Source: Rhodospirillaceae bacterium (GTDB lineage: Bacteria > Pseudomonadota > Alphaproteobacteria > UBA6615). Taken from it: a DNA stretch of 64,000 nt. The stretch is taken from NCBI GenBank assembly GCA_038132575.1, contig JAYPRP010000002.1, positions 6,802 through 70,801 on the forward strand, in the 5' to 3' direction. Under the pieces are notes generated by a model, which saw only the letters and a program-made list of their open reading frames with translations, made no database searches and was not told the origin of the DNA. Positions 1 through 64,000 of this stretch are shown piece after piece; the first letter of the stretch is position 1; the number at the start of each line of letters is the position of its first letter. The position numbers and the translations under genes are program-made.

Positions 1-253
1 TCGAGAAGGCGGCGCGCAGGAGTTGGCCGAGCGGATGCGCCGAGCGAAGCGCGGTGCGCCGGTTGGCGACGATCCAGGGCAGGATCAGCAGGAAGAAGAT
101 CAGGGACCGCCAGAACGACACGATCAGCGGGTCCGCACCCTCGCCCACGGCGAACCGGACCCAGACCCCGTGGGTGCCGAAGAAGAGCGACGCGCCGAGC
201 ATCCAGATCGCGCCACGGATCGTGCCGGGAAGCCTGGCGAAGGTCTCAGACAA
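1..253 (-). CDS. Partial (runs off the left edge) N-terminus of an EamA/DMT-like membrane protein. A TTG start near 253 is possible.
   Basis: Minus-strand translation reads ...SETFARLPGTIRGAIWMLGASLFFGTHGVWVRFAVGEGADPLIVSFWRSLIFFLLILPWIV..., which is hydrophobic and helix-like. It is not in the ORF track because it has no ATG and runs off the edge. The start is uncertain. Confidence 0.3.
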   Translation of the reverse strand, partial: MSETFARLPGTIRGAIWMLGASLFFGTHGVWVRFAVGEGADPLIVSFWRSLIFFLLILPWIVANRRTALRSAHPLGQLLRAAFS

Positions 254-1214
254 CGCGGTTCGGGACCGGTTCGCCGGCGAGCAACAGGTCGAGCCCGTCG
301 AGCAGCATGTCGCCCATCGCCGCGCGCGAGCGCTCGGCCCCGCTGCCGATATGCGGCGTCATGAAGACGTTGGGCAATTCGAGATAGGCGGGGTGGATGT
401 CATTCGGCTCGCCGTTGAACACGTCGAGTCCGGCCGCCGCGACCTTGCCGGACCGCAGCGCCGCGACCAGCGCCTCGTCATCGACCAGCTCGCCGCGCGC
501 GATATTCACGATCACGGCCTCGTCGGGCAGCATGGCAATTCGCTCGGCGTTGAGGAAGCCGCGGGTCTCGGGCGTGGCGGGCGCGCAGATCATCAGGAAC
601 GGGCTCGCGGGCAGGAGCGCCTCGACGCTGGTGTAGTAGCTCGCGCTCCTCTCCTCGTCGAAGGAGAGCCGCGACCGGTTGTGGTAGCGGATGGTCATGT
701 CGAAGGCGCGGGCCCGGTCGGCGACGGTGCGGCCGATCCGGCCCATGCCGAAGATGCCGAGCGCGGAGCCCGTGATCTCCTTGCCGATCATCTGGCGCGG
801 CGACCAGCTGGTCCACTCGCCGGCCCGCATCATGGCCGCCCCCTCGGCCGCGCGCCGTGCGGCACCAAGCAGGAGCAACATGCCGATCTCCGCCGTCGGC
901 GCGGTCACGGCGTCGGGCGTGTTCAGGACCGCGATGCCGCGCGCCTTCGCCGCGTCGGTGTCGATATGATCGAGGCCGACGGAGAGTGTCAGGATCGCCC
1001 GAACACTGTCCGGCAGCCGGTCGATGAGGGCCGCGTCCATCGGCTCGGTCACGCAGATCAGGAGCGCGTCCATGCCGTCGGCCGCCGCGACCAGCTCGTC
1101 GGCGGACATGATGTGGTCGTCCTCGTTGATCGCCGCATCGTAGTCGGCGGCGAGCCGCGCCTCGGTCGCCGCGAGATGGCGCCGGGTCACGTAGACCCTC
1201 GGCCTGTCGGTCAT
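246..1214 (-). CDS. D-isomer-specific 2-hydroxyacid dehydrogenase (glyoxylate/hydroxypyruvate reductase-like), 322 aa.
   Basis: Internal Met of track ORF 246..1682. The protein begins MTDRPRVYVTRRH and carries the NAD-binding GxGxxG motif GIFGMGRIGRTVA, RGELVDDEALVAALRSG and PHIGSGAERS motifs. The upstream extension would overlap the SDR gene on the other strand. Confidence 0.8.
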   Translation of the reverse strand: MTDRPRVYVTRRHLAATEARLAADYDAAINEDDHIMSADELVAAADGMDALLICVTEPMDAALIDRLPDSVRAILTLSVGLDHIDTDAAKARGIAVLNTPDAVTAPTAEIGMLLLLGAARRAAEGAAMMRAGEWTSWSPRQMIGKEITGSALGIFGMGRIGRTVADRARAFDMTIRYHNRSRLSFDEERSASYYTSVEALLPASPFLMICAPATPETRGFLNAERIAMLPDEAVIVNIARGELVDDEALVAALRSGKVAAAGLDVFNGEPNDIHPAYLELPNVFMTPHIGSGAERSRAAMGDMLLDGLDLLLAGEPVPNRVV

Positions 1215-1322
1215 CCGCTTCGGCCCTGCTGTTTCCCCCGCCAATGCTGTTAGCACTTTTCGGTGATACCCGCACCCGCCCGGGGCCGATACAGTAAGGG
1301 CATGACACAAGGGAGAACGGGC

Positions 1323-2081
1323 ATGCGCCTCGAGAATAAGACCGCCATCGTGACCGGCGCCGGGTCGGGCTTCGGCGAAGGCATCGCCGGAACTCTGGCC
1401 CGCGAGGGCGCGGCCGTGATCGTCTGCGACGTGAACGCCGACGGCGGCAACCGGGTCGCCGGAGAGATCACCGCCGCCGGAGGGCGAGCGCTCTTCGACG
1501 CCGCCGACGTGACCCGGGCCGACGCGGTGCAGGCCATGGTGGACCGGGCGGTCGCGGAGTTCGGCGGCCTCGACATCCTGGTCAACAACGCCGGCGTGTC
1601 GCATCACCGGAAGCCCATGCTCGACGTGACGGAGGCCGAGCTCGACCGGATTCTCGCGGTGAACGTGAAGGGGTTGTTCCACACCGCCAACGCGGCGATC
1701 CCTGCGATGCGTGCGAGCGAAAAAGGCGGCGCGATCATCAACATCGCCTCGACGGGCGCGGTCCGTCCCCGCCCCGGCCTCACCTGGTACAACGCCACCA
1801 AGGGGGCGGTGACGACCCTCACCAGGTCGATGGCGATCGAGTTGGCCGACGACAAGATCCGGGTCAACGCGGTGAACCCGGTCGCCGGCGACACACCCCT
1901 GCTCGCGACCTTCATGGGCGAGGACACGCCGGAGAACCGCGAGGCGTTCCGCCAGTCGGTGCCGTTGGGCCGGCTTTCGACGCCCGAGGACGTGGCAAAC
2001 GCGGTGCTCTATCTCGCCTCGGACGAGGCGGCGCTGTTGACCGGCGTGTGCCTGGAGGTGGACGGCGGCCGCTGCATCTAG
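1323..2081 (+). CDS. SDR family oxidoreductase (3-oxoacyl-ACP reductase-like), 252 aa.
   Basis: TGAGSGFGEGIA glycine-rich motif and NNAG motif; an active-site Y-x3-K is inferred from family membership, not read directly. Start was chosen at ATG 1323, preceded by a GGGAGAA RBS. Confidence 0.8.
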   Translation: MRLENKTAIVTGAGSGFGEGIAGTLAREGAAVIVCDVNADGGNRVAGEITAAGGRALFDAADVTRADAVQAMVDRAVAEFGGLDILVNNAGVSHHRKPMLDVTEAELDRILAVNVKGLFHTANAAIPAMRASEKGGAIINIASTGAVRPRPGLTWYNATKGAVTTLTRSMAIELADDKIRVNAVNPVAGDTPLLATFMGEDTPENREAFRQSVPLGRLSTPEDVANAVLYLASDEAALLTGVCLEVDGGRCI

Positions 2082-2090
2082 CCGCGCGGG

Positions 2091-2606
2091 CTAGCGCGGC
2101 ATCTGGTCGAGCATCTGGCGAAGCGTGTCGCGCACCCGCCGGTGCATCGCCTCGAACGGCTTGCGGTCGAAGCGTATCCGTGCGCCGCAGCGCGGGCGTT
2201 CGGCCGCGAGGTCCGCGACGATGCTCTCGGGCATGGTGAACATCACGAAGCGGTCGCGCGGCAGGATCTGGGTCTGCGCGCCCGGGTCGTCACCGCCGAA
2301 GCCGAAACGGATGGCGCTCGAGCGAAAATGCTCGAAGCCCGGATGGGGGCTTTCCTCGATATCGGTGTAGGTGGCGCGGATGTCCCCCACCACGCGATCG
2401 GGAATCCGCACGATGAAGGCCTGGGCCGGTCCCGGATCGACCTCGCTCCGCCGCAGCATCACCTCGCGATGCTCGGGCGCGCGGCCGATCACCTCGAAGC
2501 ATTCGACGGCGGAGAGATCGATCGTGTAGACGTTGCGCCGCTCCTTGGCCTGCGCGGGCGCGGCAAGCAGGCCCAGCACCAACGGCATCAGGATCCAGCG
2601 CCCCAT
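2091..2606 (-). CDS. Secreted hypothetical protein, 171 aa.
   Basis: N-terminal signal peptide MGRWILMPLVLGLLAAPAQA. No family recognised. Confidence 0.5.
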   Translation of the reverse strand: MGRWILMPLVLGLLAAPAQAKERRNVYTIDLSAVECFEVIGRAPEHREVMLRRSEVDPGPAQAFIVRIPDRVVGDIRATYTDIEESPHPGFEHFRSSAIRFGFGGDDPGAQTQILPRDRFVMFTMPESIVADLAAERPRCGARIRFDRKPFEAMHRRVRDTLRQMLDQMPR

Positions 2607-2610
2607 CGGT

Positions 2611-3447
2611 CTAGCCCGCGTGGACCGCGGCGGCGAGTTCCTGGTGGGTGGTCATCCAGACCCAGTCCACGTTCATCACCGCCTCGATGGCGGCGCGGAA
2701 CTCGATCGCGCCATAGGGCCGCCCAAACACATGGGCATGGGCCGTGATGTCGATCACCGCCGGCGGCCGGCCGATGGTGTCGTACTTCTCGACGATGCGC
2801 TTGAGCACGTCGGAGTAGGCCTGGGGCGGGTTGCCATAGCGCATGTAGAGCGGGAGATCATTGATCTCCATCGTGAAGGGGATCGCGGCGAGCGGCCCGG
2901 CCGGGGTGTCGAGTTTGTAGGGCAGGTCGGCGTTGAAATAATCGATGTGCCACTCGAAGCCGTTTTCGACCAGGAGCTCGGCAGTGTTCGCGCTCGGCGT
3001 GCCGCGCGGGCTGGCGAAACCCTTGGGCGCCTTGCCGACCACGTCGGCGAAGAGCGCCGCGCCCTTCTTGAGGTCGGCCTCCTCCACCGCGCGTTCCTGG
3101 TAGATCGGCAGGTCGTTCTGCATCCACGCATGGGCGCCGATGAAGTGGCCGTCGGCATCGATCCGGCGGAGCAGCTCGGGCCATTTCTCGGCGATGATGC
3201 CGCTGGCATAGGTGCCGCAGGGCACGCCCAGCTCGCCGACGATGTCGAGCAGGCGCGGGGCGCCGTGGGTCATGCCGTACTCCGCCCAGGAGCGGGACTG
3301 GGTGTCGAGGTTGCCGGACTTGAGCGGGTTGCCCATGGGGCCGATGCCCGGCGCGGCGTCGTCAGTCCACGCCTCGCACATGATGTTGACGGAGACGGCG
3401 AGCGCCTTGCCCTCGGGCCATCCCTTCGGTGCGTCCTGAACGTTCAT
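2611..3447 (-). CDS. Polysaccharide deacetylase family protein (PuuE/allantoinase-like NodB fold).
   Basis: 278 aa. Segments such as DTQSRSWAEYG, GAHAWMQND and FEWHIDYFNADLPY are typical of the NodB-homology deacetylase family. Confidence 0.7.
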   Translation of the reverse strand: MNVQDAPKGWPEGKALAVSVNIMCEAWTDDAAPGIGPMGNPLKSGNLDTQSRSWAEYGMTHGAPRLLDIVGELGVPCGTYASGIIAEKWPELLRRIDADGHFIGAHAWMQNDLPIYQERAVEEADLKKGAALFADVVGKAPKGFASPRGTPSANTAELLVENGFEWHIDYFNADLPYKLDTPAGPLAAIPFTMEINDLPLYMRYGNPPQAYSDVLKRIVEKYDTIGRPPAVIDITAHAHVFGRPYGAIEFRAAIEAVMNVDWVWMTTHQELAAAVHAG

Positions 3448-3589
3448 GCGTCACTCCCTGACGGTCCTGTTGCCCACAGCCGCCCCATATTGCGGGGGGC
3501 GCTGCGTCCTGTGATGATACCGCAACGGAACGATGCGCGCCGCCGCGAAACCCGGCGCGATTCATAATTGGCCGACTGGGGCGAACGCA

Positions 3590-4612
3590 ATGCTCAAGAC
3601 CACGATCACCGGCAGCCTGCCGAAGCCGTCCTGGCTGGCCCAGCCCGAGACCCTGTGGGCGCCCTGGGCCGCCGAGGACCCGGCGAAGCTGGAGGAGGCC
3701 AAGCAGGACGCGGTGCGGCTCGCGATCCGCGACCAGGAGCAGGCGGGCATCGACATCGTCACCGACGGCGAACAGTCGCGCCAGCACTTCGTCCACGGCA
3801 TCCTCGAGAAGATCGAGGGAATCGACTTCGAGAAGAAGACCCGGATCGGCATCCGCGACGACCGCTACGATGCCGACTGCCCGACCGTGACGTCCGCGCT
3901 CAAGCGCATGGGTTCGATCCACGGCGACGAGGTCACCTTCGCGCGCGCCCAGACCGACCGGGCGCTCAAGTTCACCATGCCCGGGCCGATGACGATCGTC
4001 GACACGCTGGCCGACGAGCATTACGGCGACCGGCCGAAGATGGCGATGGCCTTCGCCGAGATCCTCAACGAGGAGGCGAAGGAACTGGTCGCGGCGGGCG
4101 TCGACGCGCTGCAGTTCGACGAGCCGGCCTTCAACGTCTATCTCGACGCCGTGCCGACCTGGGGCGTGGAGGCGCTGAACCGCGCCGTCGAGGGGCTCGA
4201 CTGCACGACGGCCGTCCACATCTGCTACGGCTACGGGATCGAGGCGAACCTGCAGTGGAAGGCGACGCTGGGCGACGTGTGGGAGCAGTATGCGGCGATC
4301 CTGCCGGCGCTGGCGGAGAGCGACATCGACCAGGTCTCGCTCGAGTTCGCGGGATCGCGGGTGCCCATGGAGGTGATCAAGCTGCTCGACGGCAAGAAGG
4401 ACGTGCTGGTCGGCGCGATCGACGTGACGACCCTGACGGCGGAGAGTCCGGAAGAGGTGGCCGCCGTGATCCGCGAGGCCCTGGAGTACACCACGCCCGA
4501 GCGCATCTTCCCCTGCACCAACTGCGGGATGGTGCCCCTGCCCCGCGCGGTCTCCCAGGGCAAGCTCCGGGCGCTCGGCGCCGGCGCGGCGCTGGTCCGC
4601 GCGGAGCTCTAG
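3590..4612 (+). CDS. Cobalamin-independent methionine synthase (MetE C-terminal domain)-like protein, 340 aa.
   Basis: Starts MLKTTITGSLPKPSWL with an RBS before ATG 3590. Contains the MetE-like Zn-binding region HICYGYG and C-terminal FPCTNCGM. Confidence 0.7.
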   Translation: MLKTTITGSLPKPSWLAQPETLWAPWAAEDPAKLEEAKQDAVRLAIRDQEQAGIDIVTDGEQSRQHFVHGILEKIEGIDFEKKTRIGIRDDRYDADCPTVTSALKRMGSIHGDEVTFARAQTDRALKFTMPGPMTIVDTLADEHYGDRPKMAMAFAEILNEEAKELVAAGVDALQFDEPAFNVYLDAVPTWGVEALNRAVEGLDCTTAVHICYGYGIEANLQWKATLGDVWEQYAAILPALAESDIDQVSLEFAGSRVPMEVIKLLDGKKDVLVGAIDVTTLTAESPEEVAAVIREALEYTTPERIFPCTNCGMVPLPRAVSQGKLRALGAGAALVRAEL

Positions 4613-4620
4613 GCGCAAAC

Positions 4621-5511
4621 ATGGCCACTCTCGACATCAACGGCGTCCGGCTCTGGGTCGAGACGGAAGGCCCCGACGACGCGCCGGCGCTGGTGTTCGT
4701 GCACGAGTTCGGCGGCGACCACCGGTCGTGGCGGGGCCAGGTGGATCATTTCCGGGACCGGTTCCGCTGCGTCACCTACAGCGCGCGCGGCTATCCGCCC
4801 TCGGACGTGCCCGACGAGGAGGACGCCTACGGCCAGGACATCGCGACGGCCGACCTGCTGGGCGTGCTCGACGCGCTGGAAATCGACCAAGCGCACCTGG
4901 TCGGGCTCAGCATGGGCGCCTACACCTGCCTGCGCTTCGTGCTGGCCCACCCGGACCGGGTGAACAGCGCCGTGACCGCGAGCGGCGGCTCGGGCTCGTT
5001 CCCGGAGACCCGGGACGGCTTCCTGGCCGAGACGCGCGCGCTCGCCGACCACATCCTCGCGGAAAATTCCCTCGACCTGCCCGGCTTCGCGTCGAGCGCG
5101 ACCCGCATCCAGCTCAAACTGAAGAACCCCGAGGCGTGGCGGGAATTCGCCGATCATTTCGCGGAACATTCGCCCATGGGTTCGGCCTTCACGCTGCGCC
5201 GGGTACAGGCGGGCAGGCCCTCGCTCTACGATTTCGAGGCCGCGCTCGGCGCGGTCACCACGCCCGTCCTGCTGATGATCGGCGACGAGGACGAGCCCTG
5301 CATCGACACCAACATCTTCCTCAAGCGTACGATGCCGTCGGCAGGGCTGGTGACGTTCCCCAAGAGCGGGCACCTGATCAATCTCGAGGACCCGGCGGCT
5401 TTCAACGCCGCGATCGATGCCTTCCACCGCGATGTCGCGGACGACCGCTGGCCGCTGCGCGACGGCGCGACGACCGGTACCAGCGCCTACCTGTCACAAG
5501 AGGACACATGA
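4621..5511 (+). CDS. Alpha/beta hydrolase fold protein, 296 aa.
   Basis: Internal start MATLDINGVRLW of track ORF 3568..5511. GLSMGA nucleophile elbow (GxSxG) and an HEFGGDHRSW oxyanion region. Confidence 0.75.
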   Translation: MATLDINGVRLWVETEGPDDAPALVFVHEFGGDHRSWRGQVDHFRDRFRCVTYSARGYPPSDVPDEEDAYGQDIATADLLGVLDALEIDQAHLVGLSMGAYTCLRFVLAHPDRVNSAVTASGGSGSFPETRDGFLAETRALADHILAENSLDLPGFASSATRIQLKLKNPEAWREFADHFAEHSPMGSAFTLRRVQAGRPSLYDFEAALGAVTTPVLLMIGDEDEPCIDTNIFLKRTMPSAGLVTFPKSGHLINLEDPAAFNAAIDAFHRDVADDRWPLRDGATTGTSAYLSQEDT

Positions 5512-6560
5512 GCAACGACGACCGCATTGTCTCCGCCGAGGCGCTCAAGGACTTCACCAAGGCGCTGCTGCGCACCGCCGACGTATCCGAAGAGCATGCC
5601 GAGACCTGGTCCGACATCCTGGTCTGGGCCAACCTGCGGGGTATGGATTCCCATGGCGTGCTGCGGGTGCCGCGCTACATCGCCTACATGAAGAACGGCA
5701 ACATCCACGCCAAGCCCGACATGAAGCTCGAGAAACGCGCGGGCGCCATCGCGATCCTCGATTCCGACTGGGCACCGGGCCCCGTCGCCATGACCCGGGC
5801 GATGGACGAGGCGATCGACCGGGCCCGGGAGTGCCATGTGGGCTGGTGCATCGTCCGCAACATCACCCATGGCGGCGCCATCGGCTACTACGCGCTGCAG
5901 GCCGCGCGGGCGGGCTTCGCGGGTATCGTGATCACCGCCTCACGGCCGATGATGGCCTATCACGGCTCGAAGGTGGCCGGCGCCTCGACCAACCCGCTGG
6001 CGATCGCCGTTCCCGGCGGCGAGCACCCGCCGCTGGTCCTCGACATGTCCACCGCGACCGTCTCCATGGGCAAGATTCTCGCGGCCCAGGACAGCGGCAC
6101 CCCCATCCCCGACGGCTGGGGAATCGACGCCGAGGGCTTCAACACGAACGACGCGAACGCCGTCGCGACCCTCATGCCGCTGGGCGGCGCCAAGGGCTCG
6201 GGACTGTCGATGATGATCGAGTGCATGGTGAGCCTGTTCGCGAGCAACCCGCTGGTCGAACCGAACATCCGACCCGACGCGAACCCGACCGGCTACCGCC
6301 AGAACGGGCTCGCCGCCGCGATCGACATCTCGGCCTTCACCGACCTCGACACCTACCGGTCGGAGATTGACCAGCTCGCCAAGGGGCTGAAGGCGCTGCC
6401 GAAGGCCGACGGCGTTGACGAAATCTACGCGCCCGGCGAGCGCGGCAACGCGGTACTGGCCGAACGCATGAAAGCCGGCATCCCGCTGCCGCCGGGCACC
6501 TGGGACCGGCTCAAGGCAGAGGCGGACACGCTCGGCATCGCAATGCCGGAGACACGGTAG
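5508..6560 (+). CDS. Ldh2-family (malate/L-lactate/ureidoglycolate dehydrogenase-like) NAD(P)H-dependent oxidoreductase, 350 aa.
   Basis: Internal start MSNDDRIVSAE of track ORF 4728..6560. Its ATG overlaps the preceding stop (ATGA). Typical Ldh_2 segments DSHGVLRVPRY and HGGAIGYY. Confidence 0.75.
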   Translation: MSNDDRIVSAEALKDFTKALLRTADVSEEHAETWSDILVWANLRGMDSHGVLRVPRYIAYMKNGNIHAKPDMKLEKRAGAIAILDSDWAPGPVAMTRAMDEAIDRARECHVGWCIVRNITHGGAIGYYALQAARAGFAGIVITASRPMMAYHGSKVAGASTNPLAIAVPGGEHPPLVLDMSTATVSMGKILAAQDSGTPIPDGWGIDAEGFNTNDANAVATLMPLGGAKGSGLSMMIECMVSLFASNPLVEPNIRPDANPTGYRQNGLAAAIDISAFTDLDTYRSEIDQLAKGLKALPKADGVDEIYAPGERGNAVLAERMKAGIPLPPGTWDRLKAEADTLGIAMPETR

Positions 6561-6563
6561 ACA

Positions 6564-6586
6564 CGGGCGGGTTTGAGACCCGCCCG
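6564..6586 (+). terminator. Hairpin CGGGCGGG-tttgaga-CCCGCCCG immediately after the stop of the 5508..6560 gene.
   Basis: Perfect 8-bp GC stem with a 7-nt loop. No strong U-tract follows. Confidence 0.45.
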
Positions 6587-6607
6587 CTACCTTGACCCGA
6601 ACGAAAT

Positions 6608-6623
6608 GCCCGCTTGCGCGGGC
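6608..6623 (-). terminator. Hairpin GCCCGC-ttgc-GCGGGC downstream of the minus-strand gene ending at 6637.
   Basis: 6-bp GC stem. It lies in a convergent intergenic region. Confidence 0.4.
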
Positions 6624-6636
6624 ATGACGACGAAGG

Positions 6637-7731
6637 TTAACTCGCCGCCGGGACCTCGAGGCCGAGCAGCGCCGCGGCGTTCGCGCCCATCACCAGCGCC
6701 TTGTCATCCTCGGAAAGGTCCTTCACCGAATCCACATGCCCGACCGGGTCGGTCTCGGCCATGTCGTAGGGATAGTCCGTGCCCATGATGATGTGATCCG
6801 CGCCCCAAGTCTCGATGAGGTAACGGAGCTGGTGCTCGGTGAAGACCACCGTGTCGAAGTAGAGCTTCTTTACATACTCGGACGGCGGTTTGGAGATCAC
6901 GGCGCGGCAGTCGTCGCGCAGGTGATAGGGGTGATCGAAGCGTCCGGAATAGGCCGGCACGTAGCCGCCGCCATGGGCGATACAGATCTTCAGCCCCGGA
7001 TAGGTCTCGAGATAACCATCGAACACCAGGTGGCCGACCGCCAGCGCGGATTCGAGCGGGTGGCCAATCGTGTTGCGGAAATAATGGTCGGACATGCGCT
7101 CCTTGTAGGAGGTACCGATGGGATGCATAAAAATCACGACCCCCAGCTCCTCAACCCGAGCGAAGAACCTCTCGAGGCCCGCGCGCGTCAGGTCCTGCCC
7201 GTTTACGTTGGTCGAGATCTCGACGCCGCGCATGCCGAGGTCGTTGACGCAGCGGTCGAGCTCGGCGATCGCAATGTCGGCATCCTGGAGCGGCACTGTA
7301 CACATGCCGACGAAGCGGTCCGGGTGCTGGGCGCAGATCTCGGCGATCCGGTCGTTCACCACATGGGCCGTGTCGCGCGCGAAGCCGACCTCATAGGCAT
7401 AGTTGTAGTGGAACGGCGCCGGCGAGATCGCCTGCACGTCGATACCGGACGCGTCCATATCCGCGATTCGGACCGCCGGATCGGTCAGCTTATCGAGGAT
7501 ATCGAGATGCTGCTGGCGGTTGATCGCCGCCGTCACCTCGTTCGAGTCCACATAGAGGTTCTTCTGATCGGCCGCTTCGGCGTCCTTCAGCATCGCGTCG
7601 GCCTCGGGCACATGCACGTGGCAGTGAATGTCGACGGTGAAGTGTTTCTTGCCGTTTCTAACCGTCTGGCCGTGATCGGCTGTCGGCGCATGGGTGCGCT
7701 TATGGGCAGGATTGGAACAGGTAAAAAGCAT
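6637..7731 (-). CDS. Amidohydrolase-2 family protein (ACMSD/LigW-like metal-dependent decarboxylase/hydratase), 364 aa.
   Basis: Start chosen at MLFTCSNP (RBS GGGAAACC). It parallels the MLFRCGHN start of the tandem paralog. HxH metal-binding motif DIHCHVHV, plus HGGG and TDYPYD motifs. Confidence 0.75.
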   Translation of the reverse strand: MLFTCSNPAHKRTHAPTADHGQTVRNGKKHFTVDIHCHVHVPEADAMLKDAEAADQKNLYVDSNEVTAAINRQQHLDILDKLTDPAVRIADMDASGIDVQAISPAPFHYNYAYEVGFARDTAHVVNDRIAEICAQHPDRFVGMCTVPLQDADIAIAELDRCVNDLGMRGVEISTNVNGQDLTRAGLERFFARVEELGVVIFMHPIGTSYKERMSDHYFRNTIGHPLESALAVGHLVFDGYLETYPGLKICIAHGGGYVPAYSGRFDHPYHLRDDCRAVISKPPSEYVKKLYFDTVVFTEHQLRYLIETWGADHIIMGTDYPYDMAETDPVGHVDSVKDLSEDDKALVMGANAAALLGLEVPAAS

Positions 7732-7758
7732 CGTGGTTTCCCTTTCTTGGGTCCCGTC

Positions 7759-7821
7759 CTTCGACAAGCTCAAGACGAGGACAAACTCAAAACCTCATGC
7801 TGAGCTTGTCGAAGCATGAGG
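7759..7821. repeat. Two adjacent hairpins carrying the 14-mer CTTCGACAAGCTCA/TGAGCTTGTCGAAG. The second is the exact 29-mer CCTCATGCTGAGCTTGTCGAAGCATGAGG (7793..7821). The same 29-mer recurs inverted at 32691..32719.
   Basis: Read directly from the sequence. The element sits between tandem amidohydrolase paralogs. Confidence 0.7.
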
Positions 7822-7829
7822 CAGTTGGA

Positions 7830-8933
7830 TTAGAGCTTCAGCAGCTTCGCCGCGTTCTCACCGAGAATGGCGCGTTTCTGTTCGTCGGACAGGTTCGACC
7901 CCATAACGTGGCCCACCGGATCGGTCTCGGCCATGTCGTAGGGATAGTCGGTGCCCATGATCACATGCTCGGCGCCGTAGTGGTTGGCCAGGAACTCGAG
8001 CTGGTCGTGGGTGAAGACCACGCTGTCAAAGTAGAAGCGCTCCAGATACGAACCCGGCCGCTTGCCTGCAGGCAGCTCGCGCTGCATGTCGGCGCGCAGC
8101 GGATGCGCGTGGTCGATGCGGCCCGGATAGGACCCGAGGAAGCCGCCGCCATGGGCGAGTACCACCTTGAGCCCCGGGTGCCGGTCCATCACACCGTCGA
8201 AGATCAGGTAGTGGACCGCAACCGTGGTCGCCAGCGGATTGCCGATGATGTTGGAGAAGTAGTGGTCCGCCAGCCGGTCGCCTTTGGCGAAGCCCGACGG
8301 GTGGATAAAGACGATGACGTCGAGCTCCTCGCACTTAGCCCAGAACGGATCGAGGCCCGCCCTGGAGAGCTCCTGGCCGGCGACGTCGGCATTGATCTCC
8401 ACGCCGCGCATTCCCATGTCTTTCACGGCGCGCTCAAGCTCGGCAACAGCCATCTGCGAATCCTGCAGGGGCACGGTGCACAGGCCGACGAAACGGTCGG
8501 GATGCTCGCCGACTACCTCGGCCAGCTTATTGTTGACCGTCTGCGCCACCTCGCGGCCCAGGTCCGGCTCCGCCCAGTAGCAGTAATGGTTCGGCGCGGT
8601 GGAGATAGCCTGCACGTCGACCCCGGTCGCGTCCATCTCGGCCAGACGCAGGGACGAGTCCGTGATCTTGGGCATGATGTCCTGGCCGTGGGCCATCTGG
8701 AACTTGCGGGTCTCGTCGTTGGCGAACCAGAGCAGCGGCTCGTTCTGGAGATCGAAGACCTCCTTCACCAGTGCGTCCGCCTCGGGGACATGCAGGTGGC
8801 AGTGTATGTCAACCGTGCGCACGCTGAGTTTCTCGACCTTGACGGTATGCCCGCCCGCGTCGCTGGCGGGGGCGTGGGCGGCATGCCCGTGGGGTTGTCC
8901 CTGAAGATGATTGTGGCCACATCTAAAAAGCAT
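7830..8933 (-). CDS. Amidohydrolase-2 family protein, tandem paralog of 6637..7731, 367 aa.
   Basis: DIHCHLHV, HGGG and TDYPYDMAETDPVGHV motifs. About 55% identical to its neighbour by eye. Confidence 0.75.
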   Translation of the reverse strand: MLFRCGHNHLQGQPHGHAAHAPASDAGGHTVKVEKLSVRTVDIHCHLHVPEADALVKEVFDLQNEPLLWFANDETRKFQMAHGQDIMPKITDSSLRLAEMDATGVDVQAISTAPNHYCYWAEPDLGREVAQTVNNKLAEVVGEHPDRFVGLCTVPLQDSQMAVAELERAVKDMGMRGVEINADVAGQELSRAGLDPFWAKCEELDVIVFIHPSGFAKGDRLADHYFSNIIGNPLATTVAVHYLIFDGVMDRHPGLKVVLAHGGGFLGSYPGRIDHAHPLRADMQRELPAGKRPGSYLERFYFDSVVFTHDQLEFLANHYGAEHVIMGTDYPYDMAETDPVGHVMGSNLSDEQKRAILGENAAKLLKL

Positions 8934-9159
8934 GCGTTTTCCTTCCCGGCTTGACGGGTTTGTTTATGGGTCTCGGCACTTATCAGGAGAAATTCCGGTT
9001 CGCCGGCGGACGCGATTATACAGAAGGAAAACCGTGCGCAAAGTGGCTGAAAACAGCCGCCGCTATTCCATCCCTGCGGGCTTGAATGCTATCGTTTGCC
9101 CAATCGGAAAAACAAAATATCGGCGAATTCGCGCGGGTTTCCCGAAGGAGTATCACACC

Positions 9160-11499
9160 ATGGCATCCGGACAGTTCGGAATTTCCCAGCATGTCACGCG
9201 GCGCGAGGACGCGCGGCTGATCACCGGTGGCGGCGCCTACGCCGACGACACCGGCTTCGAGGGACAGGCGTTCGCCGCCTTCCTGCGCGCGCCTATCGGT
9301 CACGGGGTGATCAAATCGGTCGATACGTCGGCGGCGGCGAGCGCGCCGGGTGTGATCGCCGTCTACATCGGACAGGACCTGCGCAACGCGGGCATCGGCG
9401 CGATCCCCAACGTCACGCCGTTCCCGAACCGGGACGGATCCGAGATGCTGCGAACCCAGCGTCCGGCCGTCGCCGTCGACAAGATCTATCATGTGGGCGA
9501 GATCGTCGCGGTGGTGGTCGCCGAGAGCACGGCGCTGGCCCAGGACGCCGTCGACCTGATCGACCTGGACATGGACACTCTGCCGGCGCTGACCGATGTG
9601 CGCGAGGCGGCGAAAGCCGGCGCACTGCAGCTACATGAGAATATCCCCGGCAACGTCTGCCTCGATTTCCAGATCGGCGACGAGGCGAAGGCGAAGGCCG
9701 CGATCGCGGGTGCCGCCCACGTGGTGGAGCTGACACTGACGACCAACCGGCTGGCCGTGGCGGCGATGGAGCCGCGCAGCGCGGCTGCGCGCTTCGACCC
9801 GGCCGCGAATGAAGGCGCCGGGCGATACGACCTGATCACGGGATCCCAGGGCGTGAACGCCATGCGGAACATGCTCGCCGGCGCGATCTTCGACGTGCCC
9901 CATGAGCAGATGCATGTGATGACCAACGATGTAGGCGGCGGCTTCGGTATGAAGACACAGGCCTATCCGGAGTATGTGGCGATTCTGTTCGCGGCGAAGG
10001 CCTGCGGCAAACCCGTCAAGTGGCAGGGCACGCGATCCGAGGCGTTCCTCGCCGACAACCAGGCCCGCGACGGGGTGATGCACGGCACCATGGCCTTCGA
10101 CGAAGACGGGAAAATCCAGGGCTTCCGGGTCAACATGATCGCGGCGATGGGCGGCTATCTCTCGTCCCATGGCCCGGCCGCGGCGACCCGTAACGTCTGC
10201 AACTGCCTGACTGGCTGCTACGACAACCCGGCGCTGGAATTCCAGGTGAAGTGCCTGATGACCAACAACGTCCCCATCGGCCCCTATCGCGGTGCCGGGC
10301 GGCCCGAAGCGGCTTATATACTGGAGCGGATGATGGACCATGCGGCGCGCCAACTCGGAATCGACCGGGTGGAGCTGCGCCGGCGGAACTTCATCAAGCC
10401 CGACCAGATGCCCTACACTACCTCGCTTTCGCAGGTATATGATTCCGGCGAGTTCGAGGCCGAGATGGACAAGGCCCTCGCGCTGGCCGAATGGGACAGT
10501 TTCGAGGAACGCCGCGCGGCAAGCGCAGCCAATGGCAAGCTGCGCGGCATCGGCATGTCCTGCTTCGTGGAGACCGCGGGCGGCATGTTGCAGGAGGGCG
10601 CCAAGCTTGCCATCGGCGAGGACGACACCGTCGAGGCCCGGCTGGCCGTCCAGTCCAACGGCCAGGGACATGTTACCAGCTTCGCGCAGGTCGTGTCCGA
10701 ACTGCTGCAGGTCCCCTACGAGAAGGTGCGCATCATCGAGGGCGACAGTTTCGAGACCCCGGGCACCGGCTTCGCCTCGGTCGCCTCGCGCTCCATGGCG
10801 CTGGCCAGCGGCGCGATCTCACTGACGGCCGACGCCATGATCGACAAGGGGCGTAAACTCGCCGGCCATGTGCTGGAGGCCGCGGAGGCGGACATCGAGT
10901 ATGCGGATGGCACCTTCACCGTCGCCGGGACCGACCGGTCAGTCGACATCTTCGCGCTCGAAGAACAGGCCCGGTCCTTGGGCGACCTGCCCGAGGGCAT
11001 CCCGGACAGTCTCGCGTCGGAAGAGGATTTCGACTCGCCCGAACAGACCTATCCCAATGGCTGTCACATCTGCGAGGTGGAGATCGAGCCCGAGACCGGC
11101 GTCATCGACGTGTTGAGCTATATCGCCGTCGATGATTGCGGCACGGTCATCAACCCGATGATTGTCCACGGCCAGGTGCATGGCGGCGTCGCCCAGGGCC
11201 TCGGTCAGATTCTCGGCGAGCATGCCGTCTATGACGAGGATGGCCAACTGCTGGCCGGCTCCTTCATGGACTACATGATGCCGCGGGCCGACGACATGCC
11301 CGACATGAAGCTCGGCTTCCACTCGGTGCCCTGCACCACCAACCCGGTGGGCGCCAAGGGCGCCGGCGAGGCCGGCACTACCGGTGCGCTGGCTGCCGGC
11401 ATGAACGCCATCGTCGACGCGCTTTCGGTACACGGCATCACCGAATTCGACATGCCGGCCACGCCGCCGCGGGTCTGGGCAGCGCTGAACCGGAACTAG
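9160..11499 (+). CDS. Xanthine dehydrogenase/CoxL-family molybdopterin-binding subunit (form-II CODH-like large subunit), 779 aa.
   Basis: Internal start MASGQFGISQHVTRREDARL of track ORF 8911..11499, preceded by a GAAGGAG RBS. Active-site loop GPYRGAGRPEA and C-terminal GAKGAGEAGT (catalytic Glu). Confidence 0.8.
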   Translation: MASGQFGISQHVTRREDARLITGGGAYADDTGFEGQAFAAFLRAPIGHGVIKSVDTSAAASAPGVIAVYIGQDLRNAGIGAIPNVTPFPNRDGSEMLRTQRPAVAVDKIYHVGEIVAVVVAESTALAQDAVDLIDLDMDTLPALTDVREAAKAGALQLHENIPGNVCLDFQIGDEAKAKAAIAGAAHVVELTLTTNRLAVAAMEPRSAAARFDPAANEGAGRYDLITGSQGVNAMRNMLAGAIFDVPHEQMHVMTNDVGGGFGMKTQAYPEYVAILFAAKACGKPVKWQGTRSEAFLADNQARDGVMHGTMAFDEDGKIQGFRVNMIAAMGGYLSSHGPAAATRNVCNCLTGCYDNPALEFQVKCLMTNNVPIGPYRGAGRPEAAYILERMMDHAARQLGIDRVELRRRNFIKPDQMPYTTSLSQVYDSGEFEAEMDKALALAEWDSFEERRAASAANGKLRGIGMSCFVETAGGMLQEGAKLAIGEDDTVEARLAVQSNGQGHVTSFAQVVSELLQVPYEKVRIIEGDSFETPGTGFASVASRSMALASGAISLTADAMIDKGRKLAGHVLEAAEADIEYADGTFTVAGTDRSVDIFALEEQARSLGDLPEGIPDSLASEEDFDSPEQTYPNGCHICEVEIEPETGVIDVLSYIAVDDCGTVINPMIVHGQVHGGVAQGLGQILGEHAVYDEDGQLLAGSFMDYMMPRADDMPDMKLGFHSVPCTTNPVGAKGAGEAGTTGALAAGMNAIVDALSVHGITEFDMPATPPRVWAALNRN

Positions 11500-11546
11500 G
11501 TCGGAACCCGGGCTGGTTGGGAACCCGCCCGCCGCACACGAAAAAG

Positions 11547-11576
11547 CGCGGGTCCGAGACCCGCCCTTCTCTATTT
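11547..11576 (+). terminator. Rho-independent terminator GCGGGTC-cga-GACCCGC followed by a T-rich run (ccttctctatttc).
   Basis: 7-bp GC stem plus a U-rich tail 48 nt after the stop of the 9160..11499 gene. Confidence 0.55.
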
Positions 11577-11592
11577 CGGCATCAACCTCGTG

Positions 11593-12132
11593 TCAGGCGG
11601 CGGCAAGCGGCCGCGCATCGAGGGTTTTCATGAAGAGATGCGCGGCGTGGTAGATCGCTAGAAAGGTGCCGATCTCCATGATCTGCGCCTCCGTCCAGTG
11701 TTCGCGCATCTGCTCGTAGAAGATCGCATCGACCTTGTCGGGGTCGAGGAAAAGCTGGTCGGAGAAGCGCAAGGCCATCCGTTCCGCCTCGGTAAAGAGC
11801 TCCGAATCCTCGTAATCATCGCAGCCGGCGTCGATGCGTTCTTCGGTCAGGCCTTCTGCAATCGCCCGTTTGGATCGCAGTGCCGAGAAATAAGGATCCT
11901 CGACGAAGCGCGCGAGCTGGATGCGGATGATCTCCTTGAGCTGGTGATCGACCGTACCCTTGGTGTGCAGCTCGAGCATCACGCCCAAGAGCGTCTTCGC
12001 CTGGGCCGGGACCCGCGCGATGATGCACGGAAACAGCTCGTCCGGCACGCCGAGTTCAACGCACTGAGCCGTGAGATCACGGAGTTCGGGATCCTCGATC
12101 TGGTCGAGTTCGAGAGGTGCGAGACGGGACAT
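11593..12132 (-). CDS. Carboxymuconolactone decarboxylase (CMD/AhpD-like) family protein that lacks the CxYC redox motif, 179 aa.
   Basis: Clear paralog of the upstream gene (LDHKLKEVIRVML vs VDHQLKEIIRIQL). At the motif position it has FVEDPYFSAL. Confidence 0.7.
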   Translation of the reverse strand: MSRLAPLELDQIEDPELRDLTAQCVELGVPDELFPCIIARVPAQAKTLLGVMLELHTKGTVDHQLKEIIRIQLARFVEDPYFSALRSKRAIAEGLTEERIDAGCDDYEDSELFTEAERMALRFSDQLFLDPDKVDAIFYEQMREHWTEAQIMEIGTFLAIYHAAHLFMKTLDARPLAAA

Positions 12133-12752
12133 TATTCGGCCGCCTCCCCCTGGAGCGATTCCGGGGTCGCCCCATAGATCTCCGCCGATTCCTCCTGGCT
12201 CACCAGGCGTCCATCCGGTGCGAACATCGGGTAGAACTTCAGGGATCCGAAAAAGGTGTGGAAGCCGAGGTTACCAACCAGGAACATCCCCAGTTCGGCG
12301 ATCTCGTCCTCGCTCAGGTGGGCGCGCAGATCGTCCCAGTCGTCATCATCAAATGAGTCCGCGTCCGTCGAGATTTTCTCGACATAGCGCATGATCGCCT
12401 TTTCCTTCTCGGAGAAGACATCGCTGCCGGCATGGTTGTTGATGCCGTCGTCGAGGAGTTTTTCGTCAAGTCCTTCCCGCTTCGCCGAAGCAGAACGAAC
12501 GTTGCCTCAGTAACTGCAATGGGCCATGCGCGACAGCATCACCCGGATAACTTCCTTGAGTTTGTGGTCGAGTGCCCCCTCGTTGAACACGCTGGTCCAG
12601 AACAGGTAGGCCTTCTCGGCGAGGTCCACATTGTGGCCCATGACCGCGTGGAAGCCGGGGTCCGGCGCACGCAGCTCAAGGGATTTCTCGATATACGGCT
12701 TGAGCTTGGTCTTCTTCAGCTCTTCGATATCGAGCAGGGTGATATTCGGCAT
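12132..12752 (-). CDS. Candidate selenoprotein of the AhpD-like (CMD) peroxidase-related family: CSYU motif with in-frame TGA at 12507..12509, about 206 aa read-through.
   Basis: Track ORFs 12507..12752 and 12132..12392 are in the same frame and separated by a single TGA. Read by eye: ...RMAHCSY-TGA-GNVRSASAKREGLDEKLLDD.... Homology to the neighbouring CMD paralog continues across the TGA. The TGA occupies the second Cys of the AhpD CxYC motif. A stem-loop candidate lies downstream. selA/selB/selC/selD are in the window. Confidence 0.6.
12476..12494 (-). other. Candidate bacterial SECIS hairpin (mRNA 5'-UCUGCUUC-GGC-GAAGCGGG-3') starting about 13 nt after the UGA of the AhpD-like gene.
   Basis: 8-bp stem including G-U pairs, with an apical loop containing G. 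The spacing fits the bacterial SECIS window. Confidence 0.3.
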
Positions 12753-12807
12753 ATCGCTCTCTCAATCGTTTGGTGCCGGGGCACCGTAGCAAAAACAAGA
12801 TGTGTTC

Positions 12808-13137
12808 TCAGGCATGTTCTTCAATCGCCTTCTTGAGGACCTGGCGGCGATCGACGCCGGTGCGGGTCTCCACGACCTCTCCGTCCTTGAAGAACATGAG
12901 CGTCGGGAAGCCGCGCACACCATAGCGCGACAGCAGGTCGAGATTCTCGTCACCATCGACGGTGCCGATCACCACATTCTCGGGAAGCTCCTCGTTCACC
13001 TGTCCGAGAATCTTCTTGAGCTGCTTGCACGGCACGCAGGTCTTGGACCAGAAGTCGACGACGGTCAGCCCCTCGCGTTCGAGGACCTCGGTGTGGAAGT
13101 TGGAATCGTCGAAAATCGCAAGATCTTCCAGCGCCAT
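12808..13137 (-). CDS. Thioredoxin, 109 aa.
   Basis: Internal Met MALEDLAIFDDSNF of track ORF 12808..13593. WSKTCVPCK active site and the FPTLMFFKDGE motif. It is the first gene of an operon with the AhpD-like genes. Confidence 0.8.
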   Translation of the reverse strand: MALEDLAIFDDSNFHTEVLEREGLTVVDFWSKTCVPCKQLKKILGQVNEELPENVVIGTVDGDENLDLLSRYGVRGFPTLMFFKDGEVVETRTGVDRRQVLKKAIEEHA

Positions 13138-13355
13138 GGCCTCACTCCTCGTGGCGAATGTCCGGCACAATATATAGCGGAGCCCCCGGGCACGGACAAA
13201 CGCGCGCCCGGCACAAATCATATGCATCGTACCAGGACCGAAATCGTGGATTTCCGGGGGTTCGGGGAACGAAACCCCCAGCGGAGCACGAAAATTCACG
13301 CCCGTCGCGCGGTTCAGCCATGCACCCGCTGCAAACGCGCCCGCGCGGCGCGCCT

Positions 13356-14507
13356 CTAACGTGCCGGCACCTGGGAGAGTTCCTGCGCCGCGTCGTCCGC
13401 GCTGCTCTGCGCCGCCTCGAGCGCCTCGTCGAGCGCGCTCTTCGGCGCGACACGCGACCAGTTGCGCAAGAGGTTCACCCCCGCCGCGCGCAGCCGGTTC
13501 ATATACATATCGACCGCCGCCGTCCCCGGCCGGTCCGCCGCGTCGTGTGCCTCGGCCCAGCTCCGTGCAATCGGCGGCAGGCTGTCGGCCCACTGGAAGC
13601 GCCGGGTCTTGAGGAGCTTGGCCGCGCGCACACCCTGCGCCTTCAGATCGGCTACGGCCTGGGCGCCAGCAGCGCAGTATGCCTCGGCAGCGGCGCCGGT
13701 GAACGCCGCGCCCGCCTCGGCGATGGCGGTCCGCACGGCCTCTGGCAGCGCCGCGAGCCGTCTGGAGTTAACAGTCAGAACAAAGGGCACCTGCGCCCCG
13801 AAGCCCGTCCGGGTGTAGTGGTCTGCGAACCGCTTAAGCCCGATCCGGGCGATTTCCGACGTCGGCAAGAGTGCCGCGTCCAGCTCGCCCGCCTCCATGC
13901 GCGCGCCCATCGTGTCGTCGGGCAGGCGCCGGGGAAGACCCTGCACGCCCGCGACCCAGCTCTCCAGCCGGTCGACCATACCGACCCGGAGACCGCGTAG
14001 CTCGTCGGCGTTGCGGATCGAGCAGACCGCGATGAAGTTGTACCCGTCACTGGCGATGCCCGACACGAAGGCCTGGCGCGCCGCCGCGATGTCGTCGGTC
14101 ATGCCCGGCAGTTCCGTATGCATTGCCTGGTAGGCAGCGCCCACGACGGCGCAGTTCTCGGTGGTGAACGGCATCTGGAAGGTCAGGTTCTGGAGCGGCA
14201 GGCGCCGTGACTCGTGGTTGACCGCGACCACGGCGAACAGCGCGAGATTGTCTTCCGCCGCCTCGAGCGCGCCGCCCAAGCGCGCGAGCGTCTCGGCGTG
14301 CAGCTCGTCCCAGACGATCTCGCCACCCCCCGCATCGGCGACGCGGCGCGTGACCTCGTCCTGGAAATGGGTTCGTACAATCCGCGGGACCGCATGATCG
14401 TGCGGCAGCCCGCTCGTCACGGACAGGCGCAGCGGCTCGCCTGCCACGGACGGTGAGATGCTGACGGCGGACAGGAACAGGCCCGCGAAAAGGGTTCGTG
14501 CAATCAT
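13356..14507 (-). CDS. TRAP-transporter-type periplasmic solute-binding protein (DctP family), 383 aa.
   Basis: Start at MIARTLFAGLFLSAVSISPSVAGE (signal peptide), internal to the over-long track ORF 13356..14807. No DctQ/DctM adjacent. Confidence 0.55.
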   Translation of the reverse strand: MIARTLFAGLFLSAVSISPSVAGEPLRLSVTSGLPHDHAVPRIVRTHFQDEVTRRVADAGGGEIVWDELHAETLARLGGALEAAEDNLALFAVVAVNHESRRLPLQNLTFQMPFTTENCAVVGAAYQAMHTELPGMTDDIAAARQAFVSGIASDGYNFIAVCSIRNADELRGLRVGMVDRLESWVAGVQGLPRRLPDDTMGARMEAGELDAALLPTSEIARIGLKRFADHYTRTGFGAQVPFVLTVNSRRLAALPEAVRTAIAEAGAAFTGAAAEAYCAAGAQAVADLKAQGVRAAKLLKTRRFQWADSLPPIARSWAEAHDAADRPGTAAVDMYMNRLRAAGVNLLRNWSRVAPKSALDEALEAAQSSADDAAQELSQVPAR

Positions 14508-14727
14508 TCCGGCGCCTCGATCCTTCTTGGGTCGACCGCACGCGCCCGATCTTCGGGCGCGCGGGTGCGCAACAAGGCGACCATCCTGGCGGGAAAAGGT
14601 TAAGCAACGGCATACATGACGAATTGTTTCGACAGGCAAAACGACGGGCCGGGCACCGTTGAAACCTCGCGGAGACGCGTGATGAAGTGCCCACATCGAA
14701 TATTGCGGGATGCAGGAGAACGCGCAC

Positions 14728-15297
14728 ATGAAGACCATCGACATCGGGCCCGACGGCATGGCCGAACACATCGTGCGCCGCGCGGGATGGCACCCGAAGC
14801 AGGGCAACTACACCGAGCTCGGCATCCCGACCGAGGCCTACGAGATGCTGACGGCGAAGACCCTCTACACCCTGCTCGCACCGGGCAACGCGGCGGGCTC
14901 GCACCAGTTCACCTCGGCGAAGGGACCGGACGGGCTGTCCATCTCCATCGCCGAATGTCCGCCCGGCGACGGCCCGATGCTGCACGCCCACATGGAGACC
15001 CACGAGATCTTCTTCTGCCTCGAGGGGCGCTTCGAGCTGCGCTGGGGCGACGCGGGCGAGCATTCCGATGTGCTCGACCGCTTCGACATGGTCGACGTGC
15101 CGCTCGGCGTGACCCGCGCGTTCCGCAACATCGGCGATGACACAGCGCTGTTGCTGGTGATTATCCTCGGCGGCAACCAGAACGATATCGGATATGCCCG
15201 CTCTGTCGGCGACGAGGTGGCCGCAAAGTACGGCGCGGATGTACGCAACGCGATCGAGGCCCACACCTCGATGAAGTTCAACGTGGGAGCCGAATGA
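14728..15297 (+). CDS. Cupin domain protein, 189 aa.
   Basis: Start MKTIDIGPDG preceded by a CAGGAGAA RBS. Cupin motifs HAHMETHEIFFCLEG. Confidence 0.6.
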   Translation: MKTIDIGPDGMAEHIVRRAGWHPKQGNYTELGIPTEAYEMLTAKTLYTLLAPGNAAGSHQFTSAKGPDGLSISIAECPPGDGPMLHAHMETHEIFFCLEGRFELRWGDAGEHSDVLDRFDMVDVPLGVTRAFRNIGDDTALLLVIILGGNQNDIGYARSVGDEVAAKYGADVRNAIEAHTSMKFNVGAE

Positions 15298-15821
15298 TGG
15301 CGGCGAGGACCGCCTACAAGCGCCGCGCCGGGGAGGGGATCGAGCTGCCGCCCGAGACCGTCGCCCGGTCGATCGCGCCCTTCGAAGCGCTGGAGCTGGA
15401 CCCGGACGCGTTCCGCGACGCGAACAACCCCGACCTGCGCCTGGGCATCCGCTGGGTCATCTCGCCGGACAACATGGCCGGCCCGGCGGCGATCGACGCA
15501 CCGCACTCGTTCCATCTCTGCTACATCCAGTCCGAGCCCGGTCACCACCCGGTGCTGCATGCCCACGAATACACTGAGACCTTCATCTGCATGCGTGGCC
15601 AGTACACGATCCACTGGGGCAACGAAGGCCAGAACAAGGTCGTCCTCAACCCCTACGACACCTTCTCGGTTCCGCCGCACCTGATGCGTTCGGTCGAGAA
15701 CACCGGCGAAGAGGTGGGCATGGTGATGGTGATCTATGGCGACCACCCCGACCCGAACGCCGGGATCGTTGTACCCCAGTCCATCATCGACGCGGACAAG
15801 GCAGCGGGCCGGGATATCTAG
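15294..15821 (+). CDS. Cupin domain protein, 175 aa, tandem to the previous cupin.
   Basis: Start overlaps the upstream stop (ATGA). HAHEYTETFICMRG cupin motif. Confidence 0.6.
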   Translation: MMAARTAYKRRAGEGIELPPETVARSIAPFEALELDPDAFRDANNPDLRLGIRWVISPDNMAGPAAIDAPHSFHLCYIQSEPGHHPVLHAHEYTETFICMRGQYTIHWGNEGQNKVVLNPYDTFSVPPHLMRSVENTGEEVGMVMVIYGDHPDPNAGIVVPQSIIDADKAAGRDI

Positions 15822-15830
15822 GCGGGGCAC

Positions 15831-16853
15831 CTATTCCGCGGCCGCGTCGTGCCGCGCCAGCTCGAACGCATCGGCCAGGAGCTCGTAGGAGCGCAGCCGC
15901 TTCTCGAAGTCATAGGTGATCGTGAGGACGAGCAGTTCCTCGAAGCCATGCTCGTCGGCGAAGGCCGCAAGCTCGTGGCGCAGTTTCTCGGGTGTACCGG
16001 CAAACCGGTTCGCCTTGTTCGCCTCGACGACCCGGCGCTCCTGAGGGTTGTAGACGTAGTCCAGCGCCTCGTCCGGGTGGGGATAGGGCAGATGCTGGCC
16101 ATAGTTGAGTTTGAGCCGCCAGAGATCGCGGCTGGCGGCCAGGTAGTCCGCCTCCTCCTGGGTATCGGCGCAGATCACGAACACGCCGGCATTGGCCCGC
16201 GGGGCGGCGAGATGATCGGACGGCTCGAACTTCTCCCGGTAGTACTTCATCACCGGTCCTGTCGCCTGGGGCGCGATGAAGTGGGCGAAGGAATAGGCGA
16301 GCCCGAAATGGGCCGCGTAGGCTGCGCTCTGGTCGCTGGAGCCGAGCAGCCAGACTTCCGGCGCGTCGGCCACCGACGGGGTGGCGCGGACATCGCGGAA
16401 CGGCTTCGTCGCCGGAACCCCGTCGTCGAGGAAGGCCATCATGTCGGCGATCTTGGTCGGGAAATACTCGATCCCAACCTCGCTGCCATAGGCGAGCGCG
16501 GCGGCGGTGAGCCCGTCGCTGCCCGGCGCGCGACCGATCCCGAGATCGACCCGCCCGGGATAGAGATTCTCGAGCAGCTTGAAGTTCTCCGCCACCTTCA
16601 GTGGTGAGTAGTGGCTGAGCATAACCCCGCCGGAGCCGACGCGGATGCGGTTGGTGGCCGCCGCGACGCGGGTCACCATGATCTCGGGCGAGGAGCCCGC
16701 AAAACCCGCGGTGCCGTGATGCTCGGCGAGCCAGTAGCGCGAATAGCCGAGCCGCTCGGTCGCCTGGGCCAGCGCGATGGTCTCCTCGAGCGCGGTGCGG
16801 GCGTCGCCGCCGGCGCGCACAGGCGACTGGTCGAGAACGGAAAGCTTCACCAT
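15831..16853 (-). CDS. LLM-class (luciferase-like) flavin-dependent oxidoreductase, 340 aa.
   Basis: Begins MVKLSVLDQSPV...YSRYWLAEHHG, a typical luciferase-like monooxygenase N-terminus. Confidence 0.8.
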   Translation of the reverse strand: MVKLSVLDQSPVRAGGDARTALEETIALAQATERLGYSRYWLAEHHGTAGFAGSSPEIMVTRVAAATNRIRVGSGGVMLSHYSPLKVAENFKLLENLYPGRVDLGIGRAPGSDGLTAAALAYGSEVGIEYFPTKIADMMAFLDDGVPATKPFRDVRATPSVADAPEVWLLGSSDQSAAYAAHFGLAYSFAHFIAPQATGPVMKYYREKFEPSDHLAAPRANAGVFVICADTQEEADYLAASRDLWRLKLNYGQHLPYPHPDEALDYVYNPQERRVVEANKANRFAGTPEKLRHELAAFADEHGFEELLVLTITYDFEKRLRSYELLADAFELARHDAAAE

Positions 16854-16895
16854 AGGGATATATCTAGCACGGCCCGGCGGCGTGACAATGCCGCG

Positions 16896-17783
16896 TCACG
16901 ACGGGTCCGCGCGGCGCGGCTGCAGGAAGACCGTCGCCAGGATGCCGGCGGTCACCACCAGCGCGCCGACGATGTTCAGCAGCGTGGGTTCCTCGCCGAG
17001 GGTCGGGATCGCGGCGACCAGCGCGAGCGCCGGCACCCAGGAGCCAACGGCGGCCTGGCGGGTCGGGCCAATGGTCTTTACCGCATAGGCGTGGCCGAAG
17101 ATGCACAGGAATGCGCCGAACACCCCGTGGACGACCGACTGGAGGACGATGTCACCGAAGGGCGCGGTGAAAAGCGTCGAGGGCAGGAACAGGAGCCAGA
17201 TCGGCACATAAACGAGCGCGTTGCCGACCAGCAGGGCGGCAAGCGACTGCATCACGCCGAGCCGGGCGGCCCGCATGCCGCCATACCAGACGGCAACCCA
17301 CAGGGCGGCGCCAAGGAACAGCAGATGTCCGCGCCACTGGCCGGCGACCGTGCCGCCGGCGAACGCATCCCAGCCGACCGCGCCCACGCCCGCGACGATG
17401 GTAGCGATTCCCGCCCATTGCCAGCGCCCCGGGCAGTCGCCTACCCAGGCCCAGGCAACGAACGCGGCGAAAACCGGCAGCGCGCCGTACATGACGACCG
17501 AGGCATGGCCGACGGGCGCGAAGGTCATTCCGCCGAACAGCATCAGGATGAAGGGCGCGCCGCCGAAGAAGGCGACGATCGCGTGGTCGCGCAACCGGAC
17601 GCGCCAGGGGAAGTATCGGATCAGCAGTGGCAGCGCGAGGATCGCGGCGACCCCCATGCGCAGGCCCGCGAGATCGTAGATCGTCAGCGCGTCCGTGGTC
17701 GCGCCGAGCCGTCCCGCGATGAGCATCGCGACGACGCAGACGACCGTGCCGAGCCCGGCGGCGATGCCTCCCCAATCTTTCAT
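16896..17783 (-). CDS. EamA/DMT family transporter, 295 aa.
   Basis: Start MKDWGGIAAG with a GGAGG RBS. About ten hydrophobic segments with duplicated EamA halves. Confidence 0.7.
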   Translation of the reverse strand: MKDWGGIAAGLGTVVCVVAMLIAGRLGATTDALTIYDLAGLRMGVAAILALPLLIRYFPWRVRLRDHAIVAFFGGAPFILMLFGGMTFAPVGHASVVMYGALPVFAAFVAWAWVGDCPGRWQWAGIATIVAGVGAVGWDAFAGGTVAGQWRGHLLFLGAALWVAVWYGGMRAARLGVMQSLAALLVGNALVYVPIWLLFLPSTLFTAPFGDIVLQSVVHGVFGAFLCIFGHAYAVKTIGPTRQAAVGSWVPALALVAAIPTLGEEPTLLNIVGALVVTAGILATVFLQPRRADPS

Positions 17784-17913
17784 ATGTGCTGCCTCCAACC
17801 GTTCGCGCGCCAAGGAAATCCTGTTCGTGACGGTTGTCCATCACAGGTGTTGGTCGCGGAAGGGACTATATCAGTCTTGATCCCGACCGCCCCGACCGGA
17901 ACAATCACGCCCC

Positions 17914-19320
17914 ATGGCCGACCCAAGCCCCGACTTCTCCGCGATCCCCTCGCTCGACCGCCTGTTGCAGGCGCCGTCGGTCGCCACCCTCGTGGAATCG
18001 CACGGACGCGCCGCGACGACGGCGGCACTGCGCGCGGCGCTCGACGGCGCCCGCGGGACGATCGCGGCGGGCGACGCAGCTGACCTCTCGGAAGATGCCT
18101 TCGCGCGAACGGCGGCGGCGCAACTCGCGCGCGCGGCGGCCCCCGGGCTGCGCCGCGTCTTCAACCTGACCGGCACCGTGCTGCACACAAACCTGGGCCG
18201 GGCGCCGCTGGCCGAAGCGGCAATCGAGGCGATGGCCGAGGCCGCGCGCGGCGCGAGCAACCTGGAATACGATCTCGACAGCGGCAAGCGCGGCGACCGG
18301 GACACCCATGTCGAGGAACTGCTCTGTGAGCTGACAGGTGCCGAGGCCGCGACAGTCGTGAACAACAATGCGGGCGCCGTCCTGCTGCTCCTGAACGCGC
18401 TGGCGCTGCGCAAGGAAGTGCCCGTCTCGCGCGGCGAGCTGGTCGAGATCGGCGGCGCCTTCCGGATTCCCGACATCATGGCGCGGGCGGGCGCCAAGCT
18501 GGTCGAGGTCGGTACCACCAACCGGACCCACGCCCGGGACTTCGAGGGTGCGATCGGCGCCAGGACCGCGCTGGTGATGAAGGTCCACACGTCGAACTAC
18601 ACGGTCCAGGGCTTCACCGCCGACGTGCCCGAGGGCGATCTCGCCGGGATCGCCCACGCGGCGGACATTCCCTTCGCCGTCGATCTGGGTGCCGGGGCGC
18701 TGGTGGATCTCGAGCGCTGGGGCCTGCCCCACGAGCCCACCCCGCGCGAGACGCTGGCGGCGGGCGCGGACATCGTCACCTTCTCCGGCGACAAGCTGCT
18801 GGGCGGCCCCCAGGCGGGGCTGATCGTCGGGCGCGCGGACCTGATCGCGCGGCTCAAGAAGAACCCTCTCAAGCGTGCGCTCCGCTGCGACAAGGCAACC
18901 CTCGCCGCGCTGGCCGCGACCCTGATGCTCTACCGCGATCCCGACCGGCTGGCTGAACGGCTGCCCACGCTCAAGCTCCTGGCGCGTGGGGCGGACGATA
19001 TTCGCGCCGTCGCGGGATCGCTGCGCGACGCGGTTGGCGAGGCCGTCGGCGACGCGTTCACGGTCTCGGTCGAGGACTGCGCCGGACAGATCGGATCGGG
19101 CGCGCTCCCGGTCGAGAGCCTGGGCAGCGCCGCACTGGTCATCCGGCCGGCCGCGGTGCGCGGCCAGGGCGCGAAACTCAAACGGCTGGCGGCATCGCTC
19201 CGCGCCTTGCCCGTGCCGGTCATCGGGCGCGTGCATGACGACGCGCTCTGGCTCGACCTGCGCTGCCTCGACGATACCGACGGCTTCTGCGCCCAGCTCC
19301 AAAATCTGCACACATCATGA
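17914..19320 (+). CDS. selA: L-seryl-tRNA(Sec) selenium transferase (selenocysteine synthase), 468 aa.
   Basis: [15 protein letters not shown] and the PLP-lysine motif [13 protein letters not shown]. Size and order match selA; it is followed by selB with a 4-nt overlap. Confidence 0.9.
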
Positions 19321-21227
19321 TCATCGCGACCGCGGGCCATATCGATCACGGCAAGACCCTGCTCGTGAAATCGCTGACGGGCGTCGACGCCGACCGCCTG
19401 CCGGAAGAGAAAAAGCGCGGCATGACGCTCGATCTCGGCTTTGCGTACACCGACCTCGAGAACGGCGCGCGGCTCGGCTTCATCGACGTGCCGGGCCATG
19501 AACGCCTGGTCCACAACATGCTGGCGGGCGTGACCGGCATCGACTGCGCGCTGCTCGTGGTCGCGGCGGACGACGGCCCCATGCCCCAGACGCTCGAACA
19601 CCTGGCGATCCTCGATATCCTGGGCGTCTCGCGCGGGATGGTCGCGCTCACGAAGATCGACCGGGTGGACGCATCCCGCGTGGCCGAGGTCCGGGACGAG
19701 ATCGAACTGCTGATCTGTGAAACTTCGCTGGCGGGCGCGACGGTGTTCCCGGTCTCGGCGGTCACCGGCGACGGGATCGAGGCGCTGCGGGAAGAAATCG
19801 CCGACATGGCCGCGGTCACCGAGGCGCGCTCCGGCGCAGGGCATTTCCGCCTCGCCGTCGACCGGGTGTTCACCGTCGCAGGCGCCGGCCTGGTGGCGAC
19901 CGGCACCGCCTTCGCCGGCACGGTCTCCCGCGAGGACCGGCTGTGGATCGCGGGGCACGACGTGCAGGCGCGCGTCCGCGGCATTCACGCCAACAACACG
20001 GACAGCGAGACAGGCCGGGCCGGAGACCGGCTGGCGCTCAACCTCGCCGGGCTCGACAAGGACGACATCGCGCGCGGCGACTGGTTGGTGGCCGATTCCG
20101 GGCTCGGGCTCTACCGCAAGCTGGATGTCCGGCTGAACGTGGTCGCCGATGCCAAGAGGCCGCTGCGGCACTGGACCCCCGTCCATGTGCATCTCGGCGC
20201 GCGGAACGTCACCGGCCGGGTGGCGATCCTCGGCGCCGACAGCGCCGCGCCGGGGAGCAACGTACCGGCGCAGCTCGTGCTGGACGCGCCCGTCGGCGCG
20301 TGCGTGCGCGACCGGTTCGTCATTCGCGACCAGTCGGCACAGGTCACGCTCGGCGGCGGGCACGTAGTGGATCTGCATCCGCCGCGCCGGGGGCGCGCCA
20401 GGCCGGAACGCCTCGAGCTGCTCGACGCCCTCGACACGCCCGACGCCGAGACGGCACTTGCCAGCGCACTGGCCCGGTCCCCGACCGGCCTGTCGATCGC
20501 CGACTTCGCGGCGGAGCGCAACCTGACCGAGGCCGAGATGTCCGCCGCTCTTTCGGCGACCGGCGCGGCGTCGGCGGGAACCGGCGCGGATGCGCTTGCG
20601 ATCGCGCAAGACGCCTGGGCCGCGCGGCGCGAGGAGTTGCTCGCCGCCCTCGACCAGTTCCACACGCGCTACCCCGACCGGCTGGGGCCCGCCGCGGCAC
20701 AGCTGCGCAAGAGCGTCGGCCGGTTCATCCCGGAGACCCTGTTCGACGCGGTCAGCGCGAAGCTGGTCGCCGACGGCACCATGTCGAGCGACGGGATGCT
20801 GCTGCACCGCCCGGATCACCGGCCGGGCCTGACGGGCGACGACGCGAAGCGCTGGGAAGCGCTGCAGCCCTATCTGAACGAGACGCCGGCAAGCCCGCCG
20901 GTGGTGCATGACCTGGCCCAGGCCGCCGGCCTCCCGGTCAACGGCGTCGGCAAGACGCTGCGCCAGGCGGTGCGCATGGGGCTCGCCGTGCAGATTGCCG
21001 AGAACCGGTTCTTCCTGCCCGCAGCGCTGCGCGCGCACGCACGGACCTTCGAAGCGATGATCGCCGCCGACGGCAGCGTCGGTGTGTCGCCATTCCGCAA
21101 GGAAGCGGGAATCGGACGGAATCTCGCCGTCGAGTTACTGGAGTATTTCGATCGGGTCGGCCTGTCACAGCGCGACGGGAATGTTCGTCACCAGCTCCGG
21201 CCGGTCGAAGAAGTGTTCGGCGCCTAA
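19317..21227 (+). CDS. selB: Selenocysteine-specific translation elongation factor, 636 aa.
   Basis: N-terminus [22 protein letters not shown] with G-domain motifs DVPGHE and TKID. A long C-terminal extension is consistent with SECIS-binding winged-helix domains. Confidence 0.9.
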
Positions 21228-21236
21228 GTCCGGGCT

Positions 21237-21854
21237 TCAGGGGCGCACGAAGGCGTAGCTGACCACCTGGCGGACGTTGTCGGTCGCGCGCACGGTGGCA
21301 ATCGCCTTCTCGAGCTCCTCCCGGGAGCGCGCGCGGCCCATCAGATAGACGGTGCCGAAGGAATCCGCAGCCGTGCGGAAGTTCACGTCGGCGACCCCCC
21401 GGGTCGACACCATCTCGATATCGACCTTGGTTTCCAGTACCAGGACATCGTCCCAGCCCAGGAGCTCATCCTTCCGGCGTTCACGCTCTTCATCGGTGAG
21501 CACATGGGCGTGCCAGAAGAGCTCCTTCACGCCCTCGACCTGCTTCACCTTGTCGTGGAAGGCGTCGTGGGTCGCCTGGTCGGAGAAGATGCCGGTGATC
21601 AGGAGCTTCTGTTCGTAGATCTCGGTCGAGGCCTTGATCGTCCCGACGTCGGCCATGGTGGCATTCACGTCGATGACGATGCGGTTGTCCTTGGCGATGT
21701 CCGCCGCGCTGCGCGCCTCGATCGCGCGGTCGATGAGGGTCTTCGGCGCCTTCAGGATGTCGCCGAGCTGCGCGCCCGAGGGCTGCACGGTCATCGCGAG
21801 AGCGGGTGCGGCAAGCAACGCCGCCACCGTGGCCTTCTGAAAACGCATGAGCAT
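21237..21854 (-). CDS. BON-domain (OsmY-like) periplasmic protein, 205 aa.
   Basis: Start MLMRFQKATVAALLAAPALA (signal peptide, AAAGGA RBS). Two BON-like repeats. Confidence 0.6.
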   Translation of the reverse strand: MLMRFQKATVAALLAAPALAMTVQPSGAQLGDILKAPKTLIDRAIEARSAADIAKDNRIVIDVNATMADVGTIKASTEIYEQKLLITGIFSDQATHDAFHDKVKQVEGVKELFWHAHVLTDEERERRKDELLGWDDVLVLETKVDIEMVSTRGVADVNFRTAADSFGTVYLMGRARSREELEKAIATVRATDNVRQVVSYAFVRP

Positions 21855-22230
21855 TCCTTTCGGTCGTGTCCCCGGTCTGCCCATCATTGGTTTTCTCCTC
21901 GCATTCGATCCCCTTAGCTGCCCGCGGCCCGTGTCGCCCCGAACCTCCCTGCCCTATCGTGTGCGCCGAGAACGGGTCAATGTCAGAGCGCGTCGTCCGG
22001 CGGTAGGCCGCCGGCCCGCAACGCGCCACACCGTCTATCTAGTGCGTGAATGTGGCGGATGTGAGGAGCTTTCGGGAGCGATTGGAGACCGCGCGGCGGC
22101 TGGAACACAGGCGAACACCGCCTTCGGTATCTCACTCGGCTCACTCACAGCCGGCTCCCCGTCAGCGCTTGCGTGGAGAAGTCTAACATCGGACACTCGC
22201 GGACCTTACCAACGGCTTCGGGTCGATGCG

Positions 22231-23112
22231 ATGCAACCCCTGACGATCGGTGCCTTCTCCGTGCAGTCGGTGAACGAGGCGACCGGCGCCTATATCACCC
22301 CGGCGGACATGTTCCCCACGGCGACGCCCGAGGCCGTATCGGAACATCTCGACTGGATGGCGCCGACCTACTTCGACATCGCCAGCGGCAAACTGAAGCT
22401 CACCTTCCAGAGCTTCATTCTCCAGACCCCGAACCACAACATCCTGATCGACACCTGCGTCGGCGAGGACAAGGAGCGCGCAAATCCCGACTTCCACATG
22501 AAGAAGTGGCCGTGGATGGACAACCTCGCGGCCCTGGGCCTGACGCCCGCAGATATCGATATCGTCATGTGCACCCACCTGCACCCGGATCATGTGGGCT
22601 GGAACACCCAGCTCGTGGACGGGCGCTGGGTCCCGACGTTTCCGAACGCGAAGTATGTCTTCGCGCGCGACGAGTACGCCCACTGGGAGGCGGAAAGCAC
22701 GGCGGGCGCGGAACGCGTCGGCCTCACCTTCATCGACAGCGTGCTGCCCGTCATGGAAGCCGGCCAGGCGGTGCTGGTCGATCATGACCACGAGATCGAG
22801 ACCGGCGTCTGGCTCGAGCCGACCCCGGGTCACTCGCCGGGCCATGTAATCGTGAACGTCGAGTCCGACGGCGAACGCGGGGCCTTCATCGGCGATTTGA
22901 TGCACCACCCGATCCAGGTACCGTACCCGGAATGGAGCACCTGTTTCTGCTGGGACATGGAGATGTCGGCAGCGAGCCGCAGCAAGTTCGTCGATGCCCA
23001 GACCGACAGCGGCAACCTTGTGCTGCCGGTCCATTTCGCGGGTGCGACCGCCGGGCATATCGTCGCGGCGGGCGACACCCGCACCTTCAAGTTCCTCGAC
23101 ACCACCAACTGA
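22231..23112 (+). CDS. MBL-fold metallo-hydrolase (lactonase-like), 293 aa.
   Basis: Internal start MQPLTIGAF of track ORF 21847..23112. HLHPDH (HxHxDH) metal-binding motif. The start is uncertain (weak RBS). Confidence 0.65.
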   Translation: MQPLTIGAFSVQSVNEATGAYITPADMFPTATPEAVSEHLDWMAPTYFDIASGKLKLTFQSFILQTPNHNILIDTCVGEDKERANPDFHMKKWPWMDNLAALGLTPADIDIVMCTHLHPDHVGWNTQLVDGRWVPTFPNAKYVFARDEYAHWEAESTAGAERVGLTFIDSVLPVMEAGQAVLVDHDHEIETGVWLEPTPGHSPGHVIVNVESDGERGAFIGDLMHHPIQVPYPEWSTCFCWDMEMSAASRSKFVDAQTDSGNLVLPVHFAGATAGHIVAAGDTRTFKFLDTTN

Positions 23113-23121
23113 GAAAATTCC

Positions 23122-23919
23122 ATGACCATCACCGTGATCCAGACCCTCGACGTGGAGCCCGAACGCATGGAGGAGCGGGACGGCTGGGCAATCTCGGAGT
23201 TCCGGCTGCCGATCACCGGCGAGACCGGGAGCGCGACGACGGTGTTCCACTCGATCTTCCGGCCGGGCTCGACCCACGCCAAGCATCTGCACGAGGTGAG
23301 CGACGAGATCGCGGTGTACCTGTCGGGCCACGGCGTCGTCGGCCAGGGCGAGAGCCGGGCCGTGGTGACCGCCGGGCACTGCCGGCTGATGCCGAAGGGC
23401 TCGGAGCATTTCTTCTATAACGAGACGACCGACGAGGATGCGAAGGTTATCGGCTTCTACATGAATGCGCCGAGCGTCGCGGGCACCGGCTACCAATTCT
23501 GCGGAACGGTGAGCGACGACGACCTGACGCGCGACCGTGACGGCCTCAACGAGGGCATTCTCGTGCGGCTGGAGGAGACCGCGGCACCGGGTGACGGCGT
23601 TCCCGAGGCGTGGCGCGATGCGGCGTTGAAGGCACCCATCGGCGCCCACAACGGCAGCGAGAATTCGCTGGTCCACGCCGCGCTCGCCCCCGGCGCGAAA
23701 ATCGCCGAACACGCGCTGGCCGGGGCCGAGGCGATCTACTACATCGTATCGGGGACCGGGCTGGCCGTGGATGGGGACGGCGAGTCGGCCATCGCGGCCG
23801 ACAGCTTCGTGTTCGTGCCGCGCGGCGCAAGCCACGCGATCCGCAACACCGGCACGGCGGCGCTGGAACTCTATATTGTGCTGACCGGCGCGGGCAGCCT
23901 GGCCGCGGCCGCCGGCTAG
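23122..23919 (+). CDS. Bicupin protein (two cupin domains), 265 aa.
   Basis: Two cupin motif sets (HAKHLHEVSDEIAVYLSGHG and AEHALAGAEAIYYIVSGTG). Confidence 0.6.
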   Translation: MTITVIQTLDVEPERMEERDGWAISEFRLPITGETGSATTVFHSIFRPGSTHAKHLHEVSDEIAVYLSGHGVVGQGESRAVVTAGHCRLMPKGSEHFFYNETTDEDAKVIGFYMNAPSVAGTGYQFCGTVSDDDLTRDRDGLNEGILVRLEETAAPGDGVPEAWRDAALKAPIGAHNGSENSLVHAALAPGAKIAEHALAGAEAIYYIVSGTGLAVDGDGESAIAADSFVFVPRGASHAIRNTGTAALELYIVLTGAGSLAAAAG

Positions 23920-23923
23920 ATAC

Positions 23924-24274
23924 CTAGGCCTTGCTGCGGGTCATCCCGGCCATGCCGCCGATCACGAGCGCCAGCGCATAGCCGAACGGCAGCATCATCA
24001 CGGTCGAAAGGAGCGGCTTCCAGACGAGCACGAAGGGCTCGGGACCGCCGCGCATCACGAAGAGGATGATCGTGACCGCCGCCGCGATGAGAGCGCCGAC
24101 ATAGGCTTCGCGGTGCAGATCGCTGTACCCCTCGAGCCGCCCCGACTTGTGCGAGGTATCCTCGCTCGGGAACACGATCGTGAGCGCAAGGGTTGCGACG
24201 ATCATGACCACCAGCGGCACCACGAACAGAATCAGGTTATCGGGATTGGCGAAAAACTTGGCGACAACTTCCAT
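23924..24274 (-). CDS. Small integral membrane protein, hypothetical, about 116 aa.
   Basis: Start MEVVAKFFANPDN with a GGGGAG RBS. Three to four hydrophobic helices. Confidence 0.45.
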   Translation of the reverse strand: MEVVAKFFANPDNLILFVVPLVVMIVATLALTIVFPSEDTSHKSGRLEGYSDLHREAYVGALIAAAVTIILFVMRGGPEPFVLVWKPLLSTVMMLPFGYALALVIGGMAGMTRSKA

Positions 24275-24300
24275 GACGGCTCCCCTGCCCATACCTCGTC

Positions 24301-24317
24301 GCGTTTCCAAGAAACGC
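24301..24317. promoter_or_regulatory. Perfect palindrome GCGTTTC-caa-GAAACGC in the divergent promoter region between the membrane-protein gene and the redoxin selenoprotein gene.
   Basis: 7-bp inverted repeat with a 3-bp spacer, read directly. Confidence 0.35.
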
Positions 24318-24455
24318 TTGTATACCACTTACAATGCCAGCGTGTGGGGGACAAGCCCAAGCACAATCCGATGATTGCGGCGCATCGCGTTAGGGTGCAC
24401 CATAACTCCGCAATCCGCGCCGGTTTCGGCGCATTTCTCCAGCAAAGGAAGCAAC

Positions 24456-24929
24456 ATGTCAGAGAAACTCGGCATCGGCTCGGCCTTCCCGAAACTGACG
24501 GTTGATCTCGTCGGCGGCGGAACGCTCAGCCTGCCCGATGACCTAGACGCACGGTACCGGGTCATCCTCTTCTACCGTGGCCACTGGTGACCCTACTGTC
24601 GCCGTCAGTTGGTCGGCTTTGCAGAATTGAAAGACGAGTTCGACAAGCTCGGCGCCCAGGTATTCGCCGCCAGCGTCGATCCCGTCGATAAGGCCCAGGA
24701 AGTCGCCGATGAGGTGAACTTCCCCGTCGGACACAGCGTATCCCGGGACATCGCCAACGCGCTCGGCTCCTACTGGGAGGACCGGCGCCGGATCATCCAG
24801 CCTTCGGAATTCATCGTCGGTGCCGACGGCAACGTCGCCGCCTGTTCGTACAGCGACGGCCCGCTGGGCCGGATCGATGCGGCGGACGTCCTCAAGATGG
24901 TGAATTTCTACGATTCCCAGAACAAGTAG
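24456..24929 (+). CDS. Candidate selenoprotein: thioredoxin-fold redoxin (AhpC/TSA/Prx-like) with W-U-P-Y-C active site. TGA at 24588..24590. About 157 aa.
   Basis: Start MSEKLGIGSAFPKL after an AAAGGAAG RBS. Track ORFs 24375..24590 and 24609..24929 share a frame. Read-through: ...RVILFYRGHW-TGA-PYCRRQLVGFAELKDEFDKLGAQVF.... TGA sits at the first Cys of a CxxC motif. Confidence 0.6.
24601..24617 (+). other. Candidate SECIS hairpin GCCG-ucaguuggu-CGGC beginning 10 nt after the UGA of the redoxin gene.
   Basis: Short stem with a G-containing apical loop at the expected spacing. Weak on its own. Confidence 0.25.
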
Positions 24930-24956
24930 GCCGGCACACGCCGGGATAGAAACGAA

Positions 24957-24988
24957 CGCCGCACCGGCCCGCCGGTGCGGCGTTTTTT
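24957..24988 (+). terminator. Rho-independent terminator CGCCGCACCGG-cccg-CCGGTGCGGCG followed by TTTTTT.
   Basis: Perfect 11-bp stem plus T6 tract, 28 nt after the redoxin stop. Confidence 0.8.
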
Positions 24989-25071
24989 CGTACCTGCGAA
25001 ACCAGGACATTTACGCATCCCCGATGGGGGGCTAAGCTCTCAGGAGAACACGGTTCGGGAGGAACAATATA

Positions 25072-25464
25072 ATGATCGCCTATGACCTCAAGGTCGAAGA
25101 GGAATGGAATCCCCAGCGCCACGTCGAGAAAATTCTCGACACGGTGGAGAACGGGGATGTCACCGTCGCCTGCTGGGAGCCGGGACAGGTGAGCCCGAAC
25201 CACTGCCACCCCAACGCGACGGAGATCTACTTCTGCTTCGAGGGTGGCGGCGTGATGCGCACGCCCGACCAGACGATCGACGTCAAGCCGGGTGCCTTCA
25301 TCGTGCACCCCCCGGGCGAACTCCACGAGTATGAGAACGGCCCGCAACGCTCGCTCCTGTTCCGGGTGCGCTACGGCGGCGACTTCTCGACCCGGATCAA
25401 GGACTGGCCCAGCCAGCCCGACTTCGAACGCAGCGACGACGACCGGGCCTACTATCCGGACTGA
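25072..25464 (+). CDS. Cupin domain protein, 130 aa.
   Basis: GGAGGAA RBS. Cupin metal-binding motifs NHCHPNATEIYFCFEGGG. Confidence 0.6.
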   Translation: MIAYDLKVEEEWNPQRHVEKILDTVENGDVTVACWEPGQVSPNHCHPNATEIYFCFEGGGVMRTPDQTIDVKPGAFIVHPPGELHEYENGPQRSLLFRVRYGGDFSTRIKDWPSQPDFERSDDDRAYYPD

Positions 25465-25623
25465 CCAATCGAGGGAGGAATCATACCTGTCCGCAACCCG
25501 AAGCTCGTTGGCATTCTCGCGGCAGCCATAAGCCGAATTTGAGAAAGGCATTCATGAGACTTCGTAAGGCCGGTGTCGGTCCCGCGGCTTGCCCTGCTCT
25601 GCCATCTCGCCGACAATGAAGGT

Positions 25624-25719
25624 GGAGGAGGACCGTTCCCCGGTGGGGCGCCCGGTCTTCAAAACCGGTGAGGGGCGTTAGACGTGCCTGGTGGGTTCGA
25701 CTCCCACCCTCTTCCGCCA
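25624..25719 (+). tRNA. selC: tRNA-Sec (anticodon UCA), 96 nt including encoded CCA.
   Basis: 8-bp acceptor stem GGAGGAGG/CCTCTTCC (one G-U pair). 6-bp D-stem. Anticodon stem CCGGT/ACCGG with loop CTTCAAA (anticodon TCA). Long variable arm. 5-bp T-stem GTGGG/CCCAC with TTCGACT loop. Discriminator G, then CCA. The 8/5 architecture is diagnostic of bacterial tRNA-Sec. Confidence 0.85.
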
Positions 25720-25812
25720 GTTTTCACGCACCCAAGCGCGATCCGGGAAAGACACCCGCCGCCCGGTGTTGATGTTCGCGCGGATGCGAAGCCCGGCAGT
25801 CCCTGAGAGCGC

Positions 25813-28035
25813 ATGACCCCGACCGTCCCGATCACACATGATATTGTCCTGATCGGCGGCGGCCATAGCCATGTGGCCGTCCTCAAGCGGTTCGGCATGA
25901 AGCCCGAGCCCGGGATCCGGCTGACTCTGATCACCCGGGACCTGCTGACACCCTATTCGGGCATGATCCCCGGCTACATCGCCAACCATTACAGCGCGGC
26001 CGAGGCGCATATTGACCTGCGCCCCCTCGCCGCCTTCGCCAACGCCCGGATCATCCACGCGGCGGCGACGGGGCTGGATCTGCAAAACAACTATGTCCAG
26101 GTCGCCGGCCGCCCGTCCGTGGCGTTCGATCTCGTCTCCGTCGACACCGGCTCGACCCCGTCAACGGCAGACATCGTCGGCGCCGGACACGGGTTGCCGG
26201 TGAAACCCATCGACCGCTTCCTTGAAACGTATCACCGCCTGACCGACGAGATCAGGAACCATCGTGGCCCGTTCCACATCACCATTGCGGGTGGCGGCGC
26301 GGGCGGGGTCGAGCTCGCGCTCGCGCTGCGCCACCGGCTGGGGCTGGCGGCACCGGGCCTCGGTAAGCGCCCCGGCGATCTCCGCTTCGCCATCGTCGAG
26401 GCCGCCGATACGCTCTTGCCCGGCTACAACAGGGCGGCCCGCCGCAAGCTCGCCCGCGCGCTCGCGGACCGCGGGATCGCCGTGCAAACCGGCGCGGGCG
26501 TGACACAGGTCGGGCCGGATACGGTGACCCTCGCCGACGGCGGCGTGCTTGACAGTGACAGAACGATCCTGGTGACCTCGGCCGGACCGCCCCACTGGCT
26601 CGCGGACAGCGATGTGGCGCGCGACGACCGCGGCTTCGTGCGGGTCGATGCGACGCTCCGCTCGCCGTCGCATCCGCAACTCTTCGCCACCGGCGACGCC
26701 GCCTCGATGGACGGGCACGCGCTGCCGAAGGCGGGGGTCTATGCCGTCCGCCAGGGGCCTTACCTGGCCGAGAACCTGGGCCGCGCGGCGCGGGGCCGGC
26801 CGCTGCGCAGCTACCGGCCGCAGGGCCAGACCCTGGCGCTCATCACCACGGGCGACAGGTTCGCCATCGCCGCACGCGGCTCGCTCTCCGTTCAGGGCGC
26901 CTGGGTGTGGCGCTGGAAGGACTGGATCGACCGACGCTGGATGCGCAAATACCAGGAGCTGCCGGACATGGATGCGGGCGACGGCGCGGACGGCGACGCA
27001 ACGCTCGAGGCCATGCGCTGTGGGGGCTGCGGCGCCAAGGTGCCGGCCCCGGTGCTCCGCCGCGCGCTCGACCGTTTGCCGCCGCAGGAAATCGAGGGCC
27101 TCGACCAGGGGCTGGATTCACCCGACGACGCAGCGGTCCTCACCCCGCCGCCGGGCAAGGCACTAATCCAGACCGTCGACCAGTTCCGCGCCTTCATCGA
27201 CGATCCCTATCTCTTCGGACGCATCGCGGCCAACCACTGCCTGGGCGATATCTTCGCAATGGGCGCCGAGGCCCATTCAGCACTGGCCGCGGTGATGCTG
27301 CCCCACGGCGAGGACGCGAAGACGTCCGACGATCTCTACCAGCTGCTCGCGGGTGCGACCGAGACCCTTGCAGAGGCCGGCGCGGTTCTCGCCGGCGGCC
27401 ACACCGGCGAGGGTGCGGAGATGGCCTTCGGCCTGACGGTCAACGGCTATGCCGATCCGGACACCATCCTGCGCAAGGGCGGGCTCGCGCCCGGCGACGC
27501 CCTAATCCTCACCAAGCCGCTCGGCACGGGCGTCCTGTTCGCCGCCGACATGCGTGCCAAGGCGGGCGGCGACCATGTGACGGCGGCGTTCGCCTCCATG
27601 CAGCGCTCGCTCGCGCTGGCGATCCCGGTGGTCCGGGACCATGGCGCGCACGCCGCCACCGATGTCACCGGCTTCGGGCTGGCGGGGCACCTGCTGGAGA
27701 TGCTCAACGCATCGGGCGTCGATGCCGAGCTCGAGCTCAACGCGCTGCCGGTCCTGCCGGGCATCGCCGCGCTGGTGGCCGCCGGCCATGAGAGCACGCT
27801 CCGGCCCGGCAACGAGGAGGCGGTCGGCAACGCCGCGCCCGTCTCAGCGCACCCGAACTTCCCGCTGCTGTTCGATCCGCAGACCGCGGGCGGGCTTCTC
27901 GTTGGCGTCCCGAGCGAACGGGCCGAGGCCTGCCTTGACGCGCTCCGCGCCGGCCCCGCGCCGGACGCGACGATTATCGGGCAAGTCACTGCAAGGATGG
28001 GCGACGTCTGCGTGCTGCGCTACGCCGAAACCTGA
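25813..28035 (+). CDS. selD: Bifunctional protein: N-terminal FAD-dependent pyridine-nucleotide-disulfide (NADH dehydrogenase-like) oxidoreductase domain fused to selenide, water dikinase, 740 aa. Cys-type active site.
   Basis: N-terminus DIVLIGGGHSHVAVLK (Rossmann FAD motif) and a second GGGAGGVELA nucleotide-binding motif. C-terminal half has SelD hallmarks: MRCGGCGAKV (catalytic Cys, not Sec) and an AIR-synthase-like fold. Confidence 0.85.
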   Translation: MTPTVPITHDIVLIGGGHSHVAVLKRFGMKPEPGIRLTLITRDLLTPYSGMIPGYIANHYSAAEAHIDLRPLAAFANARIIHAAATGLDLQNNYVQVAGRPSVAFDLVSVDTGSTPSTADIVGAGHGLPVKPIDRFLETYHRLTDEIRNHRGPFHITIAGGGAGGVELALALRHRLGLAAPGLGKRPGDLRFAIVEAADTLLPGYNRAARRKLARALADRGIAVQTGAGVTQVGPDTVTLADGGVLDSDRTILVTSAGPPHWLADSDVARDDRGFVRVDATLRSPSHPQLFATGDAASMDGHALPKAGVYAVRQGPYLAENLGRAARGRPLRSYRPQGQTLALITTGDRFAIAARGSLSVQGAWVWRWKDWIDRRWMRKYQELPDMDAGDGADGDATLEAMRCGGCGAKVPAPVLRRALDRLPPQEIEGLDQGLDSPDDAAVLTPPPGKALIQTVDQFRAFIDDPYLFGRIAANHCLGDIFAMGAEAHSALAAVMLPHGEDAKTSDDLYQLLAGATETLAEAGAVLAGGHTGEGAEMAFGLTVNGYADPDTILRKGGLAPGDALILTKPLGTGVLFAADMRAKAGGDHVTAAFASMQRSLALAIPVVRDHGAHAATDVTGFGLAGHLLEMLNASGVDAELELNALPVLPGIAALVAAGHESTLRPGNEEAVGNAAPVSAHPNFPLLFDPQTAGGLLVGVPSERAEACLDALRAGPAPDATIIGQVTARMGDVCVLRYAET

Positions 28036-28048
28036 CGGCCCGAAACGA

Positions 28049-28074
28049 AAGGCCCTCCCTGACGGGAGGGCCTT
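28049..28074. terminator. Bidirectional terminator hairpin AAGGCCCTCCC-tgac-GGGAGGGCCTT between convergent selD and the grdB-like gene.
   Basis: Perfect 11-bp stem, 14 nt after the selD stop. Confidence 0.6.
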
Positions 28075-28094
28075 CGCGTCAAAGCTGTGTGTAA

Positions 28095-29330
28095 TCAGCC
28101 GTGAATGGTGCGGTGGCGCTGATGGGTCGGAACCATGGCCGTCGGCGCGAGCGCCTTGAAGCCCGGATGCTCGCTCTCCATCGCCCAGTTGCGGATCTCC
28201 ACGAGCACCTTGCCCAGGGTCGTCTCACCCCACAGCCAATTCCCGATGTCCACGTCGGTGACCCGGCCGTCGGGCCGCGCGATCGCCGATTCCATGTAGT
28301 AGTAGCGCATGTCGTCGGCCATCTGCTTGAAGGCCAGATGGACCGGCTTTTCGTCGCCGAACGGTGACGGCGTGTCTTCCCGGTTCACCACGAGGCTGGC
28401 AAGGAACGCGGGAATCTCCTCGGGCGCCTTGCCCGAGATCCCGTAGTTCGTCCGTCCGCCGCGGCTCTGCTTCGATTCCTCGTACCACGGTTTCAGGAGC
28501 GCGATCTCCTGCAACAGCGTCTGCTCGAGCAGTTCCTGATCGCTGACGTCCTCCACCAGTGCCGCGAAGTTGACCGGGCAGGCCCAGCCTTCCTGCTCGA
28601 CGTCCGCGCCCGGCGGGTCGTCGGGGAAGTCTTCCAGGACGGGTCCGGATTCACGCTCCAGCAGGTCCAGGCAATCGCGCAGGACCCGGCGCTGAAACTC
28701 CGGCTCGTTCGGCGCGCCCAGGGGACGGCCGAGCTCGAATGGCACCGCGAGCGCGCGCGGAGGCTTGATTTCCTCGGCATGCTTGCGGATCAGCGCGATC
28801 TGCGTCGTCGGAATGCCTTCGTCTTCGAGATAGTGTGCAAGCCCGCCCACGGCGCGCGTGCATTGGGGTCAGACGGGGACGAGCGCAACCGCGTCGACAT
28901 TGTCCGCCTTGAGGACGCCGGCGAGGTCACGCGCGATGGGTTCCATCACGGTCGGCGGGGTTGCCCCCATGAAGGAGAAGTGCCGGCTCGCGACCGAGCC
29001 GATGACACCCTCTTCGGCCAGTTCGCGCAGGCGGTCGATCGGGAAGGATGTGTTCACGTCCTGATAGAAGCCGCTGCGGTCGAAGTTGGTCGACAGGTGG
29101 CTCATCACCAGGTCGCCCATGTCGTAATCGTCCGGGATGATCCGGTAGTCGCCGGCGCCCGGCGTGAACGGATCGTCCTCGCGCCGGTGCAGACCGGCGG
29201 TCGAGATAAGCGCGACACGGCATTCGTCGAGCGGCTTGGGCGTGACCCATGGCGTGTCGCCGTACTCGGGCAGTTCCTGATTGATCAGCGCCTCGCGCAG
29301 ATGATCAGGCATTTCTCGCAGGTGAACCAT
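28095..29330 (-). CDS. Candidate selenoprotein of the glycine/sarcosine/betaine/D-proline reductase selenoprotein B (GrdB/PrdB) family. UxxC motif with TGA at 28869..28871. About 411 aa read-through.
   Basis: Track ORFs 28869..29597 and 28095..28850 are in the same frame (29597-28850 = 747). Start chosen at MVHLREMPDHL (29330, GGGGAG RBS). Junction ...VDAVALVPV-TGA-PQCTRAVGGLAHYLEDEGIPTTQIALIRKH... gives U-P-Q-C. My by-eye base reading around 28800-28860 differed by one base from the track translation, so the junction follows the track frames. Confidence 0.5.
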
Positions 29331-29443
29331 GAATTCTCCCCTGGTCAGGATTTCCCGAACAGTATCAGCCGCCCAGGCAGCCAACAACGGCGGCCGCCGA
29401 ACATCACCTTTGCTGGGGGCGCATCGGTCGCGGTCGCGTGAAA

Positions 29444-30136
29444 TCAGGCCGCGCGCATGTCCTCGGCGGTGGTGCCGGTCGAGGTGTTCTCGGCGTATTT
29501 GCGCCAGTTCTCGATCAGCACCTCGAGCGACGCAGAGCCCTCCGTCACCGACGGGCGCTGGCCCATGAGCTGCAGCCAACCCTTGAGGAGCACGCATTCG
29601 TCGGGGATCTGGAAGTCGCGGTAGTGGGTGAGCACCGCGACCCGCTGCATGTGCGGCAGGAAGGTCAGGTCGACCAGACTGATGTCGTCGCCGAGCCAGT
29701 AGGAGCCGTCGCCCAGCTTGCCGAGCCCTTCATGCTCCATCATCAGCATCGCCTTCGTCAGCCGCTCAACCTGGAAGGCCTGGGCCTCGGCGTCCTGGGC
29801 CATCATCAGCTTGTAGACATGGGGCGTGAAGCGGACATTCGCGAAATCGATCCAGATGCGCGCCTGGGCCCGGCGGACCGGATCGCGCGGCAGCAACGGA
29901 CGCTCCGGGAACACCTCCTCGAGATACTCGTTGATGACGGCGGATTCGAAGATCACCGCACCGTTGTGACGCAGCACGGGCACCTTGCCGTAGGGCGAGA
30001 TCGCGAGGAACCAATCGGGCTTGTCGTTCAGGTCGATCGCGGTGAGCGTGTGCTCGATCCCCTTCTCGATCAGCGCCATCCGGGTGCGCTGGGCGAACGG
30101 ACAGGTGGACGAACTGATGATCTCGACGTCGCTCAT
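29444..30136 (-). CDS. Glutathione S-transferase (Cys-type, CPFA active site), 230 aa.
   Basis: N-terminus MSDVEIISSSTCPFAQRTRMALIEKGIEH (thioredoxin-like GST N-domain) and a C-terminal helical domain. Confidence 0.75.
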   Translation of the reverse strand: MSDVEIISSSTCPFAQRTRMALIEKGIEHTLTAIDLNDKPDWFLAISPYGKVPVLRHNGAVIFESAVINEYLEEVFPERPLLPRDPVRRAQARIWIDFANVRFTPHVYKLMMAQDAEAQAFQVERLTKAMLMMEHEGLGKLGDGSYWLGDDISLVDLTFLPHMQRVAVLTHYRDFQIPDECVLLKGWLQLMGQRPSVTEGSASLEVLIENWRKYAENTSTGTTAEDMRAA

Positions 30137-30153
30137 GATGTCTCTCCGAATCG

Positions 30154-32550
30154 CTAGTACTTGCCGAGCGCCTTGAGCACCCGCTCGGGCGTGATCGGCT
30201 GGGCGAAGACCGTCGCCCCCAGGGGACTGAGCGCGTCGTTGACGGCGTTCAGGATCGCGCCGGGCGCACCCGCGGTGCCGGCCTCGCCCGCACCCTTAGC
30301 GCCGAGCTCGGATTCCTTCGTCAGCGTCTCCACATGCCCGATCTCGATATCCGGCATCTCGCCCGCCATGGGCACCAGATAGTCGGCCATGTTCGCGTTC
30401 AGGAAGTTGCCGTCCAGGTCATAGCGGCACTCCTCGTAGAGCACGCCGCCGATGCCCTGGACAATCGAGCCGCGCACCTGTTCGTCCACCAGGAGCGGGT
30501 TGATGACCTTGCCGCAATCCTCAACGCAGTAGAACTTGAGCAGCTCGACCGTGCCGAGCTCGGGATCGACCTCGCAGGTCACGGCCTGGAAACTGTTGGT
30601 CATCGCCACGGGATACTTCTTCGGGATGTAGTGGCGCGTCGCCATCATCTCGGACTGGAAATCCTGGGGCAGCGTGTCGGGCCGGAAGTAGGCCACGCGC
30701 GCCACCTCCTCGAGCGGCATGCGCTCCTCGCCGGTCGCCCGGTCAACCACGACGCCGTGGCGGATGTCCAGCGACGCGGCCTCGGACTGGAGCAGGATCG
30801 CGGCCACGTCGAGGACGTTGTGACGCAGCGCCTTGGCCGCCTGGAGCGCTGCCTCGCCGGCAATGCCCGCACCGCCGGAACCGCCCGCGCCCCAGCCGAC
30901 CGGGACGTTGTCCGTGTCGCCCGAGATCACCTTTACCTTGTCCGGCGTGGTGCCGAAGGCGCTGGCCGTCACCTGCTGGATCACGGCCTCCGAGCCCTGG
31001 CCCTGCTCGGTGATCGACGTCTGGACGATCACGGCCCCCGACGCGTCCATCCGCGCTGCCGCGCCGTCCTGGGACGATATGCGCGCCCCGCCCAGCCCGT
31101 AGGTGTGCGGGCCCGGGTTCGTCATCTCGACAAGGGTCGCAAAACCGACGCCGCGGTAGATGCCCTGTTCGCGCAACCGGGCCTGCTCCGCGCGGAAACC
31201 CTGGTAGTCGAACATGGCAAGAAGCTTGTCGAGCGAGGCCTCGTGGGAGAGGGCCTCCATCTTCAGGCCGGTGATGAAATCGCGCGGATAGCTGTCGTCC
31301 GCCATGAGGTTGCGCCGGCGCACATCGACCGGATCGAGCCCGAGCTTGCGCGCACCCTCTTCCATGAGCGTTTCGGTGATCGCGACGGCGACGGGATGGC
31401 CAACCGCGCGATACTGGCTCATCGGCGTCTTGTTCTGGAACACGACGCGCGAGCGCGCCTTGTAGTTCGCGTGGTTGTAGGGCGCGCCGACATAGTTGAT
31501 GACCTGCAGCGCCTCGAGCGCGGAGGTGCGGGGATACATCGAGTAGGGACCGACGCCCGTGAGGTCGTCCATCTCGATGGCGAGCAGTTCGCCATCCTCG
31601 GCAAACGCCGCGCGCACGTGAGCGCGGTGGTCGCGCGCGTGCAGGTCCGTCAGGAAGGATTCAATCCGGTCGGCGATGAACTTCACCGGCCGTTTCATGA
31701 TCTTGGAGATCGCGGCCGTCGCCATCTCGTCGGGATAGGTGTGTCCCTTGACGCCATACGCACCGCCGACGTCGCCGCACACGATCCGGACATTCTGGTT
31801 CGGGATGTCGAGATGCCGGGCGAACAGGTCCTGCATCATGTGCGGGGCCTGGTGCGAATGGTACGAGGTCAGGCGGTTCTCGGAGCTGTGATAGTCGGCG
31901 ATGATCGCGCGCGATTCCGGGCACACGCCGGTGTGACGGCCGAAATGCATGGTGTGCCCGACCACCGCCGCCGCCTCGGCAAACGCCTTTTCGGTGTCGC
32001 CGATATCGTGATTCATCTCGAACAGCAGGTTGTCGCCAAGATCGGCATGCATCACGAGCGTGTCGTCGTCGAGCGCGACCTCGGGATCGGCGAGCACCGG
32101 CAGTTCCTCGAACTCGACCTCCAGCAGTTCGAGCGCGTCCTCGGCTTCCGCCCGGCTGTGGGCGACGATCGCGGCCACCGGCTCGCCCTGCCAGCAGGCC
32201 CGGTCCACTGCCATCGCGTACTGGGGCGCCGACTTCATGCCCTTGAAGTGGGCAAGCGTTCCGACCCAGGGGGTACAGACCTCGGCGATCTCCTTGCCCG
32301 TGAACACCCGGATCACGCCGGGGCTCGCCAGCGCGGCCGCGTCGTCGATCGAGACGATCTTCGCGTGCGCATAGGGCGAACGGAAATAGGCCACATGGAC
32401 CATGCGCGGCAGCGACAGGTCATCGACATACCTGCCCTGGCCGGCCACCAGGCGCGCGGCGTTGGCGCGCGGCACGGTCTTGCCGATGAAGGTTTCCTCG
32501 CGGTCGAGGACGCTTTCCTCGCCCGAATGGTCCGCCACGCTCATGAGCAC
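30154..32550 (-). CDS. Xanthine dehydrogenase/CoxL-family molybdopterin-binding subunit, 798 aa.
   Basis: ELGAKGAGEAGTAGAPGAILNAVNDAL C-terminal active-site Glu region and a QYRAVGHP loop. Paralog of 32735..35125 and 9160..11499. Confidence 0.8.
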   Translation of the reverse strand: MLMSVADHSGEESVLDREETFIGKTVPRANAARLVAGQGRYVDDLSLPRMVHVAYFRSPYAHAKIVSIDDAAALASPGVIRVFTGKEIAEVCTPWVGTLAHFKGMKSAPQYAMAVDRACWQGEPVAAIVAHSRAEAEDALELLEVEFEELPVLADPEVALDDDTLVMHADLGDNLLFEMNHDIGDTEKAFAEAAAVVGHTMHFGRHTGVCPESRAIIADYHSSENRLTSYHSHQAPHMMQDLFARHLDIPNQNVRIVCGDVGGAYGVKGHTYPDEMATAAISKIMKRPVKFIADRIESFLTDLHARDHRAHVRAAFAEDGELLAIEMDDLTGVGPYSMYPRTSALEALQVINYVGAPYNHANYKARSRVVFQNKTPMSQYRAVGHPVAVAITETLMEEGARKLGLDPVDVRRRNLMADDSYPRDFITGLKMEALSHEASLDKLLAMFDYQGFRAEQARLREQGIYRGVGFATLVEMTNPGPHTYGLGGARISSQDGAAARMDASGAVIVQTSITEQGQGSEAVIQQVTASAFGTTPDKVKVISGDTDNVPVGWGAGGSGGAGIAGEAALQAAKALRHNVLDVAAILLQSEAASLDIRHGVVVDRATGEERMPLEEVARVAYFRPDTLPQDFQSEMMATRHYIPKKYPVAMTNSFQAVTCEVDPELGTVELLKFYCVEDCGKVINPLLVDEQVRGSIVQGIGGVLYEECRYDLDGNFLNANMADYLVPMAGEMPDIEIGHVETLTKESELGAKGAGEAGTAGAPGAILNAVNDALSPLGATVFAQPITPERVLKALGKY

Positions 32551-32654
32551 CGTTCCCCTGTGACCTGTTATCGGGGGAACGGTACAGGCCCGGGACCTCT
32601 ACGGCCAGCCCGGCGGGCGTTCACGATCGGGACAGCGGGCGCGACAACAGGCAC

Positions 32655-32719
32655 GCCCTCATCCTGAGCTTGTCGAAGGAGAGGGCGGCCCCTCATGCTT
32701 CGACAAGCTCAGCATGAGG
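32655..32719. repeat. Second copy of the twin-hairpin element. It contains TGAGCTTGTCGAAG (32665..32678) and the inverted exact 29-mer CCTCATGCTTCGACAAGCTCAGCATGAGG (32691..32719).
   Basis: The reverse complement of this 29-mer equals the 29-mer at 7793..7821. It lies between the tandem XDH-family paralogs. Confidence 0.7.
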
Positions 32720-32734
32720 TTCGTGATTCCCCGC

Positions 32735-35125
32735 CTAGAACTTGCCGAGCGCCTTCAGGATTCGTTCCGGCGTGATCGGCTGGTGCGACACGCGGACGTC
32801 GAAGGGCGAGAGCGCATCGTTGATGGCGTTCATGACCACCCCCGGCGCGCCGGCCGTGCCGGCCTCGCCCGCACCCTTGGCGCCGAGTTCCGAATCCGCC
32901 GTCGGCGTCTCCACATGGCCGACATGGATGTCCGGCATCTCGCCGGCCATGGGCACCAGGTAGTCGGCCATATTGGCGTTCACGAGATTGCCCGTATCGT
33001 CGTAGCGGCATTCCTCGAGCAGCGCGCCGCCGAGCCCCTGGATCACGCCGCCGCGCACCTGCTCGTCCACCAGCTGCGGGTTCAGCACCGTGCCGCAATC
33101 CTCGACGACCCAGTAGTCCAGGAACCGCAGGAAACCGGTCTCCGGATCGACCTCGACGTAGCAGGCCTGGATGCCGTTCGTGAACGCGATGTTGTACTCG
33201 CGCGGCACGAAATGGCGGGTCGCCATCAGCTCGGGCTGGAAGCCCTTGGGGATCAGGTCCGAGCGGAAGTAGGAGATCCGCGCCAGCTCGTCGAGCCCCA
33301 TCCGCTCGTTGCCCGTGTCGTCATCGACCACCACGCCCTCGCGGATGTCGAGGGTCTTCGGGTCGGCCTGGAGGAGCTGGCCGGCGATGTCCTTGATGTT
33401 GTAACGCAGCGCCTTGGCCGCCCGGAGCACGGCCTCTCCGCCGATGCCCGCGCCGCGCGAGCCCCAGGTGCCGCCGCCGGTGGGCACGTTGTCCGTGTCG
33501 CCGGTGATGACCTTGACCCGGTCCGGGCTGGTGCCGAACGCGGTGGCCGCGATCTGGCCCATGATCGCGTCGGTGCCCTGTCCCTGCTCGGTCACCGACG
33601 TGTGGACGACGATCGAGCCGCTCGAATCGAGCCGCACCTGCGCGCCGTCCTGGGACGAAATCCGCGCGCCGCCGATGCCGTACATGGCCGCGCCCGGGTT
33701 GGTGAGCTCGATCATCGCCGCGAAGCCGATGCCGCGATAGACGCCCTCGCCGCGCAGCCTGTCGCGCTCGGCCTTCATGCCCTCGTAGTCCATCGCGCCG
33801 AGCAGCTTGTCGAGTGACGCGTGGTGGGAAAGGCCCTCGAAGACGATGCCGCTCGCGCCCTTGGTCGGGTAGGCGTCGTCCGTGATGAGGTTGCGCCGGC
33901 GGATATCGACCGGGTCGATCCCGAGCGCCTGCGCACCCTTGTCCACCATGGCCTCGGTCACGGCGAAGGCGACCGGGTGGCCGACGGCGCGGTACTGGCA
34001 CATGACGTTCTTGTTCTGGAACACGACCTGCGCCTTGGCGCGATAGTGCTCGTGCTTGTAGGGGCCGCCGGTGAAGTTCAGGACCTGGTTCGCCTCCATC
34101 GCGCTCGTGCGCGGGTACATGGAGTAGGGCCCGACGCCGGTCAGGTCGTCGATCTCGATCGCGGTGATGTCACCGTCCCTGGTGAAGCCCATCTTGGCGT
34201 GCACCCGGTGCGCGCGGGCATGGATGTCGGTGAGGAAGGACTCGATCCGGTCGGCGGCGAACTTGACCGGCCGGCCAAGCATCTTCGACAGGGCCACCGT
34301 GGCCATCTCGTCGGCATAGACATGGACCTTGATGCCGAACGACCCGCCGACGTCGCGGCAGACCACGCGAACCTGGCCCTCGGGCACGCCGACATGCTTG
34401 GCGAAGATGTGCTGCATCATGTGCGGCGCCTGGTTCGACATGTGCACGGTCAGCTTGTCGTCGGCCTCGTCATAGTCCGCGACGAGGACGCGCGGCTCCA
34501 GCGTGACGCCGGTGTGGCGGTCGAAGTGGTAGGTCTCCTCGACCACGACGTCCGCGGCGGCAAAGGCCGCGTCCACGTCCCCGGCCTCGACCCCGTTCTC
34601 GAAGGCGATGTTGTCGCCGAGATCGGGATGGATGACCGGCGTTCCGGGGTCGCCCGCCGTCTCGGGATCGGTGACCGCCGGCAGCTCCTCATACTCGACC
34701 GTGATCGCGGCCGCGGCATCCTCGGCCTCGGCCCGGCTGTTCGCGACCACGGCGGCAACCGCCTCGCCCTGCCAGCAGACATGATCGACGGCGATCGCGT
34801 GCTGCGGGGCCGACTTGAGGCCCTTGAAGTGGGTGAGCACGCCGACCCAGGGCTCGCAATACTCCGCCAGTTCGGCGCCGGTGACGACGCGAACGACACC
34901 GGGCATCCCGGCGGCCGCGCTCGTGTCGATCGAGATGATTCTCGCATGGGCGTGGGGCGAGCGGAGATAGACCGCGTGCACCATGCGGGGCAGCTTCAGG
35001 TCATCGACGAACTGGCCCTTGCCGCGCACGAGCTTGCGCACGTTCGGCCGCGGCACCACCTTGCCGATGTAGCTGTTGGGGCGTCCCAGGACGCTCGAAT
35101 CCGGACTCAGGGCTTCGTCGGTCAT
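32735..35125 (-). CDS. Xanthine dehydrogenase/CoxL-family molybdopterin-binding subunit, 796 aa.
   Basis: ELGAKGAGEAGTAGAPGVVMNAINDAL and QYRAVGHPVAFAV. Tandem paralog of the downstream gene. Confidence 0.8.
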   Translation of the reverse strand: MTDEALSPDSSVLGRPNSYIGKVVPRPNVRKLVRGKGQFVDDLKLPRMVHAVYLRSPHAHARIISIDTSAAAGMPGVVRVVTGAELAEYCEPWVGVLTHFKGLKSAPQHAIAVDHVCWQGEAVAAVVANSRAEAEDAAAAITVEYEELPAVTDPETAGDPGTPVIHPDLGDNIAFENGVEAGDVDAAFAAADVVVEETYHFDRHTGVTLEPRVLVADYDEADDKLTVHMSNQAPHMMQHIFAKHVGVPEGQVRVVCRDVGGSFGIKVHVYADEMATVALSKMLGRPVKFAADRIESFLTDIHARAHRVHAKMGFTRDGDITAIEIDDLTGVGPYSMYPRTSAMEANQVLNFTGGPYKHEHYRAKAQVVFQNKNVMCQYRAVGHPVAFAVTEAMVDKGAQALGIDPVDIRRRNLITDDAYPTKGASGIVFEGLSHHASLDKLLGAMDYEGMKAERDRLRGEGVYRGIGFAAMIELTNPGAAMYGIGGARISSQDGAQVRLDSSGSIVVHTSVTEQGQGTDAIMGQIAATAFGTSPDRVKVITGDTDNVPTGGGTWGSRGAGIGGEAVLRAAKALRYNIKDIAGQLLQADPKTLDIREGVVVDDDTGNERMGLDELARISYFRSDLIPKGFQPELMATRHFVPREYNIAFTNGIQACYVEVDPETGFLRFLDYWVVEDCGTVLNPQLVDEQVRGGVIQGLGGALLEECRYDDTGNLVNANMADYLVPMAGEMPDIHVGHVETPTADSELGAKGAGEAGTAGAPGVVMNAINDALSPFDVRVSHQPITPERILKALGKF

Positions 35126-35182
35126 CGTCTCTCTCCACGCGTGTCTTTTCGTCCGCGTCTGGTGCGCGGATTGGTTACCGGA

Positions 35183-36385
35183 TTATTCCACACCCGCGCC
35201 GCGAAGGCGATTGCGGACCGGGTGCCGGTCGGCGTCCTTTATCCCCAGCGCGTCCTCGCCGATCAGGATGCGCTGGACGTTGGCCGTCCCCTCGCCCACA
35301 GCGAGCATGTTCACATAGGCGGTGAATTTCTTGATCGGATATTCGTCGGCAAGCGCGTAGCCGGCAAAGATCTCCGCCGCCCCTGCCGCCGCCTCTTTCG
35401 CCGCCTCGACCGCGAAATACTTCGCCCGGGACGCCGCCCCGGTTGCCGGCCGCCCCTCGTCCATCAGCCAGGCCATGCGCTGCACCATCAGGCGCGCGGC
35501 GTCGGTGTGCGTGGCCATGTCGGCGATCAGGTGCTGCACCATCTGGTATTCCGCGATGGGACGGTCGCGGATGACCCGCGCATTGGCATAAGCGATCGCC
35601 TCGTCAAGGCAGGCCTGGGCCAGCCCCACCGCCCGGGCGGACACGGTGAGCCGCCCGAACTCGAGCGCGTTCATCGCGATCCTGAACCCCTCGCCCTCTT
35701 CGCCGAGACGGTTCTCGACCGGCACGACGAAATCGTCGAGGAAGACGGCGTTCGACGCGAGGCAATTCGACAGGCCGGTCATCGGGATCGGATCGGCCGC
35801 GAAACCCTCGTGGGACTTCGGTTCGACGATAAACGCGGTGATCCCCCGGTGGCCCGCGGACGGATCGGTCTTGGCAAACAGTATCCCCGCGTCGGCGGCG
35901 TTGGCGAAGGTGATCCACTGCTTCGAGCCGTTGAGCCGATAGACATCGCCGTCGCGCGTGGCGGTCGTTTTCATGGACCCGGCCGCATCCGAGCCGCCGC
36001 CGGGCTCGGTCAGGGCGAACATGCCGATCCGCCGCCCGGCGATCAGGTCCGGGACGAAGCGGTCGATCTGGTCGTCGGTGCCCCAGTTGAAGATCGTGAA
36101 CGGGCAGGTCATGGCCTGCATGTTCATGCAGTAGCCGAACTCCGGCGCGATGCGCGAGATCGTCTCGGAGATCGCGGCCACGGCAAGGAACCCGGCGTCC
36201 GTGCCGCCGAGCGCCTCGGGAAAGGCCGCGCCGAAGAAGCCCGCATCGCCCATCTTCGCGACGATCTCGCGCGGGAATTCGCCGGACGCCTCGTAGGTGC
36301 CGATCTCCGGCAGAATCTCTGTTTCCGCGAACCGTGCGACCGCATCCGCGACGGCACCGATTTCCTCGGGCAGGCTGAAGTCCAT
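35183..36385 (-). CDS. Acyl-CoA dehydrogenase, 400 aa.
   Basis: Typical ACAD segments: MTCPFTIFNWGTDDQ, LTEPGGGSDAAG, the FAD/substrate region GEGTANVQRILIG, and a catalytic-base region near the C-terminus. Confidence 0.85.
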   Translation of the reverse strand: MDFSLPEEIGAVADAVARFAETEILPEIGTYEASGEFPREIVAKMGDAGFFGAAFPEALGGTDAGFLAVAAISETISRIAPEFGYCMNMQAMTCPFTIFNWGTDDQIDRFVPDLIAGRRIGMFALTEPGGGSDAAGSMKTTATRDGDVYRLNGSKQWITFANAADAGILFAKTDPSAGHRGITAFIVEPKSHEGFAADPIPMTGLSNCLASNAVFLDDFVVPVENRLGEEGEGFRIAMNALEFGRLTVSARAVGLAQACLDEAIAYANARVIRDRPIAEYQMVQHLIADMATHTDAARLMVQRMAWLMDEGRPATGAASRAKYFAVEAAKEAAAGAAEIFAGYALADEYPIKKFTAYVNMLAVGEGTANVQRILIGEDALGIKDADRHPVRNRLRGAGVE

Positions 36386-36436
36386 CCGCGCGTTTCCTTT
36401 ATTCCTGCGGGCAATCTATTTAACATCGCGCCTTCC

Positions 36437-37285
36437 ATGGAAAGAAAGGTCGAACCGCGCGTGAGCGAGCTTTTCACATCCGTCGAGGACCTGGCCGCCC
36501 GCATTCCCGACGGCGCAAAGGTGGCGCTGGCGCCCGACTATTCGGGCTGCTCGATGGCAACCGTACGCGCGCTGATCGCCCGTGGGGCGAAGGACCTGCA
36601 CCTGGTCGGTGTCCCGTCGGTGGGGTTCCAGGGCGACATGCTGATCGGCGCGGGCTGCGTCGCGACGCTGGAGACAGCGGCGGTGACCCTCGACGAGTAC
36701 GGCCCCGCCCCGCGGTTCATGGCGGCCGTGAAGGCCGGCTCGATCAAGGTGATCGACGGCACCTGCCCTGCGATTCACGCCGGCCTGCAGGCGGCGGAAA
36801 AGGGCATACCCTACATGCCCGTGCGCGGCATCGTCGGCTCCGATCTGCTCGCCCATCGTGACGACTGGACCACGGGCACCGACCCCTTCGGCGAACAGGA
36901 GGGACCGCTCGTGCTGGTAAAGGCGATCCGGCCCGACATAACGCTCATTCACGCGCCGCTTGCCGACCGTAACGGCAATGTCTGGATCGGCGTGCGCCGG
37001 GAGATGATGGTGATGGCCCACGCCGCGCGCCAGACCTTCGTCACCGCGGAGGAAATCTACGACGGCGACCTTCTTGCCGATGCCGTGCGCGCGCCGGGCA
37101 CCATCCCGGGGCTCTACATCTCGGCGCTGGCCGAAGCCGAGAACGGCGCCTGGCCCGTCGGCCTGTTCGGCGCGTACGGACCCGACGACGCGCACCTGCG
37201 CGACTATCTCGAACGCGCGCGCACCGACGAGGGCTTCGCGGGCTATCTCGAGGAATTCGTGTACGCACCCAAGGCCGCCGAATGA
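36437..37285 (+). CDS. CoA-transferase subunit A (glutaconate/3-oxoacid CoA-transferase family I, alpha), about 282 aa.
   Basis: C-terminal part of the artefactual 1154-aa track ORF 33821..37285. SELFTSVEDLAARIPDGAKVAL... is a typical subunit-A N-terminus. Start is uncertain (ATG 36437 or GTG 36461). Confidence 0.7.
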   Translation: MERKVEPRVSELFTSVEDLAARIPDGAKVALAPDYSGCSMATVRALIARGAKDLHLVGVPSVGFQGDMLIGAGCVATLETAAVTLDEYGPAPRFMAAVKAGSIKVIDGTCPAIHAGLQAAEKGIPYMPVRGIVGSDLLAHRDDWTTGTDPFGEQEGPLVLVKAIRPDITLIHAPLADRNGNVWIGVRREMMVMAHAARQTFVTAEEIYDGDLLADAVRAPGTIPGLYISALAEAENGAWPVGLFGAYGPDDAHLRDYLERARTDEGFAGYLEEFVYAPKAAE

Positions 37286-37295
37286 GCGCCCCAAG

Positions 37296-38039
37296 ATGAG
37301 CGCAACGATCGCGCCCGAAGAACTGCTGATCGCGACCGTCGCGGACATGCTCGCCGGGCTCGGCCATGTGGCCGTGGGCGCCCAGTCACCCATCCCGGGT
37401 TCCGCCGCCCTGCTCGCCCGCGCGCGGTCCGGGGGCTCGCTCCGGGTCTCGATGCTCGGCAGCGAGGCCCACAGCCCGTTCACCGACGGCGGGCGCGAGC
37501 TCTTCGACTGTGCCGCCCAGGGCCGGATCGACGCCTTCTTCCTCGGCGGCGGCCAGATCGACGGCCAGGCGAACATCAACCTGGTGGGCATCGGCGACTA
37601 TCCGGACACGAAGGTCCGGTTTCCCGGCTCCTTCGGCTCGGCCTATCTCTACTTCCTCGTGCCCCGGGTGATCCTGTTCCGCGAGGAACACACCGCGCGG
37701 GTGCTGGTGCCCAAGGTCGATTTCGTCAGCGCGCCGGGCGTGAGCGAGGACGATGTCGCACGGACCGGTGGTCCCCACGCGCTGGTCACCGGCCGCTGCG
37801 TCTTCGACTTCGACCGGGACCGCCGCCGCTTCCGGCTCGCCTCGGTGCATCCCGGCCATGATGCCGACGAGGTTCGCGAACATACCGGGTTCGACTACGA
37901 CGCCCCCAACACGGTGCCCAAGACGGCATTGCCGGACGCGGCAACGCTGGAGTTGCTGCGCGGCCGGATCGCCACCGAGGTCGCCGAGACCTATCCGGCC
38001 TTCGCCGCGCGCGTGTTCGGGGCCGCCGACGCCGCCTAA
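37296..38039 (+). CDS. CoA-transferase subunit B (family I, beta), 247 aa.
   Basis: Internal start MSATIAPEELL of track ORF 37074..38039, 10 nt after the subunit-A stop. It contains an ESG-type segment (MLGSEAHS), though I could not place the catalytic Glu with certainty. Confidence 0.7.
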   Translation: MSATIAPEELLIATVADMLAGLGHVAVGAQSPIPGSAALLARARSGGSLRVSMLGSEAHSPFTDGGRELFDCAAQGRIDAFFLGGGQIDGQANINLVGIGDYPDTKVRFPGSFGSAYLYFLVPRVILFREEHTARVLVPKVDFVSAPGVSEDDVARTGGPHALVTGRCVFDFDRDRRRFRLASVHPGHDADEVREHTGFDYDAPNTVPKTALPDAATLELLRGRIATEVAETYPAFAARVFGAADAA

Positions 38040-38065
38040 GGTACGATCACAGGGCCTCTGAAGCC

Positions 38066-39229
38066 TCAGTAGGCCTTGCCGCGCGCCGTCACCGGCCAGA
38101 GGGTCTCGACCCTTCCGTTCCGCACCCCGACATACCAGTCGTGCAGGTTCGCCGTCGGGTCGCAATGGCCGGGAACCAGCCGCAGTTTGTCGCCCACCTT
38201 CAGCACGCCGCCAGGGTCGGACACGACGCCATGTTCGTCGGAGCAGCTGATGTATTCTACGTCATCGCGCCCGAACACGAACGGCAGGCCGCTGTCGACG
38301 GACTGGACCTTCAGGCCGGCATCGACAACCGCCCGGTCGGCCTTCACATGGCTCATCACCTGGGTGAGCAGGAAGAAGGCGTACTCCCATTCGCCGGCGT
38401 CGAGCCGCACACCATCGGCATCGAGGATCTGGCCGTAGTCGGCATCCATGAACGCGTAGGAACCGCACTGCAGCTCGTTGTAGACGCCCGAGTTGCTTTC
38501 GAGCGTGTAGGTGCCGGTGCCGCCACCCGTCACCAGCTCGGGCGATAGTCCGGCCGCCTCCAGGCCGGCGATAACGTTTCTCAACTGGGTGATCGCGACG
38601 TCGAGCTTCTCCGCCCGCGCGGCGTAGCTCTGGAGATGCTGGGCAGAACCCTGGTAAGCCTGGATGCCGGCGAACGTCAGTCCTGCGGCGGCGTTGATAG
38701 TACGGGCCAATTCCACCGCCTCCCCGGTTGCCGCGACGCCGCAGCGACCCTGCCCGCAGTCGATCTCGACCAGCACCTCGAGCGCCGTGCCATGGCGAGA
38801 GGCCGCGTCCGACAGTTCCGCCACATTGTCGGGGTCGTCAACACAGACGATCACCCGCGCGCCGCGTCTCGGAAGCCGCGCTAGCCGATCGATCTTCACG
38901 AGGTCACGAACCTCATTCGACACCAGGACGTCCGTGATCCCGCCGCGGACGAACGCCTCGGCTTCGGAGGGTTTCTGGCAGCACACGCCGACCGCACCGC
39001 CGATGTCTTGCTGCAATTTCGCGATGTCGACCGACTTGTGCATCTTTCCGTGCACGCGCAGCTTCATGCCGTGTGCGGCCGCGTAGTCGCCCATCTTGCG
39101 GATATTCCGCTCCAGCGCATCGAGATCGAGCACAATGCAGGGAGTCTGTATCTCGGTTTCATCCATCCCCGGCAAGGCGGGTACGTCGTAGCCGACCTCG
39201 AGACCGTTCAATTCCGTCACCGCGCTCAT
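38066..39229 (-). CDS. DSD1/alanine-racemase-fold PLP-dependent enzyme (D-serine dehydratase-like, D-threonine aldolase or 3[17 protein letters not shown] dehydratase-like), 387 aa.
   Basis: VHGKMHKSVDIA (PLP-Lys in an HxK context) and a C-terminal metal-binding HCDP region characteristic of the DSD1 family. Confidence 0.7.
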   Translation of the reverse strand: MSAVTELNGLEVGYDVPALPGMDETEIQTPCIVLDLDALERNIRKMGDYAAAHGMKLRVHGKMHKSVDIAKLQQDIGGAVGVCCQKPSEAEAFVRGGITDVLVSNEVRDLVKIDRLARLPRRGARVIVCVDDPDNVAELSDAASRHGTALEVLVEIDCGQGRCGVAATGEAVELARTINAAAGLTFAGIQAYQGSAQHLQSYAARAEKLDVAITQLRNVIAGLEAAGLSPELVTGGGTGTYTLESNSGVYNELQCGSYAFMDADYGQILDADGVRLDAGEWEYAFFLLTQVMSHVKADRAVVDAGLKVQSVDSGLPFVFGRDDVEYISCSDEHGVVSDPGGVLKVGDKLRLVPGHCDPTANLHDWYVGVRNGRVETLWPVTARGKAY

Positions 39230-39370
39230 CCGGGTCCCCCTTTTATCCGTTCCATGGCATGGACGGAGACGGGCGGGGTAACTAGCATCGGCGCATCATT
39301 CTCGCGAGGCACCGGCTGCCCGCCCTTTAGTTTCACTCGCTTCCAACGACAATATCCCAGGCCCAAATCG

Positions 39371-40585
39371 ATGTCCCCCAACACCTCTCGCTTCGGCGCA
39401 CTCAACGGCCTCAAGGTCGTCGATCTGGCCCGCGTTCTCGGCGGCCCCTACTGCACGCAGATCCTCGCGGATCACGGCGCAAACGTAATCAAGGTGGAGC
39501 CACCCCAGGGCGACGAGGTGCGCGACTGGGGGCCGCCGTTCCACGACGGCGACGCGTCCTATTTCACGGGGCTCAACCGCAACAAGCGCTCCATCGGCCT
39601 CGACCTGACCAAGCCCGAGGGGCGGGAAATCCTGTTCCGCCTGCTGGAGGATGCGGACGTGCTGATCGAGAATTACAAGACCGGCACCATGGAGAAGTGG
39701 GGGCTCGGCTACGACGAGATGCTGTCGGAGAAGTATCCGCGCCTGATCCACTGCCGGATCTCCGGATATGGCGCCGACGGCCCGCTGGGCGGCTTTCCCG
39801 GCTACGACGCAATCGTCCAGGCAATGGCCGGCTGGTTCTCGATCAACGGCGGCGAAGACAAGGTGCCGACCCGCGTCGGCATCGCCGCCGTGGACATGGG
39901 CACGGGCCTCTATTCCTGCGTCGGCATCCTGATGGCGCTGTTCGAGCGCCAGGCGTCGGGCCGCGGCCAGTATATCGACATGACGCTCTACGACTGCGCG
40001 GTCTCGCTGATGCACCCACACATTCCCAACTACTACCTGTCGGGCGGCAAGGTCCCCGGGATCACGGGCAACCAACACTCCAACATCGCGCCCTACGACA
40101 AGTTCCCCACGAAGACAGTCGATGTCTTCATCGGCGCAGGTAACAACCGGGCGTTCCAGCGCCTGTGCGATACGCTCGGCCGGCCCAAACTGACCGAGGA
40201 CCCGCGCTTCGTCACCAACTCCGACCGGATTCAGCATCGCGACGAGCTGCGCGAAGAACTGCTCGACGCCTTCGCCGCCGTGGACGGCGAGGAGGTCTCG
40301 ATGAAGCTGCTGGCGGCCGGCGTGCCCTGCGGGCCGGTGCTCGATACCGCCCAGGTGATGGACGCGCCCCACACGAAGCATCGCAACATGGCCGCCAAGC
40401 TCGATTGGTACGAGGGCGCGGGCATTCCCATCAAGTTCGGGCGCACGCCGGGCGAGATCCGCTCGACCCCGCCCGCCTTCGGCGCCCAGGCCGAGGAGAT
40501 TCTTCGCGAGCACGGGTTCGACGACGACGCGGTCGCGGCGCTCGCCGAATCGGGCGGTCTCGTCACCGAACGCCGCAAGCTCTAG
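39371..40585 (+). CDS. CaiB/BaiF family III CoA-transferase, 404 aa.
   Basis: Internal start MSPNTSRFGALNGLKVVDLARVLGGPYCTQILADHGANVIKVEPP of track ORF 39008..40585. Classic family-III N-terminus. A conserved Asp is expected but I did not pinpoint it. Confidence 0.8.
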   Translation: MSPNTSRFGALNGLKVVDLARVLGGPYCTQILADHGANVIKVEPPQGDEVRDWGPPFHDGDASYFTGLNRNKRSIGLDLTKPEGREILFRLLEDADVLIENYKTGTMEKWGLGYDEMLSEKYPRLIHCRISGYGADGPLGGFPGYDAIVQAMAGWFSINGGEDKVPTRVGIAAVDMGTGLYSCVGILMALFERQASGRGQYIDMTLYDCAVSLMHPHIPNYYLSGGKVPGITGNQHSNIAPYDKFPTKTVDVFIGAGNNRAFQRLCDTLGRPKLTEDPRFVTNSDRIQHRDELREELLDAFAAVDGEEVSMKLLAAGVPCGPVLDTAQVMDAPHTKHRNMAAKLDWYEGAGIPIKFGRTPGEIRSTPPAFGAQAEEILREHGFDDDAVAALAESGGLVTERRKL

Positions 40586-40611
40586 CCGAAACAAACCAGA
40601 ACGAGGACACC

Positions 40612-41469
40612 ATGCGCTGGTCCGAACGCCGTAAGAAATTCCGCGCCATCCTGAACGGAGATGCCTGCATCCACCCCGGCTCGGTCGCCGAGCCGATGAC
40701 CGCGCGTATCACACAGGAGATCGGTTTCGAGGTCGGCATCTTCGCCGGCTCCGTCGCTTCGATGTCCGTGCTCGCCGCCCCCGACCTGATCTTGCTCACC
40801 CTGACGGAATTCGCCGACCAGGCGAAGCGCATCGGCCGGGCGACCGAGTTGCCGCTGCTGGTGGATGCCGATCACGGCTATGGCAACGCGCTGAATGTCC
40901 GGCGCACGGTCGAGGAACTCGAGATGGCGGGTGTCGCAGCCCTCTCGATCGAGGACACCGAACTGCCGACGCCCCATGGCAGCGGCGGCAAGGCCCGCCT
41001 GATCAGCATCGAAGAGGGTGTCGGGAAGATGAGGGCCGCGCTCGACGCGCGCATCGACCCGGACCTGGTAATTGCCGGACGCACCAGCGCGCCCGGGGTC
41101 GCGGGCGTCGAGGAAGCGGTCGCGCGCGTTACCGCCTACGAGGCAGCTGGCGTGGACGCGCTCTTCCTGGTCGGGGTGAAGGACCGCGATGACCTGGCCG
41201 CGATTGCGGCAAAGGTCTCGACCCCTATCATCCTGGGCAGCGCGTCGCGCGAGATGATGGACCGCGAATGGCTGGCATCCATCGGCGTGCGCATCTGCCT
41301 GCAAGGCCACAAGGTCCACGCCGCGGCGATGGCGGCGTTTCGAAAAACCCAGCAGGCGCTCGCCGACGGCACCCATCCCGACGACCTGGAGGGCGTCGCG
41401 CCCGGCAGCGACATGAACCGATTTATGCGCGCCGACAACTATGCGCGCTGGAGCGAAGACTACCTCTAG
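40612..41469 (+). CDS. Isocitrate lyase/PEP mutase superfamily enzyme (oxaloacetate decarboxylase or 2-methylisocitrate-lyase-like), 285 aa.
   Basis: Internal start MRWSERRKKFRAILNGDA (GAGGA RBS) of track ORF 40165..41469. VDADHGYGN metal/substrate motif and EDTELP segment. Confidence 0.75.
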   Translation: MRWSERRKKFRAILNGDACIHPGSVAEPMTARITQEIGFEVGIFAGSVASMSVLAAPDLILLTLTEFADQAKRIGRATELPLLVDADHGYGNALNVRRTVEELEMAGVAALSIEDTELPTPHGSGGKARLISIEEGVGKMRAALDARIDPDLVIAGRTSAPGVAGVEEAVARVTAYEAAGVDALFLVGVKDRDDLAAIAAKVSTPIILGSASREMMDREWLASIGVRICLQGHKVHAAAMAAFRKTQQALADGTHPDDLEGVAPGSDMNRFMRADNYARWSEDYL

Positions 41470-41472
41470 GCC

Positions 41473-41829
41473 TCAGCGCCGTGGGCGGATATCCGCTGCG
41501 AACGCACGCAGCCCGTGGAACAGCTCCGGGTCGTTGATGATCCGCGGCACCTTGTGCTGGCCGCCGAGCTGGCCGCGCGCCTTCATCCATTCCGCGAACC
41601 CGCCCGGCGGCAGCACGACCGCGAGGTCGCGGTCGCTCTCAGCCTCGGCAAACGGCACCTGATGTTCATTCCAGTGGATGCGCACCGGCGCAGACAGCGG
41701 CAGACCGGAAACCGGGATGGCATCCAGACGCCGGTCGATATCAACCGGTTCCGGCAGCGGCGTGAGCACGGCGCAGCCGGCAAGAACGACCGCCATTACC
41801 GTACCGGCGAGCAATGTGGTCAGGCGCAT
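41473..41829 (-). CDS. Hypothetical lipoprotein, 118 aa.
   Basis: Signal peptide plus lipobox MRLTTLLAGTVMAVVLAGC. Confidence 0.45.
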   Translation of the reverse strand: MRLTTLLAGTVMAVVLAGCAVLTPLPEPVDIDRRLDAIPVSGLPLSAPVRIHWNEHQVPFAEAESDRDLAVVLPPGGFAEWMKARGQLGGQHKVPRIINDPELFHGLRAFAADIRPRR

Positions 41830-41856
41830 GCGGCCACTCCGGTCACTCCAAACAGG

Positions 41857-42381
41857 TCAGGACCGAAATGTGATCGGGCCGGCGCCTTGTCCAGTTGCAT
41901 TGACGTGATGAAAGGCCAGATACCCGGTGTGTCCGACGCCCGTGACCTTGCGCAGCAGGCGCAGCAGCTCCTCCGCCTCGGCACCGGAGAGATCGGCGGC
42001 GATCGCCGCATCGTGGTCGCGCACTAGGGGTGTGATCCGATCGAAACGCGCGATACCGTCGTCGGCCAGATACAGCTCATGGGACCGGCGATCCGTCTTC
42101 GAGCGCTCCCGGGCGACCCCGCCCCGTGCCTCCATGCGATCGATCATCGCGACCATCGTGGAGCCGTCCACGCCGAGTGCGCGCGCGAGACGGGTCTGGC
42201 TCAAGCCGGGATTCCTCGCGACGATGACGAGCAGGCCGAACCAGCCGAGGCGCATGTCGTCCGCGCCGAGCGTCGCCGCGAGGTGCTGGAACGTCTGAAT
42301 CTGCGCGTGGCGCAGCTGATAGCCAACCAACTCGGGCAGAAACCCCAGGTCGATATCGTTTGTCTTGCCGTTGTCCGCCAC
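41857..42381 (-). CDS. MarR family transcriptional regulator, 174 aa.
   Basis: Winged-helix segment LSQTRLARALGVDGSTMVAMIDRMEARG. Divergent from the reductase-led operon. Confidence 0.75.
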   Translation of the reverse strand: MADNGKTNDIDLGFLPELVGYQLRHAQIQTFQHLAATLGADDMRLGWFGLLVIVARNPGLSQTRLARALGVDGSTMVAMIDRMEARGGVARERSKTDRRSHELYLADDGIARFDRITPLVRDHDAAIAADLSGAEAEELLRLLRKVTGVGHTGYLAFHHVNATGQGAGPITFRS

Positions 42382-42428
42382 GCTAGTTCGTCTTACAAAC
42401 TAATTTCTCGCCAACAATCGGGATCGCG

Positions 42429-43472
42429 ATGAGCTTCTCCGTCAAGATCAGGCAAACTGACGCGTCACTGGCCGTCGAGATGGGCGACACCATCCTGACG
42501 GCCGCGCTGGCGGCGGGCATTTCCTATCCTCATGGCTGCCAGTCGGGCAATTGCGGGGCGTGCAAGTCGCGCCTGTATGCGGGCGAGGTCGAGATGTCCC
42601 CCTACTCCGACTATGCGCTGACCGACGAGGAAAAGGACTCCGGGCTCGTCCTTGCCTGCCGGGCCGTTCCGTGGAGCGATTGCGATGTGGCCTGGCTGGA
42701 GCCCGACGAGGTCGTCTCGCACCCGCTCAGGAAACTCGACTGCAAGGTCGCCGCGCTCGACCGGGTGACCCACGACATCACCCGCGTGCGCCTGTCGATC
42801 GAGGCGGGCGGGCCATTCGACTTCACCGCGGGCCAGTATGCGCGCGTACACTTCGCGGACCTGCCGTCGCGCGATTACTCGATGGCAAACCTACCGCGCG
42901 ACGTGGCTGGCGGGGATGACGGGATCGAGTTTCATATCCGCCAGGTGACCGACGGCGGGGTCAGCACCCATGTGCACGAGGCGCTCAAGGTGGGCGACCC
43001 GGTGCGGGTCGAAGGCCCCTACGGCATTTCCTATCTGCGTGCGAACCACACCGGCCCCATCGTCGCGCTGGCCGGCGGATCGGGAATTGCGCCGGTGAAG
43101 TCGATCATCAAATCCGCGCTGGCCGCGGGTGCGAGCCAGCCGATCCAAATGTATTTCGGCGTCCGCGCCGAACGGGATGTGTATCTTGAAGAACACTTCG
43201 CGGCCCTCGCGGCGAAGCACGAGAACTTCAATTTCGAGATCGTGCTGTCGGAACCCGACGGGGACACCGAGCGCCGCACCGGCTACCTCGCCGACATCGT
43301 GGCCGCGGACTTCGCAAACCTCGACGGCGCGAAGGCCTATCTCGCCGGTCCACCCATCATGGTCGAAACTTGCGTGGAAAAACTGAAGTCCATCGCCGTA
43401 CGCGACGAGGACTGTCACGCGGACGCGTTCTACACCGAGGCCGAAAAGGCCGCGCTGGAGAAAACATCATGA
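42429..43472 (+). CDS. Oxygenase reductase component: N-terminal plant-type [2Fe-2S] ferredoxin plus C-terminal FAD/NAD(P)-binding FNR-like domain, 347 aa.
   Basis: CQSGNCGACKSRL...C [2Fe-2S] cysteines, then an RxYS-like FAD motif (RDYSMA) and GGSGIAP NAD motif. Same domain order as reductases of soluble diiron monooxygenases. Confidence 0.8.
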   Translation: MSFSVKIRQTDASLAVEMGDTILTAALAAGISYPHGCQSGNCGACKSRLYAGEVEMSPYSDYALTDEEKDSGLVLACRAVPWSDCDVAWLEPDEVVSHPLRKLDCKVAALDRVTHDITRVRLSIEAGGPFDFTAGQYARVHFADLPSRDYSMANLPRDVAGGDDGIEFHIRQVTDGGVSTHVHEALKVGDPVRVEGPYGISYLRANHTGPIVALAGGSGIAPVKSIIKSALAAGASQPIQMYFGVRAERDVYLEEHFAALAAKHENFNFEIVLSEPDGDTERRTGYLADIVAADFANLDGAKAYLAGPPIMVETCVEKLKSIAVRDEDCHADAFYTEAEKAALEKTS

Positions 43473-44425
43473 GCGATGAATCCCGGGACGGACGGCTCGA
43501 CGGTCGCGTGGCGCTGGTGAGCGGCGCCGGGCGGGGGATCGGCCTGGCGATCGCGCGGGCGCTTGCCGCGCGCGGCGCGAAGGTTGTGATCGCCGACACC
43601 GGTAGCGATGTCGGCGGCGGCGACCCAGACCCCTCTGTGGCCGCAGCCGCCGCAGCAGATATAGGTGATAACGCCACCGCCTTCACGGACTCGATCGCGA
43701 GTGCGGACGGCGCCCGCACCGCCGTCGCCTGCGCCACGGAGCGTTTCGGCGGCCTCGACATCCTGGTGAATAACGCAGCCATCCTGCGTGACGGCTTCAT
43801 CTTCAAGTCCGACCCGGACGATTTCCGCGCGGTCATCGAGACCAACCTGTGCGGCGCCTGGTACATGACGAATGTGGCCACGCCGGTTATGCGCGAGCAG
43901 GCCAAGGCCGAGCGCGGCGGCGCGCCCTACGACTGGGGCCGAATCGTCAACATCACCTCGTCGGCGGGCCTGTACGGCAACTTCGGCCAGTCGGCCTACG
44001 CGTCGGCCAAGTCCGGCATGATCGGCCTCACCCGGGTGGCAGCCATGGACCTTGGCCGGGCGGGCATCACCGTCAACGCGATCGCCCCCTTCGCCGCGAC
44101 CCGTGTGACCGAAATGATCGTGCCGGCCAACGACGAGCAGGCAGCCTATAAGGAACGCGCCCTCAAGCTCTCGCCCGATCATGTGGCGACGGCCGTGGCC
44201 TGGCTGTGCCAACCCGAGAGCCAGTCGATCACCGGGCAGATCTTCGGCGTGCGCGGCCGCGAGCTGTTCCTCTTCTCACAGCCGCGCCCGGTCGCCACGC
44301 TATCGCGTGACGACGCCGACTGGGATGTCGCCGGCCTAGTCGCCGCGGCACCGGCCGAGTTTGAAACGCACTACACCGACCTCACCACGGACCTAGAATC
44401 CTTCAATACGGACCCAAAGGTCTAA
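43469..44425 (+). CDS. SDR family oxidoreductase with C-terminal extension (hydroxyacyl-CoA dehydrogenase/MFE-2-like), 318 aa.
   Basis: Internal start MSDESRDGRL overlapping the reductase stop (ATGA). VSGAGRGIGLAIA, NNAA and SAYASAKSG (YxxxK) motifs. Confidence 0.7.
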   Translation: MSDESRDGRLDGRVALVSGAGRGIGLAIARALAARGAKVVIADTGSDVGGGDPDPSVAAAAAADIGDNATAFTDSIASADGARTAVACATERFGGLDILVNNAAILRDGFIFKSDPDDFRAVIETNLCGAWYMTNVATPVMREQAKAERGGAPYDWGRIVNITSSAGLYGNFGQSAYASAKSGMIGLTRVAAMDLGRAGITVNAIAPFAATRVTEMIVPANDEQAAYKERALKLSPDHVATAVAWLCQPESQSITGQIFGVRGRELFLFSQPRPVATLSRDDADWDVAGLVAAAPAEFETHYTDLTTDLESFNTDPKV

Positions 44426-44443
44426 CCGACAGGAGAAGCCGCC

Positions 44444-45157
44444 ATGAGCATCCAACCCGGAGATTCCGTCGAAACCTCCCGCGAGCTGCAGGACGCCCCC
44501 GAGGAGTTCCGGATCGCAGTCGAGAAGATCGTCATCAGCCACGCGGTCAACGAGCTCTATGGCGCGCAGGTGTTCGACGAGCCCGCCATCGCCCTGGCGC
44601 CGACGCCGTATTCCAAGTGGCTCACCTGCCGGGTCGCCATGGAGGAGTACGGCCATCACGTGCGCTTCCGCGAGCTGGGCGAGGAAATCGGGATCGCGCC
44701 GGAGCGCATGGTGCCGGGTGACAAGAAGCCGCTGTCCATCTTCGAGTTCCCGCTCGAATCCTGGGAGGAATTCTGCGTGATCAAGCTGCTGGCCGACCTG
44801 GCGGAAATTCTCCAGGTCGAGGACCTCGCCCAGTGCAAGTTCCTGCCCCTGCGCAACCTGTCGCGCATGACCATGCCGGAGGAGCGCTTCCACGCGCAGT
44901 TCGGCGAGGATTTCTGCAAGGAGCTGATCGAGACCGAGGAGGGCCGCCAGGCCGTCCAGGACGCGATCAACCGCTATTTCCCGATCCTTCCCAAGTTCTT
45001 CGGCCGCGCCGGGTCGAAGAACAACGAGATTTATCGAAAATGGGGGATCAAGCAGCGGACCAATGAGGATATGCTGGCGGACTACATCAAGCGGGCGCGC
45101 GACCTGGTCGAGGGGGAACTCGGCCTGAAGCTGCCCGACGTGGCGGAGGCGGCCTGA
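44444..45157 (+). CDS. Ferritin-like diiron oxygenase subunit of the phenylacetate-CoA oxygenase PaaA/PaaC family, 237 aa.
   Basis: Two ExxH diiron motifs (EEYGHH and EERFH) in helical context. The assignment is to the family only. Confidence 0.5.
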   Translation: MSIQPGDSVETSRELQDAPEEFRIAVEKIVISHAVNELYGAQVFDEPAIALAPTPYSKWLTCRVAMEEYGHHVRFRELGEEIGIAPERMVPGDKKPLSIFEFPLESWEEFCVIKLLADLAEILQVEDLAQCKFLPLRNLSRMTMPEERFHAQFGEDFCKELIETEEGRQAVQDAINRYFPILPKFFGRAGSKNNEIYRKWGIKQRTNEDMLADYIKRARDLVEGELGLKLPDVAEAA

Positions 45158-45197
45158 CCGCACGGCCAGCCACCGGTAAAAAACGAGGAATCCAGAG

Positions 45198-46244
45198 ATG
45201 ACCATCCGATCCGACGTCCGCCCCGACCTGCTGCCCTACTACGAGAATGATTGCGACCCGAAGAATCTCGCGCCGCTGTGGGAGGTGCTGCACACATTCG
45301 CCCGCCGGGAGCCGAAGAGCGACTGCGAACCCTATATCTGGCACTACAACGACATCCGCGAAACGCTCATGAAGTCGGCCGACCTGATCACCGCCGAGGA
45401 GGCGGAGCGCCGGGTTCTGATTCTCGAGAACCCGGGCATGCGCGGCCGCTACCGGGTGACGACGTCGCTGTTTGCAGGCCTGCAGCTGATCATGCCGGGC
45501 GAGATTGCGCCGGCGCACCGCCACACGCAGGCCGCGCTGCGTTTCATCGTCGAGGGGTCGGGTGCCTACACCGCCGTCGACGGTGAGAAGACCATCATGG
45601 AAGAGGGCGACTTCGTCATCACCCCGTCCTGGACCTGGCACGACCATGGCAACGAGAGCAACCGTCCCATGGTCTGGCTCGACGGCCTCGATGTGCCGCT
45701 GGTCGAGACCCTCGACACGACATTCGCGGAGCCCTATGGCGAGAAGAACCAGGGCAAGACCCGCCCGAGCGGCGATTCGCTCGCCCGTTACGGCTCGGGG
45801 CTGCTCCCGGTGGACCACCAGCAGCGGAGCCCGTCCTCGCCGATCTTCAACTACCCCTACGCGCGCACCCGCGAAGCGCTGGAAACGATGCGCAAGACCG
45901 ACGAGTGGGATCCGTGCCACGGGCTGAAGCTCCGCTACGTCAACCCGGACAACGGCGACTCCCCGATGCCGACCATTGGCACCTTCATGCAGCTGTTGCC
46001 GAAGGGCTTCGAGACATCGGGCTATCGCTGCTCCGACGGGACCGTCTATTCCGTCGTCGAGGGTACCGGCAAATCGATCATCGGCGACCAGACCTTCGAG
46101 TGGGGCCCGCGCGACCATTTCGTGGTGCCCTGCTGGGTGCCACAGAAGCATATCGCGAACGAGGACGCCGTCCTGTTCAGCTACTCCGACCGCCCCGCCC
46201 AGCAGAAGCTCGGCCTCTGGCGCGAGGATCGCGGGAACGCCTGA
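45198..46244 (+). CDS. Gentisate 1,2-dioxygenase-like bicupin ring-cleavage dioxygenase, 348 aa.
   Basis: His triad region APAHRHTQAALRFIVEG...HDHGNES and a second cupin domain. Size typical of gentisate/1-hydroxy-2-naphthoate dioxygenases. Confidence 0.7.
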   Translation: MTIRSDVRPDLLPYYENDCDPKNLAPLWEVLHTFARREPKSDCEPYIWHYNDIRETLMKSADLITAEEAERRVLILENPGMRGRYRVTTSLFAGLQLIMPGEIAPAHRHTQAALRFIVEGSGAYTAVDGEKTIMEEGDFVITPSWTWHDHGNESNRPMVWLDGLDVPLVETLDTTFAEPYGEKNQGKTRPSGDSLARYGSGLLPVDHQQRSPSSPIFNYPYARTREALETMRKTDEWDPCHGLKLRYVNPDNGDSPMPTIGTFMQLLPKGFETSGYRCSDGTVYSVVEGTGKSIIGDQTFEWGPRDHFVVPCWVPQKHIANEDAVLFSYSDRPAQQKLGLWREDRGNA

Positions 46245-46808
46245 ATGACCGACGCTGTCGCGGCGCTTGCCGACTTTCCCCAGCGACTGCGCATGGCGTC
46301 ATGGTTCTCGTTCGTCGGCACGCCGTTGAGCGATGCCGAGCGCGCGGACATTTCCGAGTACACGGAATCGCTCGGCCTCGGCCCGTTGCCTGTGACGGAA
46401 CTCGGCGACTGGCGCGCGGCCGAGGACTGTATCAAGCAAACCGACTGGGACACCGGCTGGTGGAACGCCGAGGAGGAACGCCGACAGGCGCTACTCTCCC
46501 GGGCGGAGGCCAGGGTCGGTGATATGGCGCTCACCCGCGCCCTGACCGAGTTGTCGGAGAAGGCGTCCGACATCGTGCATGGTGCGGCGGCGATCGCAGC
46601 GTCACGCGGCGGCGTGGCCGACCAGGGCCTCACGCGTTCCGCCGCCGGCGCCGCGACCATGTCCGCCTACCAGGCCGCCGTGGAGAAGGCTGCCGCTCCG
46701 GATGCGGCGAACGACAACCAGGGGCTACCCTTCGCCGCCAAGTTTCGCCTGTTCGAGGCCGGCCACTGGCCGCTGTGCGTGCGCGGCGGCACGATCTACG
46801 TCTTCTAG
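46245..46808 (+). CDS. Hypothetical protein, 187 aa.
   Basis: ATG immediately after the upstream stop. No recognisable motif. Coding-like composition. Confidence 0.4.
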   Translation: MTDAVAALADFPQRLRMASWFSFVGTPLSDAERADISEYTESLGLGPLPVTELGDWRAAEDCIKQTDWDTGWWNAEEERRQALLSRAEARVGDMALTRALTELSEKASDIVHGAAAIAASRGGVADQGLTRSAAGAATMSAYQAAVEKAAAPDAANDNQGLPFAAKFRLFEAGHWPLCVRGGTIYVF

Positions 46809-46831
46809 CCCCCGATACCGGACACCGATCG

Positions 46832-48226
46832 ATGACCGCACCGCGCGACTGCCGACCCTTTTTCGAGCCCGAGAGCGTCGCCGTCATCGGCGCCGGCGAA
46901 CGGTTGACCAGCTCGGGGGGCGCGGTGCTCCGAAACCTGATCGCCTCGAAATACGCCGGGCGCATCGTGCCGGTGAACCCCAAGGGCGGCGAGATTCTGG
47001 GCCTGCCAGCGGCCGCCTCCCTGTCAGAGCTGGACGAGCCGGTCGATCTCGCGATCGTCGTGATCCGCCCCGACCTCATCCTCGATGTGGTGGACGAGGC
47101 GACGGCCACGGGCCACAAGAACCTGATGATCCTACCCGGCGGATTCCGCGAAGCGGGCGAGGAGGGCGTGGCGCGTGAGGCCGAGCTCCTGCGCAAGGCC
47201 GACGCGGCCGGTATCACGATCTTCGGCCCCAACTGCGCCGGCATTGTCCACCTGGCCGAAGCCGCGCCCTTCGCCGCGACCTTCCTGCGCGACCTGCCAC
47301 CTGGCGGGGGCATCGCCGCCATCTCGCAATCGGGCGCGATCACGGAAGAAATCATCGCGAAGGCGAACCAGGACCGGCTGCCAGTCAGCACGGTCGTTTC
47401 GGTGGGCAACGCAATCCATCTCGAGGTGACGGACTATCTCGAGTATCTGGGCGGCCAGGACAGCTGCCGCTGCGTACTGCTGTACATCGAATCCATCGCG
47501 GACCCCGACAGGTTTCGCGAGGTGGCGCGCCGGGTCGCGGCGAAGAAACCCGTCGTGGCCCTGATGGGCGGCGGCACGGAAAAGGGCGCGGCGGCGGTGC
47601 GCAATCACACCGGCGGCACCGCGATGCCCGACGCGGAGATCGACACCTATCTGCGCGAGTGCGGCGTGATACGGGTTTCCTCCGTCCGGCGCCTGTTGCT
47701 GGCGGGCAAGGGGTTCGGGTTCCACCCGGAGGGCATCGGCTCGCGCGTACTGCTGCTGTCCAACTCGGGCGGTCCCGGCGTGATCACCACCGACCGGCTG
47801 CGCGCGGAGGGACTCGATATGCCCGACCTGCCGGACACCTATGCCGCGAAGCTGCGCGAGATGCTGCCCGGAGAGGCCGCGGTGGCCAATCCCATCGATC
47901 TGCTGGCGGACGCGCGCGAAGACCGGTTTGGTCCGGCCTTCAAAGCCGCCATCGCGCACGGATCGGATGCATTCGACGCGATCCTGATGATCCATGTGGT
48001 GCCTTTCATGGTCGACGCCGGCCCGATCATCGACACGCTGTCGGGGCTCACCGCGAAGGTCGGCATGCCCTGCTTCCACTCGATGATGGGCACGCTCGAA
48101 CACCAGGCGGAATGGTTCGCGAAGATGGAGGCCGCCGGCGTACCGGCATTCGACGATTCCGAATCCATGGCCGAGACCGCCGGCATCCTGGCGCAGTATC
48201 CGCCTTTGCAGTCCGCACTCGGCTGA
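46832..48226 (+). CDS. CoA-binding domain protein related to the alpha part of ADP-forming acyl-CoA synthetases / succinyl-CoA synthetase alpha. The ATP-grasp part is not present here. 464 aa.
   Basis: Internal start MTAPRDCRPFFEPESVAVIGAGER of track ORF 46775..48226. CoA-binding Rossmann N-terminus and ligase-CoA domain. Confidence 0.6.
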   Translation: MTAPRDCRPFFEPESVAVIGAGERLTSSGGAVLRNLIASKYAGRIVPVNPKGGEILGLPAAASLSELDEPVDLAIVVIRPDLILDVVDEATATGHKNLMILPGGFREAGEEGVAREAELLRKADAAGITIFGPNCAGIVHLAEAAPFAATFLRDLPPGGGIAAISQSGAITEEIIAKANQDRLPVSTVVSVGNAIHLEVTDYLEYLGGQDSCRCVLLYIESIADPDRFREVARRVAAKKPVVALMGGGTEKGAAAVRNHTGGTAMPDAEIDTYLRECGVIRVSSVRRLLLAGKGFGFHPEGIGSRVLLLSNSGGPGVITTDRLRAEGLDMPDLPDTYAAKLREMLPGEAAVANPIDLLADAREDRFGPAFKAAIAHGSDAFDAILMIHVVPFMVDAGPIIDTLSGLTAKVGMPCFHSMMGTLEHQAEWFAKMEAAGVPAFDDSESMAETAGILAQYPPLQSALG

Positions 48227-48378
48227 TCCGGCGCGGAGTCATATTGCCATACAGCCGCTGTCTCGCGACTTCCGCCTGTTCCTCTTCGCAGGCGAGAAAC
48301 GGGAACACCGCAACTGCCTGATTGACCTTCCAGCTGGCGGAAGCTGTAGGAAATACCCCGAACCGGACGGGAGATCGG

Positions 48379-48852
48379 ATGTCCAGGAAGTTTCTCATTG
48401 CAGGTGGTTTCGTCGTCGGCCTGGTCGCCGGGGCGGTTTACCTGTCAACCGGCGGTGAGACCGTCGACACGAAGCTCTCGGCAGACCATACGGATGCAGA
48501 TCTCGTCGCCCTGGGACGCGATGTTTACGCGTCGCAATGCGCAGCCTGCCACGGCGCGAATCTGGAGGGCCAGCCCAGGTGGCGCACACGCAAGCCCAAT
48601 GGCCGCCTCCCCGCTCCACCGCATGATGCGAGCGGACATACATGGCACCATGACGATCTGTCCCTGTTCCGGCTGACGAAGTTCGGCCTATCGGCTGTCG
48701 TCGGCCAACCTGTCGAAACGGACATGCCCGCCTACGAGGGGGTACTCTCGGACAGGGAGATTTGGGCCGTGCTCGCGTACATCAAATCACGCTGGCCCGA
48801 GAACATCCGGCAACGCCAGGCCGACATCAACGCGCGCACGCGCCAGGAATAG
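48379..48852 (+). CDS. Class I c-type cytochrome, 157 aa, membrane-anchored or secreted.
   Basis: Start MSRKFLIAGGFVVGLVAGAVYL with a GGGAGA RBS. CAACHG haem-binding motif. Confidence 0.7.
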   Translation: MSRKFLIAGGFVVGLVAGAVYLSTGGETVDTKLSADHTDADLVALGRDVYASQCAACHGANLEGQPRWRTRKPNGRLPAPPHDASGHTWHHDDLSLFRLTKFGLSAVVGQPVETDMPAYEGVLSDREIWAVLAYIKSRWPENIRQRQADINARTRQE

Positions 48853-48855
48853 TCG

Positions 48856-51147
48856 TCAAAGTCTGACCGCCCGCAGGCGAAGCGCGTTCGCAATCACCGA
48901 CACGGAGCTCAGGCTCATGGCGGCGGCCGCCACCATCGGGCTGAGCAGGAGCCCCAGTACCGGATAGAGGATGCCCGCGGCGACGGGAATCCCGGCGGCG
49001 TTATAGACGAAGGCGAAGAAAAGGTTCTGCCGAACATTGCGCAGGGTCGCCGCCGCCAGGCGACGCGCGCGCACCAGCGCCATGAGGTCGCCCGTCACGA
49101 GGGTGATGCCGGCGCTCTCCATCGCGACGTCCGTGCCGGTGCCCATGGCGATGCCGACATCGGCGCCCGCGACCGCCGGCGCGTCGTTGATGCCGTCGCC
49201 TGCCATGGCGACGACATGTCCCTCGGCGCGCCAACGCTCGACGATGGTGACCTTGTCGGCCGGCAGGACATCGGCGACCACCTGCGAGATCCCCAGTTCA
49301 TCGGCGACGGCCGCCGCCGTGACCGCGTTGTCGCCCGTGGCCATGACGATCTCCAGACCCAGCGCGCGCAGCTCCGCCAGGGCCGCCGGAGTCGTGTCCT
49401 TGATCGGGTCAGAAATGGCGATGAAGCCCGCGAGCGCGGCGTCCACCGCCAGGAAGACCGCGGTCGCGCCCGAACGGCGCGCGGTGTCGGCCGCCTCTGC
49501 CAGCGGCGTGACCGGAACCCCGTGACGCGCCATCAGCGCGGCGTTCCCGAACACGACCGGGCATCCATCGACGCTACCCGTGACCCCTTCCCCCGGAACC
49601 ACCTCGAAGTCGGCCGCCGCCGGAACATCGATACCCCGTGCCGCGGCCGCCTCGAGGATCGCCGCGGCGAGCGGATGCTCGCTGCCCCGCTCGAGAGCGG
49701 CGGCGAGGGCAAGGATTGTTCGGGAATCCCCGCCGTCCAGTGACTCGACCCCGGTCACCGCCGGCCGGCCGGCGGTGTCGGTGCCCGGCTTGTCGACGGC
49801 GAGCCCATCCACCCGGGCCCGTGTCTCCAGCGCCGCGGCATTGCGCACCAGCACACCCGCGCCCGCGCCACGGCCCGTCGCGACCATGATCGACATCGGT
49901 GTGGCGAGCCCGAGCGCACACGGGCAGGCGATGATGAGAACGGAAACTGCCGCAATCACCGCGAACGCGGGCGTCGGGCCCCATATCGACCACGCGGCAA
50001 ACGCAAGGATCGCCACCGCGACCACGAGCGGCACAAACCAGACCGCGACCCGGTCCGCCAGGCGCTGGATCGGCGCGCGGGTGCGTTGGGCACGAGAGAC
50101 AAGATCGACGATACGCGCCAGCATCGTCTCACCACCCACATGCTCGGCCCGCATGACGAAGCCACCCGCACCGTTGACGGTTCCGCCGATGACCGGGTCG
50201 CCGCTGCCCTTCTCGACCGGCATCGCCTCGCCGGTGACCATGGACTCATCGACGCTGGCGGTACCCTCGACGATGCTGCCATCCACCGGCACCGCCTCGC
50301 CCGGGCGGACCCGCAACAGGTCCCCGGCTGCCACGTCGTCGAGCGGAACCTCCCGGTCATTTCCATCCTCCACGCGCAGCGCTGTCTTCGGCGCCAGGTC
50401 GAGGAGCGCACGCAGCGCGTCTCCCGTCCGCTCGCGCGCCCGCAGCTCGAGGACCTGGCCGAGCAGCACGAGCACAACGATCACCGCGGCCGATTCAAAG
50501 TAGAGCGCCGTTGCGCCGCCATGACCGCGGAACGCCTCCGGCACAGCATCCGGCGCGATCACCGCGACGACGCTGAAGAGATACGCGGCGCCCGTGCCGA
50601 GTGCGATCAGGGTGAACATGTTCGGGCTGCGCTGGCCGATCGATTGCCATCCACGCACGAAGAACGGCCAACCCGCCCACAGGACAACCGGCGTCGCCAG
50701 CACGAACTGCAACCATTCGAACGCGCCGCCCGGCAGATGTGCGAAAGAGAGGCCCGGAATCATATCGCCCATGGCCATGACGAGAAGCGGTACGGCGAAA
50801 ACCGCGCCGCCCCGGAAACGCCGGGTCATATCGTCCAGTTCCGGGTTCGGCGGCTTCTCGGCCGTGATCTGCATGGGCTCGAGCGCCATCCCGCAAAGGG
50901 GACAGGAATCCGGCCCGTCGCGCACGACCTCCGGATGCATGGGACAGGTGTACTGCGTTCCCGGGGCAACGTCGGGCGCGGGCCGGTCTTCCGGTGGCAG
51001 GAGATAGAAGGCCGGGTCACCGGAAAATTTCGTGGCACAACCCGCCGAGCAGAAATGAAAGGTCTGCCCGTCATGTACATGCTGATGCTTCGACGTCGAT
51101 GGATCGACGTCCATGCCGCAGACCGGATCCTTCACCAGGTCAGACAT
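48856..51147 (-). CDS. copA: Copper-translocating P1B-type ATPase, 764 aa, with N-terminal TRASH/YHS-like and CxxC-type metal-binding segments.
   Basis: Start [16 protein letters not shown]. Transmembrane CPC motif, DKTGT phosphorylation site and GDGINDAPA hinge. Its start overlaps the cueR stop by 1 nt. Confidence 0.85.
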
Positions 51148-51545
51148 CAAACTGTACTCCGGTTCGCGAGGTCTTCGATGATGGGGCAATCCGGGCGGTC
51201 GTCGCCGTGGCAGGTCTCCGCCAGCTCGACCAGGGTCGCGCGCATCGCCCGCAGTTCGGCGATCTTGGAATCGATTTCCTCGACCCGGTTGAGCGCGATC
51301 TCCTTCACGTCCGCGCTCTTCCGGCCCGTGTCGGCGTAAAGCGCGATGAGCGCCCGGCAGTCTGCCACGGAGAATCCGAGCCCGCGGGCACGCGACAGAA
51401 AGCGCAGCATGTGCACATCACGCTCGGCATAATCCCGGTAGCCATTGTCCCGTCGCCGCGCGGGTGCGACCAGGCCGATATCCTCGTAGTAGCGGATGGT
51501 CTTGGTTGGAAGACCGGCCTGTTCGGCCGCCTCGCTGATATTCAT
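51147..51545 (-). CDS. cueR: MerR-family Cu(I)-responsive regulator (CueR/HmrR-like), 132 aa.
   Basis: Start [25 protein letters not shown] (MerR HTH). C-terminal [10 protein letters not shown] metal-binding loop. Confidence 0.75.
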
Positions 51546-51620
51546 CGTCCGCCTCCGATCCTTCCGGGATGACGGAGTCAAGGTAAACCTTCCAGCAACT
51601 AGAAGGTCAAGCGCGACGCG

Positions 51621-52496
51621 TTACGCGTGGGCCCGCACGGGCACGTACATGGCACCGACCCCCTCGATCCAGGCGTGCATGACGTCCCCCGGCGCGACCG
51701 GCGCGACGCCCTCGGGCGTACCGGTCATGATGACATCACCGGGATAGAGGGTCATGAACGAAGAGGCGTAGGCGATGAGCCTCGGAATATCGAAGATCAG
51801 ATGTTCCGTGTTCGATTTCTGCCGAACCTCGTCGTTCACCTTGATCTCGAAGTCGAGATGGCCCGGATCGTCGATCTCGTCGGCGGTGACAAGCCAGGGT
51901 CCCAGCACCGAGTAACTGTCGATCCCCTTGCGCAGGCTCCGGTCCTCGGTCCCGCGCACCGTCATGTCCAGCCCGATTGCATAGCCGCAGATGTGGCGCA
52001 TGGCGTCGGCCTCTGCAATATCGGAACCGCCCGCGCCGATGATGACGGCGAGTTCGACCTCGTGATCGTTGCGCCGGTCGCCGAAGCGCAGTTCGACTCC
52101 CTCGCCCGGTCCGACCAGCGAACTGTTGGCCTTCATGAACAGGCCGTAGGTGTCGATCGTCTTGATGTCGCGGCCAAGGTTGATCTCCCGGTCCGCCTGC
52201 GCTTCCGCCTGGTGTTTATGGTAGTTGACCGGCGCTCCGATGATCTTGCTCGGGTTCGCGACCGGGCTCTTCAGGATGACCGATTCGACCGGCACGGGGT
52301 GGGAATCGCCCGCGGCATGTTCGATCGCCGGCCGCAGCGCATCCAGGTTGGCGATCAGCTGGTCGCCGTGGGGGGCAGGCCAGCTCTGCGGGGGCAGGCT
52401 TCCGAGCGCGGCGGTGGCATCGAAAAGCATCTCGCCCTGCACGAGTCCCAGCTGGTCTTCGCCCAGGTCGCTGTCGGTGTAACGGCAGATACGCAT
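51621..52496 (-). CDS. Fumarylacetoacetate hydrolase (FAH) family protein, 291 aa.
   Basis: Start MRICRYTD with an AGGAG RBS. Metal-binding residues in the EVELAVIIG segment (the alignment to ExE is approximate) and a C-terminal GTPEGV segment. Confidence 0.75.
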   Translation of the reverse strand: MRICRYTDSDLGEDQLGLVQGEMLFDATAALGSLPPQSWPAPHGDQLIANLDALRPAIEHAAGDSHPVPVESVILKSPVANPSKIIGAPVNYHKHQAEAQADREINLGRDIKTIDTYGLFMKANSSLVGPGEGVELRFGDRRNDHEVELAVIIGAGGSDIAEADAMRHICGYAIGLDMTVRGTEDRSLRKGIDSYSVLGPWLVTADEIDDPGHLDFEIKVNDEVRQKSNTEHLIFDIPRLIAYASSFMTLYPGDVIMTGTPEGVAPVAPGDVMHAWIEGVGAMYVPVRAHA

Positions 52497-52509
52497 GCGC
52501 TGCTCCTGG

Positions 52510-53289
52510 TTAGACGAACGCCGCGCCGCCATCGACGCACAGCGACTGACCCGTCATGAATTCCGACGCCGGCGACGCGAGGAACAGGAGTGTCCCGACC
52601 ATGTCCGCAGGCTCCTGCTGACGCTTCAGGGACTGGTGGCCGATGACGGTCGCACGTCCCTCGTCCGTCCGGCCGGCATTCTCGATCTCGGTCTCGATCA
52701 TCCCCGGCAGCACGGCATTTACCGCGATGTTGGCATCGCCCAGTTCGCGCGCCATGCATCGCGTCATCCCGATCAGCGCGGACTTCGACGTCACATAGTG
52801 CGTAAAGCCGGGGATGCCCTGGGGCACTGTGGACGAGGAGATGTTGATGATCCGTCCGCCTCCGGCCTCGCGCATGGGGCCTGCGACCGCGGCCGCGCAG
52901 ATGAAGCAGCCGGTGATATTCACGTCCATCACCGCGCGCCATTCCTCGAGGTCGATTTCCCAGAACGGCCGCCGGCCGAGGGTCACGAATATGGCCGCGT
53001 TGTTGACGAGCACGTCGACCCGGCCGAACCGCTCAAGCGTGGCATCGACGGCCGCCTTGACCGAGGCGGGGTCGGTGACGTCCATGCGGATCGCCAGCGC
53101 TGTGCCGCCCGCGGCCTCGATCTCCGCGGCCACCGCGTCGCCCTTCGCACCATCGATTTCGGCGATCACCGGAACGGCACCCGCTTCGGCAAACGCCAGT
53201 GCATAGGCGCGGCCGATGCCCTGGCCGGCACCGGTGATTATCACGACGCGCCCTTCGACGGACGCGGGGCTGTCGGTCATGTTCGGCAC
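52510..53289 (-). CDS. SDR family oxidoreductase, 259 aa (true start may be the internal MTDSP).
   Basis: ITGAGQGIGRAYA and NNAA motifs. A YxxxK catalytic motif is assumed by family; the nearby segment reads HYVTSKSALIG. Confidence 0.8.
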   Translation of the reverse strand: MPNMTDSPASVEGRVVIITGAGQGIGRAYALAFAEAGAVPVIAEIDGAKGDAVAAEIEAAGGTALAIRMDVTDPASVKAAVDATLERFGRVDVLVNNAAIFVTLGRRPFWEIDLEEWRAVMDVNITGCFICAAAVAGPMREAGGGRIINISSSTVPQGIPGFTHYVTSKSALIGMTRCMARELGDANIAVNAVLPGMIETEIENAGRTDEGRATVIGHQSLKRQQEPADMVGTLLFLASPASEFMTGQSLCVDGGAAFV

Positions 53290-53345
53290 TCCCCGAAACA
53301 GGCTTCTGATGCCGGAGAGTGCAGCGCGTCAGGCGATCGAAATAA

Positions 53346-53963
53346 TCAACTGCTCGCCGGCGCAAGGGGCGCTGCGGAGAACAGGACCCCGAACGCCTTG
53401 CACCAGACGACGACGCTTCCAAAGCTTGCCGGGTCGATGCCCGGCGGGACGGCATAGTTCTGGTTGCCGATGTTGCCCTTGAGGGGCCCGAGGTCGATGT
53501 AGTTCCCGTCGGTTACATCGGACGAGGATTCCGGTCCGGGATGGCGCACCAGGAACACATGCAGGTCCGGACCGTTGGTGACATCCAGATTCTCGAGCCG
53601 GAGCACATGGTTGCCGTCCGCCAAGCGATAGAGACCCGCATTCCCGCTGCCCTTGTGCACGGCGTCCGCGTCGCGGAAAGCACCCGCCGCGAGTGCCACC
53701 GGCGTGCCGGGGGCCATCATCTCGTCCTTGGCGTCCTGCATGGCCTTGTCGGGCATCCCGCGGGCCGCCTCGAGAACCTCGTCCGCCATGGCGGCCTTCT
53801 TCTCATCCGACATCTCGGACAGGGCCTGGGGTGTCGGCACGCCCGGGAACTGCTCGTCAACGACCTCGTCGATGAACAAGGGCGAAAGCAGGAACCAGCC
53901 GACGACCGCGGTCACCACCACGGAAACGCCGAAGCCGTAAATGAACGCGCGTCGCATGAGCAA
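53346..53963 (-). CDS. DM13 domain-containing protein with N-terminal membrane anchor, 205 aa.
   Basis: N-terminal TM helix, then a beta-rich C-terminal domain (GSGNAGLYRLADGNHVLRLENLDVTNGPDLHVFL) typical of DM13. Confidence 0.55.
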   Translation of the reverse strand: MLMRRAFIYGFGVSVVVTAVVGWFLLSPLFIDEVVDEQFPGVPTPQALSEMSDEKKAAMADEVLEAARGMPDKAMQDAKDEMMAPGTPVALAAGAFRDADAVHKGSGNAGLYRLADGNHVLRLENLDVTNGPDLHVFLVRHPGPESSSDVTDGNYIDLGPLKGNIGNQNYAVPPGIDPASFGSVVVWCKAFGVLFSAAPLAPASS

Positions 53964-54049
53964 TCACCTCTCGATCGATCCGGGGGACAATCGTGGCATG
54001 GCGCACCGGCAATGTCGCGATTGCCAGATCAACACCCGGTGCCGCCGGA

Positions 54050-55180
54050 CTATTCCGTCGCCGGACGGAGCCGGAGCAACTGGCCGTCACTCTCGTCGCT
54101 CAGGAGATAGATCAGGCCATCCGGCCCCTGGCGCACATCGCGGATACGACCGTGTTGTCCGGCGATCAACCGTTCCTCGGCGACCACACGCGTGCCGTCA
54201 AGCGTAAGCCGCGCCAGATAGCGGAACTTGAGCGATCCGACGAACAGGTTTCCGCGCCAGCGCGGGAATGCGTCGCCGTCATAGAACGTCATACCCGAGG
54301 GCGCGATCGACGGTGTCCAGTGATGCAGGGGCGGTTCCATGCCCGCCTTGGACGAACCTTCGCCGATGGGGAAGCCGGCATAGCTGCGCCCGAAGGTCAC
54401 GACTGGCCAGCCGTAGTTCGCCCCGCCGACCAGCCGGTTGATCTCGTCGCCCCCCTGGGGTCCGTGTTCGTGTACCCAGATTTCGTCACGGGTCGGATGG
54501 CGGGCCATGCCCTGGGGATTGCGGTGCCCGTAGGAGAAGATGGACGGCAGCACCTCCGTGCGCCCCGCCTGCGGATTGTCACCCGGGACCGAGCCGTCAT
54601 CGTTGAGCCGAACGACCGTCCCGTTGTGGTTCGAGGGGTCCTGCGCCGCGTCGGCGTCGCCCCGTTCGCCGAAGCTGACATAGAGCTTTCCGTCCGGTCC
54701 GAAGGCGATCCGCGAGCCGAAATGCCGGCCGCCCGATCCCGGGTTCCGCGCCTCGAACACTGTCTCGACGTCTCGCAAGGCCGCGCCGTCGAGCCGGGCC
54801 CGGCTCACGGCCGTAAAGGCACCGCGATCGCCCGGCGCCGCATAGGAGAAATAGATCCAGCCATTGTCCGCGTGGTCCGGATGGAGCGCCAGGTCCAGCA
54901 GCCCGCCCTGGCCGCGCGCAAACACCTCGGGGAGGCCTGCGACCGGCGCGGACAGTCCCTGTCCGGGTACGAAAACGCGCAACCGGCCCGGACGCTCCGT
55001 CACCAGTATGCGTCCGTCCGAAAGGAATGCGAGCGCCCACGGGTTCTGCAAACCGTCGGCCAGAACTTCGACCTCGAACCGGTGCTCGCGGGACTCGTTC
55101 ACCTGCGCGAGCGCGGGCGCCGCCGCCACCGCCGCAGCGCCGAGCGCCAGAATCCCGATCCACTGTGCGCACATACCCAT
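54050..55180 (-). CDS. PQQ-dependent soluble sugar (aldose) dehydrogenase-like beta-propeller protein, secreted, 376 aa.
   Basis: Signal peptide. Segments LQNPWALAFLSDGRILVTERPGRL and HNGTVVRLNDDGSVPGDNP match the YliI/sGDH family. Confidence 0.7.
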   Translation of the reverse strand: MGMCAQWIGILALGAAAVAAAPALAQVNESREHRFEVEVLADGLQNPWALAFLSDGRILVTERPGRLRVFVPGQGLSAPVAGLPEVFARGQGGLLDLALHPDHADNGWIYFSYAAPGDRGAFTAVSRARLDGAALRDVETVFEARNPGSGGRHFGSRIAFGPDGKLYVSFGERGDADAAQDPSNHNGTVVRLNDDGSVPGDNPQAGRTEVLPSIFSYGHRNPQGMARHPTRDEIWVHEHGPQGGDEINRLVGGANYGWPVVTFGRSYAGFPIGEGSSKAGMEPPLHHWTPSIAPSGMTFYDGDAFPRWRGNLFVGSLKFRYLARLTLDGTRVVAEERLIAGQHGRIRDVRQGPDGLIYLLSDESDGQLLRLRPATE

Positions 55181-55244
55181 CGATCTCTCCCTGCAACACG
55201 ATGGAAGTGGGGACGCCGACGCGCACGGGCAAGACCGGCGTCAA

Positions 55245-55562
55245 TCACGAGATCCCGACATGACGCGGGCGCGGCGCGACCAGCTGGCCGGACAGCGCGC
55301 GCGCGAAAAGCTTTAGGGTGTCGGCCGACTGTTCCGGCGGACAGAGGAAACAGACGTCCTTCTTCTGCGCTTCCGCGAAGGTGTACCCGAAAAGCTCCTC
55401 GGCGCCGGCGTTCCAGATAACGACCTCGCCGTCGGCCGAGTACACAATCGCCGAGTCATGTATGTGCGAAAACGCCGCCGCCAGGGGTGCAAACACATCT
55501 TCAGTTTCGTCGATCATGTCGGCGGTCACATCGATTGCGCTTACGTCGAGACTTGATGCCAA
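55245..55562 (-). CDS. Small PAS-domain protein, 105 aa.
   Basis: AIVYSADGEVVIWNAGAEELFGYTFAEAQKKDV resembles a PAS core. No output domain. Confidence 0.4.
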   Translation of the reverse strand: MASSLDVSAIDVTADMIDETEDVFAPLAAAFSHIHDSAIVYSADGEVVIWNAGAEELFGYTFAEAQKKDVCFLCPPEQSADTLKLFARALSGQLVAPRPRHVGIS

Positions 55563-55640
55563 TGCGCACGCCTCGCAGCCGGGATAATAACGGCACGCGC
55601 CCGCACAGGACGCGGCTTTCGGGACTTTCCGAACCTAGAC

Positions 55641-55662
55641 AAGCGTTTCTTAACATACGCTT
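55641..55662. promoter_or_regulatory. Inverted repeat AAGCGT-n10-ACGCTT in the AT-richer region upstream of the tandem dioxygenase genes. Candidate operator.
   Basis: aagcgtttcttaacatacgctt, read directly. Local AT enrichment. Confidence 0.3.
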
Positions 55663-55779
55663 AAAATTGATCGGATCACACGCCCCCGGAAGAGAGGACA
55701 AGGCCGATGCCGGAACCGTGGAACGGTCGTCATCGGGCGCCGAATTCGCTAGAGTACCGGAGAGCTAGGGAGAGACGTC

Positions 55780-56646
55780 ATGATCGAAGTTGTGGGTTTT
55801 CGCTACTGTCGGCTGGGAACGGCCGATCTTGAGGAAACGGTCAAATTCGCCACCGACATGATCGGGCTGGAGGACGTGGGGCGCGAGAACGGTGCCGCCT
55901 ACATGCGCGGCGACGACCGCGACCACAATATCTGCTACTTCCAGGGCGATCCCACCGACCACACGCTGGGCCTGGAGCTCGCGGACTTCGACGCGCTCGA
56001 CGCGGCGGAAAGCAGCCTGTCCGCGGCCGGCCTCGAGGTGTATCGCGGCAGCGACGAGGAGGCCGCTGCGCGCCGGTGCATGGGCTACATCAACTTCAAG
56101 GACCCGAGCGGAAACTCCATCGACCTGACGGTACGGCCGTTCGCCTCCGGACGGCGCTACTTCCCCGGGCGTGACGCCGGCATCGACGAGTTCAGCCATA
56201 TCGGGCTCGCGGTGACCGACCCGCGCGAGGCCGAGAAGTTCTGGTCCGAGATGTTCAACTTCCGGACCAGCGACTGGATCGGCTGGTCCGCCCTCATGAC
56301 CTTCGATGCGGTGCATCACCGCTTCGCCCTGTTCCCGTCGAACAAGCCCGGCATCCAGCACATCAACTTCCAGGTCCACGAGACCGACGACGTGATGCGC
56401 TCGAACTACTTCCTGCGCGATCACCAGGTGCGCATCCAGGCCGGGCCGGGGCGGCATTCGCTTTCCGGTGCACGGTTCCTCTACTTCTACGGCCCGGACG
56501 ACATGATCTACGAATACTCCTGCGGCGTGAGGATGGTCGACGACAGCTGGCGCGCCCGCCAGTTCCCCGTCAACGACGCCTCGTTCTGCGCCTGGGGCTC
56601 GCGCCCCGACCTGAGCGTTCTCGAAGGCGAGAATGCCGCGGAGTGA
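55780..56646 (+). CDS. Type I extradiol ring-cleavage dioxygenase (VOC superfamily, catechol 2,3-dioxygenase-like), 288 aa.
   Basis: Two VOC modules. The second contains FSHIGLAV, HHRFALF and E-containing metal ligands. Confidence 0.7.
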   Translation: MIEVVGFRYCRLGTADLEETVKFATDMIGLEDVGRENGAAYMRGDDRDHNICYFQGDPTDHTLGLELADFDALDAAESSLSAAGLEVYRGSDEEAAARRCMGYINFKDPSGNSIDLTVRPFASGRRYFPGRDAGIDEFSHIGLAVTDPREAEKFWSEMFNFRTSDWIGWSALMTFDAVHHRFALFPSNKPGIQHINFQVHETDDVMRSNYFLRDHQVRIQAGPGRHSLSGARFLYFYGPDDMIYEYSCGVRMVDDSWRARQFPVNDASFCAWGSRPDLSVLEGENAAE

Positions 56647-56675
56647 TCGGCGTCCGGATCCCGTGAGACCGGCTC

Positions 56676-57530
56676 ATGATTGAGATCGTCGATATCCGCT
56701 ACTGCCGCCTCGGCACCGCCGACCTCAAATCGGCGGTCGACTTCGCGACGTCCATGATCGGGCTCGAGGAGGTCGCCCGCGCCGACGGACAGGTCTATCT
56801 CCGCGGCGACGACCGGGATCACAACATCTGCTACTTCGCTGGTGACCCGGCCGACCACACCTTCGGGCTGGAGGTGGAAACGTCCGAAGCGCTCGACGCG
56901 GCAGCGACCACGCTCGAGGCGGCGGGCGTCGCGGTACGCCGCGGCAGCGACGACGAAGCGGCCGCGCGCCGGGTCATGGGGTTCATCAACTTCCGCGACC
57001 CCACGGGCAACTCGGTCGACCTGGTCGTCCGCCCGCACCATTCCGGGCGCCGGTATTTTCCGTCGCGCGACGCGGGTATCACCGAGTTCAGTCACATCGG
57101 GATCAAGACGGACAACCCCGCGCGCGACGAGAAATTCTGGAGCGGCCTGTTCAACATCCAGGCGAACGACCGGATCGGCGATGCGGCGCTAATGTCCTTC
57201 GACGAGGTGCACCACCGCATCGCACTGTTCCCGACCGACCATGCCGGCATCCAACACATCAACTTCCAGGTCGAGAGCATCGACGACATCATGCGCTCGC
57301 ACTATTTCCTGACCGAGCGCCAGGTCCAGATCAGGTTCGGGCCCGGGCGGCACCCGACGTCGGGTGCCATGTTCCTCTACTACGAGGGCCCCGACGGGAT
57401 GACCTACGAGTATTCGTCCGGCGTACGGAACGTGGACGAGAGCTGGCGACCACGCCAATTGCCCTTCAAGGACGAGTCCTTCTGCATGTGGGGCGCGCGC
57501 CCGAACATTCCCGAATTTTCCGACGGCTGA
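56676..57530 (+). CDS. Type I extradiol dioxygenase, tandem paralog, 284 aa.
   Basis: About 60% identical by eye to the previous gene (MIEIVDIRYCRLGTADL vs MIEVVGFRYCRLGTADL). Confidence 0.7.
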   Translation: MIEIVDIRYCRLGTADLKSAVDFATSMIGLEEVARADGQVYLRGDDRDHNICYFAGDPADHTFGLEVETSEALDAAATTLEAAGVAVRRGSDDEAAARRVMGFINFRDPTGNSVDLVVRPHHSGRRYFPSRDAGITEFSHIGIKTDNPARDEKFWSGLFNIQANDRIGDAALMSFDEVHHRIALFPTDHAGIQHINFQVESIDDIMRSHYFLTERQVQIRFGPGRHPTSGAMFLYYEGPDGMTYEYSSGVRNVDESWRPRQLPFKDESFCMWGARPNIPEFSDG

Positions 57531-57564
57531 GCCGGCCATACCGGCGCTGGAAGGACATCCCGCC

Positions 57565-58395
57565 ATGAGCGATCCACGCCCCGGCAAAAGCACCGTGATT
57601 CCACCGAAGGCATACGAGAATCCGGACTTCCTGCACAGCCGCGAGGCGCGGGCGATCCGTATCCTGTCAGAGTATCAGGAGCCGCTGTCCCGCTTCGAGC
57701 ATTACGACATCGACGACACGATCGTGTTCATGGGTTCCGCGCGCATCAAGTCGGCCGAGGACGCCGCCGCCATGGCCGCAGCGGCGGCACGCGGCGAAGC
57801 CGATCCGAGGGAGGCCGAACGTGCGGAACGCATGTCCGCTTACTACGAAGCAGCCCGCAAACTCGCCTTCCGGCTGACCGAATGGTCGAAGGGGCTGGGC
57901 GAGGACAAGCGCCGCTTCGTCGTCTGCACCGGGGGTGGACCCGGCATCATGGAGGCCGCCAACAGGGGGGCGTCCGAGGCCAAGGGCATGAACATCGGGC
58001 TGACGATCTCGTTGCCCTTCGAGGACTTCGAGAACCCCTATGTCAGCCGCGAGCTGAACGTGATGTTCCACTACTTCTTCATGCGGAAGTTCTGGTTCAC
58101 CTACCCCGCGAAGGCCGTCGTCCTGTTCCCGGGCGGCTTCGGCACCCTCGACGAACTGTTCGAGATCCTGACCCTGGTACAGACCCAGAAGATCAAGAAG
58201 CGCCTGCCCGTTGTACTGTTCGGCCACGAGTTCTGGGATCGCGTGATCGACATGGATGCGCTGATCGAGTTCGGCACGATCAGCCCCGGTGACATCGACC
58301 TTTTCCACCGGACCGATTCCGTTGACGACGCCTACGATCACATCACGCGCGAGCTTGCCGCCCACGGGCTCGACGAACCCGGCGTTGCGCTCTAG
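57565..58395 (+). CDS. LOG family protein (TIGR00730 Rossmann-fold nucleotide-binding / cytokinin riboside 5'-monophosphate phosphoribohydrolase-like), 276 aa.
   Basis: FPGGFGTLDELFE (PGGxGTxxE) signature and GGGPGIMEAANRGA. Confidence 0.75.
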   Translation: MSDPRPGKSTVIPPKAYENPDFLHSREARAIRILSEYQEPLSRFEHYDIDDTIVFMGSARIKSAEDAAAMAAAAARGEADPREAERAERMSAYYEAARKLAFRLTEWSKGLGEDKRRFVVCTGGGPGIMEAANRGASEAKGMNIGLTISLPFEDFENPYVSRELNVMFHYFFMRKFWFTYPAKAVVLFPGGFGTLDELFEILTLVQTQKIKKRLPVVLFGHEFWDRVIDMDALIEFGTISPGDIDLFHRTDSVDDAYDHITRELAAHGLDEPGVAL

Positions 58396-58472
58396 CGCGC
58401 ACGGCGGACGGTTGCTCTTTCCCGCGCCGGGCATCATATGTTGGACAACATGCCCGCACACAGGTGAGCCAG

Positions 58473-58691
58473 ATGAGCTTCCGGATCGAATACTGCAAAC
58501 TCTGAAACTACGAGCCGCGTGCGCTCCGTGCGAGGGACCTGCTCGAACAGCTTGGCGAAACCGTCGAGATCGCGCCCGGGCGAACCGGATCGTTCGAAAT
58601 CACGAAGGACGGCGCCCTTCTCTTCTCGAAGCTCGACACCGCGCGTTTCCCCGATGATGACGAGGTTCGGGCTCTCGCCGGCCCGGCCTGA
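58473..58691 (+). CDS. Candidate SelW/Rdx-family selenoprotein, 72 codons, CKLU motif with in-frame TGA at 58503..58505. Absent from the ORF track.
   Basis: AGGTGA RBS 6 nt before ATG 58473. Read by eye: MSFRIEYCKL-TGA-NYEPRALRARDLLEQLGETVEIAPGRTGSFEITKDGALLFSKLDTARFPDDDEVRALAGPA-stop. Matches the Rdx-fold pattern I-E-Y-C-x-x-U...RA..L...FE-like...SK...G-FP. Confidence 0.55.
58509..58545 (+). other. GC-rich region with potential stem-loops (CGAGC...GCUCG outer pairing) 6-40 nt after the UGA of the SelW-like gene. Candidate SECIS.
   Basis: By-eye pairing only. Confidence 0.2.
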
Positions 58692-58705
58692 CGGCCCTGC
58701 AAACG

Positions 58706-59305
58706 ATGACCCATGACCCCTACTTTCCCGCCGGCGAGCCGCGCCGCCTGATCGTCGGCATTTCCGGCGCCACCGGGATCGCCTACGGCATCCGCCTGCT
58801 CGAGGCGCTGCGCGAATGCGAGGTGGAGAGCCACCTGGTCGTCACCCGCCCCGGGCTGATGACCCTCGGTTACGAGACCGACCTCTCGCGTGATCAGCTG
58901 TACGACCTCGCCGACGTCGTCTATGCCGAGAACGACGTGGGGGCGGCCATCTCATCGGGCTCGATGATCACGCTGGGCATGATCGTCGCGCCCTGCGCGG
59001 TGAAATCGGCTGCCGAGATCGCATCGGGCGCGACCCAGACCCTGCTGACCCGCGCGGCCGACGTGACGCTGAAGGAACGCCGGCGGCTGGTGCTGATGGT
59101 TCGCGAGAGCCCGCTGCACACAGGCCATCTGCGTACACTGACGGAAGCCTCGGAGATCGGCGCCATCGTCATGCCGCCCATGCCCGCCTTCTATCCCCGG
59201 CCCGAGACCATCGAGGACATGGTGGACCATACGGTCGGCCGGGCGCTCGATCTGTTCGGGATCGAACACGACCTGCTGAAACGCTGGACCGGCAGGCCTG
59301 ACTAG
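58706..59305 (+). CDS. ubiX: UbiX/Pad1 family flavin prenyltransferase, 199 aa.
   Basis: RLIVGISGATGIAYGIRLLE and downstream conserved segments. No UbiD partner in the window. Confidence 0.85.
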   Translation: MTHDPYFPAGEPRRLIVGISGATGIAYGIRLLEALRECEVESHLVVTRPGLMTLGYETDLSRDQLYDLADVVYAENDVGAAISSGSMITLGMIVAPCAVKSAAEIASGATQTLLTRAADVTLKERRRLVLMVRESPLHTGHLRTLTEASEIGAIVMPPMPAFYPRPETIEDMVDHTVGRALDLFGIEHDLLKRWTGRPD

Positions 59306-59355
59306 AAAGCCGTCTCCGTGATCCGCGCAGCCGCGCGCTGCGTACCGATTTTGAC

Positions 59356-60069
59356 ATGCCGGGACATCCGAAATTCCGCGCCACGCTGTTCGCTTGGTTC
59401 ACAGCACTCCTAATCGCCGTGCCGCCGGCCGCCGCAAACCCGACGGACGGAACGTTGCGCTTCGACGTCGAGCTCGACGGCCGAAACATCGGTGCACACG
59501 CGCTGACGTTCGAAACGCGCCCCGACGGCACCCTGGCTGTCGCGATCGAGATTGACCTGGAGATCACGTTCGGACCGTTCATCGTGTTCGCGTACACGCA
59601 CCGCAACCGAACGTCCTGGCAGGGCGGGCGGTTGGTGGCAATGAACAGCGAAACCGACGACAACGGCGAGCAGCACTGGGTCAAGGCACGCGCCGGGAAC
59701 GACGTCCTGTCCGTCAGCTCGGACCAGGATCCGGGCTCGAAGCTGTCCGCGGCGATGCTGCCGACCACCTACTGGATGGCCTCGACCGTCCGCCAGACCC
59801 GGATGATCAATTCCCAGACCGGCGAACTGCTCGAGGTGAGAACCCGGAAGGTCGGACGGAAAACCGTCCCCGGCCCCGGCGGCGCAATTCCGGCGACACA
59901 TTACCGCCTCGACGGCGATCTCGAGATCGATCTCTGGTACGACGACGCCGGCGTTCTCGTCGGGCTCGCCTTCGTTGCCCGCGGCGCACAGGTCACCTAC
60001 CGCCTGCGCGAGCGCACGGGCGAGATTCCCGTCAGCATGGCCGGCAACATCATGAACGACCGGCGCTGA
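59356..60069 (+). CDS. Secreted hypothetical protein, 237 aa.
   Basis: Signal peptide MPGHPKFRATLFAWFTALLIAVPPAAA. Beta-rich composition. Confidence 0.5.
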   Translation: MPGHPKFRATLFAWFTALLIAVPPAAANPTDGTLRFDVELDGRNIGAHALTFETRPDGTLAVAIEIDLEITFGPFIVFAYTHRNRTSWQGGRLVAMNSETDDNGEQHWVKARAGNDVLSVSSDQDPGSKLSAAMLPTTYWMASTVRQTRMINSQTGELLEVRTRKVGRKTVPGPGGAIPATHYRLDGDLEIDLWYDDAGVLVGLAFVARGAQVTYRLRERTGEIPVSMAGNIMNDRR

Positions 60070-60100
60070 TCGTCGACTCATGGCAACGAACGGCGACTGA

Positions 60101-61393
60101 ATGGTTTCCTCCCGCCTTTCCGCGCTCCAGCTCTTCGCCTACGGTCTGCCGGGCCTGCCGCTGGCCATCCTGCTGCTGCCGCTTTTCATCACGGTACCCA
60201 CCTTCTACGCGGACGATCTCGGCCTCGGCTTTGCGACCGTCGGCCTGATCCTGCTCGGTGCGCGGGTCTGGGATGTCGTGACCGATCCGCTGATCGGGAT
60301 TCTTTCGGACCGCTTCCACACCCGTTTCGGGCGACGGCGGCCGTGGTTGCTGGCCGGTGCGCCACTGATGGTGATCGGCGCCTGGGCGCTGTTCCGCCCG
60401 CCCGACGATGTCGGCGCGCTGCACCTCGCCGGCGCGACATTCGCGCTCTACCTGGGCGGCACGATGGTGATGCTGCCCTACACCGCCTGGGCAGCCGAGC
60501 TGTCGCCCGACTATCACGAGCGCAGCCGGATTGCCGGTGCGCGCGAGGCAGCGCTCGTGTTCGGCACCCTCGGCGCGATGGCCGTACCCGCGCTCTTCGG
60601 AATCGACCGCGCGATCATCATGGACGGAACCGCGATCGCGCTGCTTGTCCTGACCCCTGTGACCGTCGCGGCCGCGCTCGTCGCGCTTCCCGACCCCGGA
60701 GCCGCGCACCACGAGCCAGCGGCCCCGCGGATTGCCGCGCATGTCGGTTTTCGCCGGTTGTGGCGCAACCGGCCCTTTCGGCTCCTGATCTCCGCCTATT
60801 TCGTGAACGGCATCGCCTATGGCCTGCCGGCAACGCTGTTCCTGCTCTACGCAGAGCACGTTCTGGGCCGCCCGGACCGATCATGGGTTCTGCTGATCAT
60901 CTACTTCGCGAGCGCCATCGCGGCCCTGCCGGTCTGGCTCGCCGTCAGCCGGCGGCTCGGGAAACGCCGGACCTGGATCATCGCGATGGTCATGGCGACG
61001 CTGGGGTTCTGGCCCGCCGTTCTGCTCGGTCCGGGCGATCTCATCTGGTTCGTCCTGATCTGCGTCTGGACGGGCATCCCGCTGGGCGCCGAACTCGTCA
61101 TGCCGCCGTCCATGCAGGCCGAGGTCGTGGACCTGGACGCCACCGAGACCGGTTATGGGCGCGCCGGCACGCTGTTCGGGCTCTGGGGGGTCGCCACCAA
61201 GATTCCCCTTGCGCTGGGTGTCGGGATCGCATTTCCCATTCTGGGGCTGGCGGGGTTCAGCGGTGACGCGGAGCGCAACAGCCAGGATGCGCTCCTGATC
61301 CTGGCAATGCTTTACGGCCTGGTTCCGGTCGCCTTCAAGCTGATCGCCATCCGGCTGATCTGGAACTATCCGCTCGATGCCGGCCGGGACTGA
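60101..61393 (+). CDS. MFS transporter, glycoside-pentoside-hexuronide (GPH) cation symporter-like, 430 aa.
   Basis: Twelve hydrophobic segments. SDRFHTRFGRRRPWLLAG is a GPH-family signature loop. Confidence 0.75.
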   Translation: MVSSRLSALQLFAYGLPGLPLAILLLPLFITVPTFYADDLGLGFATVGLILLGARVWDVVTDPLIGILSDRFHTRFGRRRPWLLAGAPLMVIGAWALFRPPDDVGALHLAGATFALYLGGTMVMLPYTAWAAELSPDYHERSRIAGAREAALVFGTLGAMAVPALFGIDRAIIMDGTAIALLVLTPVTVAAALVALPDPGAAHHEPAAPRIAAHVGFRRLWRNRPFRLLISAYFVNGIAYGLPATLFLLYAEHVLGRPDRSWVLLIIYFASAIAALPVWLAVSRRLGKRRTWIIAMVMATLGFWPAVLLGPGDLIWFVLICVWTGIPLGAELVMPPSMQAEVVDLDATETGYGRAGTLFGLWGVATKIPLALGVGIAFPILGLAGFSGDAERNSQDALLILAMLYGLVPVAFKLIAIRLIWNYPLDAGRD

Positions 61394-61773
61394 CGCCGCA
61401 CCAACGAAAGATCGCGCGCGCGGAAACTGATTGTACCCCCGGCCGGGTGACGCAGCACGATCCGCCAGCGGGAGTGGCCACCAAACCCGTCGGCCGGCGG
61501 CTGGCACTCGATGCGCTCGATCACCTGCGCGCGGGTCTCGTCGCCCGGGCTTTGAAGCGACATCTCCAGATCGCGTACATCGTCGAAGACGAGGTCGGTC
61601 GGCGAACGGCGCATCTCCACGGCACCGCCGTCCAAAACGCCGCCCGCCGCGTGATCGATGTCGAGAACGAGGCTGCGCCCGGTCCGCCCGCATCCGTCAA
61701 CGCGCGTCCCAAAGACGGTATCGCCGCGCCAGGCATCGGGATCGTGTTCGGGACGTGTGGAAGTTCGCGCCAT
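61366..61773 (-). CDS. Hypothetical protein, 135 aa. Overlaps the MFS gene 3' end by 28 nt.
   Basis: GC3 about 84% with preferred high-GC codons in this frame, versus about 75% for the competing plus-strand ORF 61447..61845. No family recognised. Confidence 0.3.
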   Translation of the reverse strand: MARTSTRPEHDPDAWRGDTVFGTRVDGCGRTGRSLVLDIDHAAGGVLDGGAVEMRRSPTDLVFDDVRDLEMSLQSPGDETRAQVIERIECQPPADGFGGHSRWRIVLRHPAGGTISFRARDLSLVRRQSRPASSG

Positions 61774-61857
61774 CCCGGCGTGGTAGCGCGATTCGCACTG
61801 AAACTGCGCGAACTATCGCGGCGCATTTGCACCAAAAAAACCTGAAAAGCCGGCCGA

Positions 61858-63108
61858 TCAGTCGAGGATCGCAGCAAACCCCAGGCCGACGACGGAGTTG
61901 TACCATTCGATAATTAGCCGGCGCTCGTCATCCTCCATGAAGGACACGTTCGCCGGCGGCATCGCGCGGGTATGGCCGGCCTGGAGGTAGATCGCGCGCG
62001 CATGGGCGGCGATCTGGCGGTCGGTTTCGAGCTTCACACCCTTCGGCGCCTTGACGATGCCGTCCCATGCCGTCACCGAAGCGTGGCACATGGCGCAGCG
62101 CCCCTGCACGATGTTGCGCACCTCGCCGAAGTGCGGCGATGCGACGAAGCGCTGCTGCGACGGGGTCAGCTCGGTGCTTTCCTCGGCCTCGGATTCGAAC
62201 AGCGGCGAGAAGGCCGAAAGCCACATGACGATGATGAAGATCATCACCGTCGCGCCCCAGGTCCAAAGCGGGCTGCCCTTGCGCGCATGCACCGAGTTGA
62301 AATAGTGGCGGATCGTGACGCCCATCAGGAAGATCAGGCTGGCGATGACCCAGTTGAACTCGGTCGCGAACGCCTGCGGGTAATGATTCGACAGCATCAG
62401 GAACACGACCGGCAGGGTCAGGTAGTTGTTGTGGGTCGAACGTTGCTTGGCGAGAATCCCGTGCTTCGCCTCGGGTTTGCGGCCCGCCTTGAGGTCGGCG
62501 ACCACGATGCGCTGGCTCGGGATGATGGTCAGGAAGACGTTCGCCGACATGATGGTCGCGGTGAACGCGCCGAGATGCAGGAATGCCGCACGCGGCGTGA
62601 ACACCTGCGTGTAGCCCCACGCCATGATCACCAGCAGCACGTAGAGCAGCAGCATCAGGGTCGTGTTGTTACGCCCGAGCGGGCTCCTGCAGATGAGGTC
62701 GTAGGCGAACCAGCCGAACACCAGCGAACCGATCGAGATCGCGATGCCCGCGATCGGAGAGATGTCGAGGACGGCGGGATCGACGAGGTAGAGTTCCGCA
62801 CCGGCGTAGTAGACCAGCGTCATCAGGATGAACCCCGACATCCAGGCCCAGTAGGACTCCCACTTGAACCAGGTCAGGTGCTCCGGCAGCGCAGCCGGGG
62901 CCACCAGGTATTTCTGGATGTGATAGAAGCCGCCGCCATGGACCTGCCATTCCTCCCCGTAGGCGCCCTCGGGCAGGTCCGGGACCTTGCGCAGCCCGAG
63001 GTCGAGCGCGATGAAGTAGAAGGACGAGCCGATCCACGCGATGCCCGCGATGACGTGAAACCATCGCGCCGCGAAGGACAGCCACTCCATGACCAGTGCG
63101 GTTTCCAT
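61858..63108 (-). CDS. Urate hydroxylase PuuD-like membrane protein with C-terminal c-type cytochrome domain, 416 aa.
   Basis: Multiple TM helices. A C-terminal CAMCH haem-binding motif follows a soluble extension. Organisation matches the PuuD family. Confidence 0.65.
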   Translation of the reverse strand: METALVMEWLSFAARWFHVIAGIAWIGSSFYFIALDLGLRKVPDLPEGAYGEEWQVHGGGFYHIQKYLVAPAALPEHLTWFKWESYWAWMSGFILMTLVYYAGAELYLVDPAVLDISPIAGIAISIGSLVFGWFAYDLICRSPLGRNNTTLMLLLYVLLVIMAWGYTQVFTPRAAFLHLGAFTATIMSANVFLTIIPSQRIVVADLKAGRKPEAKHGILAKQRSTHNNYLTLPVVFLMLSNHYPQAFATEFNWVIASLIFLMGVTIRHYFNSVHARKGSPLWTWGATVMIFIIVMWLSAFSPLFESEAEESTELTPSQQRFVASPHFGEVRNIVQGRCAMCHASVTAWDGIVKAPKGVKLETDRQIAAHARAIYLQAGHTRAMPPANVSFMEDDERRLIIEWYNSVVGLGFAAILD

Positions 63109-63205
63109 CCAATCCCCCTGCTTACCCCGTAACGCGCAGCGTCACGCGCCGTGCTCCACAATTGCTTGCCGATCTTGCAGCCATTTCCGATAGATTGCAC
63201 ACACG

Positions 63206-64000
63206 ATGCCGCATGTTGAAAACATCCGCATGTTCGTCCGGGTCTTCGAGCTCGGCAGCATGTCCGAGGCTGCACGCGACCAGCAGGTCTCGCCCGCCGT
63301 CGCGTCGAGCCGCATCTCGCGGCTGGAGAAACATCTTGGTGTGCGCCTGTTCAACCGCACGACTCGTCGGCTGCACCCGACCGAGCACGGCACCACCTAC
63401 TATGACGGCGCGGTCAAAATTCTCCAGGCGATCGAGGAGGCCGAGGCCGCCGTCGCCAGTATCGCCCGAAATCCGCGCGGTTCGATCTACGTCGCCGCGC
63501 CGCTGGGGGTCGGAAAGCGGTTGATCGCGCCCCACGTCCCGGATTTCAAGGACGCCTACCCCGACATCAGCGTGCGCCTGCGCATGTCCGACCGTAACGT
63601 GGACCTGACGCGCGAGGGCGTGGACATCGCGTTCCATCTCGGAAACCTCGCGGACTCGGCGCTGCGCCTGACCAACATCGCGGAATGCCCGCGGGTGCTT
63701 TGTGCCGCGCCCGACTATCTCGCGCGCCGCGGCACGCCGGCGGGCGGCGACGATCTGGTTGCAGACGGACATGATTGCCTGATGCTGCGGTTTCCCGGCG
63801 CCGACGAAACCCGCTGGACGCTGGTGACCGACAACGGGCCGAAGCGTTTCGATGTCTCGGGGCCGTTCGAGTCCGACGACGGCGATGTGCTCACGGCGTG
63901 GGCGCTCGACGGACGGGGCATAGCCATGAAGCCGGTGTTCGAGATCGCCGAGCATCTCCGCGCGGGCACCCTCGTCCCGGTCGCGCGGATGACACCGCCC
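63206..64000 (+). CDS. LysR-family transcriptional regulator, partial (runs off the right edge). Divergent from the PuuD-like gene.
   Basis: Not in the ORF track because there is no stop in the window. By-eye translation: MPHVENIRMFVRVFELGSMSEAARDQQVSPAVASSRISRLEKHLGVRLFNRTTRRLHPTEHG (LysR HTH), then a substrate-binding domain. Confidence 0.7.
   Translation, partial: MPHVENIRMFVRVFELGSMSEAARDQQVSPAVASSRISRLEKHLGVRLFNRTTRRLHPTEHGTTYYDGAVKILQAIEEAEAAVASIARNPRGSIYVAAPLGVGKRLIAPHVPDFKDAYPDISVRLRMSDRNVDLTREGVDIAFHLGNLADSALRLTNIAECPRVLCAAPDYLARRGTPAGGDDLVADGHDCLMLRFPGADETRWTLVTDNGPKRFDVSGPFESDDGDVLTAWALDGRGIAMKPVFEIAEHLRAGTLVPVARMTPP

What the first reader, a model, noticed from the sequence alone, without database searches (positions are those of the whole stretch)
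7759..7821. 29-bp palindromic element (CCTCATGCTGAGCTTGTCGAAGCATGAGG) plus degenerate inverted partner, sitting between tandem paralogs. Same element recurs at 32655..32719.
The exact 29-mer occurs at 7793..7821 and, as its reverse complement, at 32691..32719. At both loci it is paired with a second, degenerate hairpin carrying the same 14-mer core in opposite orientation. In both cases the element lies in the short spacer between two tandemly duplicated minus-strand genes, just upstream of the downstream gene start. It could be a REP/MITE-like repeat, a terminator/attenuator pair, or a shared regulator-binding site coupling the two paralog pairs.
Basis: seen in the sequence. Interest (0 to 1): 0.55.

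Follow-up and report, generated by a model that had tools for sequence, protein, structure and literature searches.

The report
Dispersed palindromic REP-type repeat pairs
The repeated 29-base hairpin is one unit of a widespread family of small palindromic "junk-like" repeats (REP elements). These settle just after gene ends, so its position between two pairs of duplicated genes is coincidence, not shared regulation.

Summary
An exact 29-mer (31-mer with AA) lies at 7793-7821 (+) and 32691-32719 (-). Each copy is paired with a second hairpin carrying the same 15-nt centre, CTGAGCTTGTCGAAG, inverted. Both pairs sit between tandem paralogs.

It is not locus-specific. The exact 29-mer occurs in more than 120 unrelated metagenome contigs:
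- it is almost always intergenic;
- it lies a median of 13 nt after an upstream stop codon;
- it is usually a head-to-head dimer with a 12-14 nt AT-rich spacer, which is the locus 1 layout.

Orthologous spacers in relatives are empty, carry a diverged dimer, or hold other sequence. A near-identical tail-to-tail dimer sits at a non-orthologous site in a related genome. The 15-nt centre, closed by covarying base pairs, is found in many phyla and in viral contigs.

The architecture and organisation match the "CGTC-tagged" REPs of Di Nocera et al. 2013, which have no known transposase. There is no support for a terminator, attenuator or regulator site at family level.

Verdict: an ordinary, recently inserted REP dimer. 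It is a new member or variant of a known kind. The only open question is how such elements spread.

The parts
7753..7780 (-). Locus 1, unit A. A degenerate hairpin unit that reads CCTCGTCTTGAGCTTGTCGAAGGACGGG on the minus strand. Its centre is at 7759-7773 with 1 mismatch.
   Evidence: It folds weakly alone (-8.5 kcal/mol, z -0.8) but pairs with unit B in the long hairpin.
7781..7792 (.). Locus 1 spacer of 12 nt, ACAAACTCAAAA (+). On the mRNA strand it reads UUUUGAGUUUGU.
   Evidence: Head-to-head dimers of the family have 12-14 nt spacers that are 63% A+T.
7793..7821 (+). Locus 1, unit B. This is the exact 29-mer CCTCATGCTGAGCTTGTCGAAGCATGAGG. The shared identity starts at 7791. It ends 8 nt before the stop codon of gene 7830-8933.
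   Evidence: The hairpin folds at -13.5 kcal/mol as RNA and -7.9 as DNA.
32655..32686 (+). Locus 2, unit C: GCCCTCATCCTGAGCTTGTCGAAGGAGAGGGC. It has a 10-bp stem with one bulged A.
   Evidence: -15.5 kcal/mol. An identical 33-nt unit lies at a non-orthologous site in L245.
32687..32690 (.). Locus 2 spacer, GGCC (4 nt).
   Evidence: This is the tail-to-tail arrangement. The gap from the neighbouring centre to the 29-mer is 12 nt, as in a minority class of the family.
32691..32721 (-). Locus 2, unit D. The exact 29-mer (31-mer including AA) on the minus strand. It lies 13-15 nt after the stop codon (32735-32737) of gene 32735-35125.
6637..7731 (-). Context only: the downstream Amidohydro_2 paralog. 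Its start codon is at 7729-7731, 21 nt from unit A.
   Evidence: and the gene calls.
7830..8933 (-). Context only: the upstream Amidohydro_2 paralog. Its stop codon is at 7830-7832.
30154..32550 (-). Context only: the downstream MoCoBD paralog. The likely ATG is at 32544.
32735..35125 (-). Context only: the upstream MoCoBD paralog.

Best explanation
Both sites are dimers of a repetitive extragenic palindromic (REP) element, a small non-coding, non-autonomous dispersed repeat.

Anatomy of one unit:
- a short tag, CCTC here (TGTC, CGTC or CGTTC in other lineages);
- a few freely covarying base pairs;
- a nearly invariant centre, CUGAG-CYYGU-CGAAG.

I infer that the centre extends the stem by C-G and U-A pairs, a tandem sheared G.A/A.G, and a G-C pair, around a 5-nt loop.

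Two inverted units make a dimer that can fold into one long hairpin. Locus 1 is the family's canonical head-to-head dimer. Locus 2 is the rarer tail-to-tail form.

What is shown: dimers were inserted recently and independently of the flanking genes, into the permissive stretch just 3' of a stop codon. Their position between tandem paralogs is incidental.

What is inferred:
- Spread is replicative. Either an enzyme acts in trans on the folded single strand, or copies move by recombination or gene conversion. No dedicated transposase is known for this class.
- Once transcribed within these operon-like pairs, the -41 and -61 kcal/mol hairpins probably act as passive RNA structures. They may shield the upstream message from 3' exonucleases.
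- Because they start 15 nt or less after the stop codon, they may hinder terminating ribosomes, as reported for E. coli REPs. That would make them modifiers of expression, not a dedicated regulator.
For: Dispersal:
- 76% have the inverted partner upstream with a modal gap of 19-21 nt. Locus 1 has a gap of 19.
- 13% have the partner downstream with variable gaps. Locus 2 has a gap of 12.

Position:
- Only 1 of 120 copies lies inside an ORF.
- 49 lie between unidirectional genes, 18 between convergent genes and 7 between divergent genes.
- The median distance after the upstream stop codon is 13 nt.

Presence or absence at orthologous sites:
- Amidohydrolase spacer: empty, 38 nt, in L250 (87% ortholog); a diverged dimer with compensatory stem changes in L245-247 (84%); different palindromes in L248/249 (81%).
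- MoCoBD spacer: no element in L372, L373 or L374 (88-81%).
- A near-identical tail-to-tail dimer sits at another place in L245/246, where the window has none.

Structure:
- The two pairs closing the centre are Watson-Crick in 133 and 136 of 151 units, against about 62 and 53 when shuffled.
- The formal count is 92.2% paired against 74.5% shuffled (0 of 500 shuffles as high) and 35-58% when the partner is slid.
- The dimers fold at -40.8 kcal/mol (z -4.8) and -60.8 kcal/mol (z -8.0).

Literature:
- CGTC-tagged REPs have a CGTC/TGTC/CCTC tag, an 8-9 bp stem starting AT, and a 4-5 nt loop.
- They are mostly head-to-head heterodimers with conserved spacers, and rarely tail-to-tail dimers with variable spacers.
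- They lie within 20 bp of upstream ORF ends, are mainly alphaproteobacterial but occur in several phyla, and have no dedicated transposase (PMC3733652).
- REPs less than 16 nt from a stop codon lower translation in E. coli (cited in PMC12306157).
Against: - Copy number in the source genome cannot be measured, because only 64 kb is available and it holds two dimers.
- No mobilising gene was found in the window or among 1,330 neighbouring proteins.
- The empty and filled sites are too diverged to define insertion boundaries or a target duplication.
- The tandem G.A model is my inference. ViennaRNA leaves the 11 nt as an open loop.
- No expression data exist, so any effect on mRNA or translation is by analogy only.
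- Figure 2 of Di Nocera et al. could not be read, so exact family membership is unverified.
Confidence: 0.85

Rival explanations
1. The element is an intrinsic terminator or attenuator pair. The hairpins would have evolved to stop or modulate read-through between the tandem genes.
For: - At locus 1 the mRNA reads a 9-bp GC-rich hairpin followed by UUUUGAGUUUGU.
- Elements sit directly after stop codons.
Against: - The terminator scan found nothing at either locus.
- Locus 2 has no U-tract.
- In 36 head-to-head dimers between co-directional genes, the spacer is U-rich on the mRNA strand 17 times and A-rich 16 times.
- The 29-mer's orientation relative to transcription is 30:19. Singletons across phyla are 19:23.
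- The element is absent from the same spacers in relatives.
Confidence: 0.08
2. The element is a shared operator for a transcription factor, or an RNA-binding regulator, that co-regulates the two paralog pairs.
For: Identical 31-mers lie in two spacers of similar gene architecture within 25 kb.
Against: - The same 29-mer lies next to more than 100 unrelated genes in other contigs.
- It lies after the upstream stop codon, not in a promoter. No sigma-70-like site was found.
- It is missing from orthologous spacers.
- The two loci have different unit arrangements and opposite orientation.
- A third tandem paralog pair has no element.
Confidence: 0.02
3. The element is local duplication debris carried along when the genes were duplicated.
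For: It lies in the spacer of tandem duplicates at both loci.
Against: - The paralogs are 50% and 63% identical in protein, and 70-81% identical in their best DNA stretches. The element copies are 100% identical.
- The two paralog families are unrelated to each other.
- More than 120 other contigs carry the element.
Confidence: 0.01
4. The centre is a selected structured module in RNA or single-stranded DNA, recognised by a conserved factor. That factor would be either an unknown, widespread mobilising enzyme or a host protein. This would explain why the 15-nt centre is kept in sequence across phyla while the stems covary.
For: - The centre, with complementary closing pairs, is seen in Bacteroidota, Chloroflexota, Cyanobacteria, Nitrospirota, Planctomycetota, Acidobacteriota, Actinomycetota, candidate phyla radiation lineages, several Proteobacteria classes and viral contigs.
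- In partner units that were not selected by the search, every centre position is at least 93% conserved except loop position 7, which varies T/C, 73 to 39. This includes the G.A/A.G positions. Stem positions -1/+2 and -2/+3 vary more and covary.
- Recent insertions imply a working mechanism.
Against: - There is no orientation bias relative to transcription.
- The G.U versus A.C asymmetry is inconsistent: 18 versus 4 in one set and 26 versus 42 in the other.
- No recurrent neighbouring gene was found.
- Compensatory changes could arise without selection, by template switching within quasi-palindromes or by gene conversion among copies.
- No Rfam family matches.
Confidence: 0.15

Closest known systems
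CGTC-tagged REPs (families CGTC-1 to CGTC-4) of Di Nocera, De Gregorio and Rocco 2013, BMC Genomics 14:522 (PMC3733652)
   Same: - The tag is allowed to be CCTC or TGTC.
- The stem starts with AT in units B, C and D.
- The 5-nt loop is of the CTTG(A/T) type. CGTC-3 and CGTC-4 back-translate to ...CTTGA... and a Sulfurovum CGTC-2 copy (RHSELVSGS) to ...CTGAGCTTGT... (my back-translation).
- Head-to-head heterodimers with conserved spacer length predominate, and tail-to-tail dimers with variable spacers are rare.
- Location is less than 20 bp from upstream ORF ends, between unidirectional or convergent genes.
- The class is mainly alphaproteobacterial with a presence in several phyla, and has no dedicated transposase.
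   Different: - The stem carries two invariant G.A mismatches. Their pipeline discarded palindromes with more than one mismatch.
- The 3' end is GAGG, which pairs with the tag, instead of an unpaired CCA tail.
- The canonical partner unit starts AC/GT rather than AT.
- The exact sequence is in no searchable text, and Figure 2 could not be inspected.
REPINs mobilised by RAYT transposases (Bertels and Rainey 2011; PMC3116915, PMC3337134)
   Same: - Two inverted REP units separated by a short spacer fold into one long hairpin.
- The copies are dispersed, intergenic and non-autonomous.
- Subfamilies have conserved spacers, and the whole dimer appears to move as a unit.
   Different: - There is no GTAG head.
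- No RAYT gene was found nearby.
- Alphaproteobacteria carry few or no Y1 transposase genes (PMC6006769).
- The centre is conserved across phyla, whereas REPIN sequences are lineage-specific.
E. coli REP/BIME elements acting as mRNA 3' stabilisers and as translation down-regulators when less than 16 nt from a stop codon (as cited in PMC12306157)
   Same: - It is a stable stem-loop placed 8 and 13-15 nt after the stop codon of the upstream gene in a co-directional pair.
- The family median distance is 13 nt.
   Different: - The sequences are unrelated.
- No functional data exist for this family. The analogy is inference only.

Membership tests
REP (repetitive extragenic palindrome), generic | A short (20-40 bp) imperfect palindrome able to form a stem-loop. 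| tested here: met
   The units are 28-32 nt. The stems are 9-10 bp with -13.5 and -15.5 kcal/mol. The closing pairs covary.
REP (repetitive extragenic palindrome), generic | High copy number dispersed within one genome. | not testable with these tools
   Only 64 kb of the source genome is held, with 4 units in 2 dimers. Indirect evidence: more than 120 metagenome contigs carry the exact 29-mer, and about 5 dimers occur in about 117 kb of this lineage.
REP (repetitive extragenic palindrome), generic | Extragenic, mostly between unidirectional or convergent genes and close to the 3' end of an ORF. | tested here: met
   1 of 120 copies is inside an ORF. There are 49 unidirectional, 18 convergent and 7 divergent contexts. 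The median distance from the stop codon is 13 nt. The window distances are 8 and 13-15 nt.
CGTC-tagged REP superfamily (PMC3733652) | A terminal tag of CGTC, or its variants TGTC or CCTC. | tested here: met
   All four window units begin CCTC. TGTC, CGTC and CGTTC heads occur in other lineages. Here the tag pairs with a 3' GAGG, whereas the paper describes it as unpaired.
CGTC-tagged REP superfamily (PMC3733652) | A stem of 8-9 bp starting with complementary A-T and T-A, and a loop of 4-5 nt. | tested here: inconclusive
   Units B, C and D start AT...AT. Unit A (GT) and the canonical partner (AC/GT) do not. An 8-'bp' stem with a CTTGT loop results only if the tandem G.A is counted as stem. ViennaRNA gives an 11-nt loop.
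CGTC-tagged REP superfamily (PMC3733652) | A short unpaired 3' tail, consensus CCA. | tested here: not met
   The 3' end is GAGG followed by variable bases.
CGTC-tagged REP superfamily (PMC3733652) | Mostly head-to-head dimers with conserved spacers. Tail-to-tail dimers are rare with variable spacers, and heterodimers are common. | tested here: met
   There are 91 head-to-head dimers (gap mode 19-21), 16 tail-to-tail dimers (gaps 11-60) and 14 single units among 119 sites. The partners have different stems (ACC/GGT versus ATG/CAT).
REPIN-RAYT system | Two inverted REPs with a spacer, folding into one long hairpin. | tested here: met
   -40.8 and -60.8 kcal/mol with inter-unit pairing.
REPIN-RAYT system | A GTAG-type head and a cognate single-copy RAYT (Y1 transposase) gene flanked by the same REPs. 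| tested here: not met
   There is no GTAG. No transposase was found in the window's unassigned ORFs or among recurrent neighbours of 1,330 proteins. A genome-wide search was not possible.
MITE | Terminal inverted repeats derived from an insertion sequence, plus a target-site duplication. | tested here: inconclusive
   The filled and empty orthologous spacers are too diverged to define the boundaries. No related insertion sequence is known.
Intrinsic (Rho-independent) terminator | A GC-rich hairpin with a short loop followed by a U-tract on the transcribed strand. | tested here: not met
   The scans found none. Locus 1 is U-rich after the first hairpin but locus 2 is not. There is no family-level bias, 17 versus 16.
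Any Rfam RNA family | A score at or above the family's gathering threshold. | tested here: not met
   Only tRNA-Sec is found elsewhere in the window. The local scans give generic long-hairpin matches far below threshold.

The most novel reading that the evidence does not exclude
The 15-nt centre (CUGAG-CYYGU-CGAAG) may be a hairpin module with an invariant tandem G.A and covarying closing pairs. It is kept in sequence across more than a dozen bacterial phyla and in viral contigs, and it is still inserting in this alphaproteobacterial lineage. If so, an undiscovered and very widely distributed factor recognises the folded strand. That factor could be the missing mobilising enzyme of the transposase-less CGTC-type REPs, or a conserved host protein.
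Probability: 0.15. Interest if true: 0.6.

Novelty: new member of a known kind. Interest (0 to 1): 0.25.

Why it matters
For annotating this window, the element should be masked as a dispersed repeat. It should not be read as a regulatory link between the amidohydrolase and molybdo-enzyme paralog pairs. It may modestly affect expression of the gene just upstream.

More generally, this REP class has no known transposase and was suggested to be heading for extinction. The data here point instead to recent insertion:
- identical 31-mers 25 kb apart;
- empty orthologous sites in relatives;
- the same dimer at non-orthologous places in related genomes.

This lineage would therefore be a reasonable place to look for the mechanism that moves such elements.

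Tried and rejected
- Rfam, whole window and both loci at permissive thresholds: nothing real.
- Promoter and terminator scans: none.
- Full-text search for the core sequence: no paper holds it. It is also absent from the supplements of the REP survey.
- PLSDB plasmids: only 15 weak partial hits, so the family is rare on plasmids and organism names could not be obtained that way.
- Search for a cognate gene: all-versus-all clustering of 1,330 proteins within 2.5 kb of elements gave only phage head genes (an artefact of the viral contigs) and common families: histidine kinase, ABC transporter, short-chain dehydrogenase, acyl-CoA dehydrogenase. Unassigned ORFs in the window are SelA, CoA transferase, alanine-racemase-like, ferredoxin reductase and cytochrome c.
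- Strand-specific (RNA-level) selection: the G.U versus A.C asymmetry was 18:4 in the cross-phylum set but 26:42 in the partner set. Orientation relative to transcription was 30:19 and 19:23. I do not claim an RNA-specific function.
- Hammerhead, K-turn, boxB, T-loop, integron attC and SECIS resemblances were considered from memory and dropped. The defining cores do not fit and Rfam gave no support.
- Defining insertion boundaries or a target duplication from filled versus empty sites failed, because the spacers are too diverged.

Full report
**Observation**

The 29-mer CCTCATGCTGAGCTTGTCGAAGCATGAGG is present exactly at 7793-7821 (+) and, reverse-complemented, at 32691-32719. None is expected by chance. 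The identity runs to 31 nt.

The 15-nt centre CTGAGCTTGTCGAAG occurs four times in the window, two copies per locus in opposite orientation. Each unit is a hairpin: 9-10 bp of stem around an 11-nt non-palindromic centre, at -13.5 and -15.5 kcal/mol as RNA.

Both loci lie between tandem minus-strand paralogs:
- two Amidohydro_2 proteins, 50% identical;
- two MoCoBD (CO/xanthine-dehydrogenase large-subunit-like) proteins, 63% identical.

- The composites are different arrangements. Locus 1 is reverse-centre, 12-nt spacer, forward-centre. Locus 2 is forward-centre, 4-nt spacer, reverse-centre. These cannot be interconverted by flipping strands, and the 31-mer points opposite ways relative to transcription.
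- The constant feature is closeness to the upstream stop codon (8 nt, and 13-15 nt). The distance to the downstream start is 21 nt at locus 1 but about 105-110 nt at locus 2.

**Distribution of the exact 29-mer**

The flanks are all different apart from a few duplicate assemblies.

Of 119 distinct sites:
- 91 have an inverted partner upstream, typically CCTCACCCTTCGACAAGCTCAGGGTGAGG. The gap is tightly distributed, with a mode of 19-21 nt from the centre. That corresponds to a 12-14 nt spacer that is 63% A+T. Locus 1 has this layout, with a gap of 19 and a decayed partner.
- 16 have the partner downstream at variable distance. This is the locus 2 layout, with a gap of 12.
- 14 have no partner.

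Using a crude GC3-based gene caller:
- only 1 of 120 copies lies inside an ORF;
- 49 lie between co-directional genes, 18 between convergent genes and 7 between divergent genes;
- the median distance from the upstream stop codon is 13 nt.

**Orthologous sites**

Homologs of the upstream amidohydrolase led to syntenic contigs. Their spacers differ:
- L250 (87% ortholog) has a 38-nt spacer with no element.
- L245-247 (84%) carry a diverged dimer, CCCCGTGCTTCGAGAGGCTCAGCACGGGG ... CCTCGTTCGGAGCCTGAAGAAGGACGAGG. Its stem differences from the window copy are compensatory.
- L248/249 (81%) carry unrelated palindromes.

For locus 2:
- L372 and L373 (88% and 87%) have a DUF983 gene in the spacer and no element.
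- L374 (81%) has a 55-nt spacer with no element.
- L371 (97%) lacks the spacer and second paralog altogether.

Conversely, L245/246 have a tail-to-tail dimer downstream of a different MoCoBD gene. Its first unit is identical over 33 nt to window 32655-32687. The orthologous window site (about 11500-11592) has none.

A third tandem paralog pair in the window (55780-57530) has no element. The element is therefore a recent, lineage-specific insertion that moves as a dimer. Its association with paralogs is incidental. It is far younger than the gene duplications, because the copies are 100% identical while the paralogs are 50-63% identical.

**The wider family**

Hits come from:
- sphingomonads, Caulobacter, Rhizobium and other Proteobacteria;
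- Bacteroidota, Chloroflexota, Cyanobacteria, Nitrospirota, Planctomycetota, Acidobacteriota, Actinomycetota, Zixibacteria and candidate phyla radiation lineages.

Several hits are inverted pairs 40-60 nt apart.

In 151 distinct units, the two positions on each side of the centre are complementary in 133 and 136 cases, against about 62 and 53 after shuffling, and many pair types are used. The formal count gives 92.2% paired against 74.5% shuffled (0 of 500 shuffles as high) and 35-58% when the partner is slid.

Outer sequence is lineage-specific: CCGTTCGnn, TGTCAnn, or CCTCAnn. The centre also occurs in more than 120 viral contigs, 63% of them with both closing pairs intact.

In partner units that the search did not constrain, every centre position is at least 93% conserved except loop position 7, which varies T/C (73 to 39). 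This includes the G and A residues that would face each other. The stem positions covary.

I therefore read the unit as tag + variable pairs + C-G, U-A + tandem G.A/A.G + G-C + a 5-nt loop. The G.A part is inference, because the energy model leaves it unpaired.

**Function tests**

- No terminator or promoter consensus was found.
- The spacer shows no U-rich bias on the mRNA strand, 17 versus 16.
- There is no orientation bias relative to transcription: 30:19 for the 29-mer and 19:23 for singletons across phyla.
- The wobble asymmetry is inconsistent: 18:4:42.
- No Rfam family matches.
- No recurrent neighbouring gene and no transposase in the window.

These results argue against a dedicated terminator, an operator or a strand-specific RNA gene. 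They fit a DNA-level repeat that is tolerated just after stop codons.

As a transcribed hairpin it may still protect the upstream message. Because it starts 15 nt or less after the stop codon, it may also impede terminating ribosomes, as reported for E. coli REPs (cited in PMC12306157). That is analogy, not evidence.

**Comparison with known elements**

Di Nocera et al. 2013 (PMC3733652) describe CGTC-tagged REPs as follows:
- a tag of CGTC, TGTC or CCTC;
- an 8-9 bp stem beginning AT, and a 4-5 nt loop;
- mostly head-to-head heterodimers with conserved spacers, and rare tail-to-tail dimers with variable spacers;
- a position less than 20 bp from upstream ORF ends;
- mainly Alphaproteobacteria but several phyla;
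- no dedicated transposase.

Peptides listed in their supplement back-translate to the same CTTG(A/T) loop. For a Sulfurovum CGTC-2 copy they give the same CTGAGCTTGT half (my back-translation).

The present family fits the organisation and most of the anatomy. It differs in three ways:
- two invariant G.A mismatches in the stem (their pipeline discarded palindromes with more than one mismatch);
- a 3' end that pairs with the tag instead of a CCA tail;
- AC/GT in the partner unit.

It resembles REPINs in being an inverted doublet that moves as a unit. It lacks the GTAG head and any RAYT gene, and Alphaproteobacteria have few Y1 transposases (PMC6006769).

**Verdict**

This is an ordinary REP-type dispersed repeat, best filed as a new member (possibly a variant) of the CGTC-tagged REP kind. 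The terminator and regulator options are not supported.

The residual interest is the unexplained cross-phylum conservation of the centre and the signs of recent insertion in a class with no known mobilising enzyme.

Noticed in passing
window 32546-32586 (minus-strand RNA): A separate 12-bp hairpin, GUACCGUUCCCC...GGGGAACGGUGC, at -24.4 kcal/mol (z -3.1). Its 3' arm ends 1-2 nt before the likely ATG (32544) of the downstream MoCoBD paralog and covers the probable ribosome-binding stretch. It is unrelated to the REP centre.
   Followed up: partly
L371 4001-6391 versus window 30154-35125: In the closest relative, the single MoCoBD gene is about 99% identical to the window's upstream paralog for residues 1-700. 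Over the last ~90 residues it switches to resemble the downstream paralog (C-terminus RVLKALGKY), and the GST gene follows directly. This looks like a recombinational deletion between the tandem paralogs that removed the spacer.
   Followed up: yes
L248/L249 11093-11307: The orthologous amidohydrolase spacer holds a different palindromic repeat set: CCCTCTCCTCCCCGGAGGAGAGGG and CCCTCTCCTCCCATGGGGGAGGAGAGGG, nested inside CACCTCACCC...GGGGTGAGGTG. This spacer seems to be a hotspot for hairpin repeats.
   Followed up: no
L372 6411-6902 and L373 6416-6742: In the 87-88% relatives, the spacer between the MoCoBD paralogs holds an opposite-strand DUF983 gene. It is absent from the window's 184-nt spacer.
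   Followed up: no
L106 1337 and 7075; L056 7138; L063 5459; L026 5294-5419; L009 4449-4625; L122 36-95: Nested and tandemly amplified forms of the unit occur in other phyla. One example is GTCATCCTGAGC[CCTGAGCTTGTCGAAGGG]CGAAGGATCA, where both arms are duplicated symmetrically. There are also arrays with 45-57 nt periods. This suggests hairpin-templated copying.
   Followed up: no
L027 338-430; L107 about 4486-4530: One unit abuts the 3' end of a tRNA-Glu gene in a Staskawiczbacteria genome. Another is fused to a tRNA/tmRNA-like 3' end (GGACGCGGGTTCGATTCCCG), where ARAGORN finds no gene.
   Followed up: partly
window 25624-25715 (+) and 17914-19320 (+): The window holds a tRNA-Sec gene (71.2 bits) and a SelA selenocysteine synthase gene. 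A relative's contig also has SelB. The organism therefore makes selenoproteins.
   Followed up: no
window 55780-56646 and 56676-57530 (+): A third tandem paralog pair, with DNA repeats 71-75% identical at 896-nt spacing, is separated by 29 nt and has no REP element.
   Followed up: partly
window 6564-6586 and 28049-28074: Perfect 9-bp GC-rich hairpins lie just past the ends of gene 6637-7731 and gene 25813-28035. They are ordinary terminator-like structures, not members of the repeat family.
   Followed up: no
L177/L243 about 500-565: A classic CGTC-1-like unit, TGTCATTCCCGG...GGGAACCCAG, lies directly beside a copy of the 29-mer. The two REP types therefore coexist in some genomes.
   Followed up: no

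What the first reader, a model, noticed from the sequence alone, without database searches (positions are those of the whole stretch)
12132..13137. trx / AhpD-like operon in which the AhpD-like gene carries an in-frame TGA exactly at the resolving Cys of the CxYC motif (CSYU)
Reading through the TGA at 12507..12509 gives a continuous 206-codon frame. The sequence after the stop (GNVRSASAKREGLDEKLLDD) aligns with the adjacent Sec-less paralog (SALRSKRAIAEGLTEERIDA). Recent nonsense decay would not be expected to preserve the downstream frame and conservation. The stop sits at the position of the second Cys of the AhpD-family xGCxYC motif. CxxU AhpD-like selenoproteins are a known family. A thioredoxin gene is the first gene of the same operon. 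The downstream paralog has lost the redox motif entirely (FVEDPYF).
Basis: partly seen in the sequence, partly recalled or inferred. Interest (0 to 1): 0.8.

Follow-up and report, generated by a model that had tools for sequence, protein, structure and literature searches.

The report
Known CMD/AhpD-like selenoprotein gene, confirmed
The in-frame TGA is real and almost certainly encodes selenocysteine in an AhpD/CMD-fold redox protein, but this exact protein family was already predicted to be a selenoprotein in marine metagenome surveys of 2005 and 2008, so it is a sound but unsurprising find.

Summary
On the minus strand, trx (13137..12808), a CMD/AhpD-like gene (12752..12132) with an in-frame TGA at 12509..12507, and a paralog without the redox motif (12132..11593) form a three-gene unit flanked by terminator-like hairpins.

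The TGA is not decay:
- All 64 homologous gene copies in 63 Alpha- and Betaproteobacterial genome loci carry TGA at this column (C-x-Y-TGA-GNVRSASAK).
- A hairpin follows directly. Its 7-bp upper stem has loop GGC at nt 24-26 from the U of UGA and shows compensatory changes. The four codons at its top are frozen at synonymous sites.
- The window itself encodes selA, selB, tRNA-Sec and an Ndh-SelD fusion.
- Cys homologs at or below about 40% identity place the second Cys of CxYC at this column.

The family is not new. Members with the same CNYuGNVRSASAK motif are listed as "CMD domain-containing protein" (Sargasso Sea, 2005) and under "AhpD-like 1" (GOS, 2008).

I did not find the following described in the papers I read:
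- an always-adjacent paralog (D-x-Y-F in place of C-x-Y-U), fused in frame in some Betaproteobacteria;
- a dedicated C[V/A]PC thioredoxin in 39 of 64 loci;
- repeated physical linkage to the sel gene cluster.

The parts
12808..13137 (-). Thioredoxin gene (109 aa) with non-canonical active site WSKT-C-V-P-C. It is the first gene of the unit.
   Evidence: Pfam Thioredoxin 83.5 bits. A homolog lies directly upstream on the same strand in 39 of 64 loci, with active site CVPC in 35 and CAPC in 4, and a gap of 11-57 nt to the Sec gene in all but one locus (172 nt in L064).
12132..12752 (-). CMD/AhpD-like selenoprotein gene: 206 codons, Sec82, motif E67-x11-C79-S-Y-U82-x3-R86.
   Evidence: An AlphaFold2 model of homolog P0001 has mean pLDDT 92.2. 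Foldseek TM is 0.67-0.75 to Bmp8 (6ohi/6ohj) and to the ~190-residue AhpD-core / peroxidase-related proteins (2prr, 3c1l, 6k40, 2pfx, 2oyo).
12507..12509 (-). UGA codon read as selenocysteine.
   Evidence: TGA is present at this column in 64 of 64 homologous copies. Cys occupies the column in more distant homologs. Published family members carry U here.
12470..12500 (-). SECIS-like hairpin inside the coding sequence. The upper stem is nt 17-23 / 27-33 counted from the U of UGA (12493..12487 with 12483..12477). The loop GGC is nt 24-26 (12486..12484). The lower stem is nt 10-13 / 37-40.
   Evidence: Folded at -16.1 kcal/mol. Pair 18:32 is C-G in 28, U-A in 13 and U-G in 12 sequences, never unpaired. 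Pair 21:29 is U-A in 52 and C-G in 1 (L049). Codons +6 to +9 (GCT TCG GCG AAG) have normalised synonymous entropy 0.06, 0, 0, 0, against a minimum of 0.34 in 71 other conserved columns.
11593..12132 (-). Paralog (179 aa) with D-P-Y-F in place of C-S-Y-U. Its start overlaps the stop of the Sec gene (TAATG).
   Evidence: 28% identity, gapless, E 5e-29. It lies downstream in every locus that extends far enough. D.YF is at least 90% conserved, and no Cys is universally conserved. It is fused in frame to the Sec protein in L044 and in many metagenomic proteins such as P0007, P0009, P0010, P0017 and P0018.
11548..11564 (-). Terminator-like hairpin plus T-run, 29 nt after the paralog's stop.
13297..13311 (-). 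Terminator-like hairpin after the upstream DctP-like gene. It separates that gene from trx.
17914..19320 (+). selA (selenocysteine synthase).
   Evidence: Pfam SelA 541 bits.
19317..21227 (+). selB (Sec-specific elongation factor).
   Evidence: GTP_EFTU, SelB beta-barrel, SelB-wing_2 and SelB-wing_3.
25624..25719 (+). selC (tRNA-Sec, anticodon TCA).
   Evidence: ARAGORN. Rfam RF01852 71.2 bits over 25624..25715.
25813..28035 (+). Pyridine-nucleotide-disulfide-oxidoreductase / SelD fusion (selenophosphate synthetase).
   Evidence: Pyr_redox_2 plus AIRS and AIRS_C. An Ndh-SelD fusion is mentioned in the GOS paper, PMC2398784.

Best explanation
The TGA at 12509..12507 is a selenocysteine codon. 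SelB carrying Sec-tRNA(Sec) would bind the hairpin that starts 10 nt after the UGA (conserved 7-bp upper stem, GGC loop at nt 24-26) and insert Sec82. This yields a 206-residue AhpD/CMD-fold protein with the redox motif C79-S-Y-U82.

The protein most likely works as a thiol/selenol oxidoreductase. By analogy with Cys133 of M. tuberculosis AhpD, and with the usual placement of Sec, the selenolate of U82 attacks an oxidised substrate such as a peroxide, a sulfenic acid or disulfide on a partner protein, or another electrophile. Cys79 then resolves the adduct into a selenenylsulfide, and the co-transcribed C-V-P-C thioredoxin reduces it again.

The translationally coupled paralog has kept the fold but carries D-x-Y-F at the active site. 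It is probably a non-catalytic partner subunit, because in some Betaproteobacteria it is fused to the Sec protein in one polypeptide.

Shown here: the conserved TGA, the hairpin with covariation and frozen synonymous sites, the Sec machinery in the window, the fold and motif alignment, the synteny and the fusion. Inferred: actual Sec insertion, which residue is the nucleophile, reduction by the thioredoxin, the heteromer, and the substrate.
For: - TGA is conserved in 64 of 64 copies across Alpha- and Betaproteobacteria down to about 55% identity.
- Protein databases hold the family almost only as fragments. These either end at ...C-x-Y or start just after the TGA. The 'full-length' entries have W at that column, which I read as TGA translated as Trp by the gene caller.
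- In the hairpin, pair 18:32 covaries (C-G 28, U-A 13, U-G 12, none unpaired) and L049 carries a double compensatory change at 21:29. 83% of cells are paired, against 28-55% when the 3' partners are slid.
- Synonymous sites of codons +6 to +9 are frozen. S-A-S-A-K is invariant in the Sec forms but variable in the Cys homologs.
- selA, selB, selC and selD lie within 16 kb in the same window.
- selA/selB lie within 6 kb in 24 of 64 loci, and tRNA-Sec lies close to the operon in 14 of the 44 loci scanned, in several different arrangements.
- TGA is an ordinary stop here: trx and the paralog both end in TGA.
- The 38 codons between the TGA and the next ATG (12392) are among the best-conserved in the protein and have no start codon of their own in the window (GTT, not GTG).
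- Pfam CMD is above its cut-off. E-x11-C-x-x-C aligns with solved AhpD-like proteins, and the fold is confirmed.
- Published members of the same family are annotated with U at the same column.
Against: - There is no direct evidence of selenium incorporation for any member of this family.
- The hairpin's folding energy is unremarkable for 66% G+C sequence (z -1.66 on 50 nt, -0.43 on 73 nt).
- Only two pairs show changes on both sides. Because the element lies in coding sequence, part of its conservation is protein-driven.
- The His at +4 of the AhpD proton relay is Arg here. This is also true of the Cys homologs of this subfamily, so it is a subfamily trait.
- No peroxiredoxin gene is in the unit, so an AhpC-reductase role is not indicated.
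- trx is absent from 25 of 64 loci.
- The heteromer rests only on adjacency, start/stop overlap and fusion.
Confidence: 0.9

Rival explanations
1. Pseudogene: a nonsense mutation has inactivated an AhpD-like gene, and the downstream frame is a decaying remnant.
For: Standard gene callers split the gene, and databases hold it as fragments named 'hypothetical protein' or 'carboxymuconolactone decarboxylase family protein'.
Against: The same TGA occurs in 64 of 64 copies from two proteobacterial classes. The downstream 124 codons are open and conserved at the protein level. The hairpin is conserved. The Sec machinery sits alongside.
Confidence: 0.01
2. Two separate products: translation stops at the UGA, giving an 81-residue peptide, and the C-terminal part is made from an internal start. 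The conserved hairpin would then serve another purpose, such as coupling or stability.
For: Some homologs have GTG or ATG at the Val/Met two codons after the TGA, and callers start ORFs there (P0005 VRSAS..., P0006 MRSAS...). In bacteria UGA-Sec decoding competes with RF2, so some truncated product is expected anyway (general knowledge).
Against: In the window that Val codon is GTT and the first ATG is 39 codons downstream (12392), yet the intervening residues GNVRSASAKREGLDEKLLDDGI are highly conserved. An 81-residue piece would cut the CMD fold inside the active-site helix, directly after C-x-Y. Cys homologs are single chains.
Confidence: 0.03
3. The UGA is decoded as something other than Sec, for example Trp or Cys by near-cognate read-through, or through a reassigned genetic code.
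For: Four database entries show W at this column (P0001-P0004).
Against: Those W entries come from short metagenomic contigs (1009-1319 nt). I take the W to be the gene caller's translation of TGA; the contigs themselves were not inspected. trx and the paralog in the same unit end in TGA, so TGA is a stop in this genome. The genome is 66.5% G+C Alphaproteobacterial sequence. tRNA-Sec, selA, selB and selD are present. The column is a redox Cys in homologs.
Confidence: 0.03
4. Rival on function: it is not a peroxide or disulfide reductase. One alternative is a reductive dehalogenase of the Bmp8 type, which acts on a halogenated small molecule by thiol/selenol chemistry. Another is a protein that handles selenium itself for the neighbouring SelD/SelA pathway.
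For: The best structural match in the PDB is the tetrabromopyrrole debrominase Bmp8 (Foldseek E 8e-6, TM 0.69-0.74; profile E 4e-23). The hosts are largely marine. The operon abuts sel genes in many lineages.
Against: Identity to Bmp8 is only 23-24%, and AhpD-core 'peroxidase-related' proteins match about as well (TM 0.67-0.75). No bmp-type halogenase genes were seen next to the operon. Linkage of a selenoprotein gene to sel genes is also expected if it is simply the main client of the pathway.
Confidence: 0.15

Closest known systems
'CMD domain-containing protein' selenoprotein family (Zhang, Fomenko & Gladyshev 2005, Sargasso Sea, PMC1088965). The same sequences are listed under 'AhpD-like 1' in the GOS selenoproteome (Zhang & Gladyshev 2008, PMC2398784), and the family appears as 'CMD-like protein, PF02627, CxxU' in a 2026 review (PMC13188914).
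   Same: It is the same orthologous family. Published members read ...VIRVQLSRAADCNYuGNVRSASAKQQGLTEELIDDGIDNY..., with U at the same column. The window protein is 52% identical, without gaps, over 179 residues to JCVI_READ_1558542. The CxxU motif and marine origin also match.
   Different: The published entries are single reads and computational predictions classed as 'candidate redox proteins'. In the passages I read I found no mention of the adjacent paralog, the fused form, the dedicated thioredoxin or the linkage to sel genes. The window adds a full operon and its Sec machinery in one contig.
Mycobacterium tuberculosis AhpD (alkylhydroperoxidase D; CMD family)
   Same: All-helical CMD fold. 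The E-x11-C-x-x-C signature aligns with E67-x11-C79-x-x-U82. The second Cys (Cys133) is the residue that attacks the partner (PMC6626918, PMC3141380).
   Different: Sec replaces the second Cys. His137 of the proton relay is Arg86, and His132 is Tyr81 (as in PA0269). No ahpC gene is adjacent. The reductant encoded alongside is a thioredoxin. In M. tuberculosis the reductant is a lipoamide system (my recollection, not checked here).
Bmp8 tetrabromopyrrole debrominase (PDB 6ohi, 6ohj)
   Same: It is the best structural match to the model (TM 0.69-0.74) over the whole ~190-residue chain. Its G-C-M-Y-C motif aligns with H-C-S-Y-U.
   Different: Identity is 23-24%. The residue replaced by Ala in the substrate-complex crystal of Bmp8 (C82) is the first Cys of the motif, not the column that is Sec here. 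No bmp gene cluster is present in the context.
NCBIfam NF053654 'YciW-related (seleno)protein' and TIGR01926 'peroxidase-related enzyme'
   Same: Same superfamily and similar length. These are the best NCBIfam matches.
   Different: Scores are far below the cut-offs: 42.5 against 310, and 44.7 against 81.8. The protein is not a member by the curated criteria, and no NCBIfam model in release 20.0 captures this family.

Membership tests
Bacterial selenoprotein gene (UGA-Sec recoding) | In-frame UGA flanked on both sides by conserved coding sequence, and conserved among orthologs | tested here: met
   64 of 64 copies carry TGA. The frames are open and conserved up- and downstream.
Bacterial selenoprotein gene (UGA-Sec recoding) | Stem-loop immediately 3' of the UGA, with a G near the start of the apical loop, roughly 16-37 nt from the UGA (bSECIS consensus as I recall it from Zhang & Gladyshev's bSECISearch; E. 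coli fdhF has G23/U24) | tested here: met
   The loop GGC lies at nt 24-26, on a 7-bp upper stem conserved in 60 sequences, with covariation at 18:32 and 21:29 and frozen synonymous sites. bSECISearch itself was not available.
Bacterial selenoprotein gene (UGA-Sec recoding) | Host encodes selA, selB, selC and selD | tested here: met
   All four are in the window.
Bacterial selenoprotein gene (UGA-Sec recoding) | Homologs with Cys at the Sec column | tested here: met
   Examples are P0149, P0159, P0171, P0195, P0197 and P0179, with C-x-Y-C at 27-33% identity to homolog P0001 in the alignment.
Bacterial selenoprotein gene (UGA-Sec recoding) | Selenium demonstrably incorporated (75Se labelling or mass spectrometry) | not testable with these tools
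   No experimental data were found for this family.
CMD / AhpD superfamily (Pfam PF02627) | Profile match above the curated threshold | tested here: met
   28.3 bits against a cut-off of 23 for the read-through protein. The paralog reaches only 17.7 bits.
CMD / AhpD superfamily (Pfam PF02627) | All-helical AhpD-like fold | tested here: met
   The AF2 model of homolog P0001 has pLDDT 92.2 and pTM 0.87. Foldseek probability is 1.00 to 6ohi, 2prr, 3c1l, 6k40 and 2ijc.
AhpD proper (M. tuberculosis type) | Proton-relay signature E-x11-C-x-H/Y-C-x3-H | tested here: not met
   E67, C79, Y81 and U82 are present, but position +4 is Arg86, not His. The Cys homologs of this subfamily also have Arg there.
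AhpD proper (M. tuberculosis type) | Genetic linkage to the peroxiredoxin AhpC that it reduces | tested here: not met
   The unit is trx, the Sec gene and the paralog. Its neighbours are a DctP-like binding protein and an ORF I take to be a molybdenum hydroxylase large subunit (not profile-checked). No Prx gene was seen next to the operon in the loci examined.
AhpD proper (M. tuberculosis type) | Alkylhydroperoxidase / AhpC-reductase activity | not testable with these tools
   This needs an enzyme assay.
'CMD domain-containing protein' / 'AhpD-like 1' predicted selenoprotein family (2005, 2008) | Sequence-level orthology with published members, with U at the same column | tested here: met
   The motif CNYuGNVRSASAK appears in AACY01716242, AACY01688758, JCVI_READ_1558542 and JCVI_READ_1510389. 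Identity is 52%, gapless.
NCBIfam TIGR01926 / NF053654 (YciW-related selenoprotein) | Score at or above the curated cut-off | tested here: not met
   44.7 against 81.8, and 42.5 against 310.

The most novel reading that the evidence does not exclude
The Sec protein and its D-x-Y-F paralog form an obligate heteromer with one catalytic and one non-catalytic subunit; in some Betaproteobacteria the two are fused into one chain. The complex is recycled by a dedicated C-V-P-C thioredoxin. This three-gene module travels together with selC-selB-selA(-selD) as a compact 'selenium island', and may be the principal reason these lineages keep the Sec machinery. Its substrate need not be a peroxide. A Bmp8-like reductive dehalogenation, or a step in selenium handling, is not excluded.
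Probability: 0.3. Interest if true: 0.5.

Novelty: already known. Interest (0 to 1): 0.3.

Why it matters
Practically, this is a gene that ordinary annotation splits into two 'hypothetical' fragments. In the protein database almost every hit is such a fragment, and no NCBIfam model reaches its cut-off. Recognising it fixes the annotation of this window and of dozens of MAGs.

Biologically, the family has been on selenoprotein lists since 2005 with no known function. The context assembled here gives concrete handles for finding that function:
- a dedicated thioredoxin;
- an always-present paralog with an altered active site;
- natural fusions of the two proteins;
- tight linkage to the sel genes;
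- one cultured host, Rhodoplanes tepidamans DSM 9987.

It does not change what is known about Sec decoding.

Tried and rejected
I used database homolog P0001 instead.
- Rfam at gathering threshold found only tRNA-Sec and no SECIS family in the window.
- The sigma-70 promoter scan found nothing upstream of trx. This is uninformative for an alphaproteobacterium.
- I considered that Arg86 replacing the relay His might be an adaptation to Sec. I rejected this because the Cys homologs of the subfamily also have Arg at +4.
- I considered that the paralog might carry a different conserved redox Cys (Cys104, motif A-G-C). I rejected this as a general feature because it is present in only 40 of 58 sequences.
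- I looked for a conserved replacement for trx in the 25 loci without it. The upstream genes are heterogeneous: cupins, an aminotransferase, a cyclase and a GrdB-like fragment.
- A crude scan of the window for further in-frame-TGA genes (both halves with high GC3) gave 22 candidates. Apart from this gene, the four I checked had no Pfam support on either side, and most of the rest looked like adjacent genes or antisense frames (one search was a coordinate error).
- Literature searches for Bmp8 found only reviews, so the roles of its two Cys residues rest on the PDB entry titles and sequences alone.
- Neither a second structure job on a fused form nor a multimer prediction was possible.
Full report
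**Observation**

On the minus strand an ORF starts at ATG 12752 and reads 81 codons to ...SRMAHCSY. It then meets TGA at 12509..12507 and continues in frame for 124 codons (GNVRSASAKREGLDEKLLDD...) to TAA at 12134..12132.

A 109-residue thioredoxin gene lies 55 nt upstream (13137..12808; Pfam Thioredoxin 83.5 bits; active site C-V-P-C). A 179-residue paralog lies downstream (12132..11593), and its ATG overlaps the TAA as TAATG. Terminator-like hairpins on the same strand sit before trx (13311..13297) and 29 nt after the paralog (11564..11548), which delimits a three-gene unit.

With the TGA read as a sense codon, the protein passes the Pfam CMD model (28.3 bits, cut-off 23). It aligns without gaps to the paralog over 178 residues (28% identity, E 5e-29). 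The paralog has Asp at the Cys79 column and Phe at the TGA column.

**Is the TGA meaningful?**

A scan of one genome per species (GTDB) returned 64 loci from Alphaproteobacteria and from Betaproteobacteria/Burkholderiales. The alphaproteobacterial loci are mostly marine Rhodospirillaceae MAGs; the closest, L001, is 97% identical at the protein level. There is one cultured organism, Rhodoplanes tepidamans DSM 9987.

All 64 gene copies in 63 of these loci carry TGA at this codon, in the context C-[SVTN]-Y-TGA-GNVRSASA[K/R]. L023 carries two copies. The 64th locus, L062, holds a hybrid gene discussed under side observations.

The protein database tells the same story:
- Nearly all of the 141 hits are ~120-residue fragments starting just after the TGA, or N-terminal fragments ending in ...C-x-Y.
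- The four 'full-length' entries show W at that column. I read this as TGA translated as Trp by the gene caller.
- An exhaustive HMMER search of 1.84 billion representatives found Cys-containing relatives only at about 40% identity or less. In the alignment, their C-x-Y-C places the second Cys exactly on the TGA column.

TGA is an ordinary stop in this genome, since trx and the paralog both end in TGA.

**Recoding signal**

The 50 nt after the UGA fold into a hairpin of -16.1 kcal/mol. The energy alone is unremarkable for 66% G+C sequence (z -1.66).

Across 60 sequences (53 distinct) the upper stem is conserved. It spans nt 17-23 paired with 27-33, counted from the U of UGA, with loop GGC at nt 24-26.
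- Pair 18:32 is C-G in 28 sequences, U-A in 13 and U-G in 12, and is never unpaired.
- Pair 21:29 is U-A in 52 and C-G in one (L049, GCCUC...GAGGC).
- 83% of cells pair, against 28-55% when the 3' partners are slid by 1-3 columns.

The four codons forming the top of the hairpin (GCT TCG GCG AAG, Ala-Ser-Ala-Lys) have normalised synonymous-codon entropy 0.06, 0, 0, 0. The lowest value among 71 other amino-acid-conserved columns of the gene is 0.34. S-A-S-A-K is invariant in the Sec forms but variable in the Cys homologs. That pattern is what an RNA-level constraint predicts.

The position of the loop matches what I recall for E. coli fdhF (G23/U24) and the bSECIS consensus. That comparison rests on my own knowledge, not on a tool.

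**Machinery**

The same window encodes:
- selA (17914..19320);
- selB (19317..21227);
- tRNA-Sec (25624..25719; Rfam 71 bits);
- an oxidoreductase-SelD fusion (25813..28035).

selA/selB lie within 6 kb of the operon in 24 of 64 loci, in at least three arrangements:
- In L027-L031 the order is selC-selB-selA, then trx-Sec gene-paralog, then selD. L032 matches as far as its contig reaches, though no tRNA-Sec was found in it.
- In several Burkholderiales loci, tRNA-Sec lies 20 nt to about 700 nt beyond the paralog.

**What the protein is**

Sequence and profile searches of the PDB align H-C-S-Y-U with the CxxC motif of several proteins: Atu0492 (CAFC), D. radiodurans AhpD (CVYC), PA0269 (CAYC) and Bmp8 (CMYC). 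The conserved Glu sits 12 residues before the first Cys (E67).

An AlphaFold2 model of homolog P0001 is confident (pLDDT 92.2, pTM 0.87). It matches Bmp8 (TM 0.69-0.74) and the ~190-residue 'AhpD core / peroxidase-related' proteins 2prr, 3c1l, 2pfx, 2oyo and 6k40 (TM 0.67-0.75).

The His at +4 of the M. tuberculosis proton relay (PMC3141380) is Arg86 here. The Cys homologs of the subfamily also have Arg, so this is not a Sec-specific adaptation.

In M. tuberculosis AhpD the second Cys (Cys133) attacks AhpC Cys61, and Cys130 is the buried partner (PMC6626918). Roles may nevertheless differ among members. In B. thailandensis AhpD the first Cys matters more. In Bmp8 the first Cys (C82) is the one replaced by Ala in the substrate-complex crystal.

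**Partners**

The paralog is directly downstream in every locus that extends far enough. It conserves D-x-Y-F at 90% or more in place of C-x-Y-U, and it has no universally conserved Cys. It is fused in frame to the Sec protein in L044 and in many metagenomic proteins of 276-352 residues. I take adjacency, start/stop overlap and fusion as evidence, by inference, for a heteromer of a catalytic and a non-catalytic subunit.

The thioredoxin is present in 39 of 64 loci, always with C-V-P-C (35 loci) or C-A-P-C (4 loci) rather than C-G-P-C. Where it is missing, the upstream genes are heterogeneous.

**Novelty**

The supplement of the Sargasso Sea selenoproteome paper (PMC1088965) lists AACY01716242 and AACY01688758, named 'CMD domain-containing protein'. 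Their sequence is VDHKLKEVIRVQLSRAADCNYuGNVRSASAKQQGLTEELIDDGIDNY....

The GOS supplement (PMC2398784) lists JCVI_READ_1558542 and JCVI_READ_1510389 under 'AhpD-like 1', with the same motif. The window protein is 52% identical to the former without gaps. A 2026 review still lists 'CMD-like protein, PF02627, CxxU'.

The family is therefore an already published, computationally predicted selenoprotein without experimental characterisation. No NCBIfam model reaches its cut-off, which explains the fragmented annotations. The paralog, the fusion, the dedicated thioredoxin and the sel linkage were not mentioned in the passages I read. I did not read those papers in full.

**Verdict**

Confidence that the TGA encodes Sec is about 0.9. 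Confidence in the redox cycle with thioredoxin and in the heteromer is moderate. The substrate is unknown.

**Side observations**

- L062 carries trx followed by a hybrid gene. It has the N-terminus of the Sec protein and switches at KEIIRIQLAR into the paralog, with no TGA, and tRNA-Sec lies next to it. This is either recombination between the tandem paralogs or an assembly collapse.
- L023 has the Sec gene and paralog duplicated in tandem.
- L033, L043 and L045 have, two genes upstream, a fragment matching the C-terminal part of GrdB/PrdB. This is possibly another split selenoprotein gene.

Noticed in passing
window 17914..21227 (+), 25624..25719 (+), 25813..28035 (+): The complete selenocysteine machinery lies in the window: selA, selB (its start overlaps the end of selA), tRNA-Sec, and a 740-residue fusion of a pyridine-nucleotide-disulfide oxidoreductase domain with SelD. 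An Ndh-SelD fusion is mentioned in the GOS paper.
   Followed up: partly
L062:6001..6543: After trx there is a single hybrid gene. It has the N-terminus of the Sec protein and switches at KEIIRIQLAR into the paralog (FAGDSYF), with no TGA. tRNA-Sec lies about 700 nt downstream. This is either a real deletion by recombination between the tandem paralogs (loss of Sec) or an assembly collapse.
   Followed up: partly
L023:6001..8200: Tandem duplication: two copies of the Sec gene (TGA at 6241 and 7531), each with its own paralog. Both keep the TGA and the hairpin.
   Followed up: partly
L033:4623..5159, with equivalents in L043 and L045: A 178-residue ORF matches only the C-terminal part (profile positions 227-345 of 347) of GrdB/PrdB selenoprotein B. 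It lies two genes upstream of the Sec gene, with selC-selB-selA downstream. It may be the post-TGA half of a second selenoprotein gene.
   Followed up: no
window 14710..15821 (+) and 23122..23919 (+); L041:539..1501; L051:4899..5823; L056:5515..5973: Cupin-domain genes recur next to the operon in unrelated lineages. In L041 and in L051, L054, L056 and L058 they are directly upstream on the same strand, in place of trx. Cupins are common, so this may be chance.
   Followed up: partly
protein P0164 (376 aa): A two-domain relative reads ...GNCEYWATHRSASARRDGL..., with W at the Sec column of its first domain. It may be another TGA-containing (Sec) branch of the family with a different architecture.
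   Followed up: no
alignment A2, columns about 185-200: Many Cys homologs (P0149, P0159, P0171, P0195, P0197, P0210, P0226, P0230) have a conserved extra Cys near the C-terminus (for example PESCEL, AHTCQV, EEACAL). At that place the Sec forms instead have the invariant tail FYPMF[AS]PDGRLVSQEES.
   Followed up: no
window 8911..11499 (+): An 862-residue ORF converges on the operon's terminator. From reading its sequence I take it to be a molybdenum hydroxylase (xanthine / CO dehydrogenase-type) large subunit; it was not profile-checked. A homolog of 80% identity or more lies next to the operon only in the closely related marine lineage (L001-L020); three other loci have weak hits of 23-42%. 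This is probably plain synteny.
   Followed up: partly

Follow-up and report, generated by a model that had tools for sequence, protein, structure and literature searches.

Does the uncultured alphaproteobacterium from which this DNA derives really decode UGA as selenocysteine (Sec), and is the selenium-related region that it carries anything other than a standard bacterial Sec system? A sequence-only reading of the window (the whole 64-kb stretch of DNA analyzed here) had claimed a complete toolkit for Sec insertion within 10 kb, at least four UGA-Sec candidates in its surroundings, and a "selenium-utilisation island" made up of both. All four components of the toolkit (selA, selB, the tRNA-Sec gene, and a selD fusion) were found where that reading had placed them, and together they span 17914..28035 (10,122 nt). 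The locus is very probably the standard Sec system of a marine-type alphaproteobacterium, and we conclude that the host genome really uses UGA-Sec.

Components of the Sec machinery

The selA gene (17914..19320, plus strand) encodes an L-seryl-tRNA(Sec) selenium transferase of 468 aa, which scores 587.8 bits against the NCBIfam model TIGR00474 (cut-off 267.9) and contains the Pfam domains PF03841 (SelA, 541.3) and PF12390 (Se-cys_synth_N, 42). The protein matches E. coli SelA (PDB 8uzw) with E = 9e−149. Its residue K294 lies opposite the Lys at position 295 of the 8uzw chain, and we take it to be the equivalent of E. coli K295, the PLP-binding lysine. The selB gene (19317..21227, plus strand) overlaps selA by 4 nt (19317..19320), as had been noted. 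Its product, a Sec-specific elongation factor of 636 aa, scores 457.7 against TIGR00475 (cut-off 242.25) and has the Pfam architecture GTP_EFTU, D2, Beta-barrel_SelB, SelB-wing_2, and SelB-wing_3, that is, an EF-Tu-like GTPase with C-terminal winged-helix domains of the SECIS-binding type.

The tRNA-Sec gene (selC; 25624..25719, plus strand), whose CCA is encoded, was called by ARAGORN as tRNA-SeC with the anticodon tca (UCA in the RNA) and matches Rfam RF01852 with 71.2 bits (gathering score 47, E = 1.4e−12). Its assignment to the 8/5 type also held: an 8-bp acceptor stem and a 5-bp T stem appear both in the minimum free energy (MFE) fold and in the RNAalifold consensus of 12 orthologues, as do a 6-bp D stem and a long variable arm, and ten pairs of the consensus show compensatory changes. 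The selD gene starts 93 nt after the tRNA-Sec, the distance given in the earlier reading. The same arrangement, with the tRNA-Sec preceding the fusion selD by 32-94 nt, was found in eight loci (the window and seven relatives), and the two genes are presumably co-transcribed.

The selD gene (25813..28035, plus strand) encodes an Ndh-SelD fusion of 740 aa that matches both TIGR03169 and TIGR00476. Residues 10-380 (about 25840..26952, plus strand) correspond to an NDH-2-like FAD/NAD(P)H oxidoreductase domain (TIGR03169, 445.5 vs. 310), which has two dinucleotide-binding Gly motifs and, as its closest solved relative, the NDH-2 structure 4nwz. The N-terminal domain is of the pyridine nucleotide-disulfide oxidoreductase family type, and the protein is a member of the Ndh-SelD fusions. 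The selenophosphate synthetase domain, which has an AIR-synthase-like fold, begins at residue 399 (about 27007..27999, plus strand) and scores 291 bits against TIGR00476 (aa 399-703, cut-off 125). In its Gly-rich active-site loop, C403 and C406 form a CxxC that is followed by K409. In an alignment with E. coli SelD (3u0o), C406 takes the place of the catalytic Cys17 and K409 that of Lys20, and 12 homologues all have the motif MRCGGCGAK unchanged. Homologues with 95% and 100% identity to the fusion are already present in public databases under the name "selenide, water dikinase."

The selA, selB, and selD candidates all exceed the cut-offs of the models proposed for checking them (TIGR00474, TIGR00475, and TIGR00476). 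Neither of the outcomes named beforehand as speaking against the reading, a missing tRNA-Sec call or selA and selB scores below the cut-offs, was observed.

Genes with in-frame TGA codons

Selenoprotein genes were sought by a codon-bias scan for in-frame TGA across the 64-kb window. The scan gave exactly four credible genes, which agrees with the expected minimum, and family and comparative evidence then supported them. In all four, the TGA falls at the position of a redox motif, and family HMM matches cross it. The scan also returned same-frame pairs with TGA at 16896, 23110, 41857, and 46242, which are plainly separate genes.

The first of the four (24456..24929, plus strand; Sec codon 24588..24590) encodes a Prx-like selenoprotein of 157 aa with the AhpC/TSA fold and the motif HW-U-PYC. 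Its match to Pfam AhpC-TSA (PF00578, 78.7 bits vs. 26) extends across the TGA, which is kept in six of six orthologues (51-97% identity), while three homologues at 30-32% identity have Cys at the U position. When aligned with solved peroxiredoxins, U45 corresponds to the Thr, and C48 to the peroxidatic Cys, of their TxxC. An intrinsic-terminator-like hairpin with a T-run can be recognized after the gene (24955..24990, plus strand).

A second gene (28095..29330, minus strand; Sec codon 28869..28871) encodes a PrdB/GrdB-like selenoprotein of 411 aa with the motif PV-U-PQC. We call it PrdB-like, and not PrdB, because the protein passes only the Pfam model GRDB (29.1 vs. 22) and misses the cut-offs of TIGR04483 (122.9 vs. 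300) and TIGR01918 (45.6 vs. 65.45); a true D-proline reductase PrdB is thereby rejected. PrdA was not found in the 64-kb window either. The TGA stands at codon 154 in 12 of 12 orthologues and paralogues (43-99% identity), and full-length homologues carry Cys in its place (PVCPxCTR). The C-terminal half of the protein is helical, family-specific, and conserved, and our search for a solved structural relative of the protein returned none. In close relatives, the gene has as its conserved neighbor a glutathione S-transferase gene (29444..30136, minus strand; Pfam GST_N_2, GST_N_3, and GST_C_2).

The AhpD/CMD-like selenoprotein (12132..12752, minus strand; 206 aa; Sec codon 12507..12509) has the motif C-SY-U, which aligns with the CxxC of the AhpD-family structures 2gmy and 6k40. 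Its match to Pfam CMD (PF02627, 28.3 vs. 23) crosses the TGA; its score on TIGR00778 (20.9) is below 27.8. The codon-bias scores on the two sides of the TGA are +44.7 and +46.9. Orthologues keep the TGA and are either split exactly there or annotated with W at that codon, and more distant homologues have Cys at the U position. Directly upstream lies a thioredoxin gene (12808..13137, minus strand; Pfam Thioredoxin, 83.5 bits), a gene order repeated in three other loci (L087-L089), and the thioredoxin is likely an operon partner of the selenoprotein. Directly downstream, an AhpD-like paralogue without the redox motif (11593..12132, minus strand; 28% identity to the selenoprotein) has F at the U position and a weak match to NF053654. 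The fourth gene, also detected by the in-frame-TGA scan, encodes a SelW/Rdx-like selenoprotein of 72 aa (58473..58691, plus strand; Sec codon 58503..58505). It carries its C-KL-U motif (YCKLU) near the N-terminus and scores above both TIGR02174 (52.7 vs. 34.2) and Pfam Rdx (PF10262, 56.2 vs. 22.6).

A hairpin is present after each of the four UGAs, with single-sequence folds that are no better than those of shuffled sequences (z from −1.3 to +1.0), and no match to an Rfam SECIS model was found even at E <= 10. The hairpin of the AhpD-like gene (12470..12500, minus strand; single-sequence fold, z = −1.28) has a 9-bp upper stem and a GGC loop. That of the PrdB-like gene (28836..28862, minus strand) has a GC-rich stem, which in its upper part starts 11 nt past the UGA, and a GUG apical loop. 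Codon identity in the PrdB-like alignment peaks right after the TGA (10 of 11 identical-residue codons, vs. 0-6 elsewhere), and no compensatory pairs were seen in the alignment of this hairpin. In the Prx-like gene, the TGA is followed by 31 nearly invariant nucleotides, and one compensatory pair occurs in the alignment. The PrdB-like and Prx-like genes show conservation of synonymous sites over about 30 nt past the UGA, although this RNA signal overlaps the coding constraint. We regard the hairpins as putative SECIS elements.

Gene neighborhood and alternative readings

The term "selenium-utilisation island" stood only in part. Three of the selenoprotein genes do share a stretch of about 17 kb with the machinery, in which the Prx-like and PrdB-like genes lie inside or next to the machinery and the AhpD-like gene precedes selA by 5 kb. 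The fourth, the SelW-like gene, is however 30 kb distant in unrelated surroundings, and ordinary genes for catabolism, transport, or regulation make up about 50 of the approximately 64 genes in the window. Among the proteins of the window, Pfam scans detected no integrase, transposase, or phage gene, and the GC content (0.62-0.72 across the window) shows no step at the cluster. Because the SelW-like gene is distant, most genes are ordinary, and neither integrase or transposase genes nor a GC shift are present, the region is a conserved selenium neighborhood of about 17 kb and not a dense or mobile island. The comparison with related metagenome-assembled genomes agrees with this description, as both the tRNA-Sec–selD–PrdB-like and the selAB–AhpD-like arrangements are conserved in them.

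An origin as a horizontally acquired mobile island, perhaps inserted at or carried with the tRNA-Sec, would be compatible with a standard Sec system, and it could account for the clustering of machinery and client genes. The segment just upstream of the tRNA-Sec does vary among relatives, with a type I restriction enzyme and large unknown ORFs in one locus (L002) and nitrile hydratase and transporter genes in another (L006), and Ndh-SelD fusions are scattered across phyla, for which horizontal transfer has been inferred (PMC4561486). Against such an origin stand the lack of mobility genes in the window, the even GC content at the cluster, and the flanking XDH-family, acyl-CoA dehydrogenase, CoA-transferase, LLM, and EamA genes, which keep their synteny with the sel genes in relatives (68-92% identity). 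The synteny of these flanking catabolic genes looks like vertical inheritance within the lineage, and we regard a mobile origin as unlikely. With scores of 201-216 on the selenium-dependent XDH model TIGR03311 (cut-off 830), the three XDH-family large subunits of the window led us to reject the trait of a selenium-dependent molybdenum hydroxylase for them; Pfam scans of the window also detected no YqeB/YqeC-like protein.

The fusion could also be a SenC-type enzyme that serves selenoneine or another small-molecule pathway, with the adjacent tRNA-Sec being incidental. SenC has been proven to be a selenophosphate synthetase (bioRxiv 10.1101/2022.04.13.486033), and the SenC of selenoneine (senABC) clusters and the "oxidoreductase/SelD-related fusion protein" of TIGR04369 are among the closest known systems. 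Many Gammaproteobacteria and Betaproteobacteria have, next to SenA/SenB homologues, a SelD homologue that shares the two-domain architecture of the window protein and is 48-55% identical to it. In a sample of 87 loci, 50 Ndh-SelD fusions, including those of Thioalkalivibrio paradoxus, Marinobacter, and Halomonas, lie beside homologues of SenA/SenB, and sometimes of EgtD, without a tRNA-Sec nearby. The separate NCBIfam model TIGR04369 ("fusion_not_SelD") matches the window protein as well, but its score of 482 bits is below the cut-off of 700, whereas the selD model TIGR00476 is passed. Moreover, no SenA, SenB, or EgtD homologues were found in the window (tblastn, E <= 1e−8), and the tRNA-Sec lies immediately upstream of the fusion in all close relatives, with selAB nearby. 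A neighbor-joining tree places the window fusion outside the SenC clade and within a clade of Sec-context fusions (those beside tRNA-Sec/selAB and not beside selenoneine genes), and no second selD that could serve the four selenoprotein genes is visible in the 64-kb window. A role outside the Sec pathway is, in our view, very improbable.

It is scarcely credible that the TGA-interrupted frames are pseudogenes or adjacent gene pairs in which UGA terminates, with the sel genes as relics. In favor of this reading, public gene callers do split these genes (for the PrdB-like protein, databases mostly list 250-aa "hypothetical protein" fragments), the scan did return four pairs of separate genes, and hairpin energies alone are not significant. 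Against it, the TGA of each of the four genes coincides exactly with the redox Cys of a CxxC-type motif. Its conservation reaches down to 43% protein identity, and the sequence to either side of it is conserved without a break. Codon bias is strongly positive on both sides of the TGA, the homologues that have Cys are full-length, and the machinery adjoining these genes has intact catalytic residues (the Lys of SelA and the Cys/Lys of SelD).

Proposed pathway and comparison with known systems

In the standard Sec system that we favor, the tRNA-Sec (UCA) would be charged with serine, and SelA would convert Ser-tRNA(Sec) into Sec-tRNA(Sec) with selenophosphate from the SelD domain of the fusion. 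SelB·GTP would then deliver Sec-tRNA(Sec) to those UGA codons behind which the mRNA forms a hairpin (the bacterial SECIS), and decoding would yield at least four redox selenoproteins from the window: AhpD-like, Prx-like, PrdB-like, and SelW-like. With NAD(P)H as the reductant, the NDH-2-like domain presumably converts an oxidized selenium species to the selenide required by SelD, and the fusion-specific CxxC beside the catalytic Cys may take part in this reduction. In the literature, the reductase role of this domain is a proposal (PMC2432076).

In our sample, the PrdB-like gene lies <=11 kb from the fusion in 11 of the 12 Sec-context loci, with SelD identities as low as 52%, and none of the 50 sen-only fusions has it as a neighbor. 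The PrdB-like protein could act together with the flavoprotein-SelD fusion and, in close relatives, with the adjacent glutathione S-transferase in reductive selenium handling. If so, this selenoprotein would supply the pathway by which it is itself made. We nevertheless doubt that the unit of tRNA-Sec, Ndh-SelD, and PrdB-like genes is a functional module beyond a co-inherited neighborhood; a simpler reading is that the PrdB-like client gene just travels with the machinery.

In E. coli, selAB, selC, and selD are located at separate loci. The window has the same four components, with the K295 equivalent of SelA, Cys17 and Lys20 of SelD, the winged helices of SelB, an 8/5 tRNA-Sec with UCA, and a hairpin (here predicted) directly after each UGA. 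It differs in having all sel genes within 10.1 kb, with selC 93 nt upstream of selD, and in the N-terminal flavoprotein domain of its SelD. Its client genes encode small thiol-redox selenoproteins, and no formate dehydrogenase is encoded in the window.

These clients resemble the selenoproteins of the GOS marine metagenomes, where SelW-like, AhpD-like, Prx-like 1, and "PrdB" proteins are among the most abundant selenoprotein families (PMC2398784). The folds and Sec motifs are the same as those listed there (Table 2), including CxxU in SelW-like and AhpD-like and UxxC in Prx-like 1 and "PrdB." The window protein differs from the GOS "PrdB" in that it is not a true D-proline reductase subunit and, at 411 aa, has an extra conserved helical half.

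The core of the sequence-only reading was correct, but its finding is ordinary because the gene set for Sec insertion at UGA is well known, and every element of the locus belongs to a known kind. This holds for the fusion as well. Ndh-SelD fusions with a CxxC, abundant in marine bacteria, were described earlier (Zhang 2008, PMC2398784, PMC2432076; Mariotti 2015, PMC4561486). They have the same COG1252/NDH-2-like N-terminal domain and a Cys-type SelD, the CxxC is said to be universal among them, and they occur in aquatic and marine bacteria that, like the window, carry selenoproteins and other Sec genes. There is no substantive difference between them and the protein described here, which is a new sequence of a known type.

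Selenocysteine machinery and the Ndh-SelD fusion

The selA, selB, tRNA-Sec (selC), and selD-fusion genes that a sequence-only reading had placed in the window were all confirmed there by HMM searches, ARAGORN, and Rfam. The selA gene (17914..19320, + strand; TIGR00474, 587.8 bits versus a cut-off of 267.9) shares the claimed 4-nt overlap, 19317..19320, with selB (19317..21227, + strand; TIGR00475, 457.7 bits versus 242.25), whose product has the expected Pfam domains, including the SelB winged-helix. The SelA protein matches E. coli SelA (8uzw; E = 9e-149) and conserves the Lys of chain position 295, the PLP-binding residue. A short extension after 21237, just past selB, was dismissed as a selenocysteine (Sec) candidate. 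The only tRNA that ARAGORN called in the whole window is a tRNA-Sec with anticodon tca (25624..25719, + strand), and RF01852, the sole Rfam family in the window to reach its gathering score, matches it with 71.2 bits (gathering score, 47). Both the MFE fold and the consensus that RNAalifold gave for 12 orthologous tRNAs have 8-bp acceptor, 5-bp T, and 6-bp D stems and a long variable arm, and in the consensus ten pairs are preserved despite two-sided changes. Because of these stem lengths and the ten pairs changed on both sides, the "8/5" label given earlier to this UCA-anticodon tRNA is right.

The fusion gene (25813..28035, + strand; 740 aa) starts 93 nt downstream of tRNA-Sec, which is the gap that had been claimed. 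Its residues 10-380 match TIGR03169 ("Nterm_to_SelD"; 445.5 bits versus a cut-off of 310), and the nearest solved relatives of this domain are type II NADH dehydrogenases (e.g., 4nwz). Residues 399-703 match TIGR00476 selD (291 bits versus 125); the profiles proposed for selA, selB, and selD thus all score above their cut-offs. In an alignment with 3u0o, C406 and K409 correspond to Cys17 and Lys20 of E. coli SelD; C403 and C406 form a CxxC motif, and the surrounding MRCGGCGAK is unchanged across 12 homologues (54-92% identity). The gene is of the "Ndh-SelD" fusion type of Zhang and Gladyshev. Such fusions are always Cys-type, always have CxxC, and make up ~40% of the Cys-SelDs in ocean metagenomes (PMC2398784); they are scattered over bacteria that have selenoproteins and other Sec genes (Mariotti et al., PMC4561486). 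A role for the flavoprotein domain in supplying SelD, by reduction of a selenium compound, has been proposed (PMC2432076). We infer that the Ndh domain in the window would likewise reduce selenium with NAD(P)H and pass the product to the CxxC/SelD site.

Taken together, the standard bacterial Sec pathway applies in the window: SelA would turn Ser-tRNA(Sec) into Sec-tRNA(Sec) with SelD-made selenophosphate, and SECIS-guided SelB·GTP would bring the product to UGA. The identities of the components, the catalytic residues, the conservation of the TGA codons, and the pairing of Sec with Cys are established by the sequence comparisons. The 93-nt spacer, in which no terminator was found, suggests that tRNA-Sec and selD are co-transcribed. 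No promoter was found in a scan of 17500-29600.

Selenoprotein genes and candidate SECIS elements

At least four selenoprotein candidates had been claimed for the window, and four were found. Every TGA was scanned for a two-sided coding signal under a codon log-likelihood model built from 23 long window ORFs, and four sites, which also have family or comparative support, survived inspection. The TGAs at 16896 (EamA and luciferase-like), 23110 (MBL and cupin), 41857 (MarR and unknown), and 46242 (gentisate-dioxygenase-like cupin and unknown) were rejected, as each separates two adjacent genes, the second of which starts independently and is of an unrelated family.

The AhpD/CMD-like gene (12132..12752, − strand; 206 aa) has the motif C-SY-U, in which U is Sec encoded by an in-frame TGA; this TGA lies within the Pfam CMD match, and the motif aligns to the CxxC of AhpD-family structures. 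A more distant homologue (L070; 31% identity) has Cys opposite the Sec position. In public databases, the orthologues occur either as N- and C-terminal fragments broken exactly at the TGA or as "full-length" proteins with W at this position. In an 81%-identity relative, the gene is cut at the TGA into 81 + 122 aa. The W in these database proteins (P0241-P0244) likely reflects short contigs translated with the code in which TGA is Trp, an annotation artefact that conceals selenoproteins. The gene sits in an apparent three-gene unit (11593..13137, − strand) of a thioredoxin, the AhpD-like selenoprotein, and an AhpD-like paralogue with no redox motif, which reads EDPYF where the selenoprotein has HCSYU; three loci of relatives (L087-L089) have the same three genes in the same order.

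The Prx-like gene (24456..24929, + strand; 157 aa, motif HW-U-PYC; Pfam AhpC-TSA, 78.7 bits) is of the "Prx-like 1, UxxC" type. Its TGA is retained in all six orthologues (51-97% identity), and Cys replaces Sec in three homologues (30-32%); U45 lies opposite Thr and C48 opposite the peroxidatic Cys of solved peroxiredoxins. The PrdB-like gene (28095..29330, − strand; 411 aa, motif PV-U-PQC) has its TGA at codon 154 in 12 of 12 orthologues and paralogues (43-99% identity), which align at full length across it, and full-length database homologues read PVCPxCTR. Most public entries (P0121-P0240) are C-terminal fragments of ~250 aa named "hypothetical protein"; gene callers end the ORF at the Sec UGA and open a new one further on. 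The conserved helical C-terminal half matches no Pfam family, and neither sequence nor fold comparison gave a PDB relative for it. A related Alphaproteobacteria MAG (L008, 13259..15751) has a tandem pair of PrdB-like paralogues, with 82% and 64% identity to the window protein, and an in-frame TGA is present in both. The fourth gene, SelW/Rdx-like (58473..58691, + strand; 72 aa, motif C-KL-U), exceeds the cut-offs of both TIGR02174 and Pfam Rdx.

A hairpin follows each of the four UGAs. Their single-sequence energies are no better than those of shuffles, with no significant z-scores, and an Rfam search relaxed to E <= 10 matched no SECIS family in the window. The comparative signal is stronger than this folding signal. 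Five loci encoding PrdB-like proteins of 70-99% identity agree at 30 of the first 32 nt counted from the TGA, and in this gene codon-level identity is highest just after the TGA (10 of 11 identical-residue codons versus 0-6 elsewhere). The PrdB-like hairpin, with a GC-rich upper stem from 11 nt past the UGA and a GUG loop, recurs in 12 of 12 sequences, and the Prx-like gene has a comparable conserved block of ~31 nt. The candidate SECIS RNA overlaps conserved codons, and RNAalifold runs on 5 PrdB-like and 6 Prx-like sequences showed no useful covariation, with compensatory pairs essentially absent. The evidence is suggestive, rather than proof, of a function of these hairpins as SECIS elements.

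Gene neighborhood and the two contexts of Ndh-SelD

All of the machinery and three of the selenoprotein genes span 12.1-29.3 kb, in arrangements conserved in relatives. On contigs with 92%, 83%, 81%, and 69% identical fusions, the order tRNA-Sec, Ndh-selD, PrdB-like (split by the gene caller at the TGA), and GST is kept and continues with two XDH-family large subunits, an acyl-CoA dehydrogenase, and a CoA-transferase. Another relative matches the window in the series thioredoxin, AhpD-like(U), paralogue … EamA, selA, selB, BON, MBL. The segment directly upstream of tRNA-Sec, which in the window holds selAB…Prx-like, differs among close relatives. The 92% and 69% relatives also have selAB upstream; in its place, the 81% relative (L002, 1..9639) has the type I restriction enzyme HsdR with large unknown ORFs, and the 83% relative (L006, 4448..9702) has nitrile hydratase and ABC transporter genes. 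Such variability suggests that the flank of tRNA-Sec is a hot spot of rearrangement or insertion. Between the cupin and Prx-like genes lies a small predicted membrane protein (23924..24292, − strand; 122 aa, ~3 hydrophobic segments, no family match); similar-sized ORFs without family match occupy this position in L001, L003, and L006, and in L003 the ORF still adjoins tRNA-Sec though the Prx-like gene is absent.

Of the "selenium-utilisation island" read from the sequence, the clustered and conserved sel neighborhood stands. The SelW-like gene, however, lies 30 kb beyond the cluster, no integrase or transposase was found among the window proteins, GC content is even across the window, and the other genes are unrelated: amidohydrolases, three XDH-family molybdoenzymes, gentisate and extradiol dioxygenases, CoA-transferases, a copper ATPase with a MerR regulator, UbiX, an MFS transporter, and similar proteins. 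We conclude that this is a conserved selenium neighborhood, and neither a dense nor a mobile island. The three XDH-family large subunits (9034..11499, +; 30154..32550, −; 32735..35125, −), next to which the window showed no gene for a small or medium subunit, all score far below the NCBIfam models of selenium-dependent XDH and were rejected as selenium-dependent molybdenum hydroxylases. Two of them stand in tandem just past the SelD, PrdB-like, and GST genes, a position conserved in relatives; in the 184-nt gap between them, a sub-threshold AaHKsRNA41 match (32646..32725, −; 31 bits versus a gathering score of 97, E = 0.003) is probably due to chance. The selenium-unrelated heavy-metal P-type ATPase (YHS, HMBD) with its overlapping MerR-family regulator (48856..51545, −) resembles a CueR/CopA-type copper-efflux pair.

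An unlikely alternative is that the fusion supplies selenophosphate for selenoneine, the product of the SenA/SenB pathway (bioRxiv 10.1101/2022.04.13.486033). Fusions occur in two genomic contexts (L004-L086; e.g., L004, 6555..12265, and L029, 1291..12265). Among 87 loci surveyed within their fetched flanks by local tblastn and ARAGORN, SenA/SenB homologues adjoin 50 fusions, with no Sec genes seen at those 50, and tRNA-Sec or selA/selB occurs at 12. The Rhodospirillales MAG L029 combines the fusion with senAB, selAB, tRNA-Sec, and a PrdB-like gene in 12 kb, so that one SelD may supply the two pathways in that genome. An NJ tree puts the window fusion inside a clade of almost exclusively Sec-context loci and, apart from L012 and L029, groups the sen-context fusions in the other major clade. 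The window fusion also scores below the cut-off of TIGR04369 "fusion_not_SelD" (482 versus 700), and tblastn found no senA or senB in the window. On these sequence comparisons, we place the window fusion as the Sec-pathway SelD.

Comparison with known selenium-utilization systems

Near-identical sequences are public: a JGI entry matches the fusion with 100% identity, and an entry named "MAG: SelD [Rhodospirillaceae bacterium]" does so with 95%; the nearest GTDB species representatives are Alphaproteobacteria/Rhodospirillaceae MAGs (72-73% identity). Every element is of a described kind. The observation is correct and already known, and the window opens no new question on Sec decoding itself. 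Its practical value is in annotation, as standard gene callers end each of the four selenoprotein genes prematurely at its UGA, and the window could be used as a test case for selenoprotein-aware annotation. The four combinations of family and motif rank with the most abundant ones of the GOS selenoproteome table (PMC2398784), and the compact cluster with selC directly upstream of selD is only mildly unusual. With Ndh-SelD and SelW-like, AhpD-like, Prx-like, and PrdB-like selenoproteins, the window is a clean, compact selenium toolkit of the marine type.
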